A stretch of 64,000 nt of DNA from assembly GCA_964531715.1 (NCBI GenBank), contig CAZHEE010000003.1, positions 34,989-98,988 of the forward strand. Reading direction: 5' to 3'. Source of the DNA: an uncultured Micavibrio sp. GTDB taxonomy: Bacteria; Pseudomonadota; Alphaproteobacteria; Micavibrionales; UBA1664. The position numbers and the translations under genes are program-made. The notes under the pieces were generated by a model. The model was not told where the DNA came from. It saw nothing but the letters and a program-made list of their open reading frames with translations, and did no database searches. Within the stretch, counting starts at the first letter, position 1; each line of letters starts with the position of its first letter. This document shows, piece by piece, positions 1 through 64,000 of this stretch.

Positions 1-1455
1 AATTCCGTTAATCTCTTCCTCGCTTAAACCCTTTTCGGCAAGGAGTGCGGCGAGGTATTTATTACGCACCGGGAATGACCCTGACAATGTTTTATGCGTA
101 TAGGCATTCGCGGCAATCGGCTCAATCCCCGGGGAAGCACCACCGCAAATGATTGAGATGGAGGCCGTTGGCGCAATCGCCATCTTATTAGAAAAACGCT
201 CCATAATACCGTAATCCGCCGCGTCCGGGCATGGCCCACGCTCATGCGCCAGCTTGACAGAGGCATCATCGGCTTGCCGCTTAATAAGTTGGAACATACG
301 ACGATTCCAGACCTTCGCCATCACTGATTCAAATGGAATCATTTTTGACTGAAGGAAAGAGTGGAAACCCATCACACCCAAACCGACAGAGCGTTCACGC
401 ATGGCGGAATATTTAGCCTTTGCAAAAGTATCGGGCGCCTTCTCAATAAAATCCTGAAGCACATTATCGAGCATCCGCATAATGTCCTCGATAAAGGTCG
501 GATGGTCATGCCATTCATCGAATTTTTCAAGATTGAGGGATGACAGGCAACAAACCGCGGTTCTGTCCTTACCGTCCTGGTCAATTCCTGTCGGCAACGT
601 AATTTCAGAACATAAATTCGACATCTTCACATTCAAACCGGCCATTTTATGATGATCTGGAATCGCTTTATTCACCGTATCAATATAAAGCAAATATGGC
701 TCACCTGTCTCAATACGCGCGGTCAGAATGCGAATCCATAAATCACGCGCACTGACCTTATCAATAATCGCATTATTATGGGGGGAGCGCAGCGCCCAGT
801 CATCATCATTGGCAACCGCATCCATGAAAGCATCAGGGATAAGCACGCCATGGTGAATGTTTAAGGCTTTCCGATTCGGGTCACCCCCTGTCGGGCGACG
901 CATCTCAACAAATTCTTCAATCTCAGGATGGGTCACATCCATATAAAGCGCGGCAGAGCCACGGCGGAGTGAGCCTTGAGAGATTGCCAATGTTTGCGAA
1001 TCCATCACTTTGATAAACGGCATCACACCGGACGTCTTTCCGTTACGTCCGACTTTCTCACCGATAGAGCGAATATTGGATACATTTGTGCCGATACCGC
1101 CACCACGCGCGGCAAGCCAGACATTTTCCTGCCATAAATCAACAATACCTTCGAGCGAATCTTGCATCTCATTCAAAAAGCAGGAAATCGGCATACCGCG
1201 ATTCGTGCCACCATTCGATAAAATCGGCGTTGCAGGCATGAACCATAAATTTGAGATATAATCATAAAGACGCTGTGCATGGGCATCATCATCACCATAG
1301 GTCATGGCAACACGGGCTATCAGCCCCTGAATCGTTTCACCCTCAAGCAAGTAACGATCATAAAGGGTCGCTTTCCCGAAAGTTGTGAAATTCTCGTCCC
1401 TCGCATCATCAATTTTGACCCGTGGGCCGCGTTCCATTTGTGCAACATCAAACAT
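1..1455 (-). CDS. nrdA: ribonucleoside-diphosphate reductase large subunit (class I), first 485 codons; the C-terminus lies beyond the window start
   Basis: My own minus-strand translation from the ATG at 1455-1453 gives MFDVAQMERGPRVKIDD...PATPILSNGGTNRGMPISCFLNEM...ARGGGIGTNVSNIRSIGE...NLCSEITLPTG...AVCCLSSLNLEKF. The frame stays open to position 1. It is missing from the ORF track because no stop codon falls in the window. These motifs are typical of RNR alpha chains. Confidence 0.85.
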   Translation of the reverse strand, partial: MFDVAQMERGPRVKIDDARDENFTTFGKATLYDRYLLEGETIQGLIARVAMTYGDDDAHAQRLYDYISNLWFMPATPILSNGGTNRGMPISCFLNEMQDSLEGIVDLWQENVWLAARGGGIGTNVSNIRSIGEKVGRNGKTSGVMPFIKVMDSQTLAISQGSLRRGSAALYMDVTHPEIEEFVEMRRPTGGDPNRKALNIHHGVLIPDAFMDAVANDDDWALRSPHNNAIIDKVSARDLWIRILTARIETGEPYLLYIDTVNKAIPDHHKMAGLNVKMSNLCSEITLPTGIDQDGKDRTAVCCLSSLNLEKFDEWHDHPTFIEDIMRMLDNVLQDFIEKAPDTFAKAKYSAMRERSVGLGVMGFHSFLQSKMIPFESVMAKVWNRRMFQLIKRQADDASVKLAHERGPCPDAADYGIMERFSNKMAIAPTASISIICGGASPGIEPIAANAYTHKTLSGSFPVRNKYLAALLAEKGLSEEEINGI

Positions 1456-1542
1456 AGTATATCCTTTCCCTCGTAACCTGCTTTTACAGTGGTTGTCTTA
1501 TCCCTATTTAAATACATGGAGGAGGGCGTTTTAAGTGCGAAA

Positions 1543-1590
1543 ACACAATCCCTAGTGCCTCTATACATACAAGGATACTATATCTCGTGG
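1543..1590 (-). promoter_or_regulatory. two candidate NrdR boxes upstream of nrdA
   Basis: ACACAATCCCTAGTGC (1543-1558) and ATACTATATCTCGTGG (1575-1590) both fit the ACAC-N8-GTGT type palindrome. Their starts are 32 bp apart, matching the tandem spacing known for NrdR operators. Each matches the consensus only partially. Confidence 0.4.
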
Positions 1591-1595
1591 TCAGG

Positions 1596-1624
1596 TCTAT
1601 AGGACTATATGCCTATTTGGTCAA
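1596..1624 (-). promoter_or_regulatory. predicted sigma70-type promoter of nrdA; the 15-nt motif sits in its spacer
   Basis: The minus strand reads TTGACC (1624-1619), then 17 nt, then TATAGA (1601-1596). The spacer contains TAGGCATATAGTCCT (plus coordinates 1601-1615). That differs by one base from the motif at 30269-30283 and 30807-30821. Confidence 0.45.
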
Positions 1625-1909
1625 TTTTATGGTTATGCACAGCGTGAAAAGGCGCGTTTCCGCCTGTAAGGGGATAAATAAAAAAATTTTATCCTCAAGG
1701 GGAAATCAGCATACTGTGATGACGAATCAGGAGAAATTAAAATTGTATGTTTTCACAAGAGGAAAATATTCAAAAAGTGTGATTTAAATCTCTCATATTT
1801 TCGGGAAGGATGCCTGAGTCCTTTTTAGTGTTAGTGGGGAAGAACATTAAGAGAAAGCAGGCACCCTACCGGAAAATATGATTGAAAATTAATGTAGCGC
1901 AAATTAAGT

Positions 1910-2176
1910 TTATGCCGACCTTCTTAACAAATGGTTATCAGCGTTCTCATCTGATGCATTATTTGCAGGTTTTTTCAAAATACTTTTTTCGACACTTAAT
2001 AAAGTGTCTTTTTCTGCGTCTAAGTAACGAACGACATCCATAAGTTCATCATAGCTCATAGACTTCACGTCTTGCTTGTAAGCTTTATCGGATGTCATCT
2101 CGAAATATATATTTTTATTACTCATAGCTATACTCAATCTTTTAAAATTTTCATAATAATATAGTAACTGAAACAT
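1910..2176 (-). CDS. hypothetical small protein in an AT-rich stretch
   Basis: ORF-track entry only. No recognisable motif and no clear RBS. Confidence 0.25.
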   Translation of the reverse strand: MFQLLYYYENFKRLSIAMSNKNIYFEMTSDKAYKQDVKSMSYDELMDVVRYLDAEKDTLLSVEKSILKKPANNASDENADNHLLRRSA

Positions 2177-2199
2177 ATTATCAAGTTTTATTTGTAACT

Positions 2200-2938
2200 A
2201 GGCTCAGGACTTACAAATATTAACCTTTAAGTATTTTTTACGGTTATAATTCACTTGTAAGAAAGAAGGATTTTATGAGTAATTTGTACCTGTTATCGGA
2301 CAGTCAAATGGATATTATATCAGGCTACTTGCCGCCCTCATGTGGTGTTGCACGTGTTGACTACAGGGTCAAGCCGTGCAACAGGTGATCGCCGTGTGAT
2401 TAGCGATATCATCTATGTTATAAAAAATGGATTGTGGTGGTGTGATGCGCCCAAAGACTATGGTCCTCATAAGACGCTTTATAACCGCTTTATCTGTTAG
2501 TTGCGCATAGGCGGTTAAATTCCAAACAGCTTGCGGTTGTTGATGGTTTGGGGCGACCTGTGTGCTTATATTTAAGCGCAGGGCAAGTCAGAGACCATAA
2601 AGGAGCGGAGGTTCTGCTAGATAAACTGCCCAAAACAACCGTCATATTAGCGAATAGAAGGTATGACAATGATGCGTTTCGAAATGAACTCAAATCAAAA
2701 GGTATCACACCCTGCATTCCTCCGCGCAAAAACCGCAAAATATAATATCAATACGATAAAAATCTCTATAACAACGCCACAAAAGCTTGTGCCCGCGAAG
2801 GCCGGTATCGAAAATATGTTCGGACGCCTCAAAGATGGGATGCGCATTTTCATGAGATACGACAGACAACCCCACACTTTCTTCTCCGCAATACAAAACG
2901 CCGCTACTCTCATCCTCTATTGTATGAGTCCTGCGCCT
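2200..2938 (+). mobile_element. degenerate IS5-family element (IS427/IS1031-like) with a broken transposase
   Basis: Terminal inverted repeats AGGCTCAGGACTTACAAA (2200-) and the reverse complement of TGTATGAGTCCTGCGCCT (-2938). Transposase pieces lie in at least three frames: MSNLYLLSDSQMDIISGYLPP..., DRRVISDIIYVIKNGLWWCDAPKDYGPHKTLYNRF, GRPVCLYLSAGQVRDHKGAEVLLDKLPKTTVILANRRYDNDAFRNELKSKGITPCIPPRKNRK and ENMFGRLKDGMRIFMRYDRQPHTFFSAIQNAATLILY. These are typical of DDE IS5-family transposases. The central part is missing. Confidence 0.75.
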
Positions 2939-3012
2939 GGATAAATATTTTAGTTATTAAATTGTTGCTAATGCCGTTGCTAGAATGTATATAGTATTGC
3001 TTATGTTGCAAA

Positions 3013-3099
3013 GGGCGTGTGGCGGAATTGGTAGACGCGGCGGACTCAAAATCCGCTGTCAGTAATGACTTGGGAGTTCGAGTCTCCCCACGCCCACCA
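3013..3099 (+). tRNA. tRNA-Leu (anticodon CAA), CCA encoded
   Basis: Manual cloverleaf. Acceptor GGGCGTG pairs with CACGCCC. Anticodon stem GCGGA/TCCGC with loop CTCAAAA. Long variable arm. T arm GGGAG-TTCGAGT-CTCCC. Discriminator A followed by CCA. Confidence 0.9.
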
Positions 3100-3110
3100 A
3101 AATAGCACAA

Positions 3111-3167
3111 GATTCAAAATCCAATTCATGTATGGGAGTAGGAGTTCGATTCTCCTCGGGGGCACCA
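3111..3167 (+). pseudogene. 3' fragment of a second, divergent tRNA-Leu(CAA); no 5' half
   Basis: GATTCAAAATCCAA..AGGAG-TTCGATT-CTCCT-CGGGGGC-A-CCA carries an anticodon loop, variable arm, T arm and 3' acceptor strand. The complementary 5' acceptor GCCCCCG is absent upstream. The fragment starts 12 nt after the intact tRNA. Confidence 0.7.
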
Positions 3168-3255
3168 AATTTTCTTTAATATTTTAAAACTCTTTTAAAG
3201 AATTTCTTTCATAATTTATATTCTGACATGAGTATTTAAAAAGGATTGAAGCATA

Positions 3256-3561
3256 ATGGATTTGAACGACAGATGTATGGCGCAGGAAGCTATTTATGCG
3301 CGTGGTGAAGAATATAATTTTCGTGTGAATATGCAGGCCTGCGCATTGCTTGCGCGATGGATTGCGGAAGAGAAATTAAAACTGGATGCACGAGAGACGG
3401 ATCGTTATTGCGGTGCGATTATTGCGGCCTCTGTGCGTAACTGTAACCCTCAAACATTATTTGAGTATATTCAAGGCAAGCTTGAAAAATATGATGTCAG
3501 CTTAAGCAATGAGGAGCTGGAATATCGTTATCTCCTCGCGCTTCAAACCGCAAGGGCTTAG
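3256..3561 (+). CDS. DUF1476-like protein (family of the alphaproteobacterial ATPase inhibitor zeta subunit)
   Basis: About 100 aa. The N-terminus DRCMAQEAIYARGEEYNFRVNMQACALLARWIAE resembles, from memory, the Paracoccus zeta subunit pattern F.DRE.A.EA.FA...E.NF....R...L..W.A. Confidence 0.5.
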   Translation: MDLNDRCMAQEAIYARGEEYNFRVNMQACALLARWIAEEKLKLDARETDRYCGAIIAASVRNCNPQTLFEYIQGKLEKYDVSLSNEELEYRYLLALQTARA

Positions 3562-3627
3562 CATAAGATTAAAATCATTAAAACATCGCACTTGTTTTAA
3601 GGCGGTTCATCACGCATAACTATTGAC

Positions 3628-6484
3628 ATGTCTGATGATGAGAATAAGGATATTTATCTGGTCGATGGCTCGGCTTACATTTTCCGTGCCTATCATGCTT
3701 TACCGCCTTTAACCAATAAGAATGGTGTTGTTATTAACGCTGTGCTTGGCTTTACTAACATGATGGTTAAGTTATTGCGCGAGATGAAGGCCCCCTATAT
3801 CGCCGTGATATTTGACGCCACGCGCAAGAATTTCCGCAATGATATCTATGATCAGTATAAGGTCAACCGCGATGATCCACCCGAGGATCTCGTTCCCCAA
3901 TTCCAACTAATTAGAGATTGCGTGACAGCTTTTGGAATGGAGCCGATTGAGATGGATGGGTTTGAGGCGGATGACCTTATCGCCACATATGCCCGTATTG
4001 CGACCGAACAAGGACGTAAAGTCACGATTGTCTCATCCGATAAAGACCTGATGCAGCTTATCAACGACACTGTCACAATGTATGACCCGATGAAGGGAAA
4101 AATGCTGGGCATTGCGGACGTGCAAGAAAAATTCGGCGTTTCGCCTGATAAAGTCGTTGATGTGCAGGCGTTGGCAGGGGATGCGATTGATAATATTCCG
4201 GGTGTACCTGGTATTGGGATTAAGACCGCCGCGCAACTGATTGAGGAATATGGTGACCTTGAAAGCCTTCTTTCGCGTGCCGAAGAAATCAAGCAACCGA
4301 AACGCCGTGAAACACTTATCAATCATGCCGAGGATGCACGTATTTCAATGAAGCTTGTGTCATTGGATGCGCAAGTTGATGTGCCGTATGACCTGAATGA
4401 TTTGGCCGTGCATGATACAAATACGGAAACACTGATTGCTTTTTTGGAAGAGCATGGGCTCAATTCTGTTCTTAAACGGCTTGGGCATGATGCACCGAGC
4501 CAGACAAGCAAACAAGACGCGCCCCAAAATGATTTTCCACCAATTGTGGATAATAAATATACGCTTATTCAAGACGTGAAAACGCTTGAAAAATGGCTGG
4601 CGCGGGCAAGCGAAACAGGCATATTATCCTTTGATACCGAAACAACGGCTTTGACCCCTGCCAAGGCAGACTTAGTCGGGATTTCGATTGCGAGCGAAGT
4701 CGGTAAGGCTGCCTATATTCCGTTTGCCCATAAAAGCGGCGAAGTCGATTTGCTTGGCGATGGCGGTGAAGAGATTCGGCAAATTGAGATGAGGCATGCA
4801 CTCTTGCTCCTCAAGCCTATCCTTGAAAATCCGGCCATTATTAAGATTGCACAAAATGCAAAATATGATGTTCAAGTTTTGGAGGGGGCTTATTCTTCCT
4901 TGTCATCCCCGCCCCCGAGCGGGGACCCGAGGGGAGAGGCCCCCGCTCAAGGCGGGGGTGACAATAGTATAAATATCTATCCCATAGACGACACCGATCG
5001 AGGTCGCGCCCTGCGACGACACCATGCTCCTCTCCTACACGCTTGAGGCAGGCCTACACGGGCATGGCATGGATGAGCTGTCCGAGTTGTATTTTAATCA
5101 CAAACCAGTCCCCTTTAAAGAAGTTGCAGGAACAGGAAAATCGCAGGTAACTTTTGATTATGTGAGCCTTGATAAGGCACTCGATTACGCTGCGGAGGAT
5201 GCGGATATAACCTTGCGCTTATGGCATATTTTACGCGAAAAACTCAATCAAACGCGCGGTGTGATTAGCGTTTATGAGCAAATGGAGCGTCCGCTTGTGC
5301 CCGTCATGGTGCGGATGGAGGCAAAAGGTATTATGGTTGACCGCGCATCATTGCGTGACATGAGCAATCAATTTGCAACAAAGCTTGCAACGCTTGAGGC
5401 GGATGTTCATGCTGAAGCTGGCTCGCCCTTTAATATCGGTTCACCTAAGCAAGTGGGACAGGTGTTGTTTGATCAAATGGGCTTACAAGGGGGTAAGAAA
5501 ACCAAAACGGGGGATTGGTCAACCAATGTTTCGATTTTGGAAGATTTGGCGGTGAGTAATGCTATTGTCCGTAAAATCCTCGATTATCGTGGTTTGTCAA
5601 AGCTGAAATCCACTTACACAGATGCGTTACAGGATCAAATTATCCCTGACACAGGGCGAGTCCATACATCCTTTTCGATGGCTGGAACGTCAACAGGGCG
5701 GCTGGCCTCTAGCGACCCTAACCTGCAAAATATTCCGATTAGGACAGAAGAAGGGCGCAAAATTCGGACGGCCTTTATCGCGCCTGAGGGCAAAAGCCTT
5801 GTTTCAATTGATTATTCCCAAGTTGAATTACGCCTTGTTGCCGCGATGGCGGATATTCCAAGGCTCAAACAAGCCTTCATAGACGGGCATGACATTCACG
5901 CGATTACGGCAAGCGAGGTGTTTGGCGTGCCGCTCGACAAAATGGATGGCGAAACACGGCGCAAGGCCAAGGCGATTAATTTCGGTATTGTCTATGGGAT
6001 TAGCGGTTACGGCCTCGGGCGGCAACTCGGGATTGAGGCAGGCGAAGCGGGCGAGTATATCAAGCTTTACTTCAATCGCTTTCCCGAGCTTGCACAATAT
6101 ATGGACGAAACCAAGGCGATCGCGCATGAACAAGGCTATGTTGAAACCTTATTCGGGCGCAAATGCTGGATTAAAGGGATTAAGGATAAGAATTATTCCA
6201 TCCGTTCAGGTGCGGAAAGGGCGGCGATTAATGCGCCGATTCAAGGGACAGCCGCCGATATTATTAAGCAAGCAATGATTAAAATTGACCGCGCAATTTT
6301 GGATGGAGAGATTGAGGCGGCAATGTTGCTGCAGGTTCATGATGAACTGATTTTCGAAATTGATGATGATAAGATTGAGAGTGAGTCGGCAAAGATTAAA
6401 ACCATCATGGAAAATATAATTGACCTTGATGTTCCTCTCATTGCCGATGCCGGCTCCGGCAAAAACTGGGATGATGCGCATTAA
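3628..6484 (+). CDS. polA: DNA polymerase I; reading frame broken between 4996 and 5023 (ORF-track pieces 3628..5046 and 5024..6484)
   Basis: 5'-nuclease N-terminus (YLVDGSAYIFRAYHALPPL), 3'-5' exonuclease region (LSFDTETTAL, AQNAKYD) and polymerase motifs (DYSQVELRL, RRKAKAINFGIVYG, QVHDELIFE). Frame 1 ends at 5046 and frame 2 continues from 5024. Confidence 0.92.
4881..4966. repeat. GC-rich palindromic element inserted in frame within polA
   Basis: Hairpin arms 4901-4924 and 4940-4963 form a 13-bp outer and an 8-bp inner helix. The element encodes EGAYSSLSSPPPSGDPRGEAPAQGGGDNS between the conserved AQNAKYDVQVL and INIYPIDDT. It is far more GC-rich than the surrounding gene. Confidence 0.7.
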
Positions 6485-6604
6485 ACCCTTCTCCCTCGGG
6501 AGAAGGTGCTGAGCATCGCGAAGCGGATGAGGGGTATAAAAACCAAATAGATTAAGCAACCCCTCACCCTAACCCTCTCCCCAGGGAGAGGGAACTAAGC
6601 GGTA
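6485..6604. repeat. composite GC-rich REP-like element filling the polA / 6605-6937 intergenic space
   Basis: Hairpins CCCTTCTCCCTCGGGAGAAGG (6486-6506) and CCCTCTCCCCAGGGAGAGGG (6573-6592), plus GAGGGGT (6529-6535) pairing with ACCCCTC (6559-6565). It shares the same core modules (CCCCTCACCC and CCCTCTCCCC..GGGGAGAGGG) as the element inside mtaB. Confidence 0.7.
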
Positions 6605-6937
6605 TTAATATTTCTCAGATATATAAACATCGCAGGCACTGTCGGCGGCCATGACCGCGATATGCGTGTTATGAAATGTTTTATGCCCGCCGATTGCAAA
6701 ATCATAATATAGCCCTGCAGGGAAATAATGGTCACTCGCGCTCGCGGTGACGTTTGATCCGCCGAAAGCGATATAGACAGGGCCGGTTGTGTAAAGACTG
6801 ACCACATGGGTTTCATTATTGAATGCAGTTGCGTTTCTGGATGAGGACAGTGTCGCGCTGATAGAATGCGCACCATTCGGGCGTAATCTTAAGGCCTGTA
6901 TAGCATTATCGTCATTATCGCGTGGTAATGTTGTCAT
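6605..6937 (-). CDS. hypothetical 110-aa protein, Ser/Thr/Ala-rich, probably beta-rich
   Basis: Clean ORF between repeat elements. No family recognised. Confidence 0.45.
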   Translation of the reverse strand: MTTLPRDNDDNAIQALRLRPNGAHSISATLSSSRNATAFNNETHVVSLYTTGPVYIAFGGSNVTASASDHYFPAGLYYDFAIGGHKTFHNTHIAVMAADSACDVYISEKY

Positions 6938-6979
6938 GGGTTTCTCCTGTAAAAATAAAAAAGATTTGGAAATAAAAAA

Positions 6980-7012
6980 CCCGCTTTCTCGGATAAGAAA
7001 AGCGGGCGCATT
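6980..7012 (-). terminator. intrinsic terminator signature on the minus strand with no upstream minus-strand gene
   Basis: CCCGCTTT..AAAGCGGG stem (6980-7006). The minus strand has GTTTTTTATTT after the stem, whereas the plus strand has an A-run before it and no U-tract after it. Confidence 0.45.
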
Positions 7013-7079
7013 TATGGCGTCAATAAAATCATAGTGTTCTATTTTTGTTCCAAAGTCAAGTGGGAATCTGATAGTATCC

Positions 7080-7121
7080 CGTCATTGCCTGAATCTCGAC
7101 AGAGATTCTAAGGCAATCCAG
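7080..7121. repeat. hairpin repeat of the CGTCATT...AATCCAG family
   Basis: CGTCATTGCCT-loop-AGGCAATCCAG. Confidence 0.65.
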
Positions 7122-7142
7122 TTCATGGCTTTATATCATTTC

Positions 7143-7186
7143 TAGATTCCCTTAGAATTTTATAAATCAAATTCAGGGAATGACGA
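7143..7186. repeat. hairpin repeat of the same family, in opposite orientation
   Basis: TAGATTCCCT...AGGGAATGACGAG. This is the inverted partner of 7080-7121, giving a BIME-like pair. Confidence 0.6.
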
Positions 7187-7204
7187 GTATTTTTAAACTA
7201 TGCT

Positions 7205-10200
7205 ATGCTCCCAACTAATATGACATCATTTTACGATTTAAAATTTCAGGATGAAAATGACAATGTTCAACATTTGCTCAGTGAAATTCAAGCCGCGAAG
7301 CTGAACGAAACTGAGATTGAACAACATGCCCATGTGATGGTTGAGGCGATGCGTAAAAGCCGTGCCGACCTGAAAGGCTTTAACGCGTTGATCCAAACTT
7401 ATAACCTGACTTCCGATGAGGGGTTGGCTCTCATGACCTTGGCAGAGGCTTTGCTTAGAATCCCTGACCCTGCAACCGCGAATGCGTTGATCAGTGATAA
7501 GTTATCCGATGGGGATTGGGCGGAATTATTTAATCAGGCGCAGGATATGACAGGGCGATTTTCAGGCTTTGGCCTGACCCTCTCGCAAAAAATGATGGAT
7601 ACGATGCTGGGTAAGGTCGGCATGCCTTTCATCCGCAAGGCCTGTATTGAGGCAATGCAGTTGATGGGAAAAACCTTTGTTTTAGGACGTGATATTGATG
7701 AAGCGATGAAGGCCGCGAAAGACGGGCGAGCCAAGGGCTATATCTATAATTATGACATGCTTGGTGAGGGTGCGCGAACATTTTCTGATGCCGATTTTTA
7801 TTACGAAAGTTACCGCCAAGCGGTTCAGGCCGTGGGCGAAGCGGTTCAATCAAACGCGCTTGATGCCCCTTATGCGCAAGGCGGTGTCTCGGTCAAACTG
7901 AGCGCGCTTTACCCGCGTTATGACTACGCGCATGAGAACGAAGCCTTGGCATTTCTAATCAAACGGCTGCTTACCCTATGCGAGTTGGCGGCAGGCTATA
8001 ACATTACGCTGACCATTGATGCGGAGGAATGCGATCGGCTTGCCATTTCTCTTAAAGTGATTGAAGCCGTGCTTCAAAATCCGATTGTCAAAAACTGGAA
8101 GGGGTTTGGTCTGGCAATACAAGCCTATCAAAAAAGGGCATATACCCTGATTGATAAAGTGATTGAATGGACAAAAATATATGAGTGCCGTCTGCATGTT
8201 CGGCTTGTGAAGGGTGCCTATTGGGATACGGAAATCAAACATGCGCAGGTTGAGGGTTATGAAGGCTATCCTGTTTTCACACGCAAGGACAATACGGATT
8301 TATCCTACCTCGCCTGCGCTTATAAGTTACTGCAAAACAGGGATGCACTCTATCCTTTATTCGGGACGCATAACGCGCATAGCGTTGCCGCAATTATTAA
8401 CATGGCGGGCGCGGATAAGGGCGGCTTCATGTTTCAGCGGCTGCATGGTATGGGCGTTCAGTTGTATGACCAAATTATCGCGCAAGACATCCCTGTCGGT
8501 GTTTATGCCCCTGTCGGTACGCATAAATATCTGCTTGCCTATCTCGTGCGGCGGTTGCTTGAAAATGGCGCGAACTCATCCTTCGTAAACCAGATTTATG
8601 ATTTGAAGATCCCGATTGATGAGCTTATCCAAAGTCCAATTCAAACAATCATGGCGCGTGAAGAGCAAGGGCAGTCGCACACCCATGAAAAAATTCCGCT
8701 TCCTGCCGATATTTACAGCAATCGCAAAAATGCAAAAGGCTATGACTTAAGTGAAGATGCGCCTTATCACAGGCTTGCCCGCGCGATTGAAAGTTATGGC
8801 GAACGGAATTATCAGGCGCATTCGATCATAAATGGTGAAAGCGTGCAAAAAGGCGCATTATATGAGATTAAAAGCCCGTCCAATCAACAGGATATTATCG
8901 GGCGCGGCAGTAATGCCGATGAAGCTCTTATCAATCAGACATATCAATCTGTCTCGCAAGCCTTTTATTCTTGGCGGGACAGACCGATTGAGGATCGTGC
9001 AATTATTCTCGAAAATATAGCAGATGCTTATGAGAAAAACGGCGATGAGATTATTGCTCTGCTCATAAGGGAGGCAGGAAAAACCATTCCCGATGCTGTC
9101 GCTGAACTCCGTGAAGCGGTTGATTTTTGTCGCTACTACGCGGTTCAGGCACGGCTTACTTTGGGTAAGACAGAAATGGAAGGCCCAACGGGGGAGCGCA
9201 ATATTTTATACCATGAAGGGCGCGGCGTATTCGTCTGTATTTCGCCATGGAATTTTCCTTTTGCAATTTTTACCGGGCAAATTGTCGCGGCACTGGTCAG
9301 TGGGAATTGCGTGATTGCAAAACCGGCGGAGCAGACACCTGCCATTGCAACCCTCGCGGTTCAACTCATGATAAAGGCAGGTTTGCCAAGGGATGTTATT
9401 GCCCTGCTACAGGGCGATGGCGCGATTGGTGAGACAATCATCAATCATAACCAAGTTGCAGGGGTGGCCTTCACTGGCTCAACCCAAGTGGCTAAAATAA
9501 TACAACGCCAACTCGCCGCGAAAGAGGGTGCAATCCTGCCGCTCATTGCCGAGACAGGCGGGCTGAATGCGATGATTGTGGATAGCACCGCTCTGCCTGA
9601 GCAGGTCACGGATGATGTTATCAATTCCGCCTTTGGCTCGGCAGGGCAACGATGTTCGGCTTTACGGATATTATGCCTGCAAGATGATGTGGCGGATGAG
9701 ATGATCACGATGATTAAGGGCGCAATCGCGTGTTTGATTGTTGGTGACCCTGCCTATCTTTCAACGGATGTCGGACCGATTATCGATGCCGAAGCCAAGA
9801 CTAATTTAGAGGTTTATCTCGAAACACTCAATATTGCGGATAGTGGAATGACCTTCGCGCCGATAGATGAGCGATTGGGATCTTATGGGCATTTCTTCCA
9901 ACCCGTCATGATCGAAATGGATTCGATTGAATACATTAAGCAAGAGGCTTTCGGACCGATTTTGCATGTTTTGCGCTATAAACAAGGCGAGCTTGATAGT
10001 TTGATTGGGGCGATTAATGCAAAAGGCTATGGGCTAACCTTTGGATTGCATAGCCGCATCCATAGGCGACAGGATATGATTATCCGCAAAATCAATGCAG
10101 GGAATATTTATATCAATCGCGGGCAGACTGGCGCGGTTGTGGGTGTTCAACCCTTTGGCGGTCGTGGACTTTCAGGGACAGGTCCAAAGGCAGGCGGTCC

Positions 10201-10288
10201 AAACTATCTCTATGCCTTTACCCATGAAAAGGCGGTGAGCGATGACATCACGGCTTCAGGCGGAAACGCGACGTTAATAAATCTATAA
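7205..10288 (+). CDS. putA: bifunctional proline dehydrogenase / 1-pyrroline-5-carboxylate dehydrogenase
   Basis: 1027 aa. PRODH barrel region (VSVKLSALYPRY, LTIDAEE, RLVKGAYWD) followed by an aldehyde dehydrogenase domain (FVCISPWNFP, ETGGLNA, GQRCSALR). Confidence 0.95.
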   Translation: MLPTNMTSFYDLKFQDENDNVQHLLSEIQAAKLNETEIEQHAHVMVEAMRKSRADLKGFNALIQTYNLTSDEGLALMTLAEALLRIPDPATANALISDKLSDGDWAELFNQAQDMTGRFSGFGLTLSQKMMDTMLGKVGMPFIRKACIEAMQLMGKTFVLGRDIDEAMKAAKDGRAKGYIYNYDMLGEGARTFSDADFYYESYRQAVQAVGEAVQSNALDAPYAQGGVSVKLSALYPRYDYAHENEALAFLIKRLLTLCELAAGYNITLTIDAEECDRLAISLKVIEAVLQNPIVKNWKGFGLAIQAYQKRAYTLIDKVIEWTKIYECRLHVRLVKGAYWDTEIKHAQVEGYEGYPVFTRKDNTDLSYLACAYKLLQNRDALYPLFGTHNAHSVAAIINMAGADKGGFMFQRLHGMGVQLYDQIIAQDIPVGVYAPVGTHKYLLAYLVRRLLENGANSSFVNQIYDLKIPIDELIQSPIQTIMAREEQGQSHTHEKIPLPADIYSNRKNAKGYDLSEDAPYHRLARAIESYGERNYQAHSIINGESVQKGALYEIKSPSNQQDIIGRGSNADEALINQTYQSVSQAFYSWRDRPIEDRAIILENIADAYEKNGDEIIALLIREAGKTIPDAVAELREAVDFCRYYAVQARLTLGKTEMEGPTGERNILYHEGRGVFVCISPWNFPFAIFTGQIVAALVSGNCVIAKPAEQTPAIATLAVQLMIKAGLPRDVIALLQGDGAIGETIINHNQVAGVAFTGSTQVAKIIQRQLAAKEGAILPLIAETGGLNAMIVDSTALPEQVTDDVINSAFGSAGQRCSALRILCLQDDVADEMITMIKGAIACLIVGDPAYLSTDVGPIIDAEAKTNLEVYLETLNIADSGMTFAPIDERLGSYGHFFQPVMIEMDSIEYIKQEAFGPILHVLRYKQGELDSLIGAINAKGYGLTFGLHSRIHRRQDMIIRKINAGNIYINRGQTGAVVGVQPFGGRGLSGTGPKAGGPNYLYAFTHEKAVSDDITASGGNATLINL

Positions 10289-10371
10289 ATGAAAGTTTTA
10301 TAGAGATTTTATTAAGGTTTTGACCTTTATACTTGAGTAACATGATAAAAATAAAATAATAAGAAAATCAT

Positions 10372-11604
10372 ATGCTTGATACATCGTCATACGTTAAACG
10401 CAAAACATTTAAAGCAGGAAAAATCATTTTTAAAGAAGGCGATATTCGCGAGAATGCTTATATTTTAGAGGCAGGCGAAATCCAAATTATCAGGGGCGAT
10501 ATCCATGATAAAGCCAATATTATGGCAACCTTATCCGAAGGTGACTTGTTCGGTGAAATGGCTTTAATCGAGCCTGGTTTGCGTTCAGCCACTGCAATGG
10601 TCACTGAGGATTGCGTCATTTATATGATTTCGCCTGATTTGTTGGAAGAACGCCTAAAAGGTCTCGACCCAATTGTTATGTCGATATTTACAAGGCTGGT
10701 TGAGGGCTATCGCTTCGGACGCATTGAAAAGGATAAAAGCGGTGACTTGTTTCGCAAGTTTTTAATGCAAGAGCAAGCCGAGGAAACAAAAAAAGCTCTG
10801 TCTGTTTTCTCATCTAAAAAATCGGAATTTTTAAAAGAGCTGGCGATGGAACAGGAAGTCCGCCGCGCCTTGAGCGAACGGCATTTTCAACCCTATCTCC
10901 AACCGATTGTCAGTCTGTCTGATAATCAAATTATCGGTTTCGAAACGCTTATCCGCTGGCATCATCCTGAAAAGGGCATGATTATGCCGGACAGCTTTAT
11001 TCCGGTTGCGGAACGCATGAATTTGATACAGGCGATTGACCGTCAAATGCTTGAGATGGCTTGTGAGGTTATTCCCAAAATGGCGCGAGTGGTTAAAAAT
11101 AACTCTCTTCCATTTATAAGTGTTAATTTATCAGGCGTTAATTTTGAAGACAACTCAATGGTTCTTGGTATAGCCGAAGTGTTAAATGCGGCTGATATCA
11201 ACCCTGCAAATATTAAGCTTGAAATTACTGAAAGTGCATTTATCGGTAATGCGGATAAGGCCGCGAAAATCCTCGAAGGGTTGAAAAAATTGGGCGTGAC
11301 GATTGCATTGGATGATTTCGGGGTCGGGTACTCATCGCTCGGTTATCTTCACAAATTCGCGATAGACGGGATTAAAATTGACCGCAGTTTTACCAAGCGC
11401 GCGCGCGATAATCGCAAAGGCATGGATATTGTAGAGGCGATCGTCAATCTGGCGAAAACTTTTGATCTGGGTGTGATTGCCGAAGGAATTGAGACAAAAG
11501 ACGATGTCGATGCATTGACAAAAATCGGCTGTGTCGAAGGACAAGGCTATCTTTTCGGCAAACCCCTTACAATCGATGATGCCTTATCTCTCTTATCGCA
11601 TTAA
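10372..11604 (+). CDS. cyclic-nucleotide-binding domain fused to an EAL c-di-GMP phosphodiesterase domain
   Basis: N-terminal cNMP-binding signature (FKEGD..AYILEAGEIQI..LSEGDLFGEMALI..RSATA). C-terminal EAL signatures (QPIVSL..IIGFETLIRW, EITES, LDDFGVGYSSLGYL, IKIDRSF, AEGIETKD, GQGYLFGKP). Confidence 0.85.
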   Translation: MLDTSSYVKRKTFKAGKIIFKEGDIRENAYILEAGEIQIIRGDIHDKANIMATLSEGDLFGEMALIEPGLRSATAMVTEDCVIYMISPDLLEERLKGLDPIVMSIFTRLVEGYRFGRIEKDKSGDLFRKFLMQEQAEETKKALSVFSSKKSEFLKELAMEQEVRRALSERHFQPYLQPIVSLSDNQIIGFETLIRWHHPEKGMIMPDSFIPVAERMNLIQAIDRQMLEMACEVIPKMARVVKNNSLPFISVNLSGVNFEDNSMVLGIAEVLNAADINPANIKLEITESAFIGNADKAAKILEGLKKLGVTIALDDFGVGYSSLGYLHKFAIDGIKIDRSFTKRARDNRKGMDIVEAIVNLAKTFDLGVIAEGIETKDDVDALTKIGCVEGQGYLFGKPLTIDDALSLLSH

Positions 11605-11950
11605 TTTTAACGCGAAGTTCACAAAGTAAAAGGAGTAGAGGCGAAGTTTAAAAGTATGCCTCATAACACGGCGTGCAATAGTGCGAACAACAAATAAAAA
11701 TGAGGGGGATTGAAGTAGGTAAGACCTGAGATAGCTTGTATAAATGGCTGCGATGTATGGACGAAAAAGTCGATTAGTGACATCCGCATTCCTTGTAACA
11801 CTATCGTTGCACACCCTTCGCAAAACCGAATTTAGTCTTCTCTGAACGCATACATTTTGGACAATTCATGATAACTCATACTTATTATCATCAAATCTAA
11901 ACATATTTTTTACCTATATAACTATAGTAATTTAGCAATCTTTAAAACTT

Positions 11951-12496
11951 TTAAACATTATATTTATCCATTAATTTTACGCATTTGTGATAGCGCCAGC
12001 GAATAAAAATAATTGATACGGCTAACGATATAAAAATCGATAAAGATACTAATGTTTGAGAATCTGGAGGATTAAGCTCATTAGTGGTATTCTGTATTTG
12101 ATTGCTTTGACCTTCGAAAAGCAATTCATTCATTATGCTATCCGTACTAGAATTATAAGAATCCATAAGATACGTTATATATGCAATTGAAAGAACGGCA
12201 CTTATGAAATAAATAATAACGAACAAAAGTAACGCTTTGATAGTAATTGGAAAAACAAGATAATTTAAGTTTTTTGTTAGATGTAAAAGATTTTTATTAT
12301 TTTTTAAAGATAAAGGAATAAAGCTGAAAAACAAAACTAACCATAAAATGCCGATAAAAGAACTTTGAAAACTTTTTATGAAAATAAGTGTTATTACCAT
12401 CGCTGAGAATAAACATAATAATATTTTTGCCAAAGTGCTGATGTCTTTGTCATTTAAATGTTTAGCAAGTTTATATTCGCTTAAATATAATAACAT
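11951..12496 (-). CDS. hypothetical multi-pass membrane protein (very AT-rich)
   Basis: ORF with several hydrophobic segments. No family recognised. Confidence 0.45.
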   Translation of the reverse strand: MLLYLSEYKLAKHLNDKDISTLAKILLCLFSAMVITLIFIKSFQSSFIGILWLVLFFSFIPLSLKNNKNLLHLTKNLNYLVFPITIKALLLFVIIYFISAVLSIAYITYLMDSYNSSTDSIMNELLFEGQSNQIQNTTNELNPPDSQTLVSLSIFISLAVSIIFIRWRYHKCVKLMDKYNV

Positions 12497-12558
12497 AAAT
12501 ACTCAAATTTCTCTTTTACATTTCCCCGACTTGATCGGGTATCTATTGATTTCAGCCT

Positions 12559-12588
12559 CTGGATCCCAGCTTTCGCGGGGAAGTCATG
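12559..12588. repeat. degenerate member of the TGGAT(T/C)CC...GTCAT hairpin repeat family
   Basis: CTGGATCCCAGCTTTCGCGGGGAAGTCATG. Confidence 0.4.
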
Positions 12589-12731
12589 TAATGACCATCC
12601 AATCAGGAAGGCCAAACCAAATTAGCCCCAGTGAGCGTATTCGCCGACTTGGGGGTACCGTTAAGCACTGAAATTATTCCAGTTCTTCATGAATTTGATT
12701 GTGTTATAATTCTTTTGGAGAGGTTTTGTCA

Positions 12732-13562
12732 ATGTTTAATGCCGCAAAAATACCATTTATTAAAATGAACGGACTGGGTAATGACTTTGTTATAATTGAT
12801 GAAAGATTAAAAACATACAATTTCTCTCATGAGGAACGTATTAAAATATGCGATAGATTTACAGGCATAGGCTGTGACCAGCTAATATTTCTTCGCAAAT
12901 CAATTAATTCAGAAGCTGATATCTTTATGAATATGTATAATTTTGACGGTTCGGAATTATATACTTGCGGTAATGCGACTCGATGCGTCGTTCACTGGTT
13001 TGGGGCAGATAGAACTATTATTGAAACAAAGGCCGGATTATTTGAATGTTTAAGAAATGCTGATGAAACCATAACGGTAAAAATGGTTCGCCCTGAATTG
13101 AACTGGAAGAAAATTCCTTTGTCACAAGATTACCAGTGGGATGAATTACCTGATATGGGCTTTGGATTACCTCAAGGCTATGTCGTAAGCGTCGGAAATC
13201 CTCATATTGTTTTTCCCGTTGCCGATCTATTCAGCATAGATTTGGAAAAAATAGGACCTCAAATTGAGCATCATTCGTTTTTTCCTGAAAGAATTAATGT
13301 TGAATTAATACAAATTGAAACCCATAGTAAAGCGCGAATGAGAGTTTGGGAACGTGGGGTTGGCATCACAAAAGCATGTGGTTCAGGTGCAACAGCCGCA
13401 GCATTTGTTTTGATTAAAAAAGGTTTTGTAAAAGAAAAAGAAATAACAGTTGCAATGGATGGTGGAGACTTAAAACTTTTATATGATGGTGAATTTATGT
13501 GGATGACAGGTTCTGCCTCATATAATTTTGAAGGCGAATATTATCGAAATATTTATCGTTGA
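12732..13562 (+). CDS. dapF: diaminopimelate epimerase
   Basis: MFNAAKIPFIKMNGLGNDFVIID, SVGNPHIVF, ERGVGITKACGSGATAAA. The ATG at 12732 follows a GGAGAGG RBS; the ORF track instead starts at an upstream TTG. Confidence 0.9.
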   Translation: MFNAAKIPFIKMNGLGNDFVIIDERLKTYNFSHEERIKICDRFTGIGCDQLIFLRKSINSEADIFMNMYNFDGSELYTCGNATRCVVHWFGADRTIIETKAGLFECLRNADETITVKMVRPELNWKKIPLSQDYQWDELPDMGFGLPQGYVVSVGNPHIVFPVADLFSIDLEKIGPQIEHHSFFPERINVELIQIETHSKARMRVWERGVGITKACGSGATAAAFVLIKKGFVKEKEITVAMDGGDLKLLYDGEFMWMTGSASYNFEGEYYRNIYR

Positions 13563-13604
13563 AAAAAAACCGCTAGGGAGTAATCCTCAAAGCGGTTTGT
13601 TATA
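13563..13604. terminator. bidirectional intrinsic terminator between convergent genes
   Basis: AAAAAAAACCGCT..AGCGGTTTGTT: a stem flanked by an A-run and a T-run. Confidence 0.6.
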
Positions 13605-13628
13605 AGTTAAACATGGGTCAAGGCTTTC

Positions 13629-13862
13629 TTACATTGTTTCGCGTATCTCTACACGCTTAAAGTCGGCGAAACCGTGACGTGCAAGTGTGTTTAATGACTG
13701 AAGCTGACGCAAAAGCTCCTCCATATCATTATCATTTTCGGCATTTAAAAAGTCAGGGCGTTTCTTCTTTGACTGAACAACCAGCACGCGGTCGAGTGTA
13801 CCATCGGCCAAACGCGCCTCCTCTACATGCACTTTGTTAACATAGGGGTGTGTTACGAGCAT
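13629..13862 (-). CDS. hypothetical 77-aa protein
   Basis: Clean ORF with a GGAGGA-type RBS upstream. No family recognised. Confidence 0.45.
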   Translation of the reverse strand: MLVTHPYVNKVHVEEARLADGTLDRVLVVQSKKKRPDFLNAENDNDMEELLRQLQSLNTLARHGFADFKRVEIRETM

Positions 13863-14074
13863 TTCTATCCTCCTTCCAAAAGTCTATAAATGTGAAACCA
13901 TTATTCATCGCAATATAATTGATCTGAATAACTTTAACTTATTTTAAAAAAGCGTAAAATGCAAAGTTTTTATGCCTCTAACTTCAATAAAACAATAATA
14001 TTTTAAGCTTATGAAAATTTTGAAGTGCGAATTTCGTTGTTTTTCATTTTTAAGATGCGCTATAGACTATTCTC

Positions 14075-15415
14075 ATGACCGCTACGCCTGAAATCCTGAC
14101 CTTCGGTTGCCGCCTGAATGCTTATGAGAGTGAGGTCATGCGTAAGCATGCCGAAAAGGCAGGGTTGGCAAATACCGTTATCGTTAACAGTTGCGCAGTC
14201 ACGAAAGAGGCTGAACGCTCTGTCCGTCAAGCCATCCGCCGAGCGCGTAAGAAAAACCCTGCCGCCAAGATCATCGTCACGGGCTGTGCCTCGCAGATTA
14301 ACCCTGAATCCTATGCCGCAATGGATGAGGTCGATCTGGTGGTCGGTAATGATTTGAAACTACAGGAGAGTGTTTGGGGGAATCTTAACCCCTCACCCGA
14401 TGTTGCTCACGCTCCATCACCCTCTCCCCGGGGAGAGGGAAAGCCGACCGAAGAGAGGCAGGGTGAGGGGATCAGCGATTATAAAAATAAAATCCTCATC
14501 AATAATATCATGGAAGTCGAGGAAACGGCGAGCCATCTGGTCGATGGTTTTGACGGGAAAGCGCGGGCTTTCCTGCAGGTTCAAAATGGGTGTGACCATC
14601 GCTGCACCTTTTGTATTATTCCATATGGGCGCGGTAATTCACGGAGTGTTCCGCTGGGCCAGATTGTCAAGAATGTTCGTCATCTGGTTGCAAAAGGCTT
14701 TAACGAAATTGTTTTAACGGGCGTTGATGTTACGTCATACGGCCCTGATTTACCCGGTAAGCCGACATTAGGACAGATGATAAAACGGCTTTTCGCGTTA
14801 GTGCCTGAATTGCCCCGCTTGCGCCTCTCCTCCCTTGACCCTGTCGAGATTGATGCGGATTTATGGTGGTTAATTGAGCATGAACATCGCTTTATGCCCC
14901 ATCTTCACCTGTCGTTACAAGCGGGGGATGACATGGTTTTAAGGCGGATGAAACGCCGCCATTTACGCGATGATGTGATTAAGGTCTGCGATAAGGCTCG
15001 GCGGCTTCGCTCTGATATTGTGTTTGGTGCGGATATTATTGCCGGTTTTCCAACCGAAACGGATGCTATGTTTCAAAACACGCTGAATATTGTTGAGAAA
15101 TGCGATTTGACATTCCTGCACGTCTTCCCTTACTCGGAACGTGAGGGGACACCTGCCGCCAAAATGCCGCAAGTTGACCCCGCTGTTCGAAAAGAACGCG
15201 CGAAATTACTCCGCGAGGCAGGCAAAAAACAAATATTGGAGTTTAATCAGGCTCAAATCGGCAAGATAACGAGTGCGATTATTGAACAAAACGGCCATGG
15301 CAGAACAGATCATTTCGCAGAAGTGAAACTTGATAAAAAGTTAGAGGCAGGGCGTTTAGTTCAGATTAAAATCACTGACTTTATTGACGGACAGTTGATG
15401 GGTGAGGTTTTATAA
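14075..15415 (+). CDS. mtaB: radical-SAM methylthiotransferase, MtaB-like (tRNA t6A37 methylthiotransferase), carrying an in-frame repeat insertion
   Basis: EILTFGCRLNAYESEVM N-terminal MTTase domain. Radical SAM cluster motif VQNGCDHRCTFCIIPYGRG. TRAM-like C-terminus. Confidence 0.85.
   Translation: MTATPEILTFGCRLNAYESEVMRKHAEKAGLANTVIVNSCAVTKEAERSVRQAIRRARKKNPAAKIIVTGCASQINPESYAAMDEVDLVVGNDLKLQESVWGNLNPSPDVAHAPSPSPRGEGKPTEERQGEGISDYKNKILINNIMEVEETASHLVDGFDGKARAFLQVQNGCDHRCTFCIIPYGRGNSRSVPLGQIVKNVRHLVAKGFNEIVLTGVDVTSYGPDLPGKPTLGQMIKRLFALVPELPRLRLSSLDPVEIDADLWWLIEHEHRFMPHLHLSLQAGDDMVLRRMKRRHLRDDVIKVCDKARRLRSDIVFGADIIAGFPTETDAMFQNTLNIVEKCDLTFLHVFPYSEREGTPAAKMPQVDPAVRKERAKLLREAGKKQILEFNQAQIGKITSAIIEQNGHGRTDHFAEVKLDKKLEAGRLVQIKITDFIDGQLMGEVL
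14389..14470. repeat. GC-rich palindromic element in frame inside mtaB
   Basis: The outer stem CCCCTCACCC (14390-14399) / GGGTGAGGGG (14461-14470) encloses CCCTCTCCCCGGGGAGAGGG (14420-14439). It translates as NPSPDVAHAPSPSPRGEGKPTEERQGEGI in the linker before the radical-SAM core. Confidence 0.7.
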
Positions 15416-15466
15416 ATTCTTCATGCATTTCTTTAAACTTTGCAATCTTCGTGTTAAGAACATGAC

Positions 15467-16165
15467 ATGACAAACACACATCACCCTCAAATTTTCTGTG
15501 CGATTGATACGAATGATTTTGATAAGGCAAAAGCGCTTATTGAAGCGGTCAAAGACATTTGCGGAATTAAATTAGGATTGGAATTTTTCAATGCTTACGG
15601 TTCTCAGGGCGTTCGGGATGTTATGGCGCATGCGCCTGACACACCGCTTTTTCTTGATTTAAAGTATCATGATATTCCAAACACTGTAGCGGGGGCTATT
15701 CGCGCAGTGACACATCAGGTTCAGCCCGCTTATATAAATGTGCATGCAAGTGGAGGCTCGGCGATGATGAAGGCCGCGAAAGAGGCTTGCCCATCTGGTA
15801 CAAAGCTTCTCGCCGTAACAATTCTGACATCACTCCATGCGCAAGATTTGGAAGAAGTCGGGTATAGTAACGATATATCGTCTCAAGTGAAACGCTTGGC
15901 AATGCTAGCGAAAGAAAGCGGGCTAGATGGGGTTGTTTGTTCACCTCATGAAATTGAGATGATTAAGGAGGCTTGCGGGCACGATTTTATCACAATGGTG
16001 CCTGGTATCCGCCCCGAAGGCTCAGCCATGAATGATCAAAAACGGGTCATGACACCGAAAGAGGCTATCACTCATGGCGTTGATCATATGGTAATCGGCA
16101 GGCCGATTACACAAGCAACCGACCCTGCCGAAGCCGCAAAAGCAATCATGCTCTCGCTTTCTTAA
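15467..16165 (+). CDS. pyrF: orotidine 5'-phosphate decarboxylase
   Basis: IFCAIDT, FLDLKYHDIPNTV and IGRPI motifs; 232 aa. Confidence 0.9.
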   Translation: MTNTHHPQIFCAIDTNDFDKAKALIEAVKDICGIKLGLEFFNAYGSQGVRDVMAHAPDTPLFLDLKYHDIPNTVAGAIRAVTHQVQPAYINVHASGGSAMMKAAKEACPSGTKLLAVTILTSLHAQDLEEVGYSNDISSQVKRLAMLAKESGLDGVVCSPHEIEMIKEACGHDFITMVPGIRPEGSAMNDQKRVMTPKEAITHGVDHMVIGRPITQATDPAEAAKAIMLSLS

Positions 16166-16166
16166 A

Positions 16167-16388
16167 TTAATGTTTGACAGTGTCATGATTGCCAGTGTCA
16201 TTATGTGCATGACCATTGGCAAGTATTTCTTTTGTCTCAAGCGTGACAGGCTCAACCTTCACTGACTTTTTTGTCGTTGCGGATGCAAGATCCTCATCTG
16301 ACATTCTGGCTTCCTCACGCTTTTTACGCGCATTGTGTAAAACCCAATAGGCCCCTGCGGCGGCAACTGCTGCTTTCCATGAAAACAT
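16167..16388 (-). CDS. hypothetical small membrane-anchored protein
   Basis: MFSWKAAVAAAGAYWVLHNARKKREE... preceded by an AAAGGA RBS. No family recognised. Confidence 0.35.
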   Translation of the reverse strand: MFSWKAAVAAAGAYWVLHNARKKREEARMSDEDLASATTKKSVKVEPVTLETKEILANGHAHNDTGNHDTVKH

Positions 16389-16515
16389 AATTTTTTCCTT
16401 TCTGTTATCGTTCATTATCTCCAACGATTAAATGCATGAAAAGTTCTCGATGCTTGACAGTCACCCCTCCAATCTGGGATAAATACGGCTGTTTCAATAA
16501 ATAAGAAGATAAAGC

Positions 16516-17508
16516 ATGAGCTGGCTCACCAATTTTATCCGCCCAAAAATTAATCCTTTCGGTAATCAAACCAAGGATGTTCCCGATAATTTATGGGATA
16601 AATGCCCATCTTGCGAGGGGATGCTGTTCCATCGCGATTTGAAGGCGGCTCAAAATGTTTGTTATCATTGCGGGCATCATTTACGCATTGATGTGGTCGA
16701 ACGGCTGGAGCTTTTGTTTGATGACGGAAAATACAGACGCCACGCCGTGCCGAAAGTGGCCGAAGACCCATTAAAATTCAAGGATAAGAAACGCTATACT
16801 GACCGTTTAAGCGATGCGCAGAAAAAACGCGGACGTAAAGATGCGATTATCGTTGCCGAGGGCGATATTTACGGGCAAAGGGCGATGGTTGCGGCGTTCG
16901 ATTTCGGCTTTATGGGTGGATCTATGGGTGCAGGGGTCGGTGAAGGCATTGTCACCGCCGCGATGAAAGCGATTGAGAAAAAACTGCCGCTTCTTATTAT
17001 TCCATCATCAGGTGGCGCGCGGATGCAGGAAGGCGCGATATCTTTGATGCAAATGCCGCGAACGACCGTGGCGGTGAATATGGTGAAGGAGGCAGGGCTA
17101 CCTTATCTTGTGTTATTGACAGACCCGACAACGGGCGGTGTCTCGGCATCATTTGCAATGCTGGGCGATATTCATATCGCCGAGCCTGGTGCAATGATAG
17201 GCTTTGCAGGTAAGCGCGTGATACAGGAAACCATCCGTGAAGAATTGCCCGAAGACTTTCAAACAGCGGAATATCTTCTTGAGCATGGTATGGTTGATAT
17301 GGTCGTGCCGCGCACCGATTTGCCTGAAACAATCGGGCGGATTATCGACCTGTTAATGAATAAAAGACAAAGTAAGTCCACCTCACCTGATCAGAATAAA
17401 AACAGTGATAAGGATAATGCAAAGATTGTGACAAATGTGCCTTTGCCTGATGTTGCACGTGGCGGAAACCACGCCCGTTTGATTGCAAAGAAGAAAGCCA
17501 AAAGTTAA
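16516..17508 (+). CDS. accD: acetyl-CoA carboxylase carboxyltransferase beta subunit
   Basis: Zinc ribbon CPSCEGMLFHRDL..CYHCGHHLR followed by the carboxyltransferase domain (GGSMG, SSGGARMQEG). Confidence 0.95.
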   Translation: MSWLTNFIRPKINPFGNQTKDVPDNLWDKCPSCEGMLFHRDLKAAQNVCYHCGHHLRIDVVERLELLFDDGKYRRHAVPKVAEDPLKFKDKKRYTDRLSDAQKKRGRKDAIIVAEGDIYGQRAMVAAFDFGFMGGSMGAGVGEGIVTAAMKAIEKKLPLLIIPSSGGARMQEGAISLMQMPRTTVAVNMVKEAGLPYLVLLTDPTTGGVSASFAMLGDIHIAEPGAMIGFAGKRVIQETIREELPEDFQTAEYLLEHGMVDMVVPRTDLPETIGRIIDLLMNKRQSKSTSPDQNKNSDKDNAKIVTNVPLPDVARGGNHARLIAKKKAKS

Positions 17509-17510
17509 CA

Positions 17511-18746
17511 TTGCTGGATACATCCCACCCGAATAAAATTCTGCAAGCCAAGCTTGAGGCGATCTACAATCTCCATCAAAAAAAAATGGATTTTCGACTT
17601 GATAAAGGGCCGTATCGTGACCTTTTGGCAAATCTCGGCAATCCGCACTTATCACTACCGCCGACTATTCATATAGCCGGCACAAATGGCAAAGGTTCAA
17701 CGCTTGCATTTCTTAAAAGTCTGTTGGAAGCGCAAGGGAAAACAGTTCACACCTATAGCTCGCCGCACTTGATAAAATTCAATGAACGCATTGTGATTGC
17801 AGGGCAGATGATTGATGATAAGACGCTGGAACATTATATCGATTTAATTTTTGAGGTGAATAATGGCGGCGCGTTGACCTTCTTTGAATTTACGACTGCG
17901 CTGGCTTTTAAGGTTTTTGCTGATCATGAGGCAGATTATTGCTTGCTTGAAACCGGGCTTGGGGGGCGTCTGGATTGTACAAATGTAATTGAACAGCCGC
18001 TTGCGACAATTATTGCGGCCATCGGCTATGACCATATGGATTATCTTGGAGACAATATTTGCCAAATTGCGGCAGAAAAGGCAGGCATTATGAAAGAAGG
18101 CGTGCCTTGCTTCATCGCGCCCCAAGCCTATGCCCAAGTCTATGACGTGTTTGAAAGCCATGCGGTAAAGCTGAATTGTTCACTTCATAAAGTGGAACGA
18201 TTGGAGGATTTGCCGCCGCTCGGCTTGGCAGGGGAGCATCAAAAAGATAATGCCAGTACGGCTCTTGCTGCTATAGCATATCCCCTGAATGATATGACGA
18301 AAAAAGCCCTTCAAAACACATACTGGCCGGCGCGAATGGAAAAATTATCCGACACGCCCGAAATTTGGTTTGATTGCGGTCATAATGCCGATGGCGCAAA
18401 GGCGATTGCTCAACAGCTGAAATCATGGACAGAAAAACAACCTGATCGGCCTATCCACCTTATTATAGGCTTGGCAGCGGATAAGGAGCCTGATGATTTT
18501 CTCGCGCCGCTGACGCCCTTTTGTGACAGCGTTATATGCATTGACCTTATGAATGCGCGAAACCCTCAAACAGGTTTGGAACTAAAGAAACGTATAGCGT
18601 TCGAACAAGATAAATTTCAAATGGCAAAAAATTGTGAAGAAGCAATTCAAGTGATTTTAAGGAAAAGTAAGTCTGAAAACCCGATTATTCTTATCACAGG
18701 GTCATTATATCTTTACGAGCAAGCGACAGTATTCATAAAATCTTGA
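17511..18746 (+). CDS. folC: bifunctional folylpolyglutamate synthase / dihydrofolate synthase
   Basis: P-loop IHIAGTNGKGST and Mur-ligase-like layout. Conserved accD-folC adjacency. Start is TTG (uncertain). Confidence 0.88.
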   Translation: MLDTSHPNKILQAKLEAIYNLHQKKMDFRLDKGPYRDLLANLGNPHLSLPPTIHIAGTNGKGSTLAFLKSLLEAQGKTVHTYSSPHLIKFNERIVIAGQMIDDKTLEHYIDLIFEVNNGGALTFFEFTTALAFKVFADHEADYCLLETGLGGRLDCTNVIEQPLATIIAAIGYDHMDYLGDNICQIAAEKAGIMKEGVPCFIAPQAYAQVYDVFESHAVKLNCSLHKVERLEDLPPLGLAGEHQKDNASTALAAIAYPLNDMTKKALQNTYWPARMEKLSDTPEIWFDCGHNADGAKAIAQQLKSWTEKQPDRPIHLIIGLAADKEPDDFLAPLTPFCDSVICIDLMNARNPQTGLELKKRIAFEQDKFQMAKNCEEAIQVILRKSKSENPIILITGSLYLYEQATVFIKS

Positions 18747-18824
18747 GCTTAATGACTCCAGTTATCTTGGATATATTTTAAAACATAACAAAGTGAAAAA
18801 TATTAAGTAAATAATACAGTATTT

Positions 18825-20162
18825 TTAATTTTTAGAAACATGCATCGTAATTAAAAAGCTCACACCTAAGGTCATAAAACTCACCGATTGAATGATTACA
18901 AAAGCCCATGTAACCATCTCGATCGTTTGACCATTGAAAGTTGGGAGTATGATTGCAAACGCTGTAATATTTATTAAAGAATAAGCCATGACAAGCCATC
19001 TTTTATGCACAGCATAGGCTTGCTGAATAAAATAATTTCCGAGAGCCGCGAAGGGAATGAAGATGAGGAATATCTTAAAAATCGCCAGTAAATTATCGGC
19101 TTTTTTGATCTCCAAATTGGAAAGATAGGAAATGATGCCGATAATGACATCTGCAAAAATATAGCACATAACCGCTATCGCGATTGAGACTATAAATAAT
19201 CTTAAGCTCATGACTAAAAAGCTTTTCATGATAAATTCTTTTGTCTCGGCAGTGGTTTGATTGCTCATAGACGGAAAGAAAACAGTTAGAAAGCTTCGCG
19301 TCGGGATGGCGGCAAGCATTAATAATTTAAACCCAAGCATATAGATTGCGGCGGAGCCTGCCTCCATCGTTGATAAAGTGCGATTAATCACTATCGGCTT
19401 CATCAATTCAGAGGCGAGCATTAACATTTGCGGTATGATGAGCGGCAGAATAATCAAAGCAAAAGTCAGCGGTTGAAGTTTAAAACTCTTACCCTTCACA
19501 TTTGCAATTTGTGCATAAAGAAACAAGGTCAGCGCGGTCATCACACCAATTCCGACCATGAGTGACAGGCCAATCATTTGGTATGCATCTTCAAAAAATG
19601 CTGCATTATAGCCAAAAAGTATAAGACCAATAACAACCGCAACATTAATCAGAATTTGCCCTAAAGGTTGCGCCCAGAAATTTCCGTAAAAATTGAGGAG
19701 AGCCGACACCGCACCCGCCAATGTAGTACAAACAAAACCGACAATAATAATTTGCATGAGCGGTATAGCCTGCACAAAAGCTTCCGTGCTTAAACCTGGC
19801 GCTAAAAAGGCCAGTATGTGTTGCGGATATATCACCCCATAAAACAAAACAGGTATTAGCAGAAGCATAATAAACGCCATAAAATGATGAGTGAAGGTAA
19901 TGCATTCACTGTCTTTCCCCTCTGCGCAGTATTGTGATAATTTTGGAATAACAACATATTTAAAAAGTTGCTGCGCGATCACTGTATTGCCCAAAATCAT
20001 GAAAGCCATGAGGATGCGAAACACATCCATAACCTCCCCCGCGCCAATTACGCGAATAAAGATTATATCAAGGAGCAAGCCAAACGCAGGCGAAAGATAA
20101 AGCAGAATAGTCAGCCCGAAAATCTTATTAAACAGGGGATGGCGGGTAAGATCTTTTATCAT
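18825..20162 (-). CDS. polysaccharide flippase (MOP/Wzx-like) membrane protein
   Basis: 445 aa with many TM segments. Last gene of the glycosyltransferase operon, with a 4-nt overlap to the upstream gene. Confidence 0.7.
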   Translation of the reverse strand: MIKDLTRHPLFNKIFGLTILLYLSPAFGLLLDIIFIRVIGAGEVMDVFRILMAFMILGNTVIAQQLFKYVVIPKLSQYCAEGKDSECITFTHHFMAFIMLLLIPVLFYGVIYPQHILAFLAPGLSTEAFVQAIPLMQIIIVGFVCTTLAGAVSALLNFYGNFWAQPLGQILINVAVVIGLILFGYNAAFFEDAYQMIGLSLMVGIGVMTALTLFLYAQIANVKGKSFKLQPLTFALIILPLIIPQMLMLASELMKPIVINRTLSTMEAGSAAIYMLGFKLLMLAAIPTRSFLTVFFPSMSNQTTAETKEFIMKSFLVMSLRLFIVSIAIAVMCYIFADVIIGIISYLSNLEIKKADNLLAIFKIFLIFIPFAALGNYFIQQAYAVHKRWLVMAYSLINITAFAIILPTFNGQTIEMVTWAFVIIQSVSFMTLGVSFLITMHVSKN

Positions 20163-21313
20163 TTTGCATCTATAAAATGCTGCAACCCATCAATCATTTG
20201 TGTGGCGGCATTATCAGGATTATAGGGTTCAATATGATTGAGACAATTTTGAGCAGTTGCCTCAAAATTTGTAAAATGTTTTGTTGCTTTCATCATAATT
20301 TGCGCAATATCTTCCGCTTTATAAGGGTTCAAACGAAACCCCGTCTCGCCTTCAATGACAAGTTCGGGAACGCAACCACATGTCTTGCTCACTAAAACAG
20401 GGCAACCATAATGCAGGGCTTCATTAACAACCAATCCCCAAGGCTCGCTTATGCTTGGAAGAATGAAAAAATGCGCGCTCATATAGCTTTGTGAAAGTTT
20501 ATCCCCGCTTTGACTGTCGAGAAAATGGATATGATTGGAGAGGTTCAATGCGTTGACTTGTTGTTTTAAGCGTTCTTCCTTAGACCCGCCACCAATTATA
20601 TTCAAATGTGCCTGCGGCATATCTTGCACAATGAAAGAGAAAGCCTCAATCAAGCGCGACAGGTTTTTTTCTGGTGATATCCGCCCGACATAAAGGAAGG
20701 TCAGAGGAATATCACTTGCCTTTAATGCGGCACGGCTGTTCAAGATTAGAGCTGTATTGTAAGCCTCTGGCAAGGACGCGGCTTGCACGCGTTGATGCCA
20801 TTGTGACGGTTTGATACCAAGAGATAATGCATAGTCTTTAGCCCGTTCACCGTAACCAAATACACCATCGGCAAATTTGAAAATCGCTCTCTTAATCAAT
20901 GTTTTAAGAGCATTTGAAGTATTGTCATGAAGCGTTGAATCACAAAATAAAATAAATTTTTTACGTTTGATTTTGACGAGTAGCATTTGTAACCAGATTT
21001 CAGGTTTTTCAAACCCTGTAAGGACAAAGATATCCGCCTTTGATGCCCATGTCAGTGCAGCAATTTTGCGCATCCGTGTTAATAACGAAACATCCTGATA
21101 AGCCCCTTTGAATAAAAGATGATAAGGATAGGCGTGACAGGAATGGTCAACCCCACTTAAAGATTTACGACGGCCTTCCGTCTCGGCAATATGATAGATG
21201 GTCACATTAATATCGGCGGCTTTCGCTTGGTGCGACAGAGCCGTAAACACCGCCGCCTTATAGCGCGACCAGAGAATGTTATGCCAGATATCAACCTTAA
21301 AAGACCTAGACAT
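20159..21313 (-). CDS. glycosyltransferase family 4 (GT-B fold)
   Basis: C-terminal EPWGLVVNEALHYGCPVLVS..G..E.V type motif. Start moved to the ATG at 21313, which overlaps the upstream stop by 8 nt. Confidence 0.85.
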   Translation of the reverse strand: MSRSFKVDIWHNILWSRYKAAVFTALSHQAKAADINVTIYHIAETEGRRKSLSGVDHSCHAYPYHLLFKGAYQDVSLLTRMRKIAALTWASKADIFVLTGFEKPEIWLQMLLVKIKRKKFILFCDSTLHDNTSNALKTLIKRAIFKFADGVFGYGERAKDYALSLGIKPSQWHQRVQAASLPEAYNTALILNSRAALKASDIPLTFLYVGRISPEKNLSRLIEAFSFIVQDMPQAHLNIIGGGSKEERLKQQVNALNLSNHIHFLDSQSGDKLSQSYMSAHFFILPSISEPWGLVVNEALHYGCPVLVSKTCGCVPELVIEGETGFRLNPYKAEDIAQIMMKATKHFTNFEATAQNCLNHIEPYNPDNAATQMIDGLQHFIDAK

Positions 21314-21875
21314 TTTTTTGCCTGTCGCGGATTTCTTTTGCAGGATTGCCTGCAACAATTTTGGCTGGTGCAACATCATTCAAAACAACTGCTTTCGCCC
21401 CAATCATCGCGCCTTCCCCGATTGTCACACCCGGCGCAATAAATACCCCTGTTGCAATCCAAACCTCATCTTGAATTGTGACAGTCTTGTTAATTAGGGG
21501 AAAATCTATGCATTTATAATCATGGGTCGCTGCGCAGATATAGCTGCCTTGCGAAATGACACTATGATTGCCGATATTAATTGTACCAAGGCTATAAAGC
21601 TCCGCCCTGTCGCCAATCCAGACATAATCGCCAAGAGTGACATTCCACGGATAAGTCACGCGCGCGGATGGTCGAATGAGAACATTTTTACCGACTTTCG
21701 CCCCGAAAAGCCGCCATAAAAAACGCCGCCAGCCATGAAAAAATTGCGGGCTAGGCGCAATTAACAGGGCCTGCACAATCCACCAAAGCTGCACAATAAA
21801 AGCAGAGCGGCCGCGAAAGCCTTCCTTAACTTTAAATTGTGATAAATCCATATAATGGTTTTTGGTTTTAGCCAT
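21306..21875 (-). CDS. hexapeptide-repeat O-acetyltransferase (WcaF-like)
   Basis: Left-handed beta-helix repeats (IGDRAELYS.GTINIGNHSVISQGSYI..., VWIATGVFIAPGVTIGEGAMIGAKAVV) with an N-terminal membrane helix. Confidence 0.85.
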   Translation of the reverse strand: MAKTKNHYMDLSQFKVKEGFRGRSAFIVQLWWIVQALLIAPSPQFFHGWRRFLWRLFGAKVGKNVLIRPSARVTYPWNVTLGDYVWIGDRAELYSLGTINIGNHSVISQGSYICAATHDYKCIDFPLINKTVTIQDEVWIATGVFIAPGVTIGEGAMIGAKAVVLNDVAPAKIVAGNPAKEIRDRQKNV

Positions 21876-22962
21876 CCATCAGACTTTCGATTGTTTTTAA
21901 AGCTTGCGCCCTGTCGGTTTCAAAAGCTTCAACTGTTTGTTTTTTCAAGATTTTAAAATCATTCAGGTTTTCGATATAGCCTTCAATTTTTTCAACGGCA
22001 TGGCTCACAAAATCCATGTCTTGTTCGAACACCGCGCCACATAGTCCGATTTGGTCACTGATACATCCCCGATTATAGGAAAGGACAGGAATGCCGCATG
22101 CCATAGCCTCGGCAATAACGGTCGGTTGCGCCTCGTTAAAATAGCGTGTCGGAAACAGAAACAAATCAATATCTTTATAGAATTTCATCTTTTCGTCATC
22201 GTAAACTGCACCACGATAATCAAGTTGCGCACCAAATTTTTGTTGCGCATCCTCAATCACTTGACGGTCCGAATCCGATACGGGCGGCCCTGCCAATATG
22301 GCCTTAATACTCAATCCTTTATTCGCGCAAGCCTCAATCGTCTGAAGAAAAAGACGCAATCCTTTTTCCTTATTAAGGTTACTGAGATGACCTATTGTAA
22401 ACGGTTTGATCACTGCACGCTTAAGGTTGGTTTGCTTAGGCAAGGTTACGAAAGCACTATTCGAAATGACTTTGCTTTTAACATTGCCATATTGATCCTG
22501 AAACCTTTGCGCCATGAGGTTGCAAAGAAAAAAATGCGTGGTTCGTTTCGGTAAAATCTTTACTAATATTCTTATCAGCGTTAATGAATTATCAATATAA
22601 TGGAAGCTATGATGATGGAGTGTGACAGGAGATTTTTTAAATCGTGTGGCGATAGCCAGAATATTTGTATAAATTAAACCGATTCCACCTTCACAAGCAA
22701 TATAAACAGCCGTATTTCGGCGTGATTTTAAAATAGCCAGCGCGGCCTTCACTGTAAGAAACAGTCTTACCAAATTATAAAGCACTGGCCTCCTGAAAAA
22801 TTCGCTTTGAGGCACTAAATTATGTCTTACCACTATGTATTTATGTGATAAGAGGTTTGACATTTGCAGTGTTATAAAGGAAAAACCATGAACAGGCGGC
22901 GGAAATTGCCCTATGACCATTATTACCGGCTTTTTCTGGTTACTATTTTTATCACTCATCAT
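21868..22962 (-). CDS. glycosyltransferase (GT-B, family 4-like)
   Basis: FPTRYFNEAQPTVIAEAMACGIPVLS motif; operon context. Confidence 0.8.
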   Translation of the reverse strand: MMSDKNSNQKKPVIMVIGQFPPPVHGFSFITLQMSNLLSHKYIVVRHNLVPQSEFFRRPVLYNLVRLFLTVKAALAILKSRRNTAVYIACEGGIGLIYTNILAIATRFKKSPVTLHHHSFHYIDNSLTLIRILVKILPKRTTHFFLCNLMAQRFQDQYGNVKSKVISNSAFVTLPKQTNLKRAVIKPFTIGHLSNLNKEKGLRLFLQTIEACANKGLSIKAILAGPPVSDSDRQVIEDAQQKFGAQLDYRGAVYDDEKMKFYKDIDLFLFPTRYFNEAQPTVIAEAMACGIPVLSYNRGCISDQIGLCGAVFEQDMDFVSHAVEKIEGYIENLNDFKILKKQTVEAFETDRAQALKTIESLMDG

Positions 22963-23014
22963 TTATAGTAAGTATGCTTAGTATTTCATCAAAAGGCTAG
23001 GTAGTATTGTTTCT

Positions 23015-24433
23015 ATGAATGAAGTCGGGACATTTAGGTTGAATAAAATCGAACCGATTTTAAAGAGCCGAAATAATGCTTTTGATACGATATTTTCGGG
23101 GATTTTAATAACGCTTCTTATGCTGTGTATCGGTTATGCCCTCGGGCGTTTCGGTGATCATCCCTTTGCGCTTATACTCTTATCCCTTAACGGGTTTATG
23201 GCGATTGTCGGTATGATTAAAGCAATAAGGCGGCAAGCCTCGATTCATTTTATCGCTTTTATGTTTTGCTACTTATTTTTTTCGCTTGCACCGATTGCAC
23301 AAGTTGGCGCGGCAAGTGACCCTGTTTTTGAAATCGGGTTTATTCTTTTAAAGGCATCATTTGCAACCTTTATCTTTACATTTTTAGGCTTATTGACCTT
23401 GATTGCATCAAGTTCGTTTATCAAAAACACCATACAAAAAGATACGAGAAAAGATACAGATTCAGGCCATTTTGGTTTGTTATATATCATGACTCTTGTT
23501 GTGGCGCTTATCTCGCTAGGGTTATTTAGGGAAGGATTATTCACATCGCGCGAGGGGTTTAATATTATTCTCACATCCATATTTAAGGATCAGGCAATTG
23601 CCTTGGTCGCCATGAATATTTTGAAGCTCACACCATTTTTTGGCGCGGTTATAGGCCTTCGCGCCGCAATGCGTATGAAAAGAAAAGATATGATTGCTGC
23701 CTTTTTATTTCTACTGTTGCTTGCAGTAGTTATTAACAACCCGATGACCAGCCCGCGATATTATCTGGCAGGAATTGCGTTTTTCTTTATCGATTACATG
23801 TTTGCAGGACAGCGAACCCGCTTACTCTCACTCCTGCTGATTATCGGCATTTTGACCGCGCCGCTTTTTCATGTATTCAGGCGTGATGCGCCAATCGAGA
23901 TGCCCGTACCTGAAAAAACCTTGATGGAAGATACACTTTTATCAATGGATTATGACGGGTTTCAACTGGGCAGCTATACATTGTTAAATGCTGATAAAGA
24001 GGGGTTAAGTTACGGGAATAATTTACTGGGTGCCGTTCTTTTTTTCGTGCCGCGAAAGTTATGGGAGGATAAACCGCCGCCGACATCGCATATTATCTAT
24101 GAAACAATGATTGAATACAGATTGGTTGGTACAAATAACCTCTCGACCCCTCTTGTTTTTGAAGGCTATTACGCATTTGCATGGATAGGTGTCATAGGGA
24201 TCAGCCTTATTTTCTGGTGGCTGATTGCTATAATCACAAGATATTCATGGGCGGATGACACATCCTTTATGTTTTTAACAAGATGTATTATGGCAGGGTT
24301 AACCTTAATTTTGCTTAGAGGTACGCTCATGGTTGCAATGTCTGCCATTGTGGGATTTGTGATAGCGGCCGCATTACCTTATATTATTTTTAATCTGAAA
24401 CGTATCTTTAAACCAAAATCTGTTTATTCATGA
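23015..24433 (+). CDS. oligosaccharide repeat-unit polymerase (Wzy-like) membrane protein
   Basis: 472 aa with at least 10 hydrophobic segments and a large loop. Lies divergent from the glycosyltransferase operon. The call rests on context and topology only. Confidence 0.55.
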   Translation: MNEVGTFRLNKIEPILKSRNNAFDTIFSGILITLLMLCIGYALGRFGDHPFALILLSLNGFMAIVGMIKAIRRQASIHFIAFMFCYLFFSLAPIAQVGAASDPVFEIGFILLKASFATFIFTFLGLLTLIASSSFIKNTIQKDTRKDTDSGHFGLLYIMTLVVALISLGLFREGLFTSREGFNIILTSIFKDQAIALVAMNILKLTPFFGAVIGLRAAMRMKRKDMIAAFLFLLLLAVVINNPMTSPRYYLAGIAFFFIDYMFAGQRTRLLSLLLIIGILTAPLFHVFRRDAPIEMPVPEKTLMEDTLLSMDYDGFQLGSYTLLNADKEGLSYGNNLLGAVLFFVPRKLWEDKPPPTSHIIYETMIEYRLVGTNNLSTPLVFEGYYAFAWIGVIGISLIFWWLIAIITRYSWADDTSFMFLTRCIMAGLTLILLRGTLMVAMSAIVGFVIAAALPYIIFNLKRIFKPKSVYS

Positions 24434-25656
24434 AAATCCTCTTTTTATCCATCAATCATGCCCCTGAAAAGACGGGCATTGGCAAATATCAGGGTGAAAT
24501 GGCGCGTTGGTTCATTGAACAGGGACATCAGGTTCATTGCGTGACCGCGCCGCCTTACTATCCAGAATGGGCGGTTCAGTCTGGCTATAAAGCATGGGCG
24601 TATAAGACTGAAACATTAGATGGGGCAAAGGTCACACGCGTGCCGCTTTATGTGCCTAAAAACCCGGGTGGGTTAAAACGCCTCATTCATCTTACAAGCT
24701 TTGGCATAAGCTGCCTGCCTGTCATGTTATGGCGGGCTTTTAAAGATAAGCCTGATGCGATTCTCATGACTGCACCGCCGTTGATGGCCGCCCCTGCCGC
24801 GCTCCTCGCCGCGAAGATTGGCAGGGCTCGTTCTATTCTTCATATTCAGGATTTTGAGGTTGATGCGGCGTTTGAGCTTGGGCTTCTCAAAAACCCGAAA
24901 CTTAAAAAACTCGCTTTATGGTTTGAGCGCAAAGCCCTTGGCGCATTTGACATTGTCTCAACCATCTCGCCAAATATGCAAAAACGCCTGATGGATAAAG
25001 GATTACCAGAAAATAAGACCGCGCTTGTGCCGAACTGGGCAAATATTGATATGTTTGATGCCTTGCCAAAAGATACAGCGAACCCATGGCTTCAAAAATA
25101 TAAGGGCGAAAATCCCGATGCGATTCTCGCGGTTTATTCGGGTAATTTGGGGCAAAAGCAAGGCCTTGAAACCATTGTAGAGGTCGCGCAAATTTTAAAC
25201 ATAAGCGCACCATATATTCAATTTATTATTAGCGGTGATGGTGCAGGGCGCGAGGCAATGGTGAAACAGGCCGAGGGTTTAAATAATATCACCTTTGTAC
25301 CGCTCCAACCCTTTGAGGATTTTCTCCATTTGATGGTCGCGGCGGACATGCATCTTCTGCCTCAAAAGGCAGGCGCCGCCGATTTGGTTATGCCGTCAAA
25401 GCTGGGGAATATTTTGTCAAGCGGGCGCCCTGTGATAGTCGGCGCACCGCAAGGCACACAAGTTCATAGCGCGATTGAGGAATGCGGTTTGGCGGTTGAA
25501 CCTGAAAACGCGACTGAGTTCGCAGATGCGATTTTGACACTCGCCAAAGATGAAAAAGAGCGCGAGTTAATGGGTAAAGCCGCCCGCGCCCGCGCTGAAC
25601 GCGATTGGGGGAAGGAAAGCTTACTCAAGAGAATGGAAAGCTTACTGAAAAATTAA
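24430..25656 (+). CDS. WcaI-family glycosyltransferase
   Basis: MKILFLSINHAPEKTGIGKYQGEMARWFIEQGHQVHCVTAPPYYPEW closely follows the WcaI N-terminal pattern. GT-B C-terminal domain. Confidence 0.85.
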   Translation: MKILFLSINHAPEKTGIGKYQGEMARWFIEQGHQVHCVTAPPYYPEWAVQSGYKAWAYKTETLDGAKVTRVPLYVPKNPGGLKRLIHLTSFGISCLPVMLWRAFKDKPDAILMTAPPLMAAPAALLAAKIGRARSILHIQDFEVDAAFELGLLKNPKLKKLALWFERKALGAFDIVSTISPNMQKRLMDKGLPENKTALVPNWANIDMFDALPKDTANPWLQKYKGENPDAILAVYSGNLGQKQGLETIVEVAQILNISAPYIQFIISGDGAGREAMVKQAEGLNNITFVPLQPFEDFLHLMVAADMHLLPQKAGAADLVMPSKLGNILSSGRPVIVGAPQGTQVHSAIEECGLAVEPENATEFADAILTLAKDEKERELMGKAARARAERDWGKESLLKRMESLLKN

Positions 25657-26323
25657 CTCGCTTCATAAATTTCGCTCAGGAACGAAAATTCTGGGGACAG
25701 GAGCGCGGTGTAGAGAAAAAACGCACCGATTAAAATGAAACCCATCGAGGTTATGATATTCAATCGTTTAACAATTTTAGTATCTGAAAGGGCTTGTTTA
25801 ATTTGTGTTGTTAATGTGATTAGCAAGATATCACTTTGTATATAAACAACGGCAATAATCCCCAATCCTAACAAAACATCTGTGGTTTCGAAGTCGCCGA
25901 CAGGAATAAGCGTCGGCATTATCCCTAAGAAATATAATATCGGATATGGATTGGCGAGAGTGAGTAATATACCTGAGACATAATTTTCAATGAAACCAGA
26001 TTTACTTTCATGGTCTAGACGACCTGTCCAAACGCCCTCATCTAAATTGCTTAAACCCTTATAACCAATATAAAAGAGGTAACCAGCACCAACTATTTAA
26101 AAATAATATCATAGGACTCAAAAAAGTTAGTGACAATTTCCAATCCTAAGGCTGCAATGATGAAATAGGACATGCATATTGTTAAAATACCCAGCGATAA
26201 ATATAAGGCAGGCAGGAAACCGTCATTAAGCGCCCGTGTTATTTTCAATGCTTGCCCGGGTCCGGGCTTGATCCACAGCAAAGCAAGCGAGATGAAAAAG
26301 ATAAACGCGCTTTCAAGCGTCAT
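25653..26323 (-). pseudogene. LysE/RhtB-family translocator broken by a 1-nt frameshift
   Basis: N-terminal piece ...LWIKPGPGQ...FESYDIIFK* . In the adjacent frame the sequence continues IVGAGYLFYIGYKGL...LTLANPYPILYFLGIMPTLIP.... The break lies at TTTTAAATAG (about 26093-26100); one extra A would restore a roughly 220-aa protein. Confidence 0.75.
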
Positions 26324-26751
26324 GATGGCTCACCCTCCTGATCGGACAGATTTATGATAAAATGCCATTCTTCCTCGCGGACAGGGCTGACCGAAAGGCG
26401 CGATTGCTTGAGAAGCGCCATATTTTCAAGTTCAGGAATTTGTTTGATTTTCGCCAATATGACAGGATTTTTTACGGGTCTAACAGCCTTAAAATCTACC
26501 ATACCGAACCGCTCTGTTTCATCCGTATGGTCAGGGTAATATTCGCGCACGACCTCAACAATGCCGACAATCTCTTTGCCTTCATTGGAGTGATAGAAAA
26601 AAGCCTGGTCGCCGATTTTCATCGCCTTCATATTATTTGCGGCCTGATAATTGCGCACACCATCCCAATGCTCGACACCTTTTTGAACATGGTCGTCCCA
26701 ACTCCATTTATATGGTTCGGATTTTATCAGCCAATATTGCATTGCATTCAT
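26320..26751 (-). CDS. EVE (PUA-like) domain protein
   Basis: MQYWLIKSEPYKWSWDD...HWDGVRNYQAANNMKAMKIGDQAFFYHSNEGKEIVGIVEV is the EVE/DUF55 signature. The start is uncertain (26751 or 26742). Confidence 0.85.
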   Translation of the reverse strand: MNAMQYWLIKSEPYKWSWDDHVQKGVEHWDGVRNYQAANNMKAMKIGDQAFFYHSNEGKEIVGIVEVVREYYPDHTDETERFGMVDFKAVRPVKNPVILAKIKQIPELENMALLKQSRLSVSPVREEEWHFIINLSDQEGEPS

Positions 26752-27112
26752 GATGCGGGGTGTGGGCGTAAAGTCAAGATACTTCGTCATTGCATTTTTC
26801 ATTTAGGAATAAGTGTAATTCAGACTTTAAAAATATTGAAATGCTAGGGTCTACCCTTATAGATAAGGATATAATTTAATGGTTTAATAAATTAAAGAAG
26901 GAGTTGTTAAAACATGTCCCGCTATTTTTATCTTTCCGACACATAATGGTCAGCAGGGGATTTGGGAATACAGCTCGGGCTTCAACGCTATTTTGACTTG
27001 CCCGACCGACCGAATGAGAAAGAAACACTTTTTATGCAATCGCATTTTGAAGGCAAAGAAACTGCGGCTTCCTTCCTCCTCTGGGCTCTCAAGGGGGATA
27101 AATTACATTAAA

Positions 27113-27768
27113 CTAAAATTCAACATAGCTCTTATAGTCTCGCTCTATTCTATATCGTGGCGAACGAATTATAGCCCAACCATGGTCTTTAGAAGTCTCA
27201 CCTCTTTTTTCCAATTTATAGCCTAAGTTTGATATAAAGAATGATACGCCTTTTTCTATGGCAGGCATGTGGTAATCATCAACAAAAATTGCCCCCTTTG
27301 GTTTAATAAGCTTGTCATATAAAAAAGATCTATAAAAAAGTTATCAAATTTATGACTGCCATCTATCATAGCAAAATCATAGCGGCATTTTTCACTTAAT
27401 AATCGAGGCAAGCAAATTTCAGAAAGTTCCTCGATAAATATAACTTTGTTTTTATGTTCAGTTTTTTCGATCAATTCTCTACCAATATTAAAAAATCCCT
27501 TTTGAAAGGGGTCAATGGTAGTTAGTGAAAATTCCTTGTCTTCTAATGCTTTTAAAATATGAAGCGTAGCATAACCATATGCTGTACCTATTTCTAAAAT
27601 TGATTTCGGATCTTCTACTTTTACAACATTTGCTAAAATTTCACCTTCCTTAGCATCAATCGATATAGGAAATATTTTGTGTATTTCGCCTGTGGTAATG
27701 GATTTGTATCCTTCTGGATTTGATAATAATTGTATGGCTTCTGTAGCTTTCATAATATCACCCCACAA
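27113..27768 (-). pseudogene. class I SAM-dependent methyltransferase with a frameshift at a T-run
   Basis: ILEIGTAYGYATL (SAM motif I) ... MIDGSHKFDNFF. The frame then switches near 27325-27345 (CTTTTTTAT). The alternative frame continues YDKLIKPKGAIFVDDYHMPAIEKGVSFF... down to a stop at 27113. Confidence 0.7.
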
Positions 27769-28522
27769 ATTGTTCTTTCATAACGCGTTCCTCGAGGGCA
27801 TGGTCGGGGTCGAAGAGGAGGGTGACTTTCACCTCATCATCTTTTTGCACTGTTACGGTCTTCACATCACGAATTTCAGTAAAATCTGCCGAGACACTAA
27901 CAGGGCGTTTTGCGCAATCGTGACTATCAAATCGCGTCACATTTTCCTGAGGCAAAAGTGCACCACGCCATCGCCGTGGGCGATAGGGGCTGATCGGTGT
28001 CAGGGCAAAAAGCGGTGCATTTAAAGGAATTATCGGCCCATGCGCCGAGAGATTATAGGCGGTAGAGCCGGCAGGAGTTGCAATCATCACCCCATCGGCC
28101 ACAAGTTTTTCAAGGCGGCTTTTACCGTCTATTGTAATCGCAATATGAGCCGTCTGCCTTGTTTGACGGAAAAGCGCAACCTCATTAAAGGCGATCGCTT
28201 CATAAATGACGCCTGTTGTTGTTTCCGCAATCATTTTTAAAGGTTTAAGTGTCATTGCGTGACTTTTGGGAATGCGCTCGGACAAGCGTTCCGAAATAGA
28301 CTGGTTTAATAAGAAGCCTTCCGAGCCTTTATTGACGCCGTAAAAAGCCTTTCCTTCTTTGTGATATTTATGAATGGATTCAAGCAAAAACCCATCACCG
28401 CCAAGCGGTACGATAATATCACAATCCTCAAGCGAAGCCTGCCCATAATGCGCGGTCAGCCCGTTAAGCGCATCTTGAGCCTCGTCCGTTTCACTTGCGA
28501 TAAAATGTAATTTTGTATCCAT
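27758..28522 (-). CDS. nadK: NAD kinase
   Basis: IIVPLGGDGFLL motif and TPAGSTAYNLSA motif; 254 aa. Confidence 0.9.
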   Translation of the reverse strand: MDTKLHFIASETDEAQDALNGLTAHYGQASLEDCDIIVPLGGDGFLLESIHKYHKEGKAFYGVNKGSEGFLLNQSISERLSERIPKSHAMTLKPLKMIAETTTGVIYEAIAFNEVALFRQTRQTAHIAITIDGKSRLEKLVADGVMIATPAGSTAYNLSAHGPIIPLNAPLFALTPISPYRPRRWRGALLPQENVTRFDSHDCAKRPVSVSADFTEIRDVKTVTVQKDDEVKVTLLFDPDHALEERVMKEQFVG

Positions 28523-28540
28523 GGTTGATATGGCTATGAC

Positions 28541-29233
28541 CTATTCCTCACCCTTGCCGCCATGCTCAAGCGACCATTGCACAGGGTCATTCAGAAACTC
28601 ACGTACGGAGGCAATCGTTTTCGCATCAAAATAATTCATCGCTTCCGCGGTTTCGAGAACTAGCGGCCAGGTTGTCAGCGCATGAAGTGTAATGCCTAGC
28701 TCCGCCATATTTTTTGTGCTTGCCTCAAACACGCCATAGTGAAAAACAACAAAGGCATGATCGACAATGCCGCCAGCCTGCCTTAACGCATCAACAAAGA
28801 TTTTCTTTGAACCGCCATCGGTTTGCAAATCCTCGGCGAGGAGGACATGTTGCCCTTCCTCCAAATGCCCTTCAATTTGAGCCATGCGCCCGTGCCCTTT
28901 GGGTTTTTTGCGAACATAAGCCATAGGCAGATTAAGCCGTTCTGACAAGAACGCGGCATAGGGAATGCCTGCCGTTTCACCCCCTGCAATACAATCAAGT
29001 CTGTCCGCGCCAACCTCCTGCATCAGGAGAGAGACTGCCATATCCATCAACATGCCGCGCGCTTGCGGGAAGGCGATTAATTTACGGCAATCAACATAGG
29101 TCGGCCCAATCCGTCCTGATGTATAGGTGAAAGGGTTTTGTGTATCGACTTTAATTGCCTTTGTCATCAGGAGGATTTTTGACGCCTCGCGCGCAATCTC
29201 GTTTTTAGAATAAAAGGGAATTGAAAAAGTCAT
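28541..29233 (-). CDS. pyrE: orotate phosphoribosyltransferase
   Basis: PRPP-binding motif VLLAEDLQTDGGS; length and N-terminal pattern of the long alphaproteobacterial PyrE. Confidence 0.88.
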   Translation of the reverse strand: MTFSIPFYSKNEIAREASKILLMTKAIKVDTQNPFTYTSGRIGPTYVDCRKLIAFPQARGMLMDMAVSLLMQEVGADRLDCIAGGETAGIPYAAFLSERLNLPMAYVRKKPKGHGRMAQIEGHLEEGQHVLLAEDLQTDGGSKKIFVDALRQAGGIVDHAFVVFHYGVFEASTKNMAELGITLHALTTWPLVLETAEAMNYFDAKTIASVREFLNDPVQWSLEHGGKGEE

Positions 29234-29364
29234 AATATATCCTAATTAAATCAATATCTTTTTTTATATACAAACAAACCAAATAAAAAAGCCATATTTA
29301 TATTGACATAGCAAAATAAAAGGGTTATGTGTCATAATTAATTAACTAAACACATTGTTTTTAT

Positions 29365-29577
29365 ATGAAATTTTATTATTATAAACCTAAAAATATTGCC
29401 CGAATTTTCGGTGCTGTGGCGGGTGTTGGCGTTGCCCTTGTTTCCGGCTACGTAGCAATGGATTCATCTAATCTTACTATGTTTGGTCTTGCCATTTTAT
29501 CCACCGCATTCAGTGTAAAGATGCTGTATAATTACAGGCGAAGTATAGGCCGCCACAAATTGTACGGGCCTTTATAA
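29365..29577 (+). CDS. hypothetical small 2-TM protein
   Basis: ORF with two hydrophobic segments. Confidence 0.3.
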   Translation: MKFYYYKPKNIARIFGAVAGVGVALVSGYVAMDSSNLTMFGLAILSTAFSVKMLYNYRRSIGRHKLYGPL

Positions 29578-29579
29578 GA

Positions 29580-30233
29580 TTACTGACTCACCCAAAGCAC
29601 GCGTGCGATCCAAACCACCTGTTCAGGCTCGAAAACCAAATCATCATGCGTAGGATTTAAAGACTGAAGCTCTATTTTCGTATTCGTGCGGCGTTTGAGT
29701 TGCTTCGCCATGACTTGCCCATCTCTTGTCTTGACAATCACGCGGTCACCACGGCGTATGCCTGAAGAGGGTGAAACGACCAGAATATCCCCATCACGAT
29801 AGAGTGGCTCCATCGAATCACCGCTCACCTCAAGGGCGTAATTCGTATCATCTTTCGGCGTGAAGCCGGGCAACTCAACAAAATCCCACCCTTCCCCTTG
29901 AGGAAATCCTGAATCGGTGAAATAGCCTTGCGCCCCTGCCTGCACACATCCGATAACAGGAATCGCCTTGGCAGAGCGTGAAGTCGTATTAATTTCCGTG
30001 GTTTGAATTTGGATGAATGTCATAAATTCACTCATCGTGATATTGGTCACGGCAAGGATTTTTGATACGGATTCGGTGGATGGCCATCGCGGTTTACCTT
30101 CAGGGCTCATCCGTTTGCTTTTATTAAACGAGGTGGGGTCAAGCCCTGCTTTCCGCGCCAAGCCTGAAGTTGAAAAACCCGCGCTATCGGCCAGCTTATC
30201 AATCGCGGCCCATATATCTTGATGAGAAAACAT
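29580..30233 (-). CDS. CI/LexA-like transcriptional repressor (XRE-type HTH plus S24 self-cleaving peptidase domain)
   Basis: N-terminal HTH region (FSTSGLARKAGLDPTSFNKSKR). C-terminal S24 catalytic Ser motif (GDSMEPLYRDGDILVV) and Lys (VMAKQLKRR). The N-terminus is not the canonical LexA winged helix. Confidence 0.85.
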   Translation of the reverse strand: MFSHQDIWAAIDKLADSAGFSTSGLARKAGLDPTSFNKSKRMSPEGKPRWPSTESVSKILAVTNITMSEFMTFIQIQTTEINTTSRSAKAIPVIGCVQAGAQGYFTDSGFPQGEGWDFVELPGFTPKDDTNYALEVSGDSMEPLYRDGDILVVSPSSGIRRGDRVIVKTRDGQVMAKQLKRRTNTKIELQSLNPTHDDLVFEPEQVVWIARVLWVSQ

Positions 30234-30268
30234 AGGATAATAATCCCATACTCCGCCCGTAAAAGATA

Positions 30269-30286
30269 TAGGAATATAGTCCTTAA
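30269..30286. promoter_or_regulatory. candidate operator, copy 1 (TAGGAATATAGTCCTTAA), in the repressor gene leader
   Basis: An identical 18-mer occurs at 30807-30824. It contains the imperfect palindrome AGGA-N6-TCCT. It lies 12 nt downstream (minus sense) of a perfect TATAAT at 30304-30299. Confidence 0.55.
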
Positions 30287-30329
30287 CTAAATGACGTCAT
30301 TATATAGCTTGTTCTTGTAATCTTAAAAA

Positions 30330-30344
30330 GAACCACAGATGAAC
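30330..30344. promoter_or_regulatory. GAAC-N7-GAAC (GTTC-N7-GTTC on the repressor gene strand), the alphaproteobacterial LexA-box pattern
   Basis: GAACCACAGATGAAC. Caveat: it sits inside ACCACAGATGAACAC, which resembles a common repeat motif. Confidence 0.3.
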
Positions 30345-30455
30345 ACAAATATAAAAACTGTCATCTCGACCAAGCGTAGCGCGCGGAAGGATCTGAATAT
30401 TTTAACGCGAAGATAAGAAGTTTAAGGGAAGTAGACACGAAGATTTTCAAAAAAT

Positions 30456-30682
30456 CCGTTATTGCATGGCTTGACCATGCAATCCAAAAAATAAAACGCA
30501 AAGTCACGCAAAGTTCTTATTCGTCATTACACGGCTGGACCGTGTAATCCAGCTTAGTATTTTCTGGATTGCACGTATTCATAAATGAAACGTGCAATGA
30601 CGGATATTTTAAAGCACCTCCATGTTCTCTGTGCTTTCTGTGGTAAAAAGCAATGGATTACGGCCTTCGCCGTAATGACGAG
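30456..30682. repeat. cluster of four hairpin repeats of the CGTCATT-stem-loop-stem-AATCCAG family
   Basis: CCGTTATTGCATGG-CTTGA-CCATGCAATCCAAA (30456-30486); CGTCATTACACGG-CTGGA-CCGTGTAATCCAG (30522-30552); inverted copies CTGGATTGCACG...CGTGCAATGACGG (30565-30603) and TGGATTACGGC-CTTC-GCCGTAATGACGAG (30654-30682). Confidence 0.75.
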
Positions 30683-30806
30683 CAAAAACTTAGTGCCCTC
30701 AGTGTTTCAAATGACTATAGATTACACAGTCCTTTAATTATAAACCCCACAACTGGTGCGGGGTTGCGATGAAATAATATCCATAAGTAACCTATCTCTA
30801 ATATGG

Positions 30807-30824
30807 TAGGAATATAGTCCTTAA
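30807..30824. promoter_or_regulatory. candidate operator, copy 2, immediately upstream of the -35 of the phage-derived operon
   Basis: TAGGAATATAGTCCTTAA, identical to 30269-30286. Confidence 0.55.
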
Positions 30825-30831
30825 ATAATGC

Positions 30832-30889
30832 TTGACGCATGCTTTAATCCATGGTTTATATTAGAACATAATAAGAACAAGTAAAGAAC
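30832..30889 (+). promoter_or_regulatory. predicted promoter plus a triple GAAC-N7 array in front of the phage-derived operon
   Basis: TTGACG (30832-30837), 17 nt, TTTATA (30855-30860), then GAAC-ATAATAA-GAAC-AAGTAAA-GAAC (30864-30889). RBS GAAAGAGG lies before the ATG at 30904. Confidence 0.5.
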
Positions 30890-30903
30890 AAAAAGAAAGA
30901 GGC

Positions 30904-31308
30904 ATGATTATGAGGGATGGTATTACATTATTTGATAACGCGGAAGAGGCTTGGTTCTGGTTCATCAATGCCACAACAGCGCGAGAAAGCGGTGCAAAAA
31001 TTCGCGCCAATGAAGGGCTTTATAAACGCCCGTGTGAGCCATCCGATATCATGAAGATACTTGAGCGGCTTCACCGCCATCGCCGTCTTGATATGCATCA
31101 TTTCCGCGTTCTCAAACATTATGGCCTACGCATGATTGCACCTGATATCACTCGCGCCCGTGAGGTTTTGGCCGCCCGACTTTGGAATGAAGCGATGGAT
31201 ATCTTAAGCGATGTTTTTATCTCAAAAGGCATAATTGAGCGTTCTTTCGGGGCAGAGATTATTGACTTTCCGATTCAAAATCACGCAATGGAGGCGCAAG
31301 CATGGTAG
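30904..31308 (+). CDS. hypothetical protein, first gene of the phage-derived operon (possible DNA-binding protein)
   Basis: ORF with RBS. Contains AEEAWFWFINA..RPCEPSDIMKILERLHRHRRLDMHHFRVLKHYG. No family assigned with confidence. Confidence 0.55.
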   Translation: MIMRDGITLFDNAEEAWFWFINATTARESGAKIRANEGLYKRPCEPSDIMKILERLHRHRRLDMHHFRVLKHYGLRMIAPDITRAREVLAARLWNEAMDILSDVFISKGIIERSFGAEIIDFPIQNHAMEAQAW

Positions 31309-31718
31309 AGCGCCCCTTACTGACCCCTGAGACGGACGGATTATCGCCGCAAACTATTTGGATTGTGTTTTCGAATGATACGGATATCCGCCCGCTCAAA
31401 ATCCTGAAAAAAGGCTTTCGTCATTGTTTCGTGATATTGCAACAGGATGCGCGATGGATGCTGATTGACCCGCGATGCGATATGACGGAGGTGAAGCTCC
31501 TCCCCCATCCCGTGCATTTTAACTTTCCACGCTATTTTCAACAGCAAGGCAAAATTGTCCTGAAAGTACCGCGGCAAGCAACGCCGCGTAAGGTTGCGCC
31601 GCTTTTCCCGATGTCCTGCGTGGAAACGGTGAAAAGGATGATCGGTCTGCACCGCCGTTTCATTCTGACCCCGCATCAGCTTTATAAATATCTTACACAC
31701 TCTTCAATGAAAGGATAA
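31302..31718 (+). CDS. hypothetical protein (translationally coupled to the upstream gene)
   Basis: ATGGTAG start/stop overlap with the upstream gene. No family recognised. Confidence 0.5.
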   Translation: MVERPLLTPETDGLSPQTIWIVFSNDTDIRPLKILKKGFRHCFVILQQDARWMLIDPRCDMTEVKLLPHPVHFNFPRYFQQQGKIVLKVPRQATPRKVAPLFPMSCVETVKRMIGLHRRFILTPHQLYKYLTHSSMKG

Positions 31719-31724
31719 AATCCC

Positions 31725-32033
31725 ATGGGTTCGCTTTTCTCACCCCCAACGCCCAGTTATAACCCCGTCACCTATCGACCGCCAGTGACACAAGTGCAAA
31801 GCACAAATACAGGGGGTAACAGTATGACTATTCCTGACAGTGGTAATAGTGGCAATACGCTTTCGCAACCGCAACCTGATACGAGTGGAACAAACACTAT
31901 GGATGAACAAATTCGTAATGTCATTCAAAGGGCACAGCGTGGACGTAATTCGCTGATACAAACGAGCTATCGCGGTGTTTTGACCGATGTGACGTCGCTT
32001 GCCCCTCAACGTAAAAATCTTTTAGGGGAGTAA
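31725..32033 (+). CDS. small Pro/Thr/Asn/Ser-rich protein with a basic C-terminus
   Basis: It sits directly before the portal gene, as the small internal virion proteins do in T7-like phages. This is a positional inference only. Confidence 0.45.
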   Translation: MGSLFSPPTPSYNPVTYRPPVTQVQSTNTGGNSMTIPDSGNSGNTLSQPQPDTSGTNTMDEQIRNVIQRAQRGRNSLIQTSYRGVLTDVTSLAPQRKNLLGE

Positions 32034-32035
32034 TC

Positions 32036-33544
32036 ATGACAGAGACAAATATTTTAACGGACTATGCAGAGGCAAAATCACGCCGTAATGCGTGGGAGGC
32101 ACTCTGGAAAGATTGCTATAACTATGCCCTGCCTCAACAAGAGTCTTTCGGGCTTTATGGCTCGGGGCAGTCGAAAACCGCGCATATTTATGATGGCACC
32201 GCGATGGATGCGGTTGAACATCTGGCCGCGAGCTTGCTTGGCAATCTCACACCGCCATGGTCGCAGTGGTTCGGGTTTTCGCCCGGACCTGAAATGACGG
32301 CGAATGATGCCGCGCTCCTTGCCCCTGCCTTGGAAAAGGCGGCAATCCTTGTGCAATCTCATTTAGACCGTTCGAATTTCACAACGGAAATGCATCAGGC
32401 CTTCCTCGATTTGGTGACAGGCGGCACAGGCACATTATTATTTGAAGAAGGTATGACAGGCGATTTCTCCGCCTTCCGTTTTAAAGCAATTCCTCTTTCT
32501 CATGTCGCCTTTCATGAAGGCGCAAGGACAGGGCGGCTGGACAATATTTATCGTGAAACCGCAATGACTTTGGCAGAATTGCAAACGCGCTTCCCCGATA
32601 TTGAATTACCGATGAAAATTGTGCAACAAGGCACGAAAGATTCTCAAGAACGCTTTGACGTTTTAGAAACTGTACAGCCCGATAATCTCGTCTACCGCTA
32701 TCAGGCTTATTTGATGACAGGCGAAAGTGAGCCGTTATTGCTTGGCAATGGTATTTTCAAAGGCTCGCCTTTTATTGCTTTTCGCTGGATGAAATCGGCA
32801 GGGGAAATTTATGGGCGAAGCCCCGTGATGAAGGCTCTGCCCGATATAAAGACCGCGAACAAAGTGGTCGAACTTATCCTTAAAAATGCCTCGATTGCTG
32901 CAAGCGGGATTTGGCAGGCCGATGATGACGGGGTGATTAACCCTGCGAATATTGAGCTGACCCCCGGGACGATTATCCCGAAAGCCGTTGGGTCAAAGGG
33001 TTTAACACCGCTTCAAATGCCGTCCAATTTCGATGTTTCGCAAATTGTATTGGAAGATTTGCGCGCGCGCATTCGCCACTCTCTATTGGTCGACAGGCTC
33101 GGCATGGTCGGGCAACGGCAAATGACGGCAACGGAAGTCCTCGAACGCTCGGCAGAGATGGCGTTGCTCCTCGGGGCAACTTATGGGCGGTTGCAGTCGG
33201 AGCTGTTAACGCCGCTCCTTCAACGGGCTTATACTATATTACGCAGGCGTGGCGAGGTTCCCGATATTGATATTGACGGGCGGTTGGTTGCGATTGATTA
33301 CCGCTCACCACTCGCCCTTGGGCAGCGGCAGAACAACGTTCAAAATCTTATTTACTGGATGAACACAACGCTGTCCATGGGGGGTGAAGCAACCGAGGCT
33401 ATTGATTTGCCGGCCACTGCGCGGCATTTAGGGCGCGCGCTTGGCGTACCGAGTGATCTTATTCGTGATGAGCAAGCTCTGAGTGCGGTGACCGCACCGC
33501 TTGATGAAAATTTACAACCAAACCAACCGACTGAAAAGGAGTAA
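32036..33544 (+). CDS. T7-type head-to-tail connector (portal) protein
   Basis: Compared from memory with T7 gp8: ours YGRSPVMKALPDIKTANKVVELILKNASIAASGIW vs T7 YGRSYIEEYLGDLRSLENLQEAIVKMSMISSKVIG. Also ours MTATEVLERSAEMALLLGATYGRLQSELLTPLLQRAYTIL vs T7 VTAEEIRYVASELEDTLGGVYSILSQELQLPLVRVLLKQL. About 500 aa. Confidence 0.85.
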   Translation: MTETNILTDYAEAKSRRNAWEALWKDCYNYALPQQESFGLYGSGQSKTAHIYDGTAMDAVEHLAASLLGNLTPPWSQWFGFSPGPEMTANDAALLAPALEKAAILVQSHLDRSNFTTEMHQAFLDLVTGGTGTLLFEEGMTGDFSAFRFKAIPLSHVAFHEGARTGRLDNIYRETAMTLAELQTRFPDIELPMKIVQQGTKDSQERFDVLETVQPDNLVYRYQAYLMTGESEPLLLGNGIFKGSPFIAFRWMKSAGEIYGRSPVMKALPDIKTANKVVELILKNASIAASGIWQADDDGVINPANIELTPGTIIPKAVGSKGLTPLQMPSNFDVSQIVLEDLRARIRHSLLVDRLGMVGQRQMTATEVLERSAEMALLLGATYGRLQSELLTPLLQRAYTILRRRGEVPDIDIDGRLVAIDYRSPLALGQRQNNVQNLIYWMNTTLSMGGEATEAIDLPATARHLGRALGVPSDLIRDEQALSAVTAPLDENLQPNQPTEKE

Positions 33545-33549
33545 TAACT

Positions 33550-34266
33550 ATGACTGATACAAATTTATTAAATGACCAGCCAGGCAGTGCAAAACCTGCC
33601 GAGGGTATTCCCGCCAAATTCTGGGATAGCGAGAAAGGTGAGGTGCGCGTTGATGCTCTCCTCAAATCCTATCTTGAGCTTGAAAAGCGGATGGCGAATT
33701 CTTTGCCTGAACCGACAGATGAGGAAACACGCGCCCGATTTTTAAGGGCGGCAGGTGTGCCTGCAACGCCTGATGAGTACAGCGTGACAGTCAAAGATGC
33801 GCTATTTGAACCTGATGTGGAGCTAAACCGCCGTTTGCATGAGAAAGGCTTTTCGTCCGATCAGGTTCAGGAAGTTTATGACCTCGCCGTGGATCACATG
33901 GTGCCGCTTATTCTTGATTTAACGGCCGAATTTCAGGCAGAGCGTGAGATTGAACGCCTAGTGACATTCTTTGGCGGGGAAGACCAGTGGCGTGAGGCTT
34001 CACGTCAAATGTTGGCTTTTGGAAAGAAAAACTTGCCGGCCACTGCCCTGCAAGGCATGAGCGCATCTTACGAAGGGATCATGGCGCTCCATAAAATGAT
34101 GCAGTCGGAAGAGCCACAAACTATTACCGCACGAACAAAGGGTGTCTCCTCCAACGCAGAAAAAGATTTACAATCCATGATGAATGACCCGCGTTACTGG
34201 CGCGATAAAGACCCGTCATACATCGCGAAAGTCACCGAAGGCTTTAAGAATCTTTATGCTGAATAA
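33550..34266 (+). CDS. T7 gp9-like capsid assembly (scaffolding) protein
   Basis: Position directly after the portal gene and acidic composition. The C-terminus KDLQSMMNDPRYWRDKDPSYIAKVTEGF resembles T7 gp9 SEMIKAMSDPRYRTDANYRRQVEQKV. Confidence 0.7.
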   Translation: MTDTNLLNDQPGSAKPAEGIPAKFWDSEKGEVRVDALLKSYLELEKRMANSLPEPTDEETRARFLRAAGVPATPDEYSVTVKDALFEPDVELNRRLHEKGFSSDQVQEVYDLAVDHMVPLILDLTAEFQAEREIERLVTFFGGEDQWREASRQMLAFGKKNLPATALQGMSASYEGIMALHKMMQSEEPQTITARTKGVSSNAEKDLQSMMNDPRYWRDKDPSYIAKVTEGFKNLYAE

Positions 34267-34276
34267 AAAAACCAAT

Positions 34277-34310
34277 GGGGGACACCTTCACGAAGGTGTC
34301 CCCGTTGCTT
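34277..34310 (+). terminator. strong hairpin ending the phage-derived operon
   Basis: GGGGACACCTT-CACG-AAGGTGTCCCC, an 11-bp stem, followed by GTTGCTT (a weak U-tract). Confidence 0.5.
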
Positions 34311-34357
34311 AGCTTTCCCTCTTGCGGTTTTAAAAAAACCATCTATTTTGAATTTTG

Positions 34358-35356
34358 ATGATAGAAAAAGATCGCACGCCGATTATCCGTAACTGGCTTT
34401 ATTTTAACGCCTTTATGGTGTTTTGTATGGCAATTATCGGCGCGATAACCCGCCTGACCGAGAGCGGGTTAAGCATGGTCGAGTGGCGGCCTCTCATCGG
34501 TGCAATTCCGCCTTTGACCGATGCGGAATGGGTGCGTGTTTTTGAGCTTTACCGCCAAACCCCTGAATATCAGAAAATTAATACAGGTATGGCGATGGCG
34601 GAGTTTAAAACCATCTTTTTCTGGGAGTGGTTTCACCGTGTTTGGGGCCGGCTCATCGGTCTTGTCTACGCGCTCCCCCTCCTGTTTTTCTGGGTTAAGG
34701 GATGGATTCCGAAAGGGTATAAGCTCCCGCTTTTCGGACTTTTGATCCTTGGCGGGATGCAGGCGGTTATCGGCTATATCATGGTGCTAAGCGGATTGGC
34801 TGACCGCCCATTTGTCTCTCATTTTAAGCTTGCACTTCATCTCTCCATGGCGTGGTTTGTATTTTGCGGCCTGCTCTGGCTTGCCTTCAGCCTGACCAAA
34901 ATAGAGCCGTTACAAACCAGCTTTTGTAAACGCCGCCATGGGTGGAGCAGCCTTGCGTTGCTGTTCATCACACTTGTCTGGGGTGCATTTATGGCAGGCA
35001 TGGATGCAGGGCTTGTCTCCCCACACTGGCCGCACATGTACCAGGGACAGATTTTGCCTGACACGGCTTTTACCCTATCCAATATCTTTGCGAATGCGGA
35101 GATGGTGCATTTCATCCATCGCTGGATTGCCTTTATCACGCTGATATTTATTATTGCATTCGCGTGGCGGGTAAAATCATTCGCGCTTGGCGGCATGGTT
35201 GCCCTTCAATTCCTGCTGGGTATTGCAACGGTGATGAGCATGGTTGCGATCCCGATTGCCGCCATGCATCAGGGCGGTGCATTTATCCTGACCGTGATAT
35301 TGCTTTATAACATCTATGCCTTAAAGCCGAGAGATGTGATACCCTCACAATCATGA
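34358..35356 (+). CDS. ctaA: heme A synthase (COX15/CtaA)
   Basis: IGAITRLTESGLSMVEWRPLIGAIPPL..EW..F..Y...PEY signature; multiple TM segments with conserved His residues. Confidence 0.9.
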   Translation: MIEKDRTPIIRNWLYFNAFMVFCMAIIGAITRLTESGLSMVEWRPLIGAIPPLTDAEWVRVFELYRQTPEYQKINTGMAMAEFKTIFFWEWFHRVWGRLIGLVYALPLLFFWVKGWIPKGYKLPLFGLLILGGMQAVIGYIMVLSGLADRPFVSHFKLALHLSMAWFVFCGLLWLAFSLTKIEPLQTSFCKRRHGWSSLALLFITLVWGAFMAGMDAGLVSPHWPHMYQGQILPDTAFTLSNIFANAEMVHFIHRWIAFITLIFIIAFAWRVKSFALGGMVALQFLLGIATVMSMVAIPIAAMHQGGAFILTVILLYNIYALKPRDVIPSQS

Positions 35357-36267
35357 CATTTAAAAAATCAGGGCGAATTGCGAAAACGGTTTTTCGTAAT
35401 TGGTTTAATGATACGTTATTTACACATGCCGCGGCGGCAGGATATTACGCCGTTTTTTCCGTTCCAGGGCTAATTCTTATTGCAACGGCTATTGCCTCAC
35501 TCGTTTTTGATGAGGTCACTGTTCAAGATGAAGTCAACCAGATTACACGCGCGCTTATCGGGCGAGAGCTGAGCTTCAATATTTATGATAGTTTGGCACA
35601 GGCCCAAATATTCGGGCGGCAATGGCTCGCTTTTTTGATAGGCTTTGCCATCATCCTTTATGCCGCATCCCGCTTTTTTATGCAGCTTCATAAATCTCTT
35701 AACCATGTTTGGGGTGTTATACCGAGAAAACGCCAAAACTTAAGCATTCTTATCCGAAAGCGATTTATTTCAGTCGTGCTTGTTTTGGCCTCCGGTTTGG
35801 TCTTACTTACCCTTATGGCAATAACATCATTGCTCGGCTTATTGTCTGATTATATTGCCCTCCAAATCCCCATAATTGATATCAGTGTTATGGTGATTTT
35901 AAACTTGGTTATTTCATATTGTATTGTCGTATTGCTGTTTACCCTGCTCTATAAAATAGTACCGGACGTTAAGATCAGATGGCGTTCGGCCTTTTTTGGC
36001 GCGATAATATCGGCGGCAATGTTTATTATCGGGCAAAGTCTCGTCAATTATTATTTTACTATTGCCGACCCTCAATCCATCTTCGGTGCGGCGGGTTCTC
36101 TCATCCTTCTGATGATTTGGGTGTCTTATGCATTTATCATCATCATGCTGGGCGCGCATGTCAGTAAAGCACACATGCAAGATAGCGGTCAGATTGCAAG
36201 TCCCGACAGCCATATTGCAAAATCAGGTACACCTATCGATTACGCGCTGCGTGAACCAAAGATTTAA
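35353..36267 (+). CDS. YihY/BrkB-family membrane protein
   Basis: HAAAAGYYAVFSVPGLILI N-terminal signature and a 6-TM layout. Confidence 0.8.
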   Translation: MTFKKSGRIAKTVFRNWFNDTLFTHAAAAGYYAVFSVPGLILIATAIASLVFDEVTVQDEVNQITRALIGRELSFNIYDSLAQAQIFGRQWLAFLIGFAIILYAASRFFMQLHKSLNHVWGVIPRKRQNLSILIRKRFISVVLVLASGLVLLTLMAITSLLGLLSDYIALQIPIIDISVMVILNLVISYCIVVLLFTLLYKIVPDVKIRWRSAFFGAIISAAMFIIGQSLVNYYFTIADPQSIFGAAGSLILLMIWVSYAFIIIMLGAHVSKAHMQDSGQIASPDSHIAKSGTPIDYALREPKI

Positions 36268-36916
36268 AAACTCGGCGACAGTCAGCGCGATAGATCATCG
36301 CCTCTGGATGAAATTGCACGCCAAGATAATAGGCTTTGCGTTCATCCTCAACCGCCTGAATAACGCCGTTATCCTCAATCGCCGCCGTTTTTAAATTCTC
36401 ACCGATTTTGTCAATCGCTTGCTTATGCATGGAATTAACACTGACGCGGTTTTTTTGAAACAGGCTTGAAAGCAACGTGTTTTCAATTATCGTCATCGGC
36501 TTTCGAAAGAAAATATTGGCTAGCAACCCGCTTGGATAATCCGCCTTTTCGATCGCTTTTGATATATCAATATGGAGTGTACCGCCGCGGGCAACATTCA
36601 TCATCTGTGCCCCTCGGCATATTCCGAGTGCAGGAATATCTTGCTCCTCCGCAATTTCTAGCCAGCGCATTTCCATCACATCGCGCGGATGGTCATAGCG
36701 ATAATCGGGCTTAGGGTCAGAGGAAAACAGTGTCGGGTAAACATCCGTGCCGCCACCGATAATCAAACCATCTATATTTGTATCAAAATGTGGATTTTCA
36801 GAAGTCAGCTTGAGCGGCTTTCCCCCTGTCACCCAAATTGCAATCGCAATCAAATGATGCAACGGCGAAAAACGTTCAAGCGGCGCGCTATAGCCTATAA
36901 CCGGTTTTTCTCTCAT
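36233..36916 (-). CDS. class I glutamine amidotransferase-like gamma-glutamyl hydrolase (peptidase C26, PuuD-like)
   Basis: LIIGGGTDV, catalytic GICRGAQMMNVARGGTL, and GVQFHPE. Confidence 0.85.
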   Translation of the reverse strand: MREKPVIGYSAPLERFSPLHHLIAIAIWVTGGKPLKLTSENPHFDTNIDGLIIGGGTDVYPTLFSSDPKPDYRYDHPRDVMEMRWLEIAEEQDIPALGICRGAQMMNVARGGTLHIDISKAIEKADYPSGLLANIFFRKPMTIIENTLLSSLFQKNRVSVNSMHKQAIDKIGENLKTAAIEDNGVIQAVEDERKAYYLGVQFHPEAMIYRADCRRVFKSLVHAARNR

Positions 36917-36921
36917 CGCCT

Positions 36922-38238
36922 TTAATGTGATAATTCAGGGGGTAATTGACCATGTTTCATCAGATGGCTGAGAACAAAAAGGACGCCTAAGCCAACAAAG
37001 GGATCATCCTCAGGCGCGGCAGATTGCGCCGATGCGATTTCCCGCCGCATAATCTTAAGTGTATCAAATGCCTGCGCGATAGAGAGACTGCCGTCCAAGG
37101 CCTTATTCAATGATCGATAGGCCTGCATAAACTCGCCCTTCATGAGCGTGTCTTTAATCTTTGGCCATTCTTGTTCAAGCGCATCGAAATTAATGGCCTC
37201 ATCACGGAAAGCATCCAGCGCACCAAGTAAAGACACGCCTGATAGTTGCGTTTTATGCCCTATTTCGGCTTCGGACTTGTCAGTTACTTCGCCATTTACA
37301 AAAAGCTGATACAACTGCCATGGGAAATCGAGCCCGGACATTACAGAATGGTCAAGCCCTGACCAGAAGCGCGGATTGACCTCAATCATCATCGGGGTTT
37401 CATTCTCATCTCCATTCCACATGAAATCTATCTCGCACACGCCGTGCCAGCCGACCTGTTGCATCAGGCTCTCGGCAATCGGGTCAAAGAGGCTGTTATC
37501 GACCGTTTCGCGAACCGAGCCGGCACCCGTTTCAACCGGAAATTTTTGATTATTATAATAAACCATAGAGCTTACCAGTTTGCCCTGATCAAATAAGCCG
37601 CAAAAACAATAATCATCACCCGTGACTGCTTCCTGTATCACGATTTGTTTATCGGGATAGTGTTGCGTGAGTTTTTGATAGGCTTCAATCAGTGTTTCGG
37701 CAGAGCTAACCTTCTCAATCCCACGCCCGCCTACCTCATCAGGCGGTTTAATGAAGACAGGATAGTCCGTTTCCCCGGCGATATCACGAACCTCATCTTC
37801 AGATTGAGGGAGCCAGATTTGCGGGCTTTCAATCTCATAATCACGAAGTGTTTTTGCAAGATGGTCTTTCGGGTCAACAGCGTTAATTGCCTCAAAGGAC
37901 GGAACAGTGATTGTAATATATTCGGGAAACTGATCCGCATGTTCGGCAATCAACCGTGCCTCATAAAAAGAGGGCATCAGGACATATGGCCTGTCATCCT
38001 CTGGCTTAAAACGCTTAACGATATCTATAAGGTCTTTGATAAATTTTTCAGGGTTTTTTGATGGCTTGGCATAAAGCGCATACTCACTGACATGTTTGGA
38101 GAATGATAAAACAGTCATCTTCACATCATCACACCCGATAATTTCCGCGCCCTTTCGCCCAAGGGAATGGGCAATACGTAATGCAATCAGGCTTCGCCCA
38201 TGGGTAACAATCACACGTGCATTGAGAGGTTTAGTCAT
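36922..38238 (-). CDS. ATP-grasp family ligase of unknown substrate
   Basis: Pre-ATP-grasp N-terminus (VIVTHGRSLIALRIAHSLGRKGAEIIGCD). ATP-grasp core (YPVFIKPPDEVGGRGI, VIQEAVTGDDY, EIDFMWNGDENETPMMIEVNPRFW). Confidence 0.75.
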   Translation of the reverse strand: MTKPLNARVIVTHGRSLIALRIAHSLGRKGAEIIGCDDVKMTVLSFSKHVSEYALYAKPSKNPEKFIKDLIDIVKRFKPEDDRPYVLMPSFYEARLIAEHADQFPEYITITVPSFEAINAVDPKDHLAKTLRDYEIESPQIWLPQSEDEVRDIAGETDYPVFIKPPDEVGGRGIEKVSSAETLIEAYQKLTQHYPDKQIVIQEAVTGDDYCFCGLFDQGKLVSSMVYYNNQKFPVETGAGSVRETVDNSLFDPIAESLMQQVGWHGVCEIDFMWNGDENETPMMIEVNPRFWSGLDHSVMSGLDFPWQLYQLFVNGEVTDKSEAEIGHKTQLSGVSLLGALDAFRDEAINFDALEQEWPKIKDTLMKGEFMQAYRSLNKALDGSLSIAQAFDTLKIMRREIASAQSAAPEDDPFVGLGVLFVLSHLMKHGQLPPELSH

Positions 38239-38275
38239 TTAAAATCCTTTATCATTCCAATAGCTTAGCCGATTT

Positions 38276-39421
38276 TTAGTTCGCTTGTTCAAAAAATTGA
38301 TTGAGCGCATCGGCAATTACTTGTGCAATTTTCATTTGGTAGGCAGGATTTTGAAGCTTCTGCGCCTCATCCGTATTAGAGATAAAGCCTGTTTCAAGCA
38401 GGACTGACGGTGTATCAAAAGCGCGAAGCACAACAAAATTGGCGGAACGATGCGGATCATTCACCATCGGTATCTTATTTTTTCTAAAATTTTGAGTGAT
38501 TAAATTTGCAAAAGATTTTGATTTCTCACTATTTTCTCTCAATGCAATATCGGCAAGCATTGTAAATATTTCATTGTCCGAAGCCTGTATATCACCCTGC
38601 CCGCTCGCATTTTCTCGCGCGGCCAAGGCTGCCGCTTTCGGGTCGGAGGCCGTCTTGGCAAGTGTATAGACGCTTGCACCGGTGGTGGTGTCATTGCGCA
38701 TTGAATCGGCGTGTATGGACAGGAATAAGTCGGCCCTTGCATCCCGCGCCATTATTACCCGCTCATCCAAAGGAACAAAACGATCATTTTCCCGCGTTAG
38801 CCGAACGTCATAGCGATCTTGCGCCTTTAAAATCTCGGCGAGTTTAAGGGACAGACTCAGCACAATATCTTTTTCAAACAACCCTTGCGCATTCACCGCG
38901 CCTGGGTCATATCCGCCATGCCCGGGGTCAATCATAATGACGGGTTTATTCATTGAAAACGGCGTTTCCGTATGATGATTATGGTTTAAAACAAGCGTTC
39001 CGAATATATGATCTTTACCCCCACCAAAGTTATTATCTCTTGCTTTTAAGTCTATGATTAAATTGTAAATATTATCTTTTTGAAGTGTAAAAGCTTGCGT
39101 GATTGCATACGGCTCATTCAAACCAAATGACAGCTTCATCAACTTACTATCTATCGTTTCGCGTGCAAAAGATGTCACTGGCACTCTGACCTCAAAGGCT
39201 TGCGCCATTGCCAATGTCTTATGATTAACTATAATCTCAAGCTTTTGATTATCTTCATTCATCTCCGCTCGAAACTCAGGCGAACCTGTCATTTCTATCG
39301 TAAGCCTGATATCCCCATCGCCGCCCTCACGCGTATCAATTGACAGCAGGCTATCCGCCTTAACGGGCAAGGCAAACAGCCAAAGCAGAAAAAATAAAAT
39401 GGGTGCATGTATCTTTTTCAT
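38276..39421 (-). CDS. amiC: N-acetylmuramoyl-L-alanine amidase (AMIN domain plus amidase_3)
   Basis: Signal peptide MKKIHAPILFFLLWLFALPVKA. IMIDPGHGGYDPGA, SIHADS and ETGFISN motifs. Confidence 0.88.
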   Translation of the reverse strand: MKKIHAPILFFLLWLFALPVKADSLLSIDTREGGDGDIRLTIEMTGSPEFRAEMNEDNQKLEIIVNHKTLAMAQAFEVRVPVTSFARETIDSKLMKLSFGLNEPYAITQAFTLQKDNIYNLIIDLKARDNNFGGGKDHIFGTLVLNHNHHTETPFSMNKPVIMIDPGHGGYDPGAVNAQGLFEKDIVLSLSLKLAEILKAQDRYDVRLTRENDRFVPLDERVIMARDARADLFLSIHADSMRNDTTTGASVYTLAKTASDPKAAALAARENASGQGDIQASDNEIFTMLADIALRENSEKSKSFANLITQNFRKNKIPMVNDPHRSANFVVLRAFDTPSVLLETGFISNTDEAQKLQNPAYQMKIAQVIADALNQFFEQAN

Positions 39422-39764
39422 TGTGTCCTTTTCGATTTCAACGTAGTGTAGTTTCATCATTCGTGTAAAGCGACTTGTCAGTCAAAAAATTTGACCGGCA
39501 ATACATGGCAGATAAGAATTTAAAGGGTTTTTAAAACCGCCTGACCATTAAGATGCAGCTGTGCTGGTGCTCAAGTACGATTAATGTAAGCACTGATTCC
39601 ACGTTGCCGCTCTTGTAAGCAGGAAATAAATATGACATTTAAACCGAGGCGGGTGCATCCTATCCGTCGGTTGATTTGAAATACATGTTCGTCGCTTGCG
39701 TGGCTCACTCGGCCGGCAAATGCATCCCCCCTTATATTGAAGATATAAAGGAGTACGCGATATC

Positions 39765-42233
39765 ATGGCGGACCAACAAACAAAAACAAATCAAAGAAAA
39801 AATAACTCTAACAAAAATAACAAACAAAAATCCGACCATCACCGCAATGACAATAAGCTAAGGCTTTTTATTGACGCCTCAAAAAAGGAAGAAACGCGCG
39901 TTGTTGTTGCAAAAAACGGGCGTATAGAGGATTTAGAGGTTGAATCGCTTGTCCGCAAGCAGATTAAGGGTAATATCTACCTTGCCAAAGTGACACGGGT
40001 TGAGCCATCTTTGCAGGCCGCTTTCGTGAATTACGGTGGCAACCGTCATGGCTTCCTACCCTTTTCAGAAATTCACCCTGACTATTACCGTATACCGGTT
40101 GCAGACCGCGAACGTTTAATGGAAGAGCAAGCCGAGCTTGAACGCAAAGCCGCAGAGGAAGCGGCAAAAATTGCCGAGGAAGAAGATCGCAAGGCTGAGG
40201 AAGAAAATGCTCCCGCGTCATCCACTCAAGATGATGATGATGACAATGTTGTTGAAATTGAAGATGACGAGGCGGTCATTGAGGCCGGCGTTGAGGCGAG
40301 CGACTCCAATGATGACGCATCATCTGATGACTCTGAGAATGATGGGGACAATGAGAACGACTCAGACACTGACGAGAATAAAATTAATGGTCGCGGACGG
40401 CGCGGACGCTATGGCCGCCGTCGTAACGGGCGCAATAGTAACCGCAAACATGCCGCAGCACGCAATAATGGTGACAGCATCAGTGAAGATGACGATGAAC
40501 TGAATGTCGAGCCATTCTGGAAACGGATGCGCCGCGCCTATAAAATTCAGGAAGTTATTAAACGCGGGCAAATCGTCCTTATTCAGGTGGGTAAAGAAGA
40601 GCGCGGCAATAAAGGGGCCGCGGTCACGACTTACATCACTCTGCCGGGTCGCTATTGTGTGCTTATGCCTAACACACCTCAATCAGGCGGGGTGAGCCGT
40701 AAAATCTCAAATTACAAGGATCGTAAGCGTATGCGCGATATCCTGAAAGATTTGAATGTTCCACAAGGTATGTCAGTGATTTTGAGAACGGCAGGAACCC
40801 AGCGGACAAAGGCAGAGATTAAGCGTGATCTCGATTACCTGATGCGGCTTTGGAATAATGCACGCGATCTAACCTTGCAATCAACGGCCCCTGCCTTAAT
40901 AAATGAGGAAGGCAGCCTCATTCGCCGCGCCATTCGTGACATTTATAATAAAGATATTCATGAAGTTATCGTGAGCGGGGCAGATGGGTATAAAACAGCG
41001 CATAACATGATGAAAATGTTAATGCCATCGCACGCGAAAAAGGTTGTTCAATATAAAGAAGAAACACCGCTTTTCATCACAGAACATCTGGAAAAGCAAA
41101 TTGAGGCCATTCATTCCCCTCAAGTTGAGCTGAAATCAGGCGGCTATCTTGTTATTAATCCAACGGAAGCTTTAGTTTCGGTTGATGTGAACTCGGGTCG
41201 TTCAACGAAAGAACGCAATATTGACGATACGGCACTCAGAACAAATATCGAGGCGGCGGAGGAAATTGCACGACAATTAAAACTGCGCGACCTTGGCGGC
41301 TTGGTTGTAATTGATTTTATCGATATGGAAAATCGCCGCTTTAACGGAAAGGTTGAACGCGCCATGCGTGATGCCCTTGCCGGTGATCGTGCACGTATTC
41401 AAATCGGGCGGATTTCGTCCTTCGGCCTGATGGAAATGTCGCGCCAGCGTCTGCACCCGTCTTTGACCGAAACTCATTTTGAGACCTGCCCGCATTGTCA
41501 CGGTATGGGGATTGTAAAAACGGTTGATACGCTCGCGCTTTCTATTCTTCGTGGTATTGAGGAGCAAGCCTTAACGCAAGGTGATAGCTATATGACGATT
41601 ACTTTGTCCAATAAGGCGGCTCTATATCTTTTCAATCATTATCGCCATGCGATAACGAGTTTAGAACAGCGTTATAATCTCTCCATTACATTTGATGTCG
41701 GCGAGGTTGAGGATGAAAGTGGTTTCACACTTGAGCATAAGCCAAAACCCGCCGATGACATTCAGGCTGATGAGGATGATAACGATGAAGCAATAGCTGA
41801 GGATACTCAAAACACTATTGTTGATAAGGCTGAAGACTCAAACGAGAAAGAGGAGAAAGACGACAAGCCGAAATCCTCAAATTCTCGTGGTCGCCGTCGT
41901 AAGAAGAAAACGGACGATGAGCCTCAAGCCGAAAAGCCAGAGGAGAAAAAGCCGGAAGAAGAGGCAGAGATAAAAGAAACCAAAAAGCCTGTTGCGAAAA
42001 AACCGCGCAAATCTTCTGCCAAACCTCAAAAGATAGCGATTGAAGAGAAGGCTGACGCATCTCAAAAAGAGGAGAAAAATTTAGAGCCAGCGAAACCTGT
42101 TGAAACGGTTGAGGTCTCAACCGATGCAACGAATGACAACGGGAATGAGGATGCTTCCGATAAAAAAGAGGAAGTCGTGAACCAAAAACCCGAAAAAAAG
42201 AAAAAAGGTTGGTGGAATAAACTCTCAAGCTAG
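39765..42233 (+). CDS. rne: ribonuclease E
   Basis: S1 domain [36 protein letters not shown]. Catalytic core ([20 protein letters not shown]). Zn-link CPHCHG. Acidic/Arg-rich insert and a Lys/Glu-rich tail. Confidence 0.93.
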
Positions 42234-42249
42234 AGAGTTTATTTTTTTT
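42218..42249 (+). terminator. rho-independent terminator of rne
   Basis: TAAACTCTC-AAGCTA-GAGAGTTTA followed by TTTTTTTT. The stem overlaps the stop codon. Confidence 0.8.
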
Positions 42250-42301
42250 ATCGCTTTATTAGCAGGTATAGAATTTATCATTTCGAGGGAGTAACACGAT
42301 C

Positions 42302-42344
42302 GCGGCAATCCATACGGTCTCTCCAGCATCGTATGGATTGCCGC
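42302..42344. repeat. perfect 15-bp-stem hairpin carrying the GCGGCAATCCATAC motif
   Basis: GCGGCAATCCATACG-13 nt-CGTATGGATTGCCGC. The same GCGGCAATCCATAC string occurs inside hisS at 59387-59400. Confidence 0.7.
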
Positions 42345-42426
42345 CAACATAAAAGCGCCATTCACACCCCTAGGGGAACCAATAGAAATTAGCGGGATGA
42401 TCAACAAACATGAAGGAGGGCTGGAC

Positions 42427-43998
42427 ATGCCTAAAGTACTGATAAGCGATAAAATGGCGGCGGCGGCCGAACAGATTTTTAAAGATAACGGCATTGACGT
42501 AGACGTTATCACAGGCCAATTACCTGAAGAATTAAAGGCCATTATCGGGCAGTATGACGGGCTTGCCATTCGTTCCTCCACCAAAGTCACAACCGAAATT
42601 CTTGATGCCGCGACTAACCTCAAGGTTATTGGCCGGGCCGGTATCGGTGTCGATAATGTTGACATACCCCAAGCCACACAAAAAGGTGTGATTGTCATGA
42701 ATACACCCTTCGGCAACAGTGTCACCACGGCGGAGCATACGATTGCCATGATGATGGCGCTCGCGCGTTCCATCCCTCAGGCAAACGCATCAACCCATGC
42801 AGGTAAGTGGGAGAAGTCAAAATTCACAGGCGTTGAGCTTTCAGGCAAAACTCTTGGCGTGATCGGATGCGGTAATATAGGTGCGATTGTCATTAGCCGC
42901 GCCCAAGGGCTCGCCATGAAAGTTATCGGCTATGACCCCTTTTTAACCGAAGAACGCGCAACGGAATTAGGTATTCAAAAAGTAAGCCTTGAAAAGCTTT
43001 ATGCCCGTGCAGATTTTATTACGCTTCATGTGCCAAAGACGGAAACAACCGCCAATATGATCAACGCTCAAGCCTTTGCAACCATGAAAGATGGCGTGCG
43101 CATTATCAATGTTGCACGGGGCGGCTTAATTAATGAGGTTGACCTGCTGGACGCGCTGAATAATGGTAAAGTCGCAGGCGCGGCGCTGGATGTTTTTGCC
43201 GAAGAGCCGGCGAAAGAGAACGCTCTTTTTGGACATGAAAAAGTGATTTGTACGCCTCACTTGGGCGCAAGCACTGTTGAGGCTCAGGATAATGTCGCGA
43301 TACAGGTGGCGGAACAACTTTCTGCCTATTTAAATAATGGTGTTGTGACAAATGCGCTTAATATGCCTTCAGTCAGTGCAGAAGATGCGCCGAAACTGAA
43401 ACCATACATGTTGCTTGCCGAGCAACTGGGCGCGATGGTTGGGCAAATCACGGATACGGCAATCAAGTCCGTTACAATAGAATATAGTGGTGCTGCGGCG
43501 CATGTGAATAATAAACCGCTCACCGCCCTTATTATTGCCAACATCCTGAAAGCCTCCATGGAAGAGGTAAACATCGTTTCCGCCCCTGCCATTGCGGAAA
43601 GTCGCGGCATTAAGATGGCAACAACCACGCTTGAGCAGACAGACCTGCCGACATCTATTCGTGTTATGGTGAAAACCGAACAGCGCAACAAGGAAGTCAC
43701 AGGAACATTATTTGCAGGTCAGCCGCGTATTGTCTCTATTGACCATGTGGGAATCGAGGTTACGCTTTCGCCAACCATGCTGTTTATTCGTAATGACGAT
43801 AAGCCGGGATTGATTGGCGCGGTCGGAACAATCCTCGGCGAAAATGATATCAACATTGCGGATTTCCGACTTGGGCGCGTTGATGGGAAAGAAGAGGCCG
43901 TTGCAATTGTCGCGGTTGATGGTGATATTGCAGATAACGCCCTAGCAAAGCTCAAGGCCTTACCATCGGTGCAACAATTAAAGCAACTCCGCTTTTAA
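42427..43998 (+). CDS. serA: D-3-phosphoglycerate dehydrogenase (long form with ASB and ACT domains)
   Basis: MPKVLISDK start after a GAAGGAGGG RBS. NAD motif [10 protein letters not shown]-terminal ACT region ([21 protein letters not shown]). Confidence 0.92.
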
Positions 43999-44009
43999 GG
44001 TTTGATTTA

Positions 44010-44627
44010 ATGATGGGTATTATTACGAAAATTCAGGATGTAACGCATAATATCCGTATCCTGACCATTCAAATGGATGGGGCGGAACCTTATCGTTTTA
44101 CGGCAGGGCAATATACGACACTCTCCGTTGATGGGTTTGAAGCGCGCCCCTTCTCGATTGCCAGCGCACCGCGAGATGACAACAGTTTCGATATTCATAT
44201 TCGTAATTCTGGTTACAATATTAGTGACAGGCTTTGCACTGATGCGAAAATATGTGATGCGGTTGAAGTCGGACAAGCGCAAGGGTCTTTGGCACTTCAT
44301 AAGAATAAAAACCATCATATTTTTATTGCTGGCGGCACAGGAATTACGCCCTTTCTCTCTATTTTAGAAGCTCATCCGAATATAAGAGGGCAACTTTATT
44401 GGGGCATGCAAAGCACACATGACTTTTACATTCAACCGACTTACGACAATTTAGAGATCTTTTATTGCACCGATATTTATCCGATTGACGCGTTTTTGGA
44501 TAAAAAAGATCAGATAATAAAAGATTATAGTGTCTATCTCAGTGGACCACCTGCGATGGTTCAAGATTCAAAAGCAAAGCTTTTGGCTTTTGGGTATGAA
44601 GAAGAAAATATTATTTATGATAGGTAA
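44010..44627 (+). CDS. ferredoxin-NADP reductase-like FAD/NAD(P)-binding oxidoreductase
   Basis: FAD motif RPFSIAS and NAD(P) motif IAGGTGITP; 205 aa. Confidence 0.75.
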   Translation: MMGIITKIQDVTHNIRILTIQMDGAEPYRFTAGQYTTLSVDGFEARPFSIASAPRDDNSFDIHIRNSGYNISDRLCTDAKICDAVEVGQAQGSLALHKNKNHHIFIAGGTGITPFLSILEAHPNIRGQLYWGMQSTHDFYIQPTYDNLEIFYCTDIYPIDAFLDKKDQIIKDYSVYLSGPPAMVQDSKAKLLAFGYEEENIIYDR

Positions 44628-44723
44628 GATATTTAAGGGACTTATATACTTAACTAGCCAAAAATAACTTGACTATCCATTAAATTTTGGCTAGTATATT
44701 ATTATATTAACAAGGATATAATA

Positions 44724-45650
44724 ATGGATAAGCCCGAAACACTAAGTCTTTACGAATTTTTTCAACAATTTCCGAATGAGGAATCAGCAAGACAATACTT
44801 TGAAACAAAGCGTTGGGGTGACACACCGCATTGTGCTCATTGCGGTTCTGTTGAAGTATCAGAATGTAAAGATCTCAAGCCAATGCCATATCGTTGTAAA
44901 GCTTGCCGTAAACATTTTAGCGTTCGTACTGGCACAGTATTGGCGGAATCACGCTTGCCATTACACAAATGGTTAATGGCTATCTATATGCTTACAACGG
45001 CTCGTAAGGGCTTACCATCCACACAAATGGCAAAAGAATTGGGCGTTACTCAAAAAACAGCATGGTTTTTAGCGCAAAGAATCCGTGAAACTTGGACGAA
45101 TAATAAGGACAATAACAAAGGCAATCACATTCAAGTTGATGAAACATATGTAGGCGGAAAAGAAAGCAACAAACACGCATCTAAAAAATTGCGTCAAGGA
45201 CGTGGTTCTATTGGCAAGACAGCCGTTATCGGTTCAATTAATGAAAACTGCAAAGTAAATGCAAAGGTGACACAGGATGTTAAACGTCAATCATTACATG
45301 GCTTTGTATCTGATAGCGCGAATAAGGGCGCAACGGTTGTAACTGATAACTTTCCTGCATATCGTGGTTTAAATAACCGTGGTTACGCTCACAAAGTTGT
45401 AAATCACTCCGTAGGCGAATACATTCGCAATAATGCACATACAAACGGCATTGAGAGCTTTTGGGCTTTATTGAAACGTGGTTACTATGGTGTTTATCAT
45501 TACATGAGTGCAAAGCACCTAAACAGATACGTTAATGAATTTTCGTTCCGCCACAATACAGCACAAATTGGCACTATGGACTTCATCGGAATGACAATCG
45601 AGAGAATGAACAACAAACGACTAACATACAAGGAATTGATAAATGGCTAA
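44724..45650 (+). CDS. IS1595-family (ISXO2-like) DDE transposase with an N-terminal zinc ribbon
   Basis: CAHCGS...YRCKACRKHFSVRTGT zinc ribbon, HTH (STQMAKELGVTQKTAWFL), QVDETYVGGKE, TDNFPAYRGL, and HTNGIESFWALLKRGYYGVYHYMSAKHLNRYVNEFSFRHN. Confidence 0.9.
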   Translation: MDKPETLSLYEFFQQFPNEESARQYFETKRWGDTPHCAHCGSVEVSECKDLKPMPYRCKACRKHFSVRTGTVLAESRLPLHKWLMAIYMLTTARKGLPSTQMAKELGVTQKTAWFLAQRIRETWTNNKDNNKGNHIQVDETYVGGKESNKHASKKLRQGRGSIGKTAVIGSINENCKVNAKVTQDVKRQSLHGFVSDSANKGATVVTDNFPAYRGLNNRGYAHKVVNHSVGEYIRNNAHTNGIESFWALLKRGYYGVYHYMSAKHLNRYVNEFSFRHNTAQIGTMDFIGMTIERMNNKRLTYKELING

Positions 45651-46689
45651 AAAAGATGGAATTGAACCTATTGACGACGATTTTGATAACGTTGTTGAAG
45701 CGGTAGTAACACCAGAGAAAGGCTTAAAGGAAATCACCTCTAAAGCTAGCAAAATAAAGGCTTTAGCACCAAAATCAGGCAGTAAGGAAATCAGCTCACA
45801 AGCTAGCCTAAATTTAGGCATCGATGTTGAGCGAGAAGTTAATGGAATAGGCATGGGTGTTCTAGGTGATGGGACGCCTTACCTAAACCAACGTGGTCTA
45901 GCGGCTTTATGTGGTGTTCAAAACGCTCACATAGGAACTATTAGTTCACAATGGAATGAAGAGCCGTTAAAACCTCGAATCGCCTCAATTAAAAAGGTGT
46001 TAGAAAAAGCAGGATATTTTACTAGTTCAGCGCATATTGAAATTGAGCATAAAGGAATTACGCATTTTTGTTACCCAGCAGAAGTTTGTTTAGCAATTCT
46101 TGAATATTACTCCTTTGATGCGGGGGCAAATTGCCAACCTCAGGCAAGAGATAACTATAGAATTTTGGCTGGCACACAGTTACGCGAAATGATTTATAGC
46201 CAAGTTGGCTATGACCCAACTGGCCGCTATAAAGACCGCTTTGAAAAATGGCACGAAAGAATTGAGTTAAATCATCAATCTGCTCCAAAGGGCTTTTTCT
46301 CCGTATTCAACGAAGCGCACACAATAATCTATGAAATGATCCAAGCAGGTGCCGACATTGGCGAAAAAACAATCGTTGATATATCTATAGGAAAACATTG
46401 GGGACCGTATTGGGATAAAAATGGTTTAGCCACTCAATATGGGGCAAGAATTAAATACCCGCATAGATACCCAGACTCGCATCCGCAGGCAAAAAGCAAT
46501 CCGCAAGAGGCTTGGTGCTATCCTTTGGCAGCTCTAGGGCATTATAGGGAGTGGTTGCAAAACACTTACATTGAGCAAGGAAAATTTGCGAAATATATTG
46601 ATGGCAAGGTTAAGAAAAAAGAATTACCGCCATCTGTGGCGCAATTAGCTGTTGCGGCAGTAGAGCAAAATTTAATCGAGGGGTCTTAA
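45643..46689 (+). CDS. IS passenger protein; tentative P63C/Bro-like phage-type DNA-binding protein
   Basis: Overlaps the transposase stop by 8 nt. GVLGDGTPYLNQRGLAALCGV resembles the GVLSDGTRVLTQRG pattern I recall from P63C-domain proteins. This assignment is from memory only. Confidence 0.6.
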   Translation: MAKKDGIEPIDDDFDNVVEAVVTPEKGLKEITSKASKIKALAPKSGSKEISSQASLNLGIDVEREVNGIGMGVLGDGTPYLNQRGLAALCGVQNAHIGTISSQWNEEPLKPRIASIKKVLEKAGYFTSSAHIEIEHKGITHFCYPAEVCLAILEYYSFDAGANCQPQARDNYRILAGTQLREMIYSQVGYDPTGRYKDRFEKWHERIELNHQSAPKGFFSVFNEAHTIIYEMIQAGADIGEKTIVDISIGKHWGPYWDKNGLATQYGARIKYPHRYPDSHPQAKSNPQEAWCYPLAALGHYREWLQNTYIEQGKFAKYIDGKVKKKELPPSVAQLAVAAVEQNLIEGS

Positions 46690-46701
46690 CCCCTCTTTTT
46701 T
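46678..46701 (+). terminator. rho-independent terminator inside the IS right end
   Basis: GAGGGGT-CTTA-ACCCCTC followed by TTTTTT. It overlaps the passenger stop codon. Confidence 0.75.
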
Positions 46702-46741
46702 AACTTAAATGGCTAATTAAGTATATAGATCCCATATTTAA

Positions 46742-46812
46742 CTATGAGTAGGATGAGGAATATGATTTTTAATGACTAAAAATACTCCTCATACACTTTA
46801 TTACTCATAGTT
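46742..46812. repeat. long imperfect hairpin adjoining the IS insertion site
   Basis: CTATGAGTA..ATGAGGAATAT ... ATACTCCTCAT..TACTCATAG. Confidence 0.45.
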
Positions 46813-46863
46813 TAAAAAATCACTAAGACTTTCTATTTCACTTAAAACACTTATCTTTACATC

Positions 46864-47469
46864 ATGCAACAAAGCCCCGATGCCATTGAAAACCTGATCA
46901 AACGTCTCGCGAAACTTCCCGGTATGGGAAAGCGGTCGGCGCGGCGCGTGGCACTTTATCTTTTAGCGGATAAGGATTGCAATCTCGCCCCGCTTGAGCA
47001 AGCCTTGGCCTATGCCCGTGAACGCGTTGAGTCCTGTAAAATTTGCGGAAATCTGGATATATCCGACCCTTGCCGTATTTGCACCAGCCCGCAAAAAAAT
47101 GACAGGAAAATTTGCCTTGTTCAAAATGTCGGCGATATCTGGGCGATCGAAAAAACCGGTATTTATAACGGACATTATCATGTGCTTGGCGGTGTATTGT
47201 CGGCTCTGGATGGTATTACGCCTGATAAGCTCGCGATCAGCTCTTTCCTCAATCGTTTGGACAAAGTTGATGAGATTATTATGGCTTTGGGCGCAACAGT
47301 CGATGGGCAGGCGACCGCTCACTATATTGCCGCGCGTGTACGCAAAAACCATGACATGATCGAGATTTCAAGGCTTGCCTATGGTGTGCCGATTGGCGGA
47401 GAAGTCGAATATCTGGATGAGTCAACACTTGTTACCGCGCTCAAATCTCGTGCGGCTTTTAAAGGTTAA
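46864..47469 (+). CDS. recR: recombination protein RecR
   Basis: LIKRLAKLPGMGKRSARRVALYLL (HhH), a C4 zinc finger (CKICGN..CRICT) and a Toprim domain. Confidence 0.93.
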   Translation: MQQSPDAIENLIKRLAKLPGMGKRSARRVALYLLADKDCNLAPLEQALAYARERVESCKICGNLDISDPCRICTSPQKNDRKICLVQNVGDIWAIEKTGIYNGHYHVLGGVLSALDGITPDKLAISSFLNRLDKVDEIIMALGATVDGQATAHYIAARVRKNHDMIEISRLAYGVPIGGEVEYLDESTLVTALKSRAAFKG

Positions 47470-47586
47470 TTATATTAAAAATCACATGTAACTCACTAAT
47501 ATTTAATCATTTGGAACAAAAATTCAAGTCAGGTTGTTAGCGAAGTGCATTTGATAAAAATGACAAAATTTGAAAGGAAATATAAA

Positions 47587-47937
47587 ATGACTAATACAGG
47601 AAAAATTTTAACGGGTGTTGCGATTGGCGCAATTGCCATTTTTGCATTAACAACATTGATTGATGTTGATGTGTCAGGCGATATTGATGTCCCTGCCGTT
47701 GATATGGTTGGTGGCGATATAACATTGCCGACAGTCGATGTATCAGGCGGTAATCTTGATATGCCTGAGATTGAAACAAGTGGCGGTGAAATGCCGGAAG
47801 TTGAAGTTGACGGACCATCCGTTGACTTTGGTAGTGGTTCGGTTGAAGTCCCTTACCCGACAATGAGTATAGATTTGCCGGAAGAAGAGACAGAAGCGGA
47901 TGTTGAAAATAACCTGAACCGTAACAATAACAATTAA
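47587..47937 (+). CDS. membrane-anchored acidic protein with degenerate 11-12-aa tandem repeats
   Basis: TM helix, then VDVSGDIDVPA / VDMVGGDITLPT / VDVSGGNLDMPE / IETSGGEMPE / VEVDGPS. RBS GAAAGGAAA precedes the ATG at 47587. Confidence 0.55.
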   Translation: MTNTGKILTGVAIGAIAIFALTTLIDVDVSGDIDVPAVDMVGGDITLPTVDVSGGNLDMPEIETSGGEMPEVEVDGPSVDFGSGSVEVPYPTMSIDLPEEETEADVENNLNRNNNN

Positions 47938-47960
47938 TAGAAATTATAAGGAGAAAACTC

Positions 47961-48152
47961 ATGCCTTTAGCAAGAACAGGTGACAGCGTTATTGGTGATT
48001 TAATTAAAATTATTATTGCCGTCTTTTTACCACCAATTGCAGTTTTATTGGAAGTTGGATTAGGAAAGCATTTTTGGATTAACTTAGTCCTCGTATTCTT
48101 TTTCTTTATCCCTGCTGTTATTCATGCAATCTACATTGTAGCGACACGATAA
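47961..48152 (+). CDS. YqaE/Pmp3-family small proteolipid
   Basis: IIAVFLPPIAVLLEVGLGKHFWINLVLVFFFFIPAVIHAIYIV matches the UPF0057/Pmp3 pattern. Confidence 0.8.
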   Translation: MPLARTGDSVIGDLIKIIIAVFLPPIAVLLEVGLGKHFWINLVLVFFFFIPAVIHAIYIVATR

Positions 48153-48165
48153 TTTAAAGATAATA

Positions 48166-48594
48166 ATGACTAAAATTAACGACAGGCCTTATTCATCAAC
48201 TGACAGTCATATTGAAATGGATGACCAAACGGTTGTCATGCTTCAATCACTGGCTCATTTGATGGATAAGGCTTTTACCATTCCTGGCACAAATATTAAA
48301 ATGGGTCTAGATTCCATTATCGGTCTTATCCCGGGCATTGGTGATACGATAGCGGTCGGTATATCGGCTTATATCTACAGCTTCGCTAAGAAAGCAAATG
48401 TGCCGTGGCATTTACGCACAAAGATGCTGTGGAATATATTTATTGACTGGTTGATTGGTCTTATCCCGCTTATTGGTGACATTTTTGATATTGGTTGGAA
48501 GGCCAACTCACGCAATATTAAAATCATAACCGATTACTATGAAAAACAAAAAAATGCCGATATCATAGATGGTCAGTATACAAAAGCGGATTAG
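48166..48594 (+). CDS. DUF4112-domain membrane protein
   Basis: F.IPGT..K.GLDSIIGLIPGIGD.......Y........R.M..N...D.L.G.IP.IGD.FD...KAN.RN pattern. Confidence 0.7.
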   Translation: MTKINDRPYSSTDSHIEMDDQTVVMLQSLAHLMDKAFTIPGTNIKMGLDSIIGLIPGIGDTIAVGISAYIYSFAKKANVPWHLRTKMLWNIFIDWLIGLIPLIGDIFDIGWKANSRNIKIITDYYEKQKNADIIDGQYTKAD

Positions 48595-49439
48595 TTCATA
48601 CTAAAAAGCTCGTCAATATCCTGACTGTCATTCGGTTGATACCAATCCGCCTTGTAATACCACAGCAATTTATTTTCATCGCTATTCGGGCTCCATAATC
48701 GCAGTTCTGCAACCCTGTTAAACATAAGCCAATAAGACGTATCATTAAATATGAAAGGCTCTTGCCTGTCAGAATATTTGGGAACAAGGATAAATTCTGC
48801 TAAAACATAATCCGCTCCATTCAAATTATCAAAAAAATGGGTTGCTTGCTCTTTTCCAAGATGGATTTTGTGAAATTTTTCTATATTTTCAGGCACAAGA
48901 GCAATATTTTCGTCATAAGATTTATATTTAAAAATTGTCTTTTTATCAATTTCGTCAAAAACCATTATATCCTGAAGTGAACTATATTGTTCTGTTTTCA
49001 GATATGTATGAATGACAATTGGCTCATTCGGCTCTGACAAATTAAAATTTCTCTCCAGTCGATTATATTCGGACAAAATCATGATCGATTTATCAATATC
49101 GGACGCTTGCGCAACAACAGGGCTTAATTTTGCAAAATGGTCAAAATCAGGTTGCTGAGCTGCCAGTTTATAACTGGTCATGATAATATGTTCAGGATGT
49201 GTTTTTTGACGTAGCCCTACATTATAAAGAATATCAGAGCCCTTTAAAGGCGTTATACTACTTTCAACGGGAGGGAGATAATCCATTTCTTCATCAAGAA
49301 TACTCTCGGTTTGAGCCACAGCTATTGAGCCGTAAAAAAATATCAGTAACGCAAGGAAAATGATAATATATGCTGTTTTCAAAATATATTTGCCCTTATT
49401 GAGTGATAACAGTTTTATAATATTACAGAAAAAAGTCAA
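48591..49439 (-). CDS. hypothetical exported protein (signal anchor)
   Basis: Hydrophobic N-terminus ...IIIFLALLIFFYGSIAVAQ. No family recognised. Confidence 0.5.
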   Translation of the reverse strand: MTFFCNIIKLLSLNKGKYILKTAYIIIFLALLIFFYGSIAVAQTESILDEEMDYLPPVESSITPLKGSDILYNVGLRQKTHPEHIIMTSYKLAAQQPDFDHFAKLSPVVAQASDIDKSIMILSEYNRLERNFNLSEPNEPIVIHTYLKTEQYSSLQDIMVFDEIDKKTIFKYKSYDENIALVPENIEKFHKIHLGKEQATHFFDNLNGADYVLAEFILVPKYSDRQEPFIFNDTSYWLMFNRVAELRLWSPNSDENKLLWYYKADWYQPNDSQDIDELFSMN

Positions 49440-49442
49440 ACT

Positions 49443-49976
49443 ATGGATGATGAAGATAATAAAAATTTATGGAAGGCTTTCACGCTAAACATCAAACCGA
49501 TGAAGCGTGATATGCCCTTAGTAAAAGATACAAAAAGAGAAGCATCCTTTGAAAAAACAGTTGATTACGATACTCGTTTTTTCCCTAAAACCCAAAATGA
49601 CATTAAACCGCCTTTCACAAATAACAAAATAAATAAAAAAGGTTTGATAGATGGCCATATCGAGAAAAAACTGAAGAAGGGAAAACTTCCGGTTGAGGCC
49701 ATTCTCGACCTTCATGGTATGACACAAAATCAGGCGCAACAAAGACTTATCGGCTTTGTCAATTTTGCCGTAGCAGAGAACAAACGTTGCGTTCTTGTGA
49801 TAACGGGCAAAGGCAGGCGATCTCACAGTAGTCAAGGAATTCTCAAAACAAAGCTACCGCTTTGGCTTGCGATAGAGCCGCTGAAATCACAAGTTATAAC
49901 GCATTATGCGGCGCATTTAAAACATGGCGGAAGCGGTGCTTATTATTTATATTTAAGAAATCAGAAGAAAGTTTAA
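49443..49976 (+). CDS. Smr-domain protein
   Basis: LDLHGMTQNQAQQRLIGFV......CVLVITGKG is the Smr signature. Confidence 0.8.
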   Translation: MDDEDNKNLWKAFTLNIKPMKRDMPLVKDTKREASFEKTVDYDTRFFPKTQNDIKPPFTNNKINKKGLIDGHIEKKLKKGKLPVEAILDLHGMTQNQAQQRLIGFVNFAVAENKRCVLVITGKGRRSHSSQGILKTKLPLWLAIEPLKSQVITHYAAHLKHGGSGAYYLYLRNQKKV

Positions 49977-49978
49977 TT

Positions 49979-51109
49979 CTAAATTTTTTCCAAAATGATT
50001 GCCGTTCCCTGTCCACCGCCAATACACATGGTGGCAAGGCCGTACTGAACATTTTCACGCATCATAAGGCTTGCAAGCTTCCCTGTAATTCTGGCACCCG
50101 ATGCCCCTAAAGGATGCCCGAGCGCAATCGCACCGCCATCGAGATTGATATTATCTTGCCCCTCAATTCCTAAAGCTTTCATCACTGACAGAGACTGCGC
50201 GGCAAAAGCTTCATTTAATTCAATCAAGCCAATGTCGCTCATCTTAAGACCTGCCCGTGCCAAGGCTTTTTCAGTTGCAGGCACAGGACCATAGCCCATC
50301 GTTTCCGCCTTACAGCCTGCCACCGCAACCGATTTAATCCGCGCCATAATCGGTAAGTCATTGGCACGCGCATATTCCTCCGTTGCAACTAAGACAGCGG
50401 CACAACCATCGGTTAATGGCGAGGATGTTCCCGCCGTAACAGTGCCGTTTTCATCGAAGGCTGGCTTCAAGCCTGCGAACCCTTCGGCGGTGGCATCATG
50501 GCGGATACAACCATCCTCGGCCACATCCCCTACGCCAACAATTTCATCATCGAATTTGCCTGTTGAGACAGCCTCCGATGCTTTTTTATGTGAGGCCAAG
50601 GCGAAAGCTTCCTGCTCGTCGCGCGAGATATTAAATTCTTTTGCTAGATTTTCCGCTGTTACGCCCATAGACATATAGGCCTCAGGATAAATTTCACCAA
50701 GCCTTGGGTTTGGCATCGGGTTAAACCCGCCCATCGGAATGCGCGTCATAGATTCAACACCACCCGTTAAAAATAACTGTCCTGCATCCATCTGGGCATA
50801 GCCTGCCGCCATTTGAATCGTTGTCATGGATGAGCCGCAAAACCGATTGACCGTTGCGCCCGCGATATTATTAGGAAGCGCGCTTAACTGCGCCACAATC
50901 TTGGCTAGGTTAAAGCCTTGTTCAGCCTCGGGAAAGGCACAACCCAAGAGTAAATCCTCAATATCATCCTTTTTTGCATTCGTGGCAGAGAGAAGCGCGC
51001 TCATAACTGTCGCGGCCATATCGTCCGGTCTGACCTTCGCCAATCCGCCCTTATTGGCAAAGTGAAAAGGCGAGCGTTTATAACCGCAGATAACAATATT
51101 TTTATGCAT
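49979..51109 (-). CDS. acetyl-CoA C-acyltransferase (thiolase)
   Basis: Active-site region NRFCGSSM and C-terminal NLDGGAIALGHPLGASG / CIGGGQG motifs. Confidence 0.9.
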   Translation of the reverse strand: MHKNIVICGYKRSPFHFANKGGLAKVRPDDMAATVMSALLSATNAKKDDIEDLLLGCAFPEAEQGFNLAKIVAQLSALPNNIAGATVNRFCGSSMTTIQMAAGYAQMDAGQLFLTGGVESMTRIPMGGFNPMPNPRLGEIYPEAYMSMGVTAENLAKEFNISRDEQEAFALASHKKASEAVSTGKFDDEIVGVGDVAEDGCIRHDATAEGFAGLKPAFDENGTVTAGTSSPLTDGCAAVLVATEEYARANDLPIMARIKSVAVAGCKAETMGYGPVPATEKALARAGLKMSDIGLIELNEAFAAQSLSVMKALGIEGQDNINLDGGAIALGHPLGASGARITGKLASLMMRENVQYGLATMCIGGGQGTAIILEKI

Positions 51110-51216
51110 TTGATTTCCTTAATCCAGACAAGAGAATTTTCTATTGATATTATTGTTTAAAAAGTTTAATTCAAGTTTAACAATTATGAAAGAGCAGAAA
51201 GGTTTAGGCATATCAT

Positions 51217-51582
51217 ATGGCTGATCGCGGTTTAAAAAGAATTTGTGCATCCTGCGGGACAAAATTTTACGATTTCGGCAAGATGCCGGTTATTTGCCCG
51301 AATTGCGGTGCCGAATTTACCGGCGACGTTCAGGTGAAGCCACGTCGCAGTCGCTCAACTATTGCCCCTGATACGGTCAAGCGTGAGGATATTGAGGAAA
51401 AAAATAAATCCAAAATCGCCATTGAAGATGCGGATGATGACACGATTTCACTCGACGACCTTGATGAAGCCGATGATGATGATCTTGACATAGATGATAT
51501 TGGAGATGACGTTGATAGCGATGATGACCTATCCGACCTCGATGGCGATATTTCCATCGATATCGACGAGGATGATAAGTAG
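51217..51582 (+). CDS. TIGR02300-family (FYDLN_acid) zinc-ribbon protein with an acidic tail
   Basis: KRICASCGTKFYDFGKMPVICPNCGAEF followed by an Asp-rich C-terminus. Confidence 0.85.
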   Translation: MADRGLKRICASCGTKFYDFGKMPVICPNCGAEFTGDVQVKPRRSRSTIAPDTVKREDIEEKNKSKIAIEDADDDTISLDDLDEADDDDLDIDDIGDDVDSDDDLSDLDGDISIDIDEDDK

Positions 51583-51642
51583 GACATAGAGTATTTATTA
51601 CAACCTTTCTCAGGTCTTAGCTACTTCAGCCCCTATATTTAA

Positions 51643-53772
51643 CTAATTATCATTCACCACGACACCGAGAAGATTTGTTTTCTTTAATATATCGAGACTA
51701 CGCTCTATTTCGCTCGCTTGCGTTACGCCTTCACGCACGACAAAAAGGAAGGCATCAACATGCGGTAAAAACACGAGTGGGTCATCCTGCTGCAGCAACG
51801 GCGGCATGTCGTAAATAATAATACGGTCTTCATAACGCTCGCGAAGTTCTTTGGCGAGAATTTCCATTTGCGGCGAACCGATAGTCTCGGACGAATTATC
51901 AATCGCGTTTCCTGCCGGAAAAATTGTTATACGCTCAAAAGGCGGGCGGATCAGGCAATCTTTGACCAAGGCATCGCCCTTCAAATAATTTGTTAAACCA
52001 ACTTCAGCATTCAAGCCGAATATATTTGCCAATGATGCTTTACGCAAATCAAGGTCGACCAGCAAAACCGTCTGCTTCAAATCCTGTGCAATACTTACCG
52101 CCAAATTCGAAGCAATCGTTGTTTTCCCATCACCATATCGTGCAGAACTGATTGCCAATGATTGATATTTATTATTCTTTAGTTTTTGCAGAATTTGTGT
52201 TCTTAAAAAACGAAAAATATCCGCTTGTTTATTATTTATCTGATGCGCAACAATTTTATTTGCTGCAAGTTTAGGATAATTTTGTGAGCCTTTTGCTTTC
52301 TTTAATTTCGGTATACGAACAAGCGGAATGATACCGAATACTGATTTCAGGTGAGAAACACCGTTAATTGCGCCCGATAAATAATGAAGTGTAAAAATAC
52401 TTCCAAACCCTGTAATTAATGCCAATATAAACCCGCAGGCTATGATAAATTTTTTTGATGGTTCTGTTACAAAAGGTAAACTTGCAGGCTCCGTAATAAT
52501 CAGCCGTTGCCCGACTTGGCTATTCTCTATGGTTTTATTCATATCTGCGGCAAGCTTACGCGATTTTAAATCGCGATAGAGTGTCATCATATTCTCGTAA
52601 TCGCGTGTTAAAGATGCTAAACGTTGTTCAGCCTCAGGGTTTGCAGCAATCGCACTTGAATATGTCATTTTCTGTTGCTCTAATTTATGTTTTTGCTGCA
52701 ACAAGGCTTGCTGTTGTTCTTGTGCTGCGCTCAACTGCGTTATAATTTGTAAGTATGACGGATTATTTGCATCGCTATAATTTTCTTTTTGCTGCACATC
52801 TTCTTGGCTTTTTAAATTTTCAATTTGGCGGGCGGTTCTGCGCACATCCGGATGGTCGTGGCTGTAGCGTGATAACAAGCGATTATAATCTGCCTCAAGA
52901 TTTCGGAGTTTTACTGCTGCCGGTACTGTAATTTCTCCCCTGTTTCTATCAATCAGAGTTAAGTATGGTTCGGTTACAGCAAGCTGACTTTGCAAGGCAC
53001 CGATACGTCCCAAATTCGCGGTAAGGTCACTCTCAATGGCTATTAATCGCGCATTGGCGGCCGCGCTTGCTTGTTGGTTGAAATTTAAAAGATCCGGGCG
53101 AATATTGCCGTTTTCGGCGCGAAATAATGCTATTTCAGCCTCGTGAGCTTCTAAAGATTGCGTTAAAATGTCAATCTGACCTTGCAAAAACACAAGTGTT
53201 TTTTCGGATGTTTGGCGACGCTCTTTCAAATCTTCCGCTAAAAATCGTGATGCTAATTCATCAACGGTTTGTTGCGCTTTTAATGGATCTTCATAAGTAA
53301 ACTCAATCGTAAATGCGATTGCAGATAATTCTTGTGCGCTTGCCTTTTGTGCAGAGATTGGACTGGCCAGTGAAGATGATAGTAAACGGATTTTTATGTC
53401 CGACCTCATTCTTGACGCCAATAGCTTTAAGGATTTTGATTGGACATTGTCATCATATAAATTCAAATCTTTAATAATCTGAGAAAGTGACTCAGACGAC
53501 AAAACAATTTGTTTCAGACGATTAATTCTCAAGTCAATCAATGGATTATCCAGGTCATTAAATTGAGATGACGGCGCGCTTATTTCGGGTTGAACAACCT
53601 GAATAGTTATTTTGGATCTATAATAAGACCAGTAGGACGCAAATATAACGAACGCTGCAAAAACAGCCGAAAAAATAATTAAAAAGAGCCGATTTTTTTG
53701 TTTAAAAACATTTAAATACTCCATGTAAGCAGAGGATAAAAATGCCGGATTATCTGATATACGCGCAATCAT
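51643..53772 (-). CDS. polysaccharide co-polymerase / BY-kinase-like protein (Wzc/ExoP/GumC type)
   Basis: Two TM segments flank a long coiled-coil periplasmic region. C-terminal P-loop domain with Walker A SARYGDGKTT, A' LLVDLDLRK and B IIIYDMPP. No C-terminal Tyr cluster. Confidence 0.8.
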   Translation of the reverse strand: MIARISDNPAFLSSAYMEYLNVFKQKNRLFLIIFSAVFAAFVIFASYWSYYRSKITIQVVQPEISAPSSQFNDLDNPLIDLRINRLKQIVLSSESLSQIIKDLNLYDDNVQSKSLKLLASRMRSDIKIRLLSSSLASPISAQKASAQELSAIAFTIEFTYEDPLKAQQTVDELASRFLAEDLKERRQTSEKTLVFLQGQIDILTQSLEAHEAEIALFRAENGNIRPDLLNFNQQASAAANARLIAIESDLTANLGRIGALQSQLAVTEPYLTLIDRNRGEITVPAAVKLRNLEADYNRLLSRYSHDHPDVRRTARQIENLKSQEDVQQKENYSDANNPSYLQIITQLSAAQEQQQALLQQKHKLEQQKMTYSSAIAANPEAEQRLASLTRDYENMMTLYRDLKSRKLAADMNKTIENSQVGQRLIITEPASLPFVTEPSKKFIIACGFILALITGFGSIFTLHYLSGAINGVSHLKSVFGIIPLVRIPKLKKAKGSQNYPKLAANKIVAHQINNKQADIFRFLRTQILQKLKNNKYQSLAISSARYGDGKTTIASNLAVSIAQDLKQTVLLVDLDLRKASLANIFGLNAEVGLTNYLKGDALVKDCLIRPPFERITIFPAGNAIDNSSETIGSPQMEILAKELRERYEDRIIIYDMPPLLQQDDPLVFLPHVDAFLFVVREGVTQASEIERSLDILKKTNLLGVVVNDN

Positions 53773-54918
53773 TTATCCCCCCTTTCCCAAATGATAATTT
53801 AATCCGACTTTAATAATATTGCGTTGAGCATCCTCATTATTTTTATAATTTTCGTGGCGATATTTTTGATTGATAAAAAATTCCAGGCTATCCGAAAGAT
53901 GATGTTTAAAAGCGAAATATTGCTCAAAGCCGTCTTTAAAACGATTGCTGAAAACTTTGTCGCGAACATTCCTTTCATAGTGACCGCCATAATCAAACAA
54001 GGTTTTTTCATTAAATTTAAATTGTTGTCCAACCTTAAAAGTAAGCAGATTAGTTTCACTTCCGTTAGCAAAAGCTTGCCTTGATTGTGCTATTTTTAAA
54101 ATAGTCTCTGTTTTTTGACCTATGTAATTGATCTGGGCATCATAGGCCGGATTATACGCCCAGTCATTTTCGTTAATACCGCTAAAATTTTCATAGCGCG
54201 TGGCGAGAAAGCCGGCATTAAGGCTATATTCCATATTACGGCTTAATTTATTTGTAAAGCTCTAGCTTGGCCCAAAACTTAAGGCTTCCCGTTCACTTTG
54301 CAGAGATTGATAGAGCCGCGTTTGTAAATTGAAGCCAAGCCTTTTATTCTGCGATAATTTATAGAATAAGGATGGTTCTGCAGTTATAATCCTATAGTCA
54401 GTTAAGGATGCATTGTCATATCGTGTTTTTTTCCATAGGGTCATCAGATTAAAGCTTAATCTCTTATTCAGCTGATATTGTATATCGGGCTTAAGCTGAA
54501 ATGATTGCCAGCGGTCAGTTTGTGTTACAAGACCGAGTACAGGGTTTTGAATTGAACGGGTTGTGTCATATTGATATGCGCCACTCACGCTCACTATGCT
54601 TCGTTTAAATTCTTTTCGATAATCGACCGCACCGGATAAATCAGTGGAATTGAAATCAGATCGGTCAAAGCGATTATGATTAACCTCTAGTAATGCCGCA
54701 AAAGGACTATTATCCGGGTTATGGACAGAAGCCTTTAAACCTGTTTCAAAACCCTTTATAGCAATGGCATTATCAATCTGCATCAGTGGATTATCATCCC
54801 ATAATGGGGTTGTATTAATCTCTAATTGCCAAGAAGGTTGGGCATGGGCGGTGGGTATGCTTATTATAACAACCAGACAAATAAAACTTAGCCGTAGTAA
54901 GAACCTGTAATAATTCAT
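53773..54918 (-). pseudogene. outer-membrane beta-barrel protein gene of the export locus, interrupted by a single in-frame TAG
   Basis: ORF-track pieces 54262..54960 and 53773..54234 are in the same frame. They are separated only by a TAG (54264-54262) and nine sense codons. Signal peptide MNYYRFLLRLSFICLVVIISIPTAHA. Alternating beta-strand pattern with an aromatic C-terminal strand (GLNYHLGKGG). Confidence 0.65.
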
Positions 54919-54943
54919 GATGTTAATTATCAAAAATTGCAAA

Positions 54944-55519
54944 CTATTCGGGTACAACAACTACATCACCTGGTTGTAACTCTATATTACGGTCTAACTT
55001 TCGCCCCCTGATAATATCAGCATAAGGGTAATCAATTTTTACTTGCTTGCCCGTGTCCGATGTTCGTAAGATAATTATATCATTTTTATCCGCAAAGGCG
55101 GTCAATCCGCCCGCTTGGCTTAATGCTTGTAAAACATTCATACGATTTGACAGTATCAGCGAACCGGGCTTTTGTACCTCGCCTATAACATTTATCGTTT
55201 GTCCGGATGGTGATAAAACCGATGCCGATACTTCTGCATCCGGAATAATGGTTTCAAGACCGAGCTCTATCGTTTTTTCAAGCTCATTAAGTGTCATGTT
55301 TTTTGCATGAATGATATCAATTAAAGGAAATGATAATGTTCCGTCTGCCAGGACTAAGACCTCATGATCAAGGTCCTCTTCACCCCATACACTGATTTGA
55401 AGGACATCACCCGGTAAAATTTTATAATTGCTGATGACCGGATTATGACTATATGCTTCAGAAGCGTTCGCTGTGACAGATATCAGAAACACTAAAAATA
55501 CTATAAAACTTCTTAACAT
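54944..55519 (-). CDS. polysaccharide export periplasmic protein (Wza-like, Poly_export plus SLBB)
   Basis: Signal peptide MLRSFIVFLVFLISVTANA. YKILPGDVLQISVWGEEDL, then GEVQKPG...LSQAGG and PGDVVVVPE. Confidence 0.85.
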   Translation of the reverse strand: MLRSFIVFLVFLISVTANASEAYSHNPVISNYKILPGDVLQISVWGEEDLDHEVLVLADGTLSFPLIDIIHAKNMTLNELEKTIELGLETIIPDAEVSASVLSPSGQTINVIGEVQKPGSLILSNRMNVLQALSQAGGLTAFADKNDIIILRTSDTGKQVKIDYPYADIIRGRKLDRNIELQPGDVVVVPE

Positions 55520-55695
55520 CCCTGATCCTACATTTGTATGTTTTATGTAAGTAAACAGTAAGTCTGTGTGAGAAGAAATACTCAGCCAAAAGTTAAACAC
55601 ACATAAATAAGCAGAATGATATCTTTGCTGTTTTTTAAGAAATTTAAGCGTATTATAAAGAATTAATTTTTAATAATCGTAAGCCAAACCTAAAA

Positions 55696-56670
55696 ATGTC
55701 AAATCAAAATATAATAGCCGATGAATATATGGCGATTTCAATCCCCGAGGCCGATGTCGATACAATGGAGATGTTCGGGTTGAACATCCCTTTTCCGGTC
55801 AAAAGATTCGGGCTTCAAACCGAGTTTGTGCCCCCTTTGGATGAGGCCTATGTGTTTGATTACGATACGACACTTGCGATTTTATCGGGCTTTATGTTTA
55901 ACCGTCGCGTGATGATTCAAGGGTTTCACGGTACAGGTAAGTCCTCGCATATTGAGCAGGTCGCCGCCCGCCTTAATTGGCCTTGTGTACGCATTAACCT
56001 TGATTCGCATGTGACCAGAATTGATTTGATGGGCAAAGATCAGATTATTCTAAAAGAAGGTCGCCAGGTCACGGAATATAAGGAAGGCCTGCTGCCCTGG
56101 GCCATGCAGAACCCTGTTGCGCTTGTTTTCGATGAATATGATGCAGGTCGCCCTGACATTATGTTTGTGATACAGCGTCTGCTGGAAACCGAGGGTCGTC
56201 TGACTATGTTGGAGCAAAATAAAGTAATCCGCGGCCATCGGTCTTTTAGGCTGTTTGCAACGACGAACACAATCGGATTGGGTGATAGTTCAGGCCTTTA
56301 TCACGGTACGAATCAGATTAATGCCGCCCAAATGGACAGGTGGAACATTGTTCAGGCCCTGAATTACCTGCCGCATGAACGTGAAGTTGCCATTGTTCGC
56401 TCCCGCTTCCCTGATTATGAGATGAATGAGGTGAGTCGTATGGTTAACCTCGCCGATATGACGCGCACTGGTTTTATGGCGGGGGATCTATCGTCCCTTA
56501 TGTCACCCCGCTCGGTCATGAGCTGGGTCGAAAATGAAATGATTTTTAAAGACCGCGAAACCGCCTTCCGCCTTACATACCTTAATAAATGTGACGAGAC
56601 GGAACGCCCTATTATCAACGAATATTATCAGCGCATTTTCGGCGTTGATATCATGCCGACCCTTGCCTGA
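55696..56670 (+). CDS. cobS: CobS-like AAA+ (MoxR-type) ATPase
   Basis: Walker [10 protein letters not shown] and Walker B LVFDEYD. Overall pattern of the aerobic cobaltochelatase CobS. Confidence 0.85.
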
Positions 56671-58561
56671 CCAAACACCACCATCAAAAAGCAACCTTGA
56701 TGCCGAAAATCGCACAAGGTCGGCCTATCGTGCTGTCTCAGGCGATTATGCCGGTGATGCGGATTTCAGCGGCGGCGGGAAAAGCGCGTTAGAAAGCGGG
56801 GATAAGCGCCTTTATCAAAAGCGTAAAAAAATTACGGCGCGCCTGCCTATGCCCCTTCCTGCCGAGACAATGGAACGGCAAGGTTATTTAAGAGGTGCGG
56901 CGGATTCCATTGCCCTTTACCGCCGCTATCATAAGCAACAGATTAATACGACAGTTAACACGCCTCAGGCTCAAGCGATTTTTGACCTGCTAGAACAAGC
57001 GCGATGCGAAGCCCTCGGCATTCGGCAAATGGTCGGCGTTGCCAAAAATCTGTCCGATGCATTAGAGGAAGCCTGCCTTAAAAAAGGCTATGACAAGGCC
57101 GAAGAAGTCTCGCTTGAAGACGGACTTTACGCCCTTGCTTTTGAAGGGTTAAGCCGTCAAAACCTACCGCCAACCGCTCGGCGCGCGGCTCATAAATGGC
57201 GGTTAACGATAGAACGGAAGCTCGGTTTCGGGTCATTCATCAAATTATTTACATTGATTGATAATCAGCAGGATTTCGCCGTTGCGGCCGATGAATTTAT
57301 CGCGCGATTGCTGGACGTGCATCAGGATAATCCGCTGAATACAATGGATGATGTTTCACAAGAAACGGATGAACGCGAAGCTTCTGTCTCCACTCATGAG
57401 GACAATGAAAACGATGAGGAGACTGATTCGCAAGGCGATAATACAGAAGACAGCTATCCCGAAAATTCATCTGGAGGAGGGCAGCAAAGCGGTAGCGATA
57501 AGGGCGGCGATGACACCATGCAAAACCAAACCCCATCAGGTGGTAATGATGAGGGGGACGGGCAAGGCACGGCGGATGACGAAATCACCAGTCAGGACGG
57601 GGTTCTTCCGCAACTTAAATCCGAACTGGACACGCGCAATGCCAATTACGCGGTTTATGCAAATGACTATGATGAAATGACCGACCCGCAAAAGCTTATC
57701 CCTGCGGCGGAATTAAAGGCCTTGAGGGCTCAGCTGGATTCACAACTCCAACCCCTACAAGCAATGATTGGAAAGCTGGCGATTCGATTACAACGCCTAT
57801 TACTGGCACAAAAACAGATGCGATGGGATTATAATCTGGAAGACGGGATTTTGGATACGAGCCGACTGACGCGTATTGTTGTCGACCCGAATCTTGAGCC
57901 GACATATAAAAAGGAAGTGCAATCTAACTTTAAAGATACGGTAATCAGCCTTTTGATTGATAATTCAGGCTCAATGCGCGGGAGGCCCATCACCGTTGCC
58001 GCGCTGACCACCGATATCCTCGCGAAAACTCTGGAGCGTGTCGGCGTGAGTGTTGAGATTCTCGGCTATACCACAGTGAATTGGAAGGGCGGGAAATCGC
58101 GTGCAGAGTGGGTCAAAAATGGTCGCCCGCCAAAGCCTGGTCGCCTCAATGATGTCCGCCATATTATTTATAAAAGCGCGGACATGCCGCTTCGCCGTGC
58201 CAAAAATAATCTCGGTCTGATGCTCAAAGAAGGTATTTTAAAAGAAAATATTGATGGTGAGGCTCTCCTTTGGGCTGCACAAAGGTTAATGCGCAGACGG
58301 GAAGAACGCAAAATCCTGATGGTTGTGTCCGATGGCGCACCGGTTGATGATTCAACGCTTTCGGCAAATAGTTCAGGTTATCTTGAACGGGATTTAACGC
58401 GTGTTATTAATTATATAACGGGACTTAATCAAATCGAGCTGACCGCGATCGGTATCGGGCATGATGTCGGCAAATATTATGACCGCGCGGTCACTATCCG
58501 CGATGTGGCAACACTCCCCGCCGTAATGATGAATGAACTCGCCGAATTATTTGATGAATGA
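56663..58561 (+). CDS. cobT: CobT-like protein with an acidic central region and a C-terminal vWA domain
   Basis: vWA/MIDAS region [14 protein letters not shown] and [14 protein letters not shown] start at 56663, overlapping the cobS stop, is proposed. The ORF track's upstream ATG at 56591 lies inside cobS. Confidence 0.8.
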
Positions 58562-58603
58562 TTCTATCTTTAATTATTTACTCTTATTCGTTATATATTT
58601 TAA

Positions 58604-59944
58604 ATGACTAAAGATAAAAAGCAGATATATAAGCCGAAACCCGTTTCAGGTTTTCCCGAATGGTTGCCGGAGGAGCGATTGGTAGAGCAAAAATGGCTCG
58701 ACCATATTCGGCGCGTTTTTGAATCCTATGGCTACACCAATATAGAGACCCCTGCCGCAGAAGAAATTAATGTCCTGACCGCCAAGGGGGAGACGGATAA
58801 GGAAATTTATACACTCACACGCCTGCAAGCGGATGAAAGTGACACGAAAGAAGCGCGAATTGGGCTTCATTTCGACCAGACAGTACCGCTTGCCCGTTAT
58901 ACGGCCATGCATTTTAATGAGCTGGACTTCCCGTTCAAACGCTATGCCATGCAAAAAGTCTGGCGTGGGGAGAGACCTCAACTTGGGCGCATGAGGGAGT
59001 TTTATCAGTGCGATATTGATGTCATTCATGTTGATCACTTGCCGCTGCATTTCGATGCGGAAATGCCCGCCGTCATTTATGAAGTTTTTAAGGGACTTGA
59101 TATCGGGCGGATTCAGATACGGATTTCAAATCGGAAGATTTTGCTTGGGCTGTTAGAGGCTCTGAACATAAATGATGTTGTGCCGATTACACGCACCGTT
59201 GATAAGCTTGATAAACTTGGGAAGGATGAGGTCAGCCGCCTCTTGGTTAAAGAATGTGGTCTAAGTGAAGAGCAAGCCTCATGCATTTTAGAGCTTGTTA
59301 CACTTCAAATAACAACGCAATCATTCGATGTATTGCTTCACGATTTCATTGCTCGCAATGACGTCATTGCGAGGAGCGATAGCGACGCGGCAATCCATAC
59401 AATGCAAGAAGGCATAGAAGAACTCTCTTTCATACTCGACCAACTCTCACACCTGCCCGAGGGGGCGGTTGTTGCAGATTTATCTATCGTACGCGGCTTG
59501 GATTACTACACTGGAACCGTTTATGAAACGCGTCTGCTCGATATTCCCGAATTCACCTCCAGTGTGTGTTCAGGCGGTCGCTATGATGATTTGGCAGGAA
59601 GCTATATTAACAAGCACCTGCCTGGCGTTGGTATTTCAATCGGATTTACGCGCCTGTTCGATGTATTGCGTCATAATGGATATATAAAAACGGATAAGAA
59701 ATGCCCGACAGATATCCTTGTGATTTTACCTGAAGAAGACATGCGCACAAAAGCGCAAGACCACGCCGCAACCCTGCGCAAACAAGGTAAAAATGTTGAG
59801 GTATATCACGCCCCTCAAAAAATCGGGAAGCAAATTGCCTATGCCGAAAAGAAAGGTATTCCTTATGTTTACTTCCCTGACTTAGGCGAAATGAAAAACC
59901 TTGAAACAGGTGAACAATCAGAATACAACTTGAACAGTCGATAA
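58604..59944 (+). CDS. hisS: histidine--tRNA ligase
   Basis: GFPEWLPEE N-terminus, class II motifs (MQKVWRGERPQLGRMREFYQCDID; GGRYDDL) and an anticodon-binding C-terminus. Confidence 0.9.
   Translation: MTKDKKQIYKPKPVSGFPEWLPEERLVEQKWLDHIRRVFESYGYTNIETPAAEEINVLTAKGETDKEIYTLTRLQADESDTKEARIGLHFDQTVPLARYTAMHFNELDFPFKRYAMQKVWRGERPQLGRMREFYQCDIDVIHVDHLPLHFDAEMPAVIYEVFKGLDIGRIQIRISNRKILLGLLEALNINDVVPITRTVDKLDKLGKDEVSRLLVKECGLSEEQASCILELVTLQITTQSFDVLLHDFIARNDVIARSDSDAAIHTMQEGIEELSFILDQLSHLPEGAVVADLSIVRGLDYYTGTVYETRLLDIPEFTSSVCSGGRYDDLAGSYINKHLPGVGISIGFTRLFDVLRHNGYIKTDKKCPTDILVILPEEDMRTKAQDHAATLRKQGKNVEVYHAPQKIGKQIAYAEKKGIPYVYFPDLGEMKNLETGEQSEYNLNSR
59352..59400. repeat. hairpin-repeat sequence embedded in frame in hisS
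   Basis: Perfect 22-bp palindrome CTCGCAATGAC|GTCATTGCGAG (59352-59373), followed by GAGCGATAGCGACGCGGCAATCCATAC. It translates as ARNDVIARSDSDAAIHT. Confidence 0.65.
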
Positions 59945-59951
59945 TTTATTC

Positions 59952-60689
59952 ATGCAAAGCCTGTCAATCATTGGGGTCGGCGCTTTTGGTGAACTGGCCT
60001 ATACACATTTAAAAGCGCATTTTAAATTAACACTCTACGATGCGCATAAAAATTTAAGCTGTTTTGTAGACTGTCATATAGCCAAAACAATTCAAGAAAC
60101 TTGCGGCAATGATATTATTCTTTTTTGCATACCAGTTCAGGCAATGGAGGGAACATTACGAGCAATCGCGCCGTTTTTAAAAAATGGTCAATTGGTTATG
60201 GATGTCGGCTCAGTCAAAACGAAGCCTGCACAATGGATGGCGGAGATCTTACCGGACACTGTTGATATAATTGCCACTCATCCTGTTTTTGGTCCAGAGA
60301 GTGCTAAAAAAGGGCTTGAGGGTGCTAATATCGTGCTTTGCAACATCCGCGGAGATCGTAAAAACTGCGTTCGAAACTTTCTTGAACAAAATTTTGCCTT
60401 CAATATTATCGAAAGCAGTGTTGAAGAGCATGATCGCGAAATGGCTTATGTTCAAGGGCTTACTCATATGATTGCCAAAATTTACAAGCTGATGAATGTC
60501 CCTCAAATGACGCAGACCAGTCGGACTTATGACCATTTGCTTGCGATGGTTGAACTTATCAAAAATGATAGTGACGAATTATTTCGTACTATACAAACCG
60601 AAAATCCTTACGTTGATCAGGTCAAGGCGGATTTCTTCGCCCATGTAAAATCTCTTGAAAAAACTTTACATGAGCCTCGGGAGTCTTAA
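59952..60689 (+). CDS. prephenate/arogenate dehydrogenase family protein
   Basis: NAD motif IIGVGAFG and the THPVFGPES motif. Confidence 0.75.
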   Translation: MQSLSIIGVGAFGELAYTHLKAHFKLTLYDAHKNLSCFVDCHIAKTIQETCGNDIILFCIPVQAMEGTLRAIAPFLKNGQLVMDVGSVKTKPAQWMAEILPDTVDIIATHPVFGPESAKKGLEGANIVLCNIRGDRKNCVRNFLEQNFAFNIIESSVEEHDREMAYVQGLTHMIAKIYKLMNVPQMTQTSRTYDHLLAMVELIKNDSDELFRTIQTENPYVDQVKADFFAHVKSLEKTLHEPRES

Positions 60690-60722
60690 ACTGTCCCAAA
60701 ATATAAATTGAAGGACTCATAA

Positions 60723-61670
60723 ATGAAAACAGCTTTTATTTTCCCTGGGCAAGGCAGCCAGACACTCAGCATGGGACGCGAATTGGCAGATGCTTTTCCT
60801 TTGGCGCGTGAGGTCTTTGAAGAGGTCAATGACGCACTGGACATGAACCTTACAAACATTATATGGGGGGAGGATCAGGAAGCGCTCAATTTGACTGAGA
60901 ATACACAACCCGCGCTTATGGCGTCCTCTCTAGCCGTCACTCGCGTTTTGGAAAAAGAAGGCGGCTTTAAGCTTCATGATAAGGCAACACATGTTGCGGG
61001 GCATTCCTTGGGCGAATATTCCGCGCTGACGGCTGTTCATGCCTTCACATTGGCGGATGCAGCAAGATTGCTGCAACTCAGGGGGCAAGCGATGCAACGC
61101 GCCGTCCCTGTCGGTGTTGGGGCGATGGCGGCGATTATTGGGCTGTCATTTGCAGAAGTGGACGCCATTACTAAGCAAGTCGCAAATGAGGATTTTGTAT
61201 GTCAGGCGGCGAATGATAATGCGGATGGGCAAACGGTGATTTCAGGGCATAAAGAAGCGGTCGAGGCCGCGATGGCTTTAGCAAATGAGAAAGGCGCGAA
61301 ACGCGCGCTTCTCCTCCCCGTGTCTGCGCCGTTTCATTGTGCCTTGATGGAACCGGCGGCCAAAGAAATGGCGGAGGCTTTAGCACAAATAGATATTCAT
61401 GCGCCTGCCTTGCCTTGTATTGCCAATGTCACGGCAAAGCCAGAAAATGAGCCTGATACCATCCGCAATTTATTGGTTGAGCAAATGACAGGCCGCGTTC
61501 GCTGGCGGGAGTCGGTTCACACGCTTGCAAATTTAGGCGTTGAACGCGCGGTTGAACTCGGCACGGGTAAAGTGCTATGCGGTTTAATTAAAAGAACTGA
61601 TAAAACAATCACGACGATGAATGCCGAGACGCCAAAGGATATAGAGGCTTTACTAGAGGTTTTGACTTAA
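60723..61670 (+). CDS. fabD: malonyl-CoA:ACP transacylase
   Basis: AFIFPGQGSQ and active site GHSLGEYSAL. Confidence 0.93.
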   Translation: MKTAFIFPGQGSQTLSMGRELADAFPLAREVFEEVNDALDMNLTNIIWGEDQEALNLTENTQPALMASSLAVTRVLEKEGGFKLHDKATHVAGHSLGEYSALTAVHAFTLADAARLLQLRGQAMQRAVPVGVGAMAAIIGLSFAEVDAITKQVANEDFVCQAANDNADGQTVISGHKEAVEAAMALANEKGAKRALLLPVSAPFHCALMEPAAKEMAEALAQIDIHAPALPCIANVTAKPENEPDTIRNLLVEQMTGRVRWRESVHTLANLGVERAVELGTGKVLCGLIKRTDKTITTMNAETPKDIEALLEVLT

Positions 61671-61673
61671 AAT

Positions 61674-62222
61674 TTAATCCAGAATTTTGTAGAAATATTT
61701 ACCTGCAACATAATGCCCATTGATATAAGCATAGGCAGGATGCGTTGCATAGTTTTCATAACTGAGCGATTGATAAAGCTTAATCGCGGCTTCTTGCGTT
61801 TCACGAACATCCAGATTAATAACAGTTTTACCCATCACGCGCGCTTGCTGCTCAACCCTATTGACAAGCATTCGGGCAAGTCCATATTCCCGCGCCCATG
61901 GGGCGACGAAATGGCTGGTCAAATGAACGGCATGGGATTGTGCCTGATTATGTTGCGGTGAATGAACCATTTGAACCGTACCGCAAATCACACCATCAAG
62001 CCGCGCCAGAAAGACATCACGATTAGGCATTATAATCGCACCCTGCCAATACCTCTCCATAATTTCACGGGCAGGTAAATCGACCCAGCCAAACCCACCG
62101 CCATCGGCAATGGCATCATCGGTCGCATCGCATAAATCATTCAGATCATTTTCGGACAATTTTTGAGTCACATAATCGATCGTTAATTCAGGTGGAAGTT
62201 GTTTTTTCAGCGACTGTGACAA
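61674..62222 (-). CDS. GNAT-family N-acetyltransferase
   Basis: V.P..R..GLAR.L......QA...G motif A region (VAPWAREYGLARMLVNRVEQQARVMG). Confidence 0.75.
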   Translation of the reverse strand: MSQSLKKQLPPELTIDYVTQKLSENDLNDLCDATDDAIADGGGFGWVDLPAREIMERYWQGAIIMPNRDVFLARLDGVICGTVQMVHSPQHNQAQSHAVHLTSHFVAPWAREYGLARMLVNRVEQQARVMGKTVINLDVRETQEAAIKLYQSLSYENYATHPAYAYINGHYVAGKYFYKILD

Positions 62223-62499
62223 TCAATCTATCCTTTATAAAATACAAAGTAAAAATTATATTAGCTTGCTTATATCAGAAGATCATAAAAAAGTGAATAT
62301 TTTTATAATCTTTATTCAAATTCGTAGTGAATTATTTTTAAAACGTTTTTTATAGTCATAGAGTTTTATCGTAAATATAATAAATTTTGGGTTTAAGTAT
62401 TTAAGAATTAACATTTTAAGTGTTTATAGAGAATTTTGTAACATTGAGCTTTATTTTACGACTTTTGTGAGGCGGTATACATGGCAATATACTTCTTGA

Positions 62500-62612
62500 C
62501 TTGAGTTTGTTTCGAAACGCATCGCTATGTGATATGATAGGCAAGCCCACACTTTCCTCTCTGCAATACAAATCGACGCCACCGTTATCTTTTATTTATG
62601 AGTCCTGAGCTT
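62500..62612 (+). mobile_element. 3'-terminal fragment of a second copy of the IS5-family element
   Basis: ATGTGATATGATAGGCAAGCCCACACTTTCCTCTCTGCAATACAAA...TTTATGAGTCCTGAGCTT aligns with 2851-2938 (ATGAGATACGACAGACAACCCCACACTTTCTTCTCCGCAATACAAA...TGTATGAGTCCTGCGCCT). Confidence 0.7.
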
Positions 62613-62615
62613 AGA

Positions 62616-63275
62616 TTATTTTACAGGCTTATCAACACGGACGGGGAGGTCAGTGACAAGCGGGTCGTCTTCCATCATTTCAATCATACCAGATGGCTGA
62701 ACCGCAAAATTAGACAGGAACAGCGCGTTTGAATAAAACACAATCGCATCACATAAATAATGCCCGTCGGCGTTCTTCCCCTCATAGGATGCCGGGCGTA
62801 GAACACCTTCAATCGCTTTCATCGTGGTGTCATCGGCTTGCGGCAGACCGTAGCTTTCCATCGTTTCGGAAATCAGGAATGGACCTTCATCCCCACGCAC
62901 GAAAAAGCAGAAAAATCGTAAGTAATCCAGTACATTATCCTCTGTTACCTTTATCGGCGCCTCAGCATTCATCATATGAATAGGCGGGCTTGTCCCGTCA
63001 AGGCGTGTCAACTCACCTTTATTTGTCAGGTAATAAATACTCATATGGGATGGATCCCAGTTCGGGTCACGCAAACGGACAAGTGCCACCTGCTTATAAA
63101 AAGGCAGCTGCCGCCAATGAACTTCTGTCGTATCAACAGAAGGCGTATGCTTGCCGTCAATCGGACCGCTCGTTGTGACCTTATCGAAAAATCCCTGCTT
63201 TTCGTTATCTTTGACCGTATGCCATAAATCATCATCATGCAGGGCAAAACTGATCTTCGTTTTTGTGTCGCTCAT
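62616..63275 (-). CDS. hypothetical 219-aa protein
   Basis: Clean ORF with typical codon usage. No family recognised. Confidence 0.55.
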
Positions 63276-63397
63276 ATGAAAGAGTATCCTTTTTTAAAAG
63301 TATAATAAGAAACCTGTCGCGGAAGGGCAAGCAAGTATTTGACAAATCCTGCATCAATGATTATAAGAACACAAAGTTTAAAAAAGGATTAAATATT

Positions 63398-63532
63398 ATG
63401 AAACGCACTTTCCAACCTTCAAACCTCGTTCGCAAGCGTCGCCACGGTTTTCGTGCGCGTATGGCTGACCGCCATGGTCGTAAGATTTTAAACGCCCGCC
63501 GTGCAAAAGGGCGTAAGCGTTTGAGTGCCTGA
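63398..63532 (+). CDS. rpmH: 50S ribosomal protein L34
   Basis: [44 protein letters not shown]. The ORF-track entry starts too far upstream. Confidence 0.97.
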
Positions 63533-63893
63533 TACAGCTTCGCAAGCAGATATAAAGTTAAAAACAGGCCGTTTGAAGAAGCGGCCTGAATTTTTATATG
63601 TGTCCAGAAACGGAAAAAAATGGGTATCGAATATGGTTATTATCCAAATGGTTGAAACTGATAACGGACAAATCCGCGTTGGCTACACGGCAACAAAGAA
63701 AATCGGTAATGCGGTTGCCCGTAATCGCGCGAAAAGACGATTGAGAGCCGCTATGGATGAGATTGTAAAGAACCATGATTTAAAGCCCGCAGATATTGTC
63801 CTCATCGCGCGGGATACAACGGCGAGCTGTGAGTGGAGCGACCTCCTCAAAAACCTAAAATGGTGTTTGAAGAGGTTGGATTTGTTGTTATAG
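63525..63893 (+). CDS. rnpA: ribonuclease P protein component
   Basis: RLKKRPEFL...[22 protein letters not shown] motif. GTG start overlapping the rpmH stop. Confidence 0.88.
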
Positions 63894-63931
63894 TCTTAGC
63901 TTCGAGACTCACAGGTTATATCCAATAGCAT

Positions 63932-64000
63932 ATGATGGCTGCCAAGAAATTACGGCTTAGCTTCATCGTATTGACCAGTTTCGTGTTGCGACCCTTCTCC
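63932..64000 (+). CDS. start of an unidentified ORF running out of the window (yidD/yidC expected from position only)
   Basis: ATG at 63932, open to the window end (MMAAKKLRLSFIVLTSFVLRPFS). Too short to identify. Confidence 0.2.
   Translation, partial: MMAAKKLRLSFIVLTSFVLRPFS

What the first reader, a model, noticed from the sequence alone, without database searches (positions are those of the whole stretch)
4987..5023. polA frame is broken by a 28-nt GC-rich segment flanked by 9-nt direct repeats, and removing it restores a perfect Pol I sequence
Frame 1 reads ...NSINIYPIDDT and then runs into nonsense. Frame 2 reads ..PIEVAPCDDTMLLSYTLEAG. GACGACACC occurs at 4987-4995 and again at 5015-5023, as part of a 15-nt imperfect repeat CCCnnnGACGACACC with a period of 28. 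Deleting 4996-5023 (GATCGAGGTCGCGCCCTGCGACGACACC) joins ...YPIDDT directly to MLLSYTLEAG in frame, which is the conserved Pol I exonuclease-domain sequence. The extra copy is GC-rich and encodes a variant of the same peptide (IEVAPCDDT vs INIYPIDDT). I see four explanations. (a) Assembly or consensus artefact that merged two alleles. (b) A real 28-bp insertion or duplication that makes polA a pseudogene or split gene. (c) A small mobile GC-rich insert with target duplication. (d) Least likely but most interesting: translational bypassing between matched take-off and landing codons, as in T4 gene 60 and the yeast mitochondrial byp elements, which are also short GC-rich inserts in AT-rich genes.
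Basis: seen in the sequence. Interest (0 to 1): 0.7.

Follow-up and report, generated by a model that had tools for sequence, protein, structure and literature searches.

The report
Stray polA fragment breaks polA frame
The 28 extra bases that break this DNA polymerase I gene are a second, differently spelled copy of the neighbouring nine codons; another public assembly of the same bacterium lacks them and has an intact gene, so this is an ordinary assembly or strain-level difference, not a ribosome-jumping signal.

Summary
polA is split at 4996-5023 by 28 GC-rich nt flanked by GACGACACC repeats, and deleting them gives a 942-aa ORF.

Three results decide what it is:
- A second public assembly of the same population (JGI co-assembly contig, 172 kb) is identical to the window over ~48 kb except for this 28-nt indel and one T/A difference 36 nt upstream. 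Its polA is intact at 942 aa. The window matches the NCBI version.
- The 28-mer is real polA coding DNA. It encodes IEVAPCDDT in the downstream frame, a motif found exactly in other alphaproteobacterial PolAs (23/28 nt identical to one). It is not a mobile element.
- Bypass signals are missing. There is no stop or rare codon after the take-off codon, no significant stem-loop, and no conservation.

So two versions of one 9-codon segment lie in tandem, out of register. Either this is a real alternative haplotype (which I slightly favour) or two alleles were merged during assembly. Only reads can decide.

It is a TGTC-tagged REP dimer inserted in frame, adding 25 aa. REP insertions of this kind, including in Pol I, are already described.

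Interest is low.

The parts
3628..5046 (+). polA 5' ORF (472 aa). It holds the 5'-nuclease domains and the first half of the 3'-5' exonuclease domain (Exo I FDTET, Exo II NAKYD). From 4996 it runs into a 16-codon out-of-frame tail, DRGRALRRHHAPLLHA, ending at TGA 5044-5046.
   Evidence: Pfam PF02739, PF01367, and PF01612 positions 1-94 of 173. Identical to NCBI-sourced protein P0125.
4901..4963 (.). TGTC-tagged (CGTC-type) REP dimer: TGTCAT-CCCCGC-CCCCGA-GCGGGG-ACCCGAGGGGAGAGGC-CCCCGC-TCAAG-GCGGGG-GTGACA. It is read through in frame. Together with 12 flanking nt (about 4894-4968) it adds 25 aa between the Exo II motif and the DTML strand.
   Evidence: Inverted repeat. RNA fold -48.1 kcal/mol, z -5.9, 0 of 200 shuffles as stable. 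Termini, length and layout match more than 119 copies in diverse bacteria. Covariance model 47 bits. The insert is absent from all 30 closest PolAs. Klenow alignment. Family description in PMC3733652.
4959..4959 (+). Single-base difference between the two assemblies: T in the window, A in the JGI contig. It is synonymous (GGT/GGA). T makes the hairpin stem pair perfectly and matches the family consensus (TGACA).
4969..4995 (+). AT-rich version of the 9-codon segment: ATA AAT ATC TAT CCC ATA GAC GAC ACC (INIYPIDDT). It is in frame with the upstream ORF. It is the only version present in the intact JGI allele.
   Evidence: Codon usage is atypical for this genome (1.8th percentile of 6-codon windows).
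4996..5023 (+). The 28 extra nt: G ATC GAG GTC GCG CCC TGC GAC GAC ACC. This is a GC-rich second version of the same segment (IEVAPCDDT), in frame with the downstream ORF. It is absent from the JGI contig.
   Evidence: PolA-likeness. 23/28 nt identical to the orthologous site of a distant alphaproteobacterial polA, L131. Single copy.
4987..4995 (+). First GACGACACC (Asp-Asp-Thr codons of the AT-rich version). This is the left copy of the 9-nt direct repeat. A deletion between the two copies gives the intact allele.
5015..5023 (+). Second GACGACACC (Asp-Asp-Thr codons of the GC-rich version). An independent per-sample contig (L134) ends inside it, at 5018.
5024..6484 (+). polA 3' ORF (486 aa). 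It holds the rest of the 3'-5' exonuclease domain (Exo III YAAED) and the complete polymerase domain (motifs A, B, C). No Shine-Dalgarno sequence precedes ATG 5024.

Best explanation
**What it is.** The 28 nt are a second version of the nine polA codons just upstream. The two versions lie in tandem and out of register.
- Version 1 (AT-rich, INIYPIDDT) follows an in-frame REP-dimer hairpin and is in frame with the 5' part of the gene.
- Version 2 (GC-rich, IEVAPCDDT) is in frame with the 3' part.
- Having both shifts the frame by +1 and splits polA.

**Status.** This state is not fixed. Another assembly of the same microbial-mat population has only version 1 and an intact, motif-complete 942-aa polA.

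**Most likely mechanism (inferred).** Two polA alleles met at this site, one of them carrying the REP dimer. The right-hand joint formed 28 nt out of register, leaving both versions. Loss of one unit by slippage or recombination between the 9-nt GACGACACC repeats gives the intact allele. The reverse path is also possible: a short foreign polA fragment was captured, anchored by the conserved DDTMLLSY sequence. I slightly favour the view that the joint exists in real DNA of part of the population, which would make it a frameshifted polA haplotype, over the view that the assembler created it.

**What it is not.** No recoding is involved. Cells with this allele would make a 472-aa 5'-nuclease fragment and at most a poorly initiated polymerase fragment.

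**Shown:** the anatomy, the polA origin of the 28-mer, the heterogeneity between assemblies, and the absence of bypass signals.
**Inferred:** recombination as the cause, its direction, and whether it happened in cells or in software.
For: **Heterogeneity**
- JGI contig Ga0450804_4121791 matches the window over 1-25415 and 29765-52233 with only two differences: T/A at 4959 and the 28-nt indel.
- Its polA is called as 942 aa.
- The protein cluster holds the 942-aa form from JGI only and the 472-aa form from NCBI only, on contigs of 172,170 and 172,074 bp.
- A third, per-sample assembly breaks inside the repeat at 5018.

**polA origin of the 28-mer**
- IEVAPC scores 19.4 bits on the PolA column profile. 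None of 200,000 random 18-mers reach that, and only 1 of 127,964 window 18-mers does, namely itself.
- The exact peptide HGIEVAPCDDTML occurs in P0055, P0069 and P0073.
- L131 DNA is 23/28 identical. The 28-mer's leading G aligns with the third base of that gene's Gly codon.

**Points favouring real molecules**
- The SNP and indel are 36 nt apart and otherwise nothing differs, which is how one variant bubble behaves.
- The data are 100-bp Illumina reads assembled with a de Bruijn graph assembler (PMC8605020). Such assemblers cannot create junction k-mers that are absent from reads (my inference).
- The window's T at 4959 is the REP-family consensus state.

**Points on direction**
- The GC copy has ordinary codon usage for this genome (21st percentile). 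It continues a native run of GC-ending codons.
- The AT copy is atypical (1.8th percentile, two ATA codons).
- The residues flanking the REP are the least clade-typical part of the protein.

**The intact allele looks functional:** all Exo I-III and Pol A-C motifs are present.
Against: - No reads were available, so existence of the junction in real DNA is not shown. How the NCBI contig was assembled is unknown.
- Only one of the two full-length assemblies carries the 28-mer.
- IEVAPC fits a more distant PolA clade (19.3 bits), not this genome's own clade (0.8 bits; Cys is never seen there). That is what reads or DNA from another organism would look like.
- The metagenome is a low-coverage co-assembly of 30 samples with many alphaproteobacteria.
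- Unrelated polAs can share exact 26-mers with this gene right at the junction (L126).
- A broken polA should be selected against, so a high-frequency haplotype is a priori unlikely.
- The per-sample contig starts 3 nt inside the repeat rather than at the divergence point. Neither model predicts that.
Confidence: 0.5

Rival explanations
1. The merge happened during assembly (a false tandem duplication). The read pool holds two polA versions at this site, either a second strain or another alphaproteobacterium that shares the conserved DDTMLLSY k-mers. The pipeline behind the NCBI contig placed the end of one version next to the start of the other. The organism itself has only the intact gene.
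For: - The JGI co-assembly of the same project lacks the 28 nt and has an intact 942-aa polA.
- The peptide IEVAPC is typical of a different PolA clade.
- The insert ends exactly where identity to the native gene resumes.
- An unrelated polA shares an exact 26-mer at the junction.
- MAG coverage was low and 30 samples were co-assembled.
- A -48 kcal/mol hairpin 30 nt upstream is the kind of structure that depresses coverage (the link to coverage is my inference).
- A third assembly breaks at the same point.
Against: - De Bruijn graph assemblers need the junction k-mers to be present in at least two reads. Neither the native gene nor a foreign polA contains ...GACGACACCGATCGAGG... .
- The linked T/A difference at 4959 would need a second, independent error.
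- There are no other differences in ~48 kb, so the two assemblies are not generally noisy.
Confidence: 0.4
2. Programmed translational bypassing. Peptidyl-tRNA-Thr leaves ACC 4993-4995 and re-pairs with ACC 5021-5023, skipping 28 nt. This would resemble T4 gene 60 or the yeast mitochondrial byp elements. The upstream REP hairpin could act like the gene 60 5' stem-loop.
For: - The take-off and landing codons match, as do the two codons before them.
- The gap is GC-rich.
- A very stable hairpin lies about 30 nt upstream.
- Hopping would yield exactly the 942-aa protein encoded by the intact allele.
Against: - The codon after take-off is GAT, the commonest Asp codon in this genome (496 against 190). 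The next frame-1 stop is 17 codons away.
- The gap folds no better than shuffles (z -0.6 to -1.1; 30-57 of 200 shuffles fold as well), and the take-off codon is unpaired.
- The gap is absent from the sister assembly and from all 120 homologs inspected.
- The gap is a homologous polA fragment, not a dedicated element.
- The criteria come from PMC7026636.
Confidence: 0.02
3. A small mobile GC-rich element inserted into polA and made a 9-bp target-site duplication.
For: Formally the structure is repeat - 19 nt - repeat, and the insert is GC-rich.
Against: - The 19-nt core encodes the PolA motif IEVAPC in the correct frame and register.
- It is 17/19 identical to the orthologous site of L131.
- Its ends are not inverted repeats.
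- No other copy exists in the window, in 134 fetched loci or in viral contigs.
- The 'duplication' is the conserved DDT codons.
Confidence: 0.01
4. Programmed +1 ribosomal frameshifting within 4988-5043 fuses the two ORFs. The result would be a PolA with a tandem 9-aa duplication.
For: The two ORFs overlap by 59 nt in the +1 relationship. Three CGA codons occur in the frame-1 tail.
Against: - There is no slippery codon whose tRNA could re-pair in +1.
- There is no stop codon or Shine-Dalgarno stimulator of the prfB type.
- The feature is not conserved and is absent from the sister assembly.
Confidence: 0.01

Closest known systems
CGTC/TGTC-tagged REP dimers, including Rickettsia RPE-4/RPE-6, inserted in frame in protein-coding genes (Di Nocera et al. 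2013, PMC3733652; Ogata et al. 2000, from my own knowledge)
   Same: - The hairpin at 4901-4963 has TGTC tags at both ends and two inverted GC-rich mini stem-loops.
- Its total size is like that of the family (63 nt against 60-74).
- The host is an alphaproteobacterium.
- It is read through in frame and adds 25 aa. The paper reports 20-30 aa for intragenic dimers and names DNA polymerase I among 'REP-decorated' repair proteins.
   Different: - The loops are 6 and 5 nt (CCCCGA, TCAAG) where the canonical CGTC-1 loop is 4 nt (GAAA).
- The central spacer is short.
- A profile built from the family's interiors alone does not match it.
- Only one full copy and one relic occur in 64 kb.
- This applies to the neighbouring hairpin, not to the 28-mer itself.
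False tandem duplications from unmerged alleles at assembly joins (known from diploid and mixed-strain assemblies; from my own knowledge)
   Same: - Two divergent versions of the same segment sit head to tail.
- Another assembly of the same material lacks the extra copy.
- The site is next to a hard-to-sequence hairpin and a conserved motif.
   Different: - The duplicated unit is only 28 nt.
- The data are short reads in a de Bruijn graph, where such joins normally need supporting k-mers.
- No gap or run of N marks the join.
Homology-facilitated illegitimate recombination and short-patch illegitimate recombination of foreign DNA, followed by deletion between short direct repeats (from my own knowledge)
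   Same: - One side of the patch is anchored in a highly conserved stretch (GACGACACCATGCTCC...), and the other side is joined without homology.
- The result is a small insertion of homologous but divergent DNA.
- The flanking 9-nt direct repeats offer a simple route to loss of the insertion.
   Different: The event was not observed experimentally here, the donor was not identified, and the direction of the event is unknown.
Programmed translational bypassing: T4 gene 60 and Magnusiomyces mitochondrial byp elements (PMC7026636)
   Same: A short GC-rich stretch interrupts an ORF between identical codons.
   Different: There is no stop or unreadable codon after take-off, no take-off stem-loop and no conservation. 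The 'gap' is itself a copy of the coding segment.

Membership tests
Programmed translational bypassing (T4 gene 60 / mitochondrial byps) | Identical take-off and landing codons flanking the gap | tested here: met
   ACC at 4993-4995 and 5021-5023. The whole GAC GAC ACC is repeated. The shared conserved Asp-Asp-Thr codons of two polA versions explain this.
Programmed translational bypassing (T4 gene 60 / mitochondrial byps) | Stop codon (gene 60) or unreadable/hungry codon directly after the take-off codon | tested here: not met
   The next codon is GAT, the preferred Asp codon (496 GAT against 190 GAC in the window's genes). The first frame-1 stop is TGA at 5044-5046, 17 codons later.
Programmed translational bypassing (T4 gene 60 / mitochondrial byps) | Take-off stem-loop that includes or abuts the take-off codon | tested here: not met
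   The best fold is a 7-bp interrupted stem 10 nt downstream, and the take-off codon is unpaired. Energies are -8.4 to -10.3 kcal/mol, z -0.6 to -1.1, and 30-57 of 200 shuffles fold as well.
Programmed translational bypassing (T4 gene 60 / mitochondrial byps) | Nascent-peptide signal that holds the peptidyl-tRNA | not testable with these tools
   No sequence rule exists that could be applied here. The preceding peptide is the REP-encoded Pro/Gly/Ser-rich loop.
Programmed translational bypassing (T4 gene 60 / mitochondrial byps) | The gap is maintained in the lineage (conserved in relatives or independent isolates) | tested here: not met
   It is absent from the otherwise identical JGI contig and from all inspected homologs.
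Small mobile insert (MITE/IS-like) with target-site duplication | Terminal inverted repeats and several copies in the genome | tested here: not met
   The ends GATCGAGGT and GCAGGGCGC (reverse complement of the right end) are unrelated. It is single copy in the window at up to 3 mismatches. The only near match in 134 loci is an orthologous polA site. There is none in viral contigs.
Small mobile insert (MITE/IS-like) with target-site duplication | Insert sequence unrelated to the target gene | tested here: not met
   The insert encodes the PolA motif IEVAPC in register (19.4 bits; 0 of 200,000 random 18-mers reach this).
CGTC-tagged REP family, dimer form (applies to the hairpin at 4901-4963) | Terminal CGTC or TGTC tag | tested here: met
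   TGTC at 4901-4904 and GACA at 4960-4963. The definition comes from PMC3733652.
CGTC-tagged REP family, dimer form (applies to the hairpin at 4901-4963) | 8-9 bp GC-rich stem beginning with AT, a 4-5 nt loop and a CCA tail | tested here: inconclusive
   - Left unit: ATCCCCGC-CCCCGA-GCGGGGAC-CCG (7 of 8 stem pairs, 6-nt loop, tail CCG).
- Right unit: CCCCCGC-TCAAG-GCGGGGG (7-bp stem, 5-nt loop).
- Both are close to the canonical form but not identical.
CGTC-tagged REP family, dimer form (applies to the hairpin at 4901-4963) | Two units in inverted orientation forming one long hairpin | tested here: met
   Inverted repeats. Fold of -48.1 kcal/mol, z -5.9. Full-length alignment to the covariance model at 47.4 bits. 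That score is partly circular because the termini defined the search.
CGTC-tagged REP family, dimer form (applies to the hairpin at 4901-4963) | Sequence similarity beyond the termini | tested here: inconclusive
   A profile of the interiors alone gives 1.2 bits, E = 55. The covariance model does align the inner GCGGGG and CCCCGC blocks.
CGTC-tagged REP family, dimer form (applies to the hairpin at 4901-4963) | Repeated in the host genome | tested here: inconclusive
   The 64 kb holds one full copy and one relic half-copy at about 12560-12590. The rest of the genome was not available.
Assembly-level false duplication (unmerged alleles) | The tandem copies are homologous but divergent, and an alternative assembly lacks one copy | tested here: met
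   17/28 identity, with both copies PolA-like. The JGI contig lacks the second copy.
Assembly-level false duplication (unmerged alleles) | No reads span the junctions of the extra copy | not testable with these tools
   Raw reads (SRP063590) cannot be reached with these tools.

The most novel reading that the evidence does not exclude
The 28-nt allele is real, and ribosomes hop from ACC 4993 to ACC 5021 often enough to make working Pol I. The -48 kcal/mol REP hairpin re-folding behind the ribosome would take the role of the gene 60 5' stem-loop. That would be the first chromosomal bacterial bypass site. A more modest and more likely novel reading, at roughly 0.15, is that the window holds an intermediate in how transposase-less CGTC REPs enter conserved genes. 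In that reading a REP-bearing polA patch is imported by recombination with an out-of-register joint. A deletion between the 9-nt repeats then repairs the frame.
Probability: 0.02. Interest if true: 0.85.

Novelty: new member of a known kind. Interest (0 to 1): 0.17.

Why it matters
It matters mainly as a caution. A feature that looks like a take-off/landing bypass site turns out to be two versions of one coding segment placed side by side, and a second assembly of the same population has the intact gene. Anyone annotating this MAG should not call polA a pseudogene, or a recoded gene, without checking reads.

There are two smaller points of biological interest:
- It adds a clear metagenomic example of a REP dimer tolerated in frame inside the 3'-5' exonuclease domain of Pol I. 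Di Nocera et al. noted this class of 'REP-decorated' repair proteins.
- If the longer allele is real, the pair of alleles would show an out-of-register recombination joint beside a REP and its repair by deletion between 9-nt repeats. That bears on how REPs with no known transposase spread.

Tried and rejected
- **Other copies.** I searched the window for other copies of the 28-mer and the hairpin and found none.
- **Rfam.** The region gave only sub-threshold noise. The whole window gave only tRNA-Leu.
- **Exact look-ups.** Both polA halves and my first PutA start were not on record. This was solved by going through the 101-aa neighbour.
- **Metagenome scan.** A downstream anchor meant to collect all variants returned one unrelated GC-rich polA (L126).
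- **PutA and 110-aa gene look-ups for further assemblies.** These found only the JGI contig and one per-sample contig that stops inside the repeat.
- **Second homolog search centred on the junction.** It gave only distant fragments (65% identity or less). The tool does not list the window's own cluster.
- **Viral contigs.** No match to the 28-mer.
- **Diversity-generating retroelement idea.** Rejected because 4 of the 10 differences between the copies are T to G, not changes at A positions, and the tract is far too short.
- **Recent tandem duplication followed by divergence.** Rejected because the unit has 11 differences in 28 nt while ~48 kb around it has none.
- **Large-scale chimerism of polA.** Rejected because the N- and C-terminal halves have the same nearest relatives (r = 0.94).
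- **Transposon excision footprint.** Rejected because the 19-nt core is not palindromic and is polA-like.
- **GATC at the start of the insert** as a restriction-end clue. This is only about 4% unlikely given the 10 equivalent registers, so I did not use it.
- **GC3 and codon-usage tests for which copy is ancestral.** They gave conflicting hints and are reported as unresolved.
Full report
**1. The observation**

- polA is split into ORF 3628..5046 (472 aa) and ORF 5024..6484 (486 aa), in frames that differ by +1.
- GACGACACC occurs at 4987-4995 and again at 5015-5023.
- The segment between and including the second repeat, 4996-5023 (GATCGAGGTCGCGCCCTGCGACGACACC), is 71% GC. The gene is 47.5% GC.
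- Removing it gives a single 942-aa ORF.
- Pfam places the break inside the 3'-5' exonuclease domain. PF01612 positions 1-94 lie on the first ORF and positions 113-172 on the second.

**2.

The 30 closest PolAs are 69-78% identical and 913-933 aa long. They read KYDWQVL-xx-xx-IDVSPIDDTMMLSY. Compared with them the window has 103 extra nt, not 28.

Seventy-five of these are an in-frame insert encoding SSLSSPPPSGDPRGEAPAQGGGDNS. Its core is a 63-nt GC-rich palindrome at 4901-4963 (-48.1 kcal/mol, z -5.9).

A scan of one genome per species with the palindrome's termini returned more than 119 loci in Sphingomonadales, Rhodobacterales, Rhizobiales, Micavibrio, a Rickettsia endosymbiont, Gammaproteobacteria and other phyla. 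The consensus is TGTC-ATCCCCGC-GAAA-GCGGGGAY-CCA ... TGG-RTCCCCGC-TTTC-GCGGGGAT-GACA.

This matches the 'CGTC-tagged' REPs of Di Nocera et al. 2013. The features they describe:
- a CGTC or TGTC tag, an 8-9 bp stem starting with AT, a 4-5 nt loop and a CCA tail;
- mostly dimers, and mostly in Alphaproteobacteria, including Micavibrio;
- equivalent to Rickettsia RPE-4/RPE-6;
- no known transposase;
- intragenic copies encoding 20-30 aa, with DNA polymerase I named among the decorated proteins (PMC3733652).

The window copy is a diverged member.
- A covariance model aligns it end to end at 47 bits. That score is partly circular, because the termini defined the search.
- A profile built from interiors alone does not match it.
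- A relic half-copy of the canonical form lies at about 12560-12590.
- In Klenow terms the insert sits between the Exo II motif (KYD424) and the DTML strand.

**3. The 28-mer is polA, not an element**

In the frame of the downstream ORF it reads (G) ATC GAG GTC GCG CCC TGC GAC GAC ACC, which is IEVAPCDDT. The 27 nt before it read ATA AAT ATC TAT CCC ATA GAC GAC ACC, which is INIYPIDDT. The two 28-nt units are 17/28 identical.

I scored both against the column profile of 117 PolA homologs.
- IEVAPC scores 19.4 bits. None of 200,000 composition-matched random 18-mers reach that, and the only one of the window's 127,964 18-mers that does is IEVAPC itself.
- INIYPI scores 11.1 bits (P about 5e-5).
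- HGIEVAPCDDTML occurs exactly in three PolAs of about 58-60% identity.
- The DNA of one of them, L131, is 23/28 identical to the 28-mer. The 28-mer's leading G falls on the third base of that gene's Gly codon.

The '9-nt direct repeat' is therefore the Asp-Asp-Thr codons shared by two versions of the same segment. This removes the mobile-insert reading: there are no inverted termini and no other copy.

**4. The 28-mer is heterogeneous between assemblies**

The window's proteins are held by both NCBI and JGI/IMG. The JGI record is contig Ga0450804_4121791 (172,170 bp) of 3300040801. That is a MEGAHIT co-assembly of 30 brackish microbial-mat metagenomes with 100-bp reads and low MAG coverage (PMC8605020).
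- On that contig polA is one 942-aa gene.
- Base-by-base comparison over window 1-25415 and 29765-52233 shows only two differences: T (window) against A (JGI) at 4959, inside the right arm of the REP, and the 28-nt indel.
- The protein cluster contains the 942-aa form from JGI only and a 472-aa form from NCBI only, the latter on a 172,074-bp contig. The 472-aa protein is identical to the window's first ORF, including its out-of-frame tail.
- So the window is faithful to an NCBI record, and a second assembly of the same population has the intact gene.
- A third, per-sample assembly (L134, sample 3300040788) is 100% identical to window 5018-9179 and ends inside the second GACGACACC. It cannot say which allele that sample has. 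A contig end within a few bases of the junction is still unlikely by chance, which points to a branch in the read graph at this spot.

The intact allele keeps all catalytic motifs: Exo I-III and polymerase motifs A-C.

**5. Bypassing and frameshifting**

The criteria come from PMC7026636. Only the matched codons are met.
- The codon after take-off is GAT, this genome's preferred Asp codon.
- The next frame-1 stop is 17 codons away.
- The gap folds no better than shuffled sequence and leaves the take-off codon unpaired.
- The gap is not conserved.
- No slippery site or prfB-like stimulator for +1 frameshifting is present.
- No Shine-Dalgarno sequence precedes ATG 5024.

Cells with this allele would make the 5'-nuclease fragment and little else of Pol I.

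**6. How the tandem arose: in cells or in software**

Both readings share the core inference that two polA versions were joined 28 nt out of register.

*For an in-silico merge:*
- Only one of the two full assemblies has it.
- IEVAPC fits a more distant clade (19.3 bits) and not the genome's own clade (0.8 bits; Cys is never seen there).
- Unrelated polAs share exact 26-mers with this gene at the junction.
- Coverage was low, and a strong hairpin lies 30 nt away.

*For a real haplotype:*
- De Bruijn assemblers cannot create the junction k-mers, which neither version alone contains.
- The linked SNP 36 nt upstream, with no other difference in ~48 kb, is what a single variant bubble looks like.
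- The window's T is the REP-family consensus state.

I put a real haplotype at about 0.5 and an assembly artefact at about 0.4.

**7. Direction of the event (unresolved)**

Some tests suggest that the GC version is the old native sequence and that the REP with its AT-rich flanks came in as a patch.
- The GC copy uses ordinary codons for this genome (21st percentile). It also continues a native run of GC-ending codons.
- The AT copy is atypical (1.8th percentile, two ATA codons).
- The residues flanking the REP are the least clade-typical in the protein, including W415V in the otherwise invariant KYDWQ.

On this view the window allele is the out-of-register intermediate, and the JGI allele is its repair by deletion between the 9-nt repeats.

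The clade-atypical Glu and Cys of IEVAPC argue the other way. On that view a foreign polA fragment was captured, anchored on the conserved DDTMLLSY stretch. Nothing available here decides between the two.

**8. Comparison with what is known, and novelty**

- The hairpin is a new instance of a described phenomenon, a REP-decorated Pol I.
- The 28-mer is either a false tandem duplication or a frameshift allele made by illegitimate recombination, removable by slippage between direct repeats. Both are ordinary kinds.
- It is not a member of the bypassing family, because three defining features were tested and not met.
- It is not a mobile insert.

**9. Verdict**

The exciting interpretations are rejected. 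Interest is low (0.17). Read mapping of SRP063590 would settle the one open question in an afternoon.

Noticed in passing
window 4901-4963 (insert about 4894-4968): A 63-nt TGTC-tagged REP dimer is read through in frame inside the polA 3'-5' exonuclease domain. It adds 25 aa that all close relatives lack, and it folds at -48 kcal/mol.
   Followed up: yes
window 4959: The only other difference from the JGI contig in ~48 kb is T (window) against A (JGI). It is synonymous. T makes the REP stem perfect and matches the family consensus, so the change could be a quasi-palindrome 'correction' in either direction.
   Followed up: partly
window about 12560-12590: Relic right half of a canonical CGTC-1 REP (TGGATCCCAGCTTTCGCGGGGAAGTCA) in the intergenic region upstream of the DAP-epimerase gene. 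It shows the family has been present in this lineage.
   Followed up: partly
L134 (JGI 3300040788 Ga0450788_132728), end corresponding to window 5018: An independent per-sample contig ends at GACACC|ATGCTC. That is 3 nt inside the 9-nt repeat rather than at the point where the two alleles diverge. It hints at a third variant (for example GAT GAC ACC) or at another organism's polA sharing k-mers here.
   Followed up: partly
window 4870-4872 (PolA residue 415): The gene reads KYDVQ where all 29 close relatives, and the distant ones inspected, have KYDWQ. It is one of only 11 departures at 444 clade-invariant positions, and it lies 7 residues before the REP insert.
   Followed up: partly
window 29580-34266: An S24-peptidase/repressor-like gene, several small ORFs, a head-tail connector (PF12236) and a T7-type capsid gene (PF05396) sit directly upstream of ctaA. 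This looks like a small phage remnant or a gene-transfer-agent-like cluster.
   Followed up: no
window 44724-46689: An IS1595-family transposase gene overlaps a BstA_C-domain (abortive-infection-like) gene, just upstream of recR.
   Followed up: no
window 1793-1881 and 42302-42344: Two other strong intergenic hairpins. The first is AT-rich (-40 kcal/mol). The second has a 17-bp stem directly after the RNase E gene (-30.6 kcal/mol). Both are weak hits to the REP model (E 0.05-0.2), so they are probably unrelated terminators or other repeat types.
   Followed up: partly
window 3013-3099: tRNA-Leu(CAA). It is the only RNA gene that ARAGORN or Rfam detect in the 64 kb.
   Followed up: yes
L005-L123 (genome-contig hits): Near-identical TGTCATCCCCGCGAAAGCGGGGA... 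dimers occur not only in Proteobacteria but also in MAGs labelled Acidobacteriota, Gemmatimonas, Planctomycetes (Fimbriiglobus), Omnitrophota, Saccharibacteria and Paceibacterota. This is either an unusually wide spread or binning contamination.
   Followed up: no
tool behaviour: The homolog search never returned the window's own PolA cluster (P0124/P0125), even for an identical query. Near-identical sequences from other assemblies may therefore be invisible by that route.
   Followed up: partly

Follow-up and report, generated by a model that had tools for sequence, protein, structure and literature searches.

Organization of the polA locus

The window (the whole 64-kb stretch of DNA analysed) contains a gene for DNA polymerase I, polA, that is divided between two open reading frames, 3628-5046 and 5024-6484, which lie in different frames. 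Both halves are otherwise intact and all of the invariant Pol I residues are kept. The frame breaks 32 bases past a palindrome of 65 bases (4900-4964) that lies inside the gene and has terminal inverted repeats (TTGTCA...TGACAA). In the frame of the upstream ORF the order is AQNAKYDVQVL, then EGAYSSLSSPPPSGDPRGEAPAQGGGDNS, then INIYPIDDT (Table 1).

The palindrome folds through an outer 14-bp helix and an inner 8-bp helix, and the minimum free energy structure pairs the left arm with the right arm. The predicted RNA fold has an energy of -55 kcal/mol (z -4.24), a stability that none of 200 shuffled sequences equaled, and the single-stranded DNA fold has an energy of -25.4 kcal/mol (z -5.3). 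This structure agrees with the GC-rich two-helix hairpin of the first-pass annotation, in which 4901-4924 paired with 4940-4963. With 88% GC, versus 43.8% for the window overall, the hairpin is the top GC island of the 64 kb, and the element is open in three of the six frames. Each arm is in turn a small hairpin laid out as GTCA, a CCCCGC stem, a loop, GCGGGG and a C, the stems being perfect over 7 bp and the loops being of 5-6 nt and of the CCNGA type.

Table 1 Features of the split polA gene and of the related intergenic hairpins of the window
Feature	Position	Strand	Content	Evidence or remark
polA N-terminal ORF	3628-5046	+	472 aa: 5' nuclease, Exo I and Exo II motifs, insert, copy 1, 17-codon out-of-frame tail
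Insert	4888-4962	+	extra 75 nt = 25 codons (AYSSLSSPPPSGDPRGEAPAQGGGD)	alignment with 120 orthologues and Klenow; borders may shift by a few nt
Left arm, NTS/SRM-type hairpin unit	4900-4933	+	TTGTCA-TCCCCGC-ccccga-GCGGGGA-CCCGAG	model R1 35 bits, E 4.4e-8; perfect 7-bp stem
Right arm, inverted	4932-4964	-	TTGTCA-CCCCCGC-cttga-GCGGGGG-CCTCTC	model R1 34.5 bits, E 6.2e-8; perfect 7-bp stem
AT-rich tail after TGACAA	4965-4977	+	tagtataaatatc	flank comparison
Copy 1 of the Pol I segment	4969-4995	+	ATA AAT ATC TAT CCC ATA GAC GAC ACC = INIYPIDDT, upstream frame	profile 11.2 bits, P 4e-5
Run of 18 consecutive G/C-ending codons across the junction	4987-5040	+		gene GC3 0.49; next longest run 9
Single G	4996	+	makes the repeat unit 28 nt, not 27 nt, and shifts the frame	GATC opens the second copy
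Copy 2 of the Pol I segment	4997-5023	+	ATC GAG GTC GCG CCC TGC GAC GAC ACC = IEVAPCDDT, downstream frame, running on into MLLSY	profile 19.1 bits, P below 5e-6
polA C-terminal ORF	5024-6484	+	486 aa from the native Met of DDTM: Exo III and intact polymerase domain
Intergenic cluster of three GTCAT-hairpin-ATCCAG arms	30521-30681		30521-30555 (+), 30561-30603 (-), 30650-30681 (-)	model R1 E 0.014, 0.17 and 3.4e-5

The hairpin-encoded peptide is an insertion in Pol I

Upon alignment with 120 Pol I orthologues and with the E. coli Klenow fragment, the extra sequence proved to be in frame, as the first-pass annotation had stated, although at 75 nt it is shorter than the approximately 90 nt given there. 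None of the 120 orthologues has residues at the insert site, the nearest (78% identity) included, and all have exactly four residues between QxL and the following I. E. coli Klenow has 11 residues at the site versus 35 in the window protein. Hence, the expectation that Pol I proteins have only a few residues at this position was borne out, and a homologous peptide, the mark of a native loop, was absent from all 120 orthologues and from Klenow. The INIYPIDDT that follows the insert scores as a genuine Pol I segment in the same frame (Table 1). The 25 hairpin-derived codons are thus shown to be an insertion, placed after the Exo II helix and before the DDT strand. MITEs are marked by terminal inverted repeats together with a target-site duplication; the polA element has the TTGTCA...TGACAA ends, and reading of the sequence found no direct repeat flanking the 75-nt insert that would be a target-site duplication.

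When the repaired Klenow part was modelled with AlphaFold2 (AF2; mean pLDDT 89), the insert came out as coil, at pLDDT values of 49-69, between helix 108-122 and strand 150-152. The prediction for the inserted peptide is thus a loop of low confidence, flanked by elements that are modelled well. A search of 1.84 billion representative proteins with the insert peptide returned 13 weak matches. Six of these were inspected and proved to be ASPTFTGDPKAPTP repeats of phage tail fibres or an unrelated repeat protein, and we discarded them as false positives.

Both arms belong to a dispersed family of hairpin repeats

The 22-base arm pattern TTGTCAYCCCCGCCNNNGAGCGGGG matched 52 metagenome loci and 22 GTDB genome loci, with hosts in Fibrobacter and in the Alpha- and Gammaproteobacteria; by our own arithmetic about 0.1 match would be expected by chance in 596 Gb. 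A covariance model, R1, was built solely from loci of other organisms and recovered both polA arms with E values of about 5e-8. Over 447 kb of other loci the same model found 186 arms, and single loci of other genomes and contigs carry as many as 12 or more. The doublet architecture was seen in about 30 cases. These sequence matches show both polA arms to be members of a family that has multiple copies and extends over many phyla, in line with the earlier proposal of a dispersed palindromic repeat, and the distribution suggests that the repeat is mobile. In an alignment of 46 arms (A1) the GTCA and the C after the palindrome are invariant, GTCA having also been a selection criterion for these arms, and the stem covariation of A1 is partly circular because the arms were chosen for perfect stems. 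Rfam returned only sub-threshold noise for the element and a single tRNA for the whole window, and a plasmid blastn search gave no match.

In-frame relatives of the polA element lie in housekeeping genes of other phyla, namely uvrC (L042), murF (L053) and a topoisomerase gene (L045/L058). In the UvrC protein the element splits a domain in two and adds about 41 residues relative to structure 3c65; this uvrC copy is flanked by an imperfect repeat, GATATTAAGG / GATAATTAAGG. Flank comparison found AT-rich tails similar to that of the polA copy in the uvrC and murF copies and in copies outside ORFs (L026, L067, L023, L030 and L009), so the tail may be the element's own. Small GIY-YIG ORFs are present in two multi-hairpin contigs, L037 and L056.

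Within the window no second copy of the GC-rich core was found, either at three or fewer mismatches or by a repeat finder. As to the expectation of further copies in the genome, the 64 kb covered contain no other copy of the GC-rich subtype, but three related arms lie in an intergenic cluster at 30.5 kb. These arms have stems different from those of the polA arms. The surrounding spacer (30.35-30.70 kb) contains several GTCAT hairpins with differing stems in both orientations. A putative insertion in the histidyl-tRNA synthetase gene (59341-59400) was not established, as it amounts to only about six extra residues in a variable domain (R1 E 0.6). No ssnA or RAYT gene was found in the 64-kb window, nor did the window ORFs that were scanned include a Y1-transposase.

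Relation to described hairpin repeats

The characterisation of the Ssn/NTS hairpin repeats is recent, dating from 2025 (PMC11893778, Nat Commun 2025). In that work the GTC(A) just 5' of the palindrome was needed for SsnA cleavage and the C just 3' of it was the most critical base for binding. Further marks of the SRM class are many copies per genome and a genomic gene for an Ssn (GIY-YIG cd10448) nuclease, often flanked by the motif. The polA units resemble the NTS/dRS3/SRM repeats in the succession of GTCA, a Y-rich CCCGC stem, a short loop, GCGGG, A/G and an invariant C (NTS = CGTCATTCCCGCGMAVGCGGGAATCYRG), and the two families share a multi-copy distribution over many phyla with small GIY-YIG genes in some contigs. 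Both polA arms start with TTGTCA, both form a short palindrome of the SRM kind (20-50 nt, imperfect in SRMs) and both have the 3' C (GCGGGGA|C and GCGGGGG|C). The published SRM string, HGTCWYN(0-2)YYVSBRHN(0-5)WNVSBRGN(0-2)RNCYNB, has no literal match in either arm, the left arm being two substitutions and the right arm one substitution away. In the 64 kb of this genome covered there are two arms of the polA subtype and three related arms. The polA element differs from SRMs in its CCCCGC stem and CCNGA-type loop, in being a tight inverted doublet in frame within a coding sequence, and in having no ssnA gene within the window.

The doublet itself recalls REPINs (PMC3116915 / PMC3337134), which are also non-autonomous and consist of two inverted units with a spacer that fold as a long hairpin; arms 4900-4933 (+) and 4932-4964 (-) likewise pair as an inverted doublet. 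However, REPINs are extragenic, are mobilised by RAYT transposases and are tied to a RAYT gene, whereas the polA copy is intragenic. The 30.35-30.70 kb spacer, with its mixed-stem GTCAT hairpins in both orientations, is more like the neisserial intergenic mosaics or BIME-like clusters; this cluster is intergenic, whereas in polA a lone doublet sits within the gene. The demonstrable affinity of the polA element is with the NTS/dRS3/SRM hairpins and with the doublet architecture of REPINs.

A duplicated Pol I segment breaks the reading frame

Just past the hairpin the gene encodes INIYPIDDT in the upstream frame and, after a single G, IEVAPCDDT in the downstream frame. Copy 1 consists of AT-rich codons and is closest to the INV[SA]PI of the near clade. 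The hexapeptide of copy 2 is identical in three orthologues (P0055, P0069 and P0073), and MAFFT aligns copy 2 with orthologue DNA. The two copies match at 17 of 27 nt: the last nine are identical, ten of the first 18 differ, and at nine of these ten positions copy 2 has G or C where copy 1 has A or T. This tandem duplication, 28 nt out of register, splits polA into the two ORFs. The first-pass annotation had described a frame-breaking 28-mer; the frame break is real, but the 28-mer is not an unrelated insert, as it encodes IEVAPCDDT, a diverged copy of the adjacent Pol I segment. A transposon excision footprint with a 9-bp target-site duplication was dismissed as the source of the 28-mer, since the Pol I hexapeptide is encoded by the 19 nt that separate the repeats. 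A gross chimera of two organisms was rejected as well, because the N half, the C half and the first 30 residues past the junction share the same nearest clade. No donor was identified for either copy, the DNA of the three IEVAPC orthologues being only 19-22 of 27 nt identical to copy 2.

Origin of the hairpin and of the duplication

Our preferred reading, to which we give a probability of roughly 0.7, is that the polA hairpin is a non-autonomous mobile repeat doublet of inverted NTS/SRM-type units (REPIN-like) that landed in polA, and that the adjacent duplication came from an illegitimate join. The units would have been mobilised or processed in single-stranded form by an enzyme that is specific for hairpins and whose gene lies elsewhere in the genome. 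Candidates are a RAYT-like transposase or an Ssn-type GIY-YIG nuclease, which in Neisseria cleaves about 3 nt 5' of GTCA. Landing between the Exo II helix and the DDT strand would have added 25 codons in frame, and in-frame copies in essential genes may be those that selection lets survive. The order INIYPIDDT, G, IEVAPCDDT would most likely reflect an illegitimate join of two different polA alleles beside the hairpin. As both polA halves are otherwise intact, such a join would be recent.

A specific version of this last step, which we put forward only tentatively, is that the hairpin and duplication together are a recombination scar: a fragment of a different polA allele in incoming DNA would have been cut at GATC or at or near the hairpin and then joined, out of register, as in homology-facilitated illegitimate recombination. 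The confinement of the differences between the copies to their first 18 nt with none in the last nine, the GC-to-AT bias of those differences, the GATC that opens copy 2 and the long run of G/C-ending codons across the junction are all consistent with such a scar. Moreover, Neisseria SsnA cuts incoming single-stranded DNA beside NTS hairpins and thereby moves recombination end points there (PMC11893778). However, no donor sequence was found, and the 30 residues past the junction fall in one clade with the remainder of the gene, which means that any foreign tract would have to be very short.

We doubt, although less strongly than for the readings that follow, that the frame break stems from an error of one base in sequencing or assembly, at G4996, in which case the real gene would have an in-frame insertion of 102 nt (the hairpin peptide plus INIYPIDDT) ahead of IEVAPCDDT. 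Removal of one base does give a single ORF of 976 codons, and the intact halves with their full set of invariant residues fit an uninterrupted gene. Against this, G4996 lies outside any homopolymer, and the product would duplicate a strand beside the catalytic DDT, an arrangement seen in no orthologue.

The hairpin had also been likened to the Rickettsia palindromic elements (RPEs). The likeness holds for behavior: RPEs are selfish palindromic repeats found in frame in unrelated housekeeping genes, where they encode fold-compatible peptides (PMC10969869), and the polA element adds 25 codons, predicted to be tolerated as a loop, and has relatives in uvrC, murF and a topoisomerase gene. It does not extend to size or host, as RPEs are about 150 bp long and belong to Rickettsia (PMC10969869), whereas the polA element is 65-90 nt, very GC-rich and from another host group, a marine alphaproteobacterium; the Pol I relatives of the window protein come from ocean metagenomes. 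Rickettsia is among the genomes with more than 300 SRM elements (PMC11893778) and RPEs and SRMs may therefore overlap, but we found no paper linking RPEs to GIY-YIG nucleases, and membership of the RPE family in the strict sense seems improbable.

It is more improbable still that polA is expressed whole by programmed recoding, either by a ribosome that leaves the message at ACC (4993-4995) and resumes at ACC (5021-5023), skipping the 28-nt gap, or by a +1 frameshift. Bypassing of the T4 gene 60 type involves matched take-off and landing codons, a stop or hungry codon after take-off and a stem-loop at the take-off site. The matched ACC codons are present, the triplets GAC GAC ACC being identical at the candidate take-off (4987-4995) and landing (5015-5023) sites, and the Pol I junction produced by a hop, DDT|MLLSY, would be perfect. 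However, the take-off codon is followed by neither a stop nor a known hungry codon, the structure of the gap region is unremarkable (z 0.12), we saw no slippery +1 site and the duplicated Pol I segment is a simpler account of the gap. Were recoding true, the 28-nt bypass would give an intact Pol I with a hairpin-encoded loop, a bacterial chromosomal analogue of T4 gene 60 and of mitochondrial 'byp'. The less exotic alternative is that the duplication would be the first natural footprint, inside a gene, of recombination end points set by SRM hairpins.

Finally, a native, lineage-specific Pol I surface loop that is palindromic by chance is effectively refuted, for although the peptide is in frame and predicted to be a loop, it is missing from every orthologue, is 88% GC within a 44% GC gene and has arms that both match a model derived from unrelated organisms.

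Implications

The favored reading, a mobile doublet followed by an illegitimate join, places an SRM-type unit as a tight inverted in-frame doublet inside polA. The main text of PMC11893778 describes no intragenic or ORF sites, the terms 'intragenic', 'intergenic' and 'open reading' being absent from it. For annotation, a polA that appears 'split' may conceal a mobile repeat plus a duplication, and the out-of-register Pol I duplicate offers a concrete case of rearrangement beside such a hairpin. The copies in polA, uvrC, murF and the topoisomerase gene join two literatures, that of RPE-style 'coding palindromes' and that of SRM/REPIN hairpin repeats, and suggest that settling in frame within essential genes of DNA metabolism is a trait of this class of repeats as a whole rather than an oddity of Rickettsia.

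A GC-rich hairpin interrupts polA

The polA gene is split into two ORFs, 3628-5046 and 5024-6484, which lie in different frames. The GC-rich palindromic insert reported by the first-pass annotation between AQNAKYDVQVL and INIYPIDDT was confirmed by its sequence, translation (EGAYSSLSSPPPSGDPRGEAPAQGGGDNS) and fold. At 88% GC the palindrome is the highest-GC island in the 64 kb, the window as a whole being 43.8% GC. As RNA it forms an outer helix of 14 bp and an inner helix of 8 bp (-55 kcal/mol, z -4.24), a stability equaled by 0 of 200 shuffled sequences, and as ssDNA it gives -25.4 kcal/mol (z -5.3). Three of its six frames are open and hence survival in frame requires no special design. GC content is unusually low (32%) over the 60 nt 5' of the hairpin, and at 4867-4872 the residue following the KYD of Exo II is V, versus W in 29 of 29 near-clade orthologues (KYDWQ).

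Use of the reconstructed Pol I as query gave 120 orthologues, the best having 78% identity and the closest being from marine metagenomes. As had been expected, Pol I proteins have few residues at this site: exactly four separate QxL from the conserved I in all 120 orthologues, none of which contained the 25 extra residues or any homologous peptide there. The Klenow fragment of E. coli has 11 residues at the site versus 35 in the window protein. Judged by these alignments, the hairpin stretch is an insertion, located directly after the Exo II motif (NAKYD). AlphaFold2 was run (alignment A2) on the repaired Klenow-like part, a hypothetical protein. In the resulting model (mean pLDDT 89) the insert is coil (pLDDT 49-69) flanked by helix 108-122 and strand 150-152, which is compatible with a tolerated loop.

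The element belongs to a class of mobile hairpin repeats

The two polA arms are near-copies of a single 25-nt unit, TTGTCAYCCCCGCCNNNGAGCGGGG. A pattern scan for this unit returned 52 metagenome loci plus 22 loci in GTDB species representatives; by our own arithmetic, chance alone would give about 0.1 matches in the 596-Gb genome set. The genome-set matches were in Fibrobacter MAGs, the alphaproteobacterial MAG CSBr16_124 (four contigs), Reyranellaceae, a Rickettsiales MAG, Labrenzia/Roseibium and gammaproteobacterial MAGs. Many matches are doublets in which a unit is followed 30-120 nt on by an inverted second unit, with ends TGTCA...TGACA, the inverted doublet architecture of REPINs (PMC3116915, PMC3337134). 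The unit itself is built like the Neisseria NTS/dRS3 repeat (CGTCATTCCCGCGMAVGCGGGAATCYRG) and the "Ssn-related motifs" (SRM; PMC11893778): GTCA is followed by a YCCCGC stem, then a short loop, GCGGGR and C. Such a hairpin is bound in ssDNA form by the GIY-YIG nuclease SsnA, which cleaves a few nucleotides upstream of it; the critical bases are the three that precede the palindrome on its 5' side and the C that directly follows it (PMC11893778). When 46 arms of other organisms were aligned, GTCA and the C 3' of the palindrome showed no variation and changes in the stem were compensated, although this covariation is partly by construction because the arms were picked for GTCA and a perfect stem. 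The published degenerate SRM string had no literal match in the polA arms, which are 1-2 substitutions off.

A covariance model (R1) trained only on foreign arms detected the polA arms with E values of 4.4e-8 and 6.2e-8, and also three arms with other stems, which lie between genes at 30.5 kb (E 3.4e-5, 0.014 and 0.17). In the fetched loci, 447 kb in all, it found 186 arms. Genes for small GIY-YIG proteins are present on two multi-hairpin contigs (L037 and L056); the 64-kb window has neither a GIY-YIG nor a Y1-transposase gene. We conclude that the polA element adds a new member to the NTS/SRM-REPIN class of mobile hairpin repeats and that it behaves like an RPE.

Copies within genes

Arms in the fetched loci lie mostly outside long ORFs, an open frame of at least 200 aa spanning 20% of arms versus 68% of random positions. 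Some copies are clearly in frame within genes. In locus L042 a doublet divides the UvrC RNase H endonuclease domain, making it about 41 residues longer than in PDB 3c65, and in L053 a doublet lies within MurF. A Fibrobacter topoisomerase contains three hairpin-encoded P(R/A)(S/K)E(A/P)GMT motifs, i.e., repeated in-frame colonization of a single gene. Such in-frame insertion resembles that of Rickettsia palindromic elements (RPEs; PMC10969869). The likeness to RPEs drawn by the first-pass annotation stands for behavior (polA, UvrC, MurF and topoisomerase); strict RPE membership is unsupported given length and host. Overall, its observation was confirmed and its interpretation supported in part.

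The uvrC insertion (L042 1360-1500) lies between the imperfect direct repeats GATATTAAGG and GATAATTAAGG and has extra non-palindromic sequence on both sides, and thus the full element may exceed the palindrome. A pyrimidine-rich flank is common to the uvrC and murF copies.

Two versions of a Pol I segment adjoin the hairpin

The frame-breaking 28-mer downstream of the hairpin had been misread as a foreign insert. MAFFT aligned window positions 4997-5023 to orthologue DNA, and in the downstream frame these read ATC GAG GTC GCG CCC TGC GAC GAC ACC (IEVAPCDDT), running into MLLSY. On a profile of six orthologous Pol I columns IEVAPC scored 19.1 bits, equaled by 0 of 200,000 random GC-rich 18-mers, and it is identical in three orthologues (P0055, P0069 and P0073). 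INIYPI scored 11.2 bits (P 4e-5), its nearest relative being the near-clade INV[SA]PI. Hence, two versions of the same Pol I segment lie in tandem. The sole base separating copy 1 (INIYPIDDT) from copy 2 (IEVAPCDDT) is the G at 4996, which accounts for the 28-nt period and the broken frame. The copies differ at 10 of their first 18 nucleotides and at none of the last nine, and from copy 2 to copy 1 nine of the 10 differences are GC to AT. Copy 2 begins with GATC, and across the junction 18 codons in a row end in G or C (the next longest such run is nine; gene GC3 0.49). As copy 1 is a genuine Pol I segment in frame with the hairpin, "in-frame insertion" holds for the carrier allele, whichever copy is native.

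The polA split is a separate rearrangement adjacent to the hairpin. We favor an illegitimate, out-of-register join of two polA alleles beside the hairpin, which would have produced the duplication; donor DNA for the Pol I copies was sought and none was identified. A live alternative is a one-base assembly error, the real gene then having an in-frame 102-nt insertion. Programmed bypass from GAC GAC ACC to the identical GAC GAC ACC is a remote possibility; the take-off codon has no stop after it, and the structure of the gap is ordinary (z 0.12). A gross chimera was rejected because the halves and the 30 residues past the junction have the same nearest clade. Decay of a duplicate formed in situ was also rejected, since apart from the break each half of the gene is intact and retains every invariant residue.

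Other repeats in the window

The spacer 30350-30700, which separates a LexA-like gene (29580-30233) from phage-like genes, has GTCAT hairpin units in both orientations (NIME/BIME-like), at least three in number and probably five or six. One of them (30563-30602) shows 85% complementarity to a unit at 26785-26824, where an EVE-domain gene begins. The spacer between polA and putA has at 7079-7186, 2.1 kb past the polA element, an AT-rich inverted pair of units, CGTCATT(G/C)CCT...AGG(G/C)AATC(C/T)AG, with long internal loops; the GTCAT...ATCYAG frame is the same, but the model gives it only weak scores (E about 1-2). Within the HisRS ORF (58604-59944), 59341-59400 (GCTCGCAATGAC / GTCATTGCGAGGAGCGATAGCGACGCGGCAATCCAT, encoding IARNDVIARSDSDAAIH) resembles a hairpin unit (model E 0.6) and falls in the variable insertion domain, with only about six residues beyond PDB 3net. 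A second GC-rich hairpin kind, CCCTCTCCCC(N)GGGGAGAGGG, is flanked by CCCTAACCC/CACCC; a related sequence, GGGGAGAGG, lies in the loop of the polA element.

Near the window ends, at 2671-2950 and 62360-62600, a segment of about 260 nt occurs twice in rearranged form (74-78% identity), and one frame resembles a putative C-terminal part of an IS5-type transposase; one copy adjoins tRNA-Leu(CAA) (3013-3099). Positions 1-3250, about 3 kb, have no ORF of >100 aa and no Rfam match save the tRNA, which suggests degraded or non-coding DNA.

Features of the window and of fetched loci
Feature	Location	Remarks
Palindrome proper	4900-4964	Bounded by TTGTCA...TGACAA
Second GC-rich hairpin kind	6484-6594	Directly 3' of polA stop codon
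Second GC-rich hairpin kind	14414-14441	
IS1595-family transposase	44724-45650	Pfam DDE_Tnp_IS1595, 3e-39
Second ORF beside IS1595 transposase	45643-46689	
34-nt inverted repeats	44627-44660, 46710-46743	Bracket IS1595 transposase and second ORF (44627-46743)
Topoisomerase, 984 aa	L045 10340-13291 / L058	Fibrobacter MAGs; hairpin-encoded motifs DPRSEAGMTS, DPRSEPGMTN, SPAKPGMTN

Implications

This kind of repeat is known. New and testable are the rearrangement that adjoins the polA hairpin and the finding that DNA-metabolism genes of different phyla have in-frame copies.

Follow-up and report, generated by a model that had tools for sequence, protein, structure and literature searches.

The 64-kb stretch of DNA analysed here (the window) holds an S24 repressor gene on the minus strand (29580-30233) that faces five plus-strand genes, namely orf1 (30904-31308), orf2 (31302-31718), orf3 (31725-32033), a T7-type portal (32036-33544) and a T7-type scaffold (33550-34266), followed by a hairpin and then by ctaA (34355-35356; COX15-CtaA, 3.1e-86). 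The five genes are tightly packed: orf1 and orf2 overlap by 7 nt, the remaining intergenic gaps measure 2-6 nt, and ribosome binding sites of the GGAGG/AGGAG type precede orf2, orf3, the portal and the scaffold. All six ORFs are full length with their catalytic and invariant residues intact, and the G+C content of the operon (49.5%, versus 43.8% for the window) is near that of the adjoining housekeeping genes, which make up the gene calls within 10 kb on either side. A tblastn search of the 64 kb with relatives' proteins as queries gave no match for PilZ, capsid, gp11, gp12, gp14, fibre, TerL, endolysin, holin or Bbp19. These data bear out a preliminary description of the locus, which had reported, at the same coordinates, five packed and partly overlapping genes ending in a T7-type portal and scaffold, intact ORFs with good ribosome binding sites and host-like composition, a strong hairpin and ctaA in place of a capsid gene, and no capsid, tail, terminase or lysis gene nearby.

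The portal (502 aa), a head-to-tail connector, matches Pfam Head-tail_con over its full length (1.4e-131) and phrog_332 (1.5e-101). The scaffold (238 aa), a capsid assembly protein of the T7 gp9 type, matches Phage_T7_Capsid (2.5e-10; 41.5 bits against a cut-off of 27.1 bits) and phrog_3742 (6.5e-13), so the profile check suggested for this pair is significant for both. The upstream genes are less readily assigned. The product of orf1, 134 aa long (a start at 30910 would be better spaced), is a basic, helical and conserved protein without a match in Pfam, PHROG, NCBIfam or the PDB; its AF2 model (pLDDT 75) has four helices and gave no significant fold match. It is present, always right after the promoter, in 71 of the 81 loci first examined (the window's own contig, L001, plus 80 related genome loci). 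orf2 codes for a conserved, phage-derived alpha/beta protein of 138 aa; at E<=1e-3 its family numbers 1084 representative clusters. In an alignment of 62 sequences, His41, Cys42 and Cys106 are invariant, and Pro57, Lys111 and Arg112 nearly so. The orf2 AF2 model (pLDDT 89) has a fold matched by uncharacterised proteins from uncultured tailed phages (E 5e-8, TM 0.77); nothing in the PDB was significant, the weak top matches being cysteine peptidases. orf3 codes for a small protein (102 aa) with a low-complexity N-terminus and a conserved C-terminal segment, toward which similarity to relatives is mainly detectable; an ORF of 86-90 aa is called at the equivalent position in close relatives, and no family match was found in Pfam, PHROG or NCBIfam.

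The repressor (217 aa) is CI/LexA-like, with a C-terminal S24 autopeptidase domain (Pfam Peptidase_S24, 5.5e-26), and it matches the phrog_4 transcriptional repressor (2.6e-28). By inspection it keeps an Ala99-Gly100 cleavage site together with Ser140 and Lys177. The autocleavable HTH plus S24 repressor described earlier opposite the operon is therefore present, its N-terminal Cro/C1-type HTH scoring below the Pfam cut-off (HTH_26, 18.8 against 22 bits). LexA itself was considered and rejected, since TIGR00498 reached only 43.5 bits against a cut-off of 110.95 bits and the weak Cro/C1-type HTH stands where LexA has a winged helix. The gene is divergent from and adjacent to orf1 in nearly all related loci, and in about a third of the relatives' repressors the HTH part alone is kept. 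The divergent repressor and late operon, the S24 domain, the Ala-Gly site, the Ser/Lys dyad and predicted operators that overlap the promoter are all features shared with SOS-controlled lambdoid CI/LexA-type switches.

The spacer between the repressor gene and orf1 measures 670 bp in the window and about 140-150 bp in relatives. A sigma-70-type operon promoter is predicted from the sequence on the plus strand at 30832-30860 (-35 TTGACG, 30832-30837; 17-nt spacer; -10 TTTATA, 30855-30860), and an anchored alignment of about 70 loci shows that the -35 CTTGAC and the spacing are conserved. Directly upstream of the -35 box lies one copy of an operator palindrome (30807-30828), and a second copy, TAGGAATATAGTCCTTAACTAA (30269-30290), with the palindrome TAGGA...TCCT, adjoins the repressor gene. 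The two form a 22-nt direct repeat that is 95% identical, which agrees with the operator-like repeats noted earlier across the promoter region. In relatives the palindrome is single-copy, and its TAGGA-N6/7-TCCTA form is conserved in position across the Micavibrio-like and Azospirillum loci. Tandem GAAC-N7-GAAC-N7-GAAC boxes (30864-30889, plus strand) start 3 nt past the -10 box. The window has five GAAC-N7-GAAC matches (1.37 expected over the whole 64 kb), and three of them sit in this spacer; the exact motif occurs in 66 of 97 repressor-orf1 spacers, at a fixed position and with the consensus GAACATAAAGnGAAC. GAAC-N7-GAAC is the form of the LexA box in Alphaproteobacteria (PMC12700426, PMC3091678). 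Across orders, the promoter, the palindrome and the boxes have all been conserved.

Between the two operator copies the window carries a lineage-specific insertion of 516 bp (30291-30806) in which REP-like hairpins are abundant. It has no Rfam match, a 40-nt piece of it occurs again at 26785-26824, and it holds one extra GAAC-N7-GAAC (30330-30344, motif scan) and a minus-strand promoter-like site (30326-30299, promoter scan). Despite this insertion, the promoter, an operator copy and the GAAC boxes are all preserved beside orf1. The conserved palindrome and LexA-type boxes point to SOS control of the operon and, given the autocleavable S24 repressor, stress (SOS) induction is a sound prediction. 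The operon would be read from the sigma-70-type promoter, the palindromic operator upstream being where the neighbouring HTH/S24 repressor probably binds and the tandem boxes past the promoter being putative LexA sites. It would stay silent until DNA damage, when LexA, the S24 repressor or both would cleave themselves under stimulation by RecA and so free transcription.

In the three closest relatives examined, whose portals are 79, 78 and 74% identical to that of the window, the same six genes lie beside pyrE and run on into PilZ, capsid, tail-tube genes and a T7-type terminase, with fibre, endolysin and a GTA-type holin also present where sequence is available. The earlier suggestion that the repressor and five genes form a self-contained unit finds no support in these loci. 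The full cluster spans about 14 kb and adds a capsid, gp11 and gp12 tail-tube genes, a gp14-like gene, fibre, T7-type large terminase, endolysin and holin, the late genes running portal-scaffold-capsid-gp11-gp12-gp14-fibre-terminase; no gp15/gp16-like ejection proteins were recognised in it. Most of 80 species-level genomes have the same six genes, with their order unchanged, next to pyrE/nadK, and the order repressor-orf1-orf2-portal-scaffold extends to Azospirillum, Telmatospirillum and Geminicoccaceae, the carriers comprising Micavibrio-like Alphaproteobacteria, Azospirillaceae and further genomes labelled Rhodospirillales. The six genes keep together as a block, but in 51 of the 58 related loci with enough downstream sequence (flank examined, 10 kb) the block continues into a capsid gene, in most cases with adjacent tail-tube genes.

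The remaining seven loci, from various lineages, have portal and scaffold with no capsid nearby. They would suit the earlier proposal of a self-standing domesticated module, whose stress-inducible repressor controls a portal and a scaffold retained for a new task independent of any capsid, as would the intact ORFs, the purifying selection and the lack of acceleration described below. We nevertheless regard such a module as highly improbable: the arrangement without a capsid is not a conserved one, most loci and the closest relatives having the gene, and to our knowledge, going by T7 gp8 and gp9, neither portal nor scaffold has a role outside capsid assembly. Moreover, the capsid of some of the seven may simply sit past the 10-kb flank, as in Azospirillum loci L079 and L076, where it comes after an inserted GGDEF-EAL gene. 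Losses are scattered through the family: in L162 gp12 is truncated and both gp14 and fibre are absent, L085 is missing the genes from orf1 to scaffold and from gp11 to gp14, no capsid is present in L048 or L042, and in L254 an IS1595 transposase stands where the repressor would be. The capsid-less state is specific to the window lineage and recurs sporadically elsewhere beside such losses, and "orphan" status is true of the window genome only.

The cluster is inherited vertically with the host, beside pyrE in Micavibrio-like bacteria. Portal distances track those of pyrE+nadK (r 0.77, Mantel p 0.001), with average conservation higher for the portal than for pyrE or nadK. dN/dS is 0.05-0.09 for the portal, about 0.06 for the scaffold, 0.06-0.17 for orf1 and 0.12-0.30 for orf2, and 0.02-0.09 over capsid, portal and scaffold together, with similar values for nadK and pyrE; these ratios indicate strong purifying selection and no neutral evolution, with dS saturated, so that a recent relaxation would be invisible to them. 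Counts of unique amino-acid changes show no acceleration of the window lineage relative to genomes with full clusters (portal, 31 versus 26 and 30 versus 34; scaffold, 22 versus 18 and 17 versus 16). Of the proposal that the operon is domesticated rather than prophage debris, the phage-derived, intact, selected and host-inherited part stands; its independence as a unit is not supported. Relatives do hold the genes in complete, variably decayed T7-like elements, a finding named beforehand as evidence against domestication, but those elements are not full prophages and the genes do not evolve neutrally.

The gene order of the cluster and its portal, scaffold, capsid, tail-tube, fibre and terminase families are those of T7-like podophages of marine Alphaproteobacteria, the nearest isolated relatives, which resemble its likely ancestor. 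Provirus callers also flag the region in IMG/VR. These observations would fit a piece of a common mobile prophage, temperate and T7-like, or of a phage satellite, with repeated integration at one site. We consider this origin very unlikely, since neither the window nor the three closest relatives have an integrase, RNA or DNA polymerase, primase or other replication gene, tRNA or flanking direct (att-like) repeats in or beside the cluster. Compared with T7-like podophages, integrase-carrying T7-like pelagiphages among them, the cluster is missing the whole early and middle half, with its integrase, RNA polymerase and genes for DNA replication. It occupies a fixed chromosomal position between housekeeping genes in relatives and co-diverges with host genes; the closest isolated-phage portal, that of Pelagibacter phage EXVC031P, is just 37% identical to that of the window, whereas portals of different bacterial orders share about 60%. 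Among the best 80 portal-carrying viral contigs in IMG/VR, nearly all are shorter than about 25 kb. Isolate-genome contigs range from about 8 to 25 kb, with lengths concentrated near 18 kb, and none looks like a T7-like phage genome of about 40 kb.

How the window came to lack the rest of the cluster is best addressed at the 3' end of the operon. The closing hairpin (34278-34303; 11-bp stem, -22.4 kcal/mol, z = -4.2) has its T-run on the minus strand, like the terminators that relatives carry between scaffold and the convergent PilZ gene; those hairpins occupy the same place and are non-homologous to that of the window. The rearrangement junction falls between this hairpin and ctaA, and the flanks of the locus are rearranged on both sides relative to relatives. 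The best reading is that the portal-scaffold arm was either split from the other arm or recently orphaned. We favour the former, at a probability of roughly 55%: the region would be one arm, for regulation and head assembly, of a domesticated GTA-like element of podovirus type, and a rearrangement located precisely at the terminator of the scaffold gene would have parted it from the capsid-to-holin arm. The same metagenome contains a 3.4-kb contig (L167) with PilZ, capsid, f10, gp11 and the first part of gp12. The L167 capsid is sister to those of L162 and L164, and the portal, pyrE and nadK of the window are placed likewise; the two other cluster-bearing organisms of the sample own much more distant capsids. 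The portal cluster of the window has one member only, and the two close JGI-sourced portal matches looked up come from other samples. Because the position of L167 matches the window organism, the missing half may sit elsewhere in its genome, with L167 as the candidate.

L167 is short and shares no sequence with the junction in the window, and it may come from a less abundant strain in the same sample. JGI is the only recorded source of its capsid, which has no record from the NCBI source of the window contig, while the window portal is also in an NCBI record. These points lend some weight to a tentative second reading, that the capsid-to-holin arm is lost and the rest is a recently orphaned remnant, functionless, intact for lack of time and bound to decay. 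Erosion is common in the cluster family, and the window could be one more decaying copy. Piecemeal loss in other members, the rearranged flanks, the insertion in the regulatory spacer and the saturated dS, which hides recent relaxation, are in keeping with a remnant. It is harder to reconcile with six full-length ORFs whose catalytic and invariant residues are intact, with the lack of excess lineage-specific changes, with the promoter, operator copy and GAAC boxes kept after the insertion, and with a capsid contig of matching phylogenetic position in the same sample.

The architecture of the whole element suggests a GTA-like function. It most likely makes T7-like particles under host control, presumably packages DNA in them and ends in holin/endolysin lysis; the window portal and scaffold would have a part in this only with a capsid arm located somewhere else in the genome. 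We found no published description of such a T7-type GTA-like element. The RcGTA-type systems of Rhodobacter capsulatus and Caulobacter crescentus are similar in having a compact head-tail-terminase cluster of about 14-15 kb free of replication and integration genes, vertical inheritance under purifying selection, lysis genes (endolysin and a holin of the Pfam GTA_holin_3TM family), host-type regulatory inputs and parts that may occupy separate loci, a likeness seen here at the level of genes. They differ in that RcGTA is of the HK97 siphovirus type with a prohead protease, whereas the present cluster is of the T7/podovirus type (Head-tail_con portal, gp9 scaffold, Phage_capsid_2, gp11, gp12 and T7-type TerL), and in that control here apparently involves a divergent S24 repressor and LexA-type boxes instead of CtrA, GafA and quorum sensing. 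The carriers differ as well, being Micavibrio-like lineages, Azospirillum and other genomes labelled Rhodospirillales; Rhodospirillales and Micavibrio hold only small RcGTA clusters (Shakya et al., PMC5721377).

Two further systems offer parallels. PBSX of Bacillus subtilis, an SOS-inducible defective phage-like element, is a non-replicating, damage-inducible producer of particles that package host DNA, behaviour that the cluster would share; it is myovirus-like and unrelated in sequence to the cluster. The gene families of the Bartonella gene transfer agent (BaGTA) are likewise unrelated, and BaGTA is coupled to a run-off replication origin, to which nothing comparable was seen in the cluster. 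According to what Tamarit et al. reportedly described in 2018, BaGTA is a domesticated phage cluster of one host clade that co-diverges with its host and whose form was shaped by rearrangements, and the present cluster resembles it in being domesticated, clade-confined, host-co-diverging and rearranged.

The gene content and coordinates of the locus given in the preliminary description proved correct. A 217-aa repressor (29580-30233, minus strand), whose C-terminal part matches Peptidase_S24 (5.5e-26), faces a plus-strand operon of five genes (30904-34266), namely orf1, orf2, orf3, portal and scaffold, which are packed with gaps of 2-6 nt and one 7-nt overlap. GGAGG/AGGAG-type ribosome-binding sites precede four of the five, and for orf1 the start at 30910 is better spaced from its site. 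The identities proposed for the last two genes hold, both scoring above the curated Pfam cut-offs in the profile search. The fourth gene encodes a full-length T7-type portal (PF12236 Head-tail_con, 1.4e-131, 439.7 bits against a cut-off of 27, residues 5-476 aligned to profile positions 3-489 of 489; phrog_332, 1.5e-101). The fifth starts 5 nt past the portal stop codon and encodes a T7 gp9-type scaffold (PF05396 Phage_T7_Capsid, 2.5e-10, 41.5 bits against a cut-off of 27.1, residues 71-234 aligned to positions 13-184 of 188). A hairpin with an 11-bp stem (-22.4 kcal/mol, z = -4.2) follows the scaffold gene, ahead of ctaA (profile match 3.1e-86), and an Rfam scan of the region gave no match. 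The reported lack of capsid, tail, terminase and lysis genes nearby was upheld, as gene calls up to 10 kb on both sides are housekeeping, and tblastn of the 64-kb window with the cluster proteins of relatives found no homologue of their PilZ, capsid, tail-tube, gp14-like, fibre, terminase, endolysin or holin proteins.

Portal homologues are numerous, with 4445 proteins at E <= 1e-3 among the candidates scored and at least 568 confirmed matches in a scan of one genome per species. The best 80 of these at least 568 matches come from Micavibrio-like MAGs, complete Micavibrio chromosomes, Azospirillum, Telmatospirillum and Geminicoccaceae, and nearly all of these 80 loci retain the order repressor (minus strand), orf1, orf2, (orf3), portal and scaffold. 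As in the window, the same gene block adjoins pyrE and nadK in the Micavibrio-like genomes. Most relatives carry a Bbp19-like small gene between portal and scaffold, and beyond the scaffold their cluster continues with a PilZ-domain gene on the opposite strand, the major capsid protein (Phage_capsid_2, 7e-82; phrog_3437), an 80-aa gene, a gp11-like tail protein (phrog_394, 8.5e-42), a gp12-like tail protein (phrog_376, 5e-147), a gp14-like protein (weak match), a fibre of ~675 aa, a ~100-aa gene and a T7-type large terminase (TerL; NCBIfam termin_lrg_T7, 1.4e-122). The last two genes code for a cell-wall hydrolase (Hydrolase_2) and a holin (GTA_holin_3TM), and lie at 20406-21379 in the related locus L162, which measures ~13.9 kb from repressor to holin. 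The L162 holin exceeds the Pfam cut-off for GTA_holin_3TM (E 1.5e-8), a family that Pfam describes as a holin for gene-transfer release.

The three nearest portals with context examined, those of L162, L164 and L166, are 79, 78 and 74% identical to the window portal, and in all three loci the scaffold is followed by PilZ, capsid and onward at the same locus. Collectively they carry the gene set of the gene transfer agent (GTA) type, which could be read as far as the beginning of TerL in L164, up to and including TerL in L166 and as far as endolysin and holin in L162; of this set the window locus retains only the regulators, portal and scaffold. Of the 58 loci anchored on a portal for which 6 kb or more of downstream sequence was available, 51 have a capsid gene there. 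Since both the nearest relatives and these 51 loci possess the capsid, its absence from the window is, judging by synteny, a lineage-specific change and not a conserved design, and by the same comparison the window operon forms the left arm of a T7-type GTA-like cluster that is conserved among relatives. Of the preliminary interpretation, the domesticated and probably damage-inducible character stands, whereas the notion of a stand-alone portal-scaffold device falls because relatives continue into the capsid arm. Comparative synteny explains the seemingly orphan pair as one arm of a larger split or eroding element.

A functional T7-like phage or prophage was considered as the source of these genes and rejected, because no RNA polymerase, DNA polymerase, primase-helicase or integrase is found within 10 kb on either side or at the relatives' loci, the flanks are housekeeping, and no tRNA or att-like direct repeats bracket the cluster in relatives. 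There the flanking genes are PAP2, dCMP deaminase, BacA, glutaredoxin, BolA, purC, nadK and pyrE on one side and EamA on the other. A phage satellite (PICI or capsid-forming PICI) was likewise dismissed for want of an integrase, replication initiator or primase, and because the cluster keeps a fixed location and diverges in step with its host. The nearest portal of an isolated phage, that of Pelagibacter phage EXVC031P, is 37% identical, and no phage record holds a portal reaching 60% identity. Nearly all of the best 80 portal-carrying viral contigs in IMG/VR are shorter than ~25 kb, those from isolate genomes spanning ~8-25 kb and clustering near 18 kb, and none of the 80 looks like a phage genome of 40 kb.

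The window, L162, L164, L166 and the related locus L002 group in the same way whether pairwise identities are taken from portal and scaffold or from pyrE and nadK. Portal distances across 53 loci correlate with the mean distance of pyrE and nadK (r = 0.77, Mantel p = 0.001) more strongly than pyrE and nadK correlate with each other (0.64), and the mean p-distance is lower for the portal (0.356) than for pyrE (0.393) or nadK (0.448). In keeping with the earlier view that this is no dying prophage, the genes do not evolve neutrally. By the Nei-Gojobori method, with dS saturated and the values representing long-term averages, dN/dS was 0.05-0.09 for portal, ~0.06 for scaffold, 0.02-0.05 for capsid, 0.06-0.17 for orf1 and 0.12-0.30 for orf2, compared with 0.04-0.13 for nadK and pyrE. 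With L166 as outgroup, Tajima relative-rate counts gave no sign of faster evolution on the branch leading to the window (portal 31 v 26 and 30 v 34; scaffold 22 v 18 and 17 v 16). These data argue for vertical inheritance with the host under purifying selection, and the cluster is by these measures domesticated, neither neutral nor mobile.

Partial loss of the cluster is common in the family. In L162 (15491-18608), gp12 is N-terminally truncated and gp14 and the fibre are missing, while L085 (4700-10452) retains repressor, PilZ, capsid, part of the fibre, terminase, endolysin and holin and lacks orf1 through scaffold and gp11 through gp14. Capsid, gp11 and gp12 are missing from L048, and in L042, which has no capsid, PilZ is directly followed by the holin. 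A further locus, L254, has an IS1595 transposase at the repressor position (718-1668), and L044 and L065 also count among the lineages whose clusters are split or partial. In the window, the left arm has either been split from the right arm or been recently orphaned. A clean deletion down to ctaA gained no support, as the sequence at hand beyond the cluster reaches no ctaA gene in any related locus.

A candidate for the missing arm comes from the metagenome of the window itself. The window belongs to a 172-kb contig of JGI metagenome 3300040801, and a protein search with the capsid of the nearest relative returned a 90% identical capsid (P0130, 276 aa) on a 3.4-kb contig of the same metagenome. 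This contig (L167, Ga0450804_2668879) carries PilZ (minus strand), a 299-aa gene, capsid, the 80-aa gene, gp11 and the first 50 codons of gp12; it was found by the protein search and exact look-ups, and a pattern scan of the metagenome with the L002 capsid did not return it. Our assessment, at somewhat better than even odds, is that L167 is the missing arm of the window's organism or population. Otherwise, L167 would stem from a rarer relative and the window copy would be a recent remnant, a view in line with the shortness of L167, the absence of any overlap found between its end and the sequence of the window's post-scaffold junction, and the sources of the records, JGI alone for its capsid but NCBI as well for the window portal. 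But the L167 capsid (90-91% identical to those of L162 and L164 and 88% to that of L166, with L162 and L164 at 92%) takes the same sister position as the window does for portal, pyrE and nadK. The sample holds at least two other, more distant cluster-bearing organisms besides that of the window, represented by the IMG/VR contigs L213 and L253. Their clusters are contiguous from portal to gp12, their portals are 56-58% identical to the window's, and their capsids, only 64-65% identical, also speak for the window's organism as the source of L167. In the same direction, the window portal forms a single-member cluster, and the two close JGI-sourced portal matches that we looked up are from other samples. 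Comparison of GC and GC3 between L167 and the window was uninformative.

The spacer between repressor and orf1 is ~140-150 bp in relatives and its layout is strikingly conserved. A palindrome, TAGGA-N6/7-TCCTA, is directly followed by a -35 box (CTTGAC), a gap of ~17 nt, an AT-rich -10 box and, 3-4 bases on, GAACATAAAGnGAAC, often with a third GAAC another 7 nt further. Exact GAAC-N7-GAAC is present in 66 of the 97 spacers examined, and GTTC-N7-GTTC in 16. In the 64 kb of the window there are five matches to GAAC-N7-GAAC, with 1.37 expected, and three of the five fall in its own repressor-orf1 spacer. The alphaproteobacterial LexA box is GTTC-N7-GTTC, or equivalently GAAC-N7-GAAC (PMC12700426, PMC3091678). 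The palindrome is a putative operator of the neighbouring HTH repressor and the GAAC direct repeats are putative LexA sites, both predicted to lie where binding would block transcription initiation. Neither recA nor lexA was found in the window or at any of the related loci retrieved.

The spacer of the window itself measures 670 bp owing to a 516-bp insertion (30291-30806), which duplicated 22 nt of the operator segment (30269-30290 and 30807-30828); these two copies are the shared operator-like repeats that had been noticed across the promoter region. On the orf1 side, the operator copy has its promoter and triple GAAC box intact. The insertion holds several REP-like hairpins, including a 28-nt unit present three times, and a 40-nt piece of it recurs at 26785-26824, 3.7 kb upstream; it has no Rfam match and no homologue among the related loci. 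A further exact GAAC-N7-GAAC lies at 7036-7050 (minus strand), ~100 bp upstream of a 110-aa ORF (6605-6937, minus strand) that has no NCBIfam match and may belong to the same GAAC-box regulon.

The repressor belongs to the phrog_4 transcriptional-repressor family (PHROGs, 2.6e-28), and by inspection it has the features of an autocleaving S24 protein: a cleavage site (VQA99-G100AQG) and the Ser/Lys dyad (GDS140M, MAK177QL). Its N-terminus matches a Cro/C1-type HTH only weakly (HTH_26, 18.8 bits, under the 22-bit cut-off). LexA proper was ruled out, as TIGR00498 gave 43.5 bits against a cut-off of 110.95 with the S24 part alone aligned, and the LexA_DNA_bind profile did not match. The best-conserved part is the N-terminal 75 residues, which are ~70% identical across loci and stand alone in ~25 of them. 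In these loci, about one third of the related genomes, the S24 domain is lost, and an HTH of 75-90 residues is in frame with pyrE with no intervening stop, giving a 307-335-aa HTH and phosphoribosyltransferase ORF (minus strand; for example L004:7711-8643, L005:5897-6820 and L008:7576-8583). Its layout, seen here as a reading frame only, recalls PurR-type regulators. The GAAC boxes are still present in the ~25 loci without an S24 domain, which argues that a second protein reads them.

In 44 of 58 loci the PilZ gene separates scaffold from capsid and runs antisense to them (for example L164:12227-12589, L162:13101-13466 and L167:38-388). At this spot the Azospirillum-group loci L076, L079 and L081 have an extra inserted gene, of which the scanned copy (L079:12615-14960, plus strand) encodes a PAS-GGDEF-EAL protein. 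Together, the PilZ and GGDEF-EAL genes suggest that the cluster is linked to c-di-GMP. A 295-299-aa gene between PilZ and capsid was seen only in part of the marine subclade nearest the window (L164:12641-13528, L167:410-1309 and L171:6330-7217), and the L164 copy had no Pfam match.

The fixed position of orf1-orf3 before the portal suggests that they are regulators or minor head proteins. Searches of Pfam, PHROGs, NCBIfam and PDB sequences with orf1 found no match; its conserved core, ~105 residues long, is basic and helical. Its model (pLDDT 75), built from a three-sequence alignment, had no significant neighbour in a structure search; the top fold match, the phage 21 Q antiterminator, had E = 1.8 and is not evidence. 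The orf2 family is large (1084 representative clusters at E <= 1e-3), with His41, Cys42 and Cys106 invariant in a 62-sequence alignment. Its confident model (pLDDT 89) resembles uncharacterised proteins of uncultured tailed phages (E 5e-8, TM 0.77). A permuted papain-like peptidase, considered from the invariant His and Cys residues, was not upheld, as Pfam, a PDB profile search and Foldseek of the model against PDB gave nothing significant; weak matches to vasohibin and cysteine peptidases, all at E > 0.2, are a lead at most. The third, orf3, is a small low-complexity protein.

Known GTAs represent a handful of independent domestications; neither RcGTA nor BaGTA, the well-studied pair from Alphaproteobacteria, is related to T7. 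In its gene layout as pieced together from relatives, in its inheritance and in the selection acting on it, the cluster resembles a gene transfer agent. Unlike RcGTA, which is of the HK97 siphovirus type, its parts are of T7/podovirus type: T7-type families account for portal, scaffold, capsid and terminase, the g3-g5-type portal, prohead protease and capsid of RcGTA are not here, and no prohead protease was recognised among the genes scanned. The control logic, predicted here from sequence, resembles that of lambdoid CI/LexA switches and SOS-inducible defective elements such as PBSX. The carriers include Rhodospirillales and Micavibrio, in which only small RcGTA clusters are reported (PMC5721377). 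Taken together, a tentative reading, to which we give a probability of about 0.3, is that the cluster is a second, independently domesticated alphaproteobacterial GTA of podovirus (T7) type. It would be SOS-switched via LexA boxes and a dedicated S24 repressor, perhaps be c-di-GMP-tuned through the embedded PilZ and the Azospirillum GGDEF-EAL protein, occupy lineages with only small RcGTA clusters reported (Micavibrio-like, Azospirillum and other genomes labelled Rhodospirillales), and operate from two separate loci in the window's genome, as RcGTA does. Our literature search, of incomplete coverage, turned up neither a T7-type GTA nor an account of this cluster, and an earlier description may exist.

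The wider cluster, beyond the arm in the window, is the object of interest. Because it is T7-type, has hundreds of species-level matches, has a portal more conserved than pyrE and nadK, and keeps its LexA-box promoter across orders, it would be a new lineage of host-owned virus-like particles, and would show a temperate podovirus shedding its early half and turning into a host property. The carriers include predatory Micavibrio and plant-associated Azospirillum, both culturable (cultured carriers are Micavibrio aeruginosavorus ARL-13 and Azospirillum species), so that the cluster, as a possible link among DNA damage, c-di-GMP signalling and particle release, is testable there. The primary paper on particles from Azospirillum reportedly describes them as siphovirus-like. 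Some Azospirillum strains are reported to release mitomycin-inducible particles with random 10-kb host DNA, whose genes were tentatively assigned to HK97-type regions, an uncertain assignment (PMC3899980); that these particles are the product of the T7-type cluster is a lead only.

Elsewhere in the window, DNA polymerase I is present as two overlapping plus-strand ORFs of 472 and 486 aa (3628-5046 and 5024-6484), which could reflect a frameshift, a pseudogene or an assembly error. Stretches of low G+C at 12001-13000 (0.32) and 48001-50000 (0.35-0.36), against 0.44 for the whole window, may be islands.
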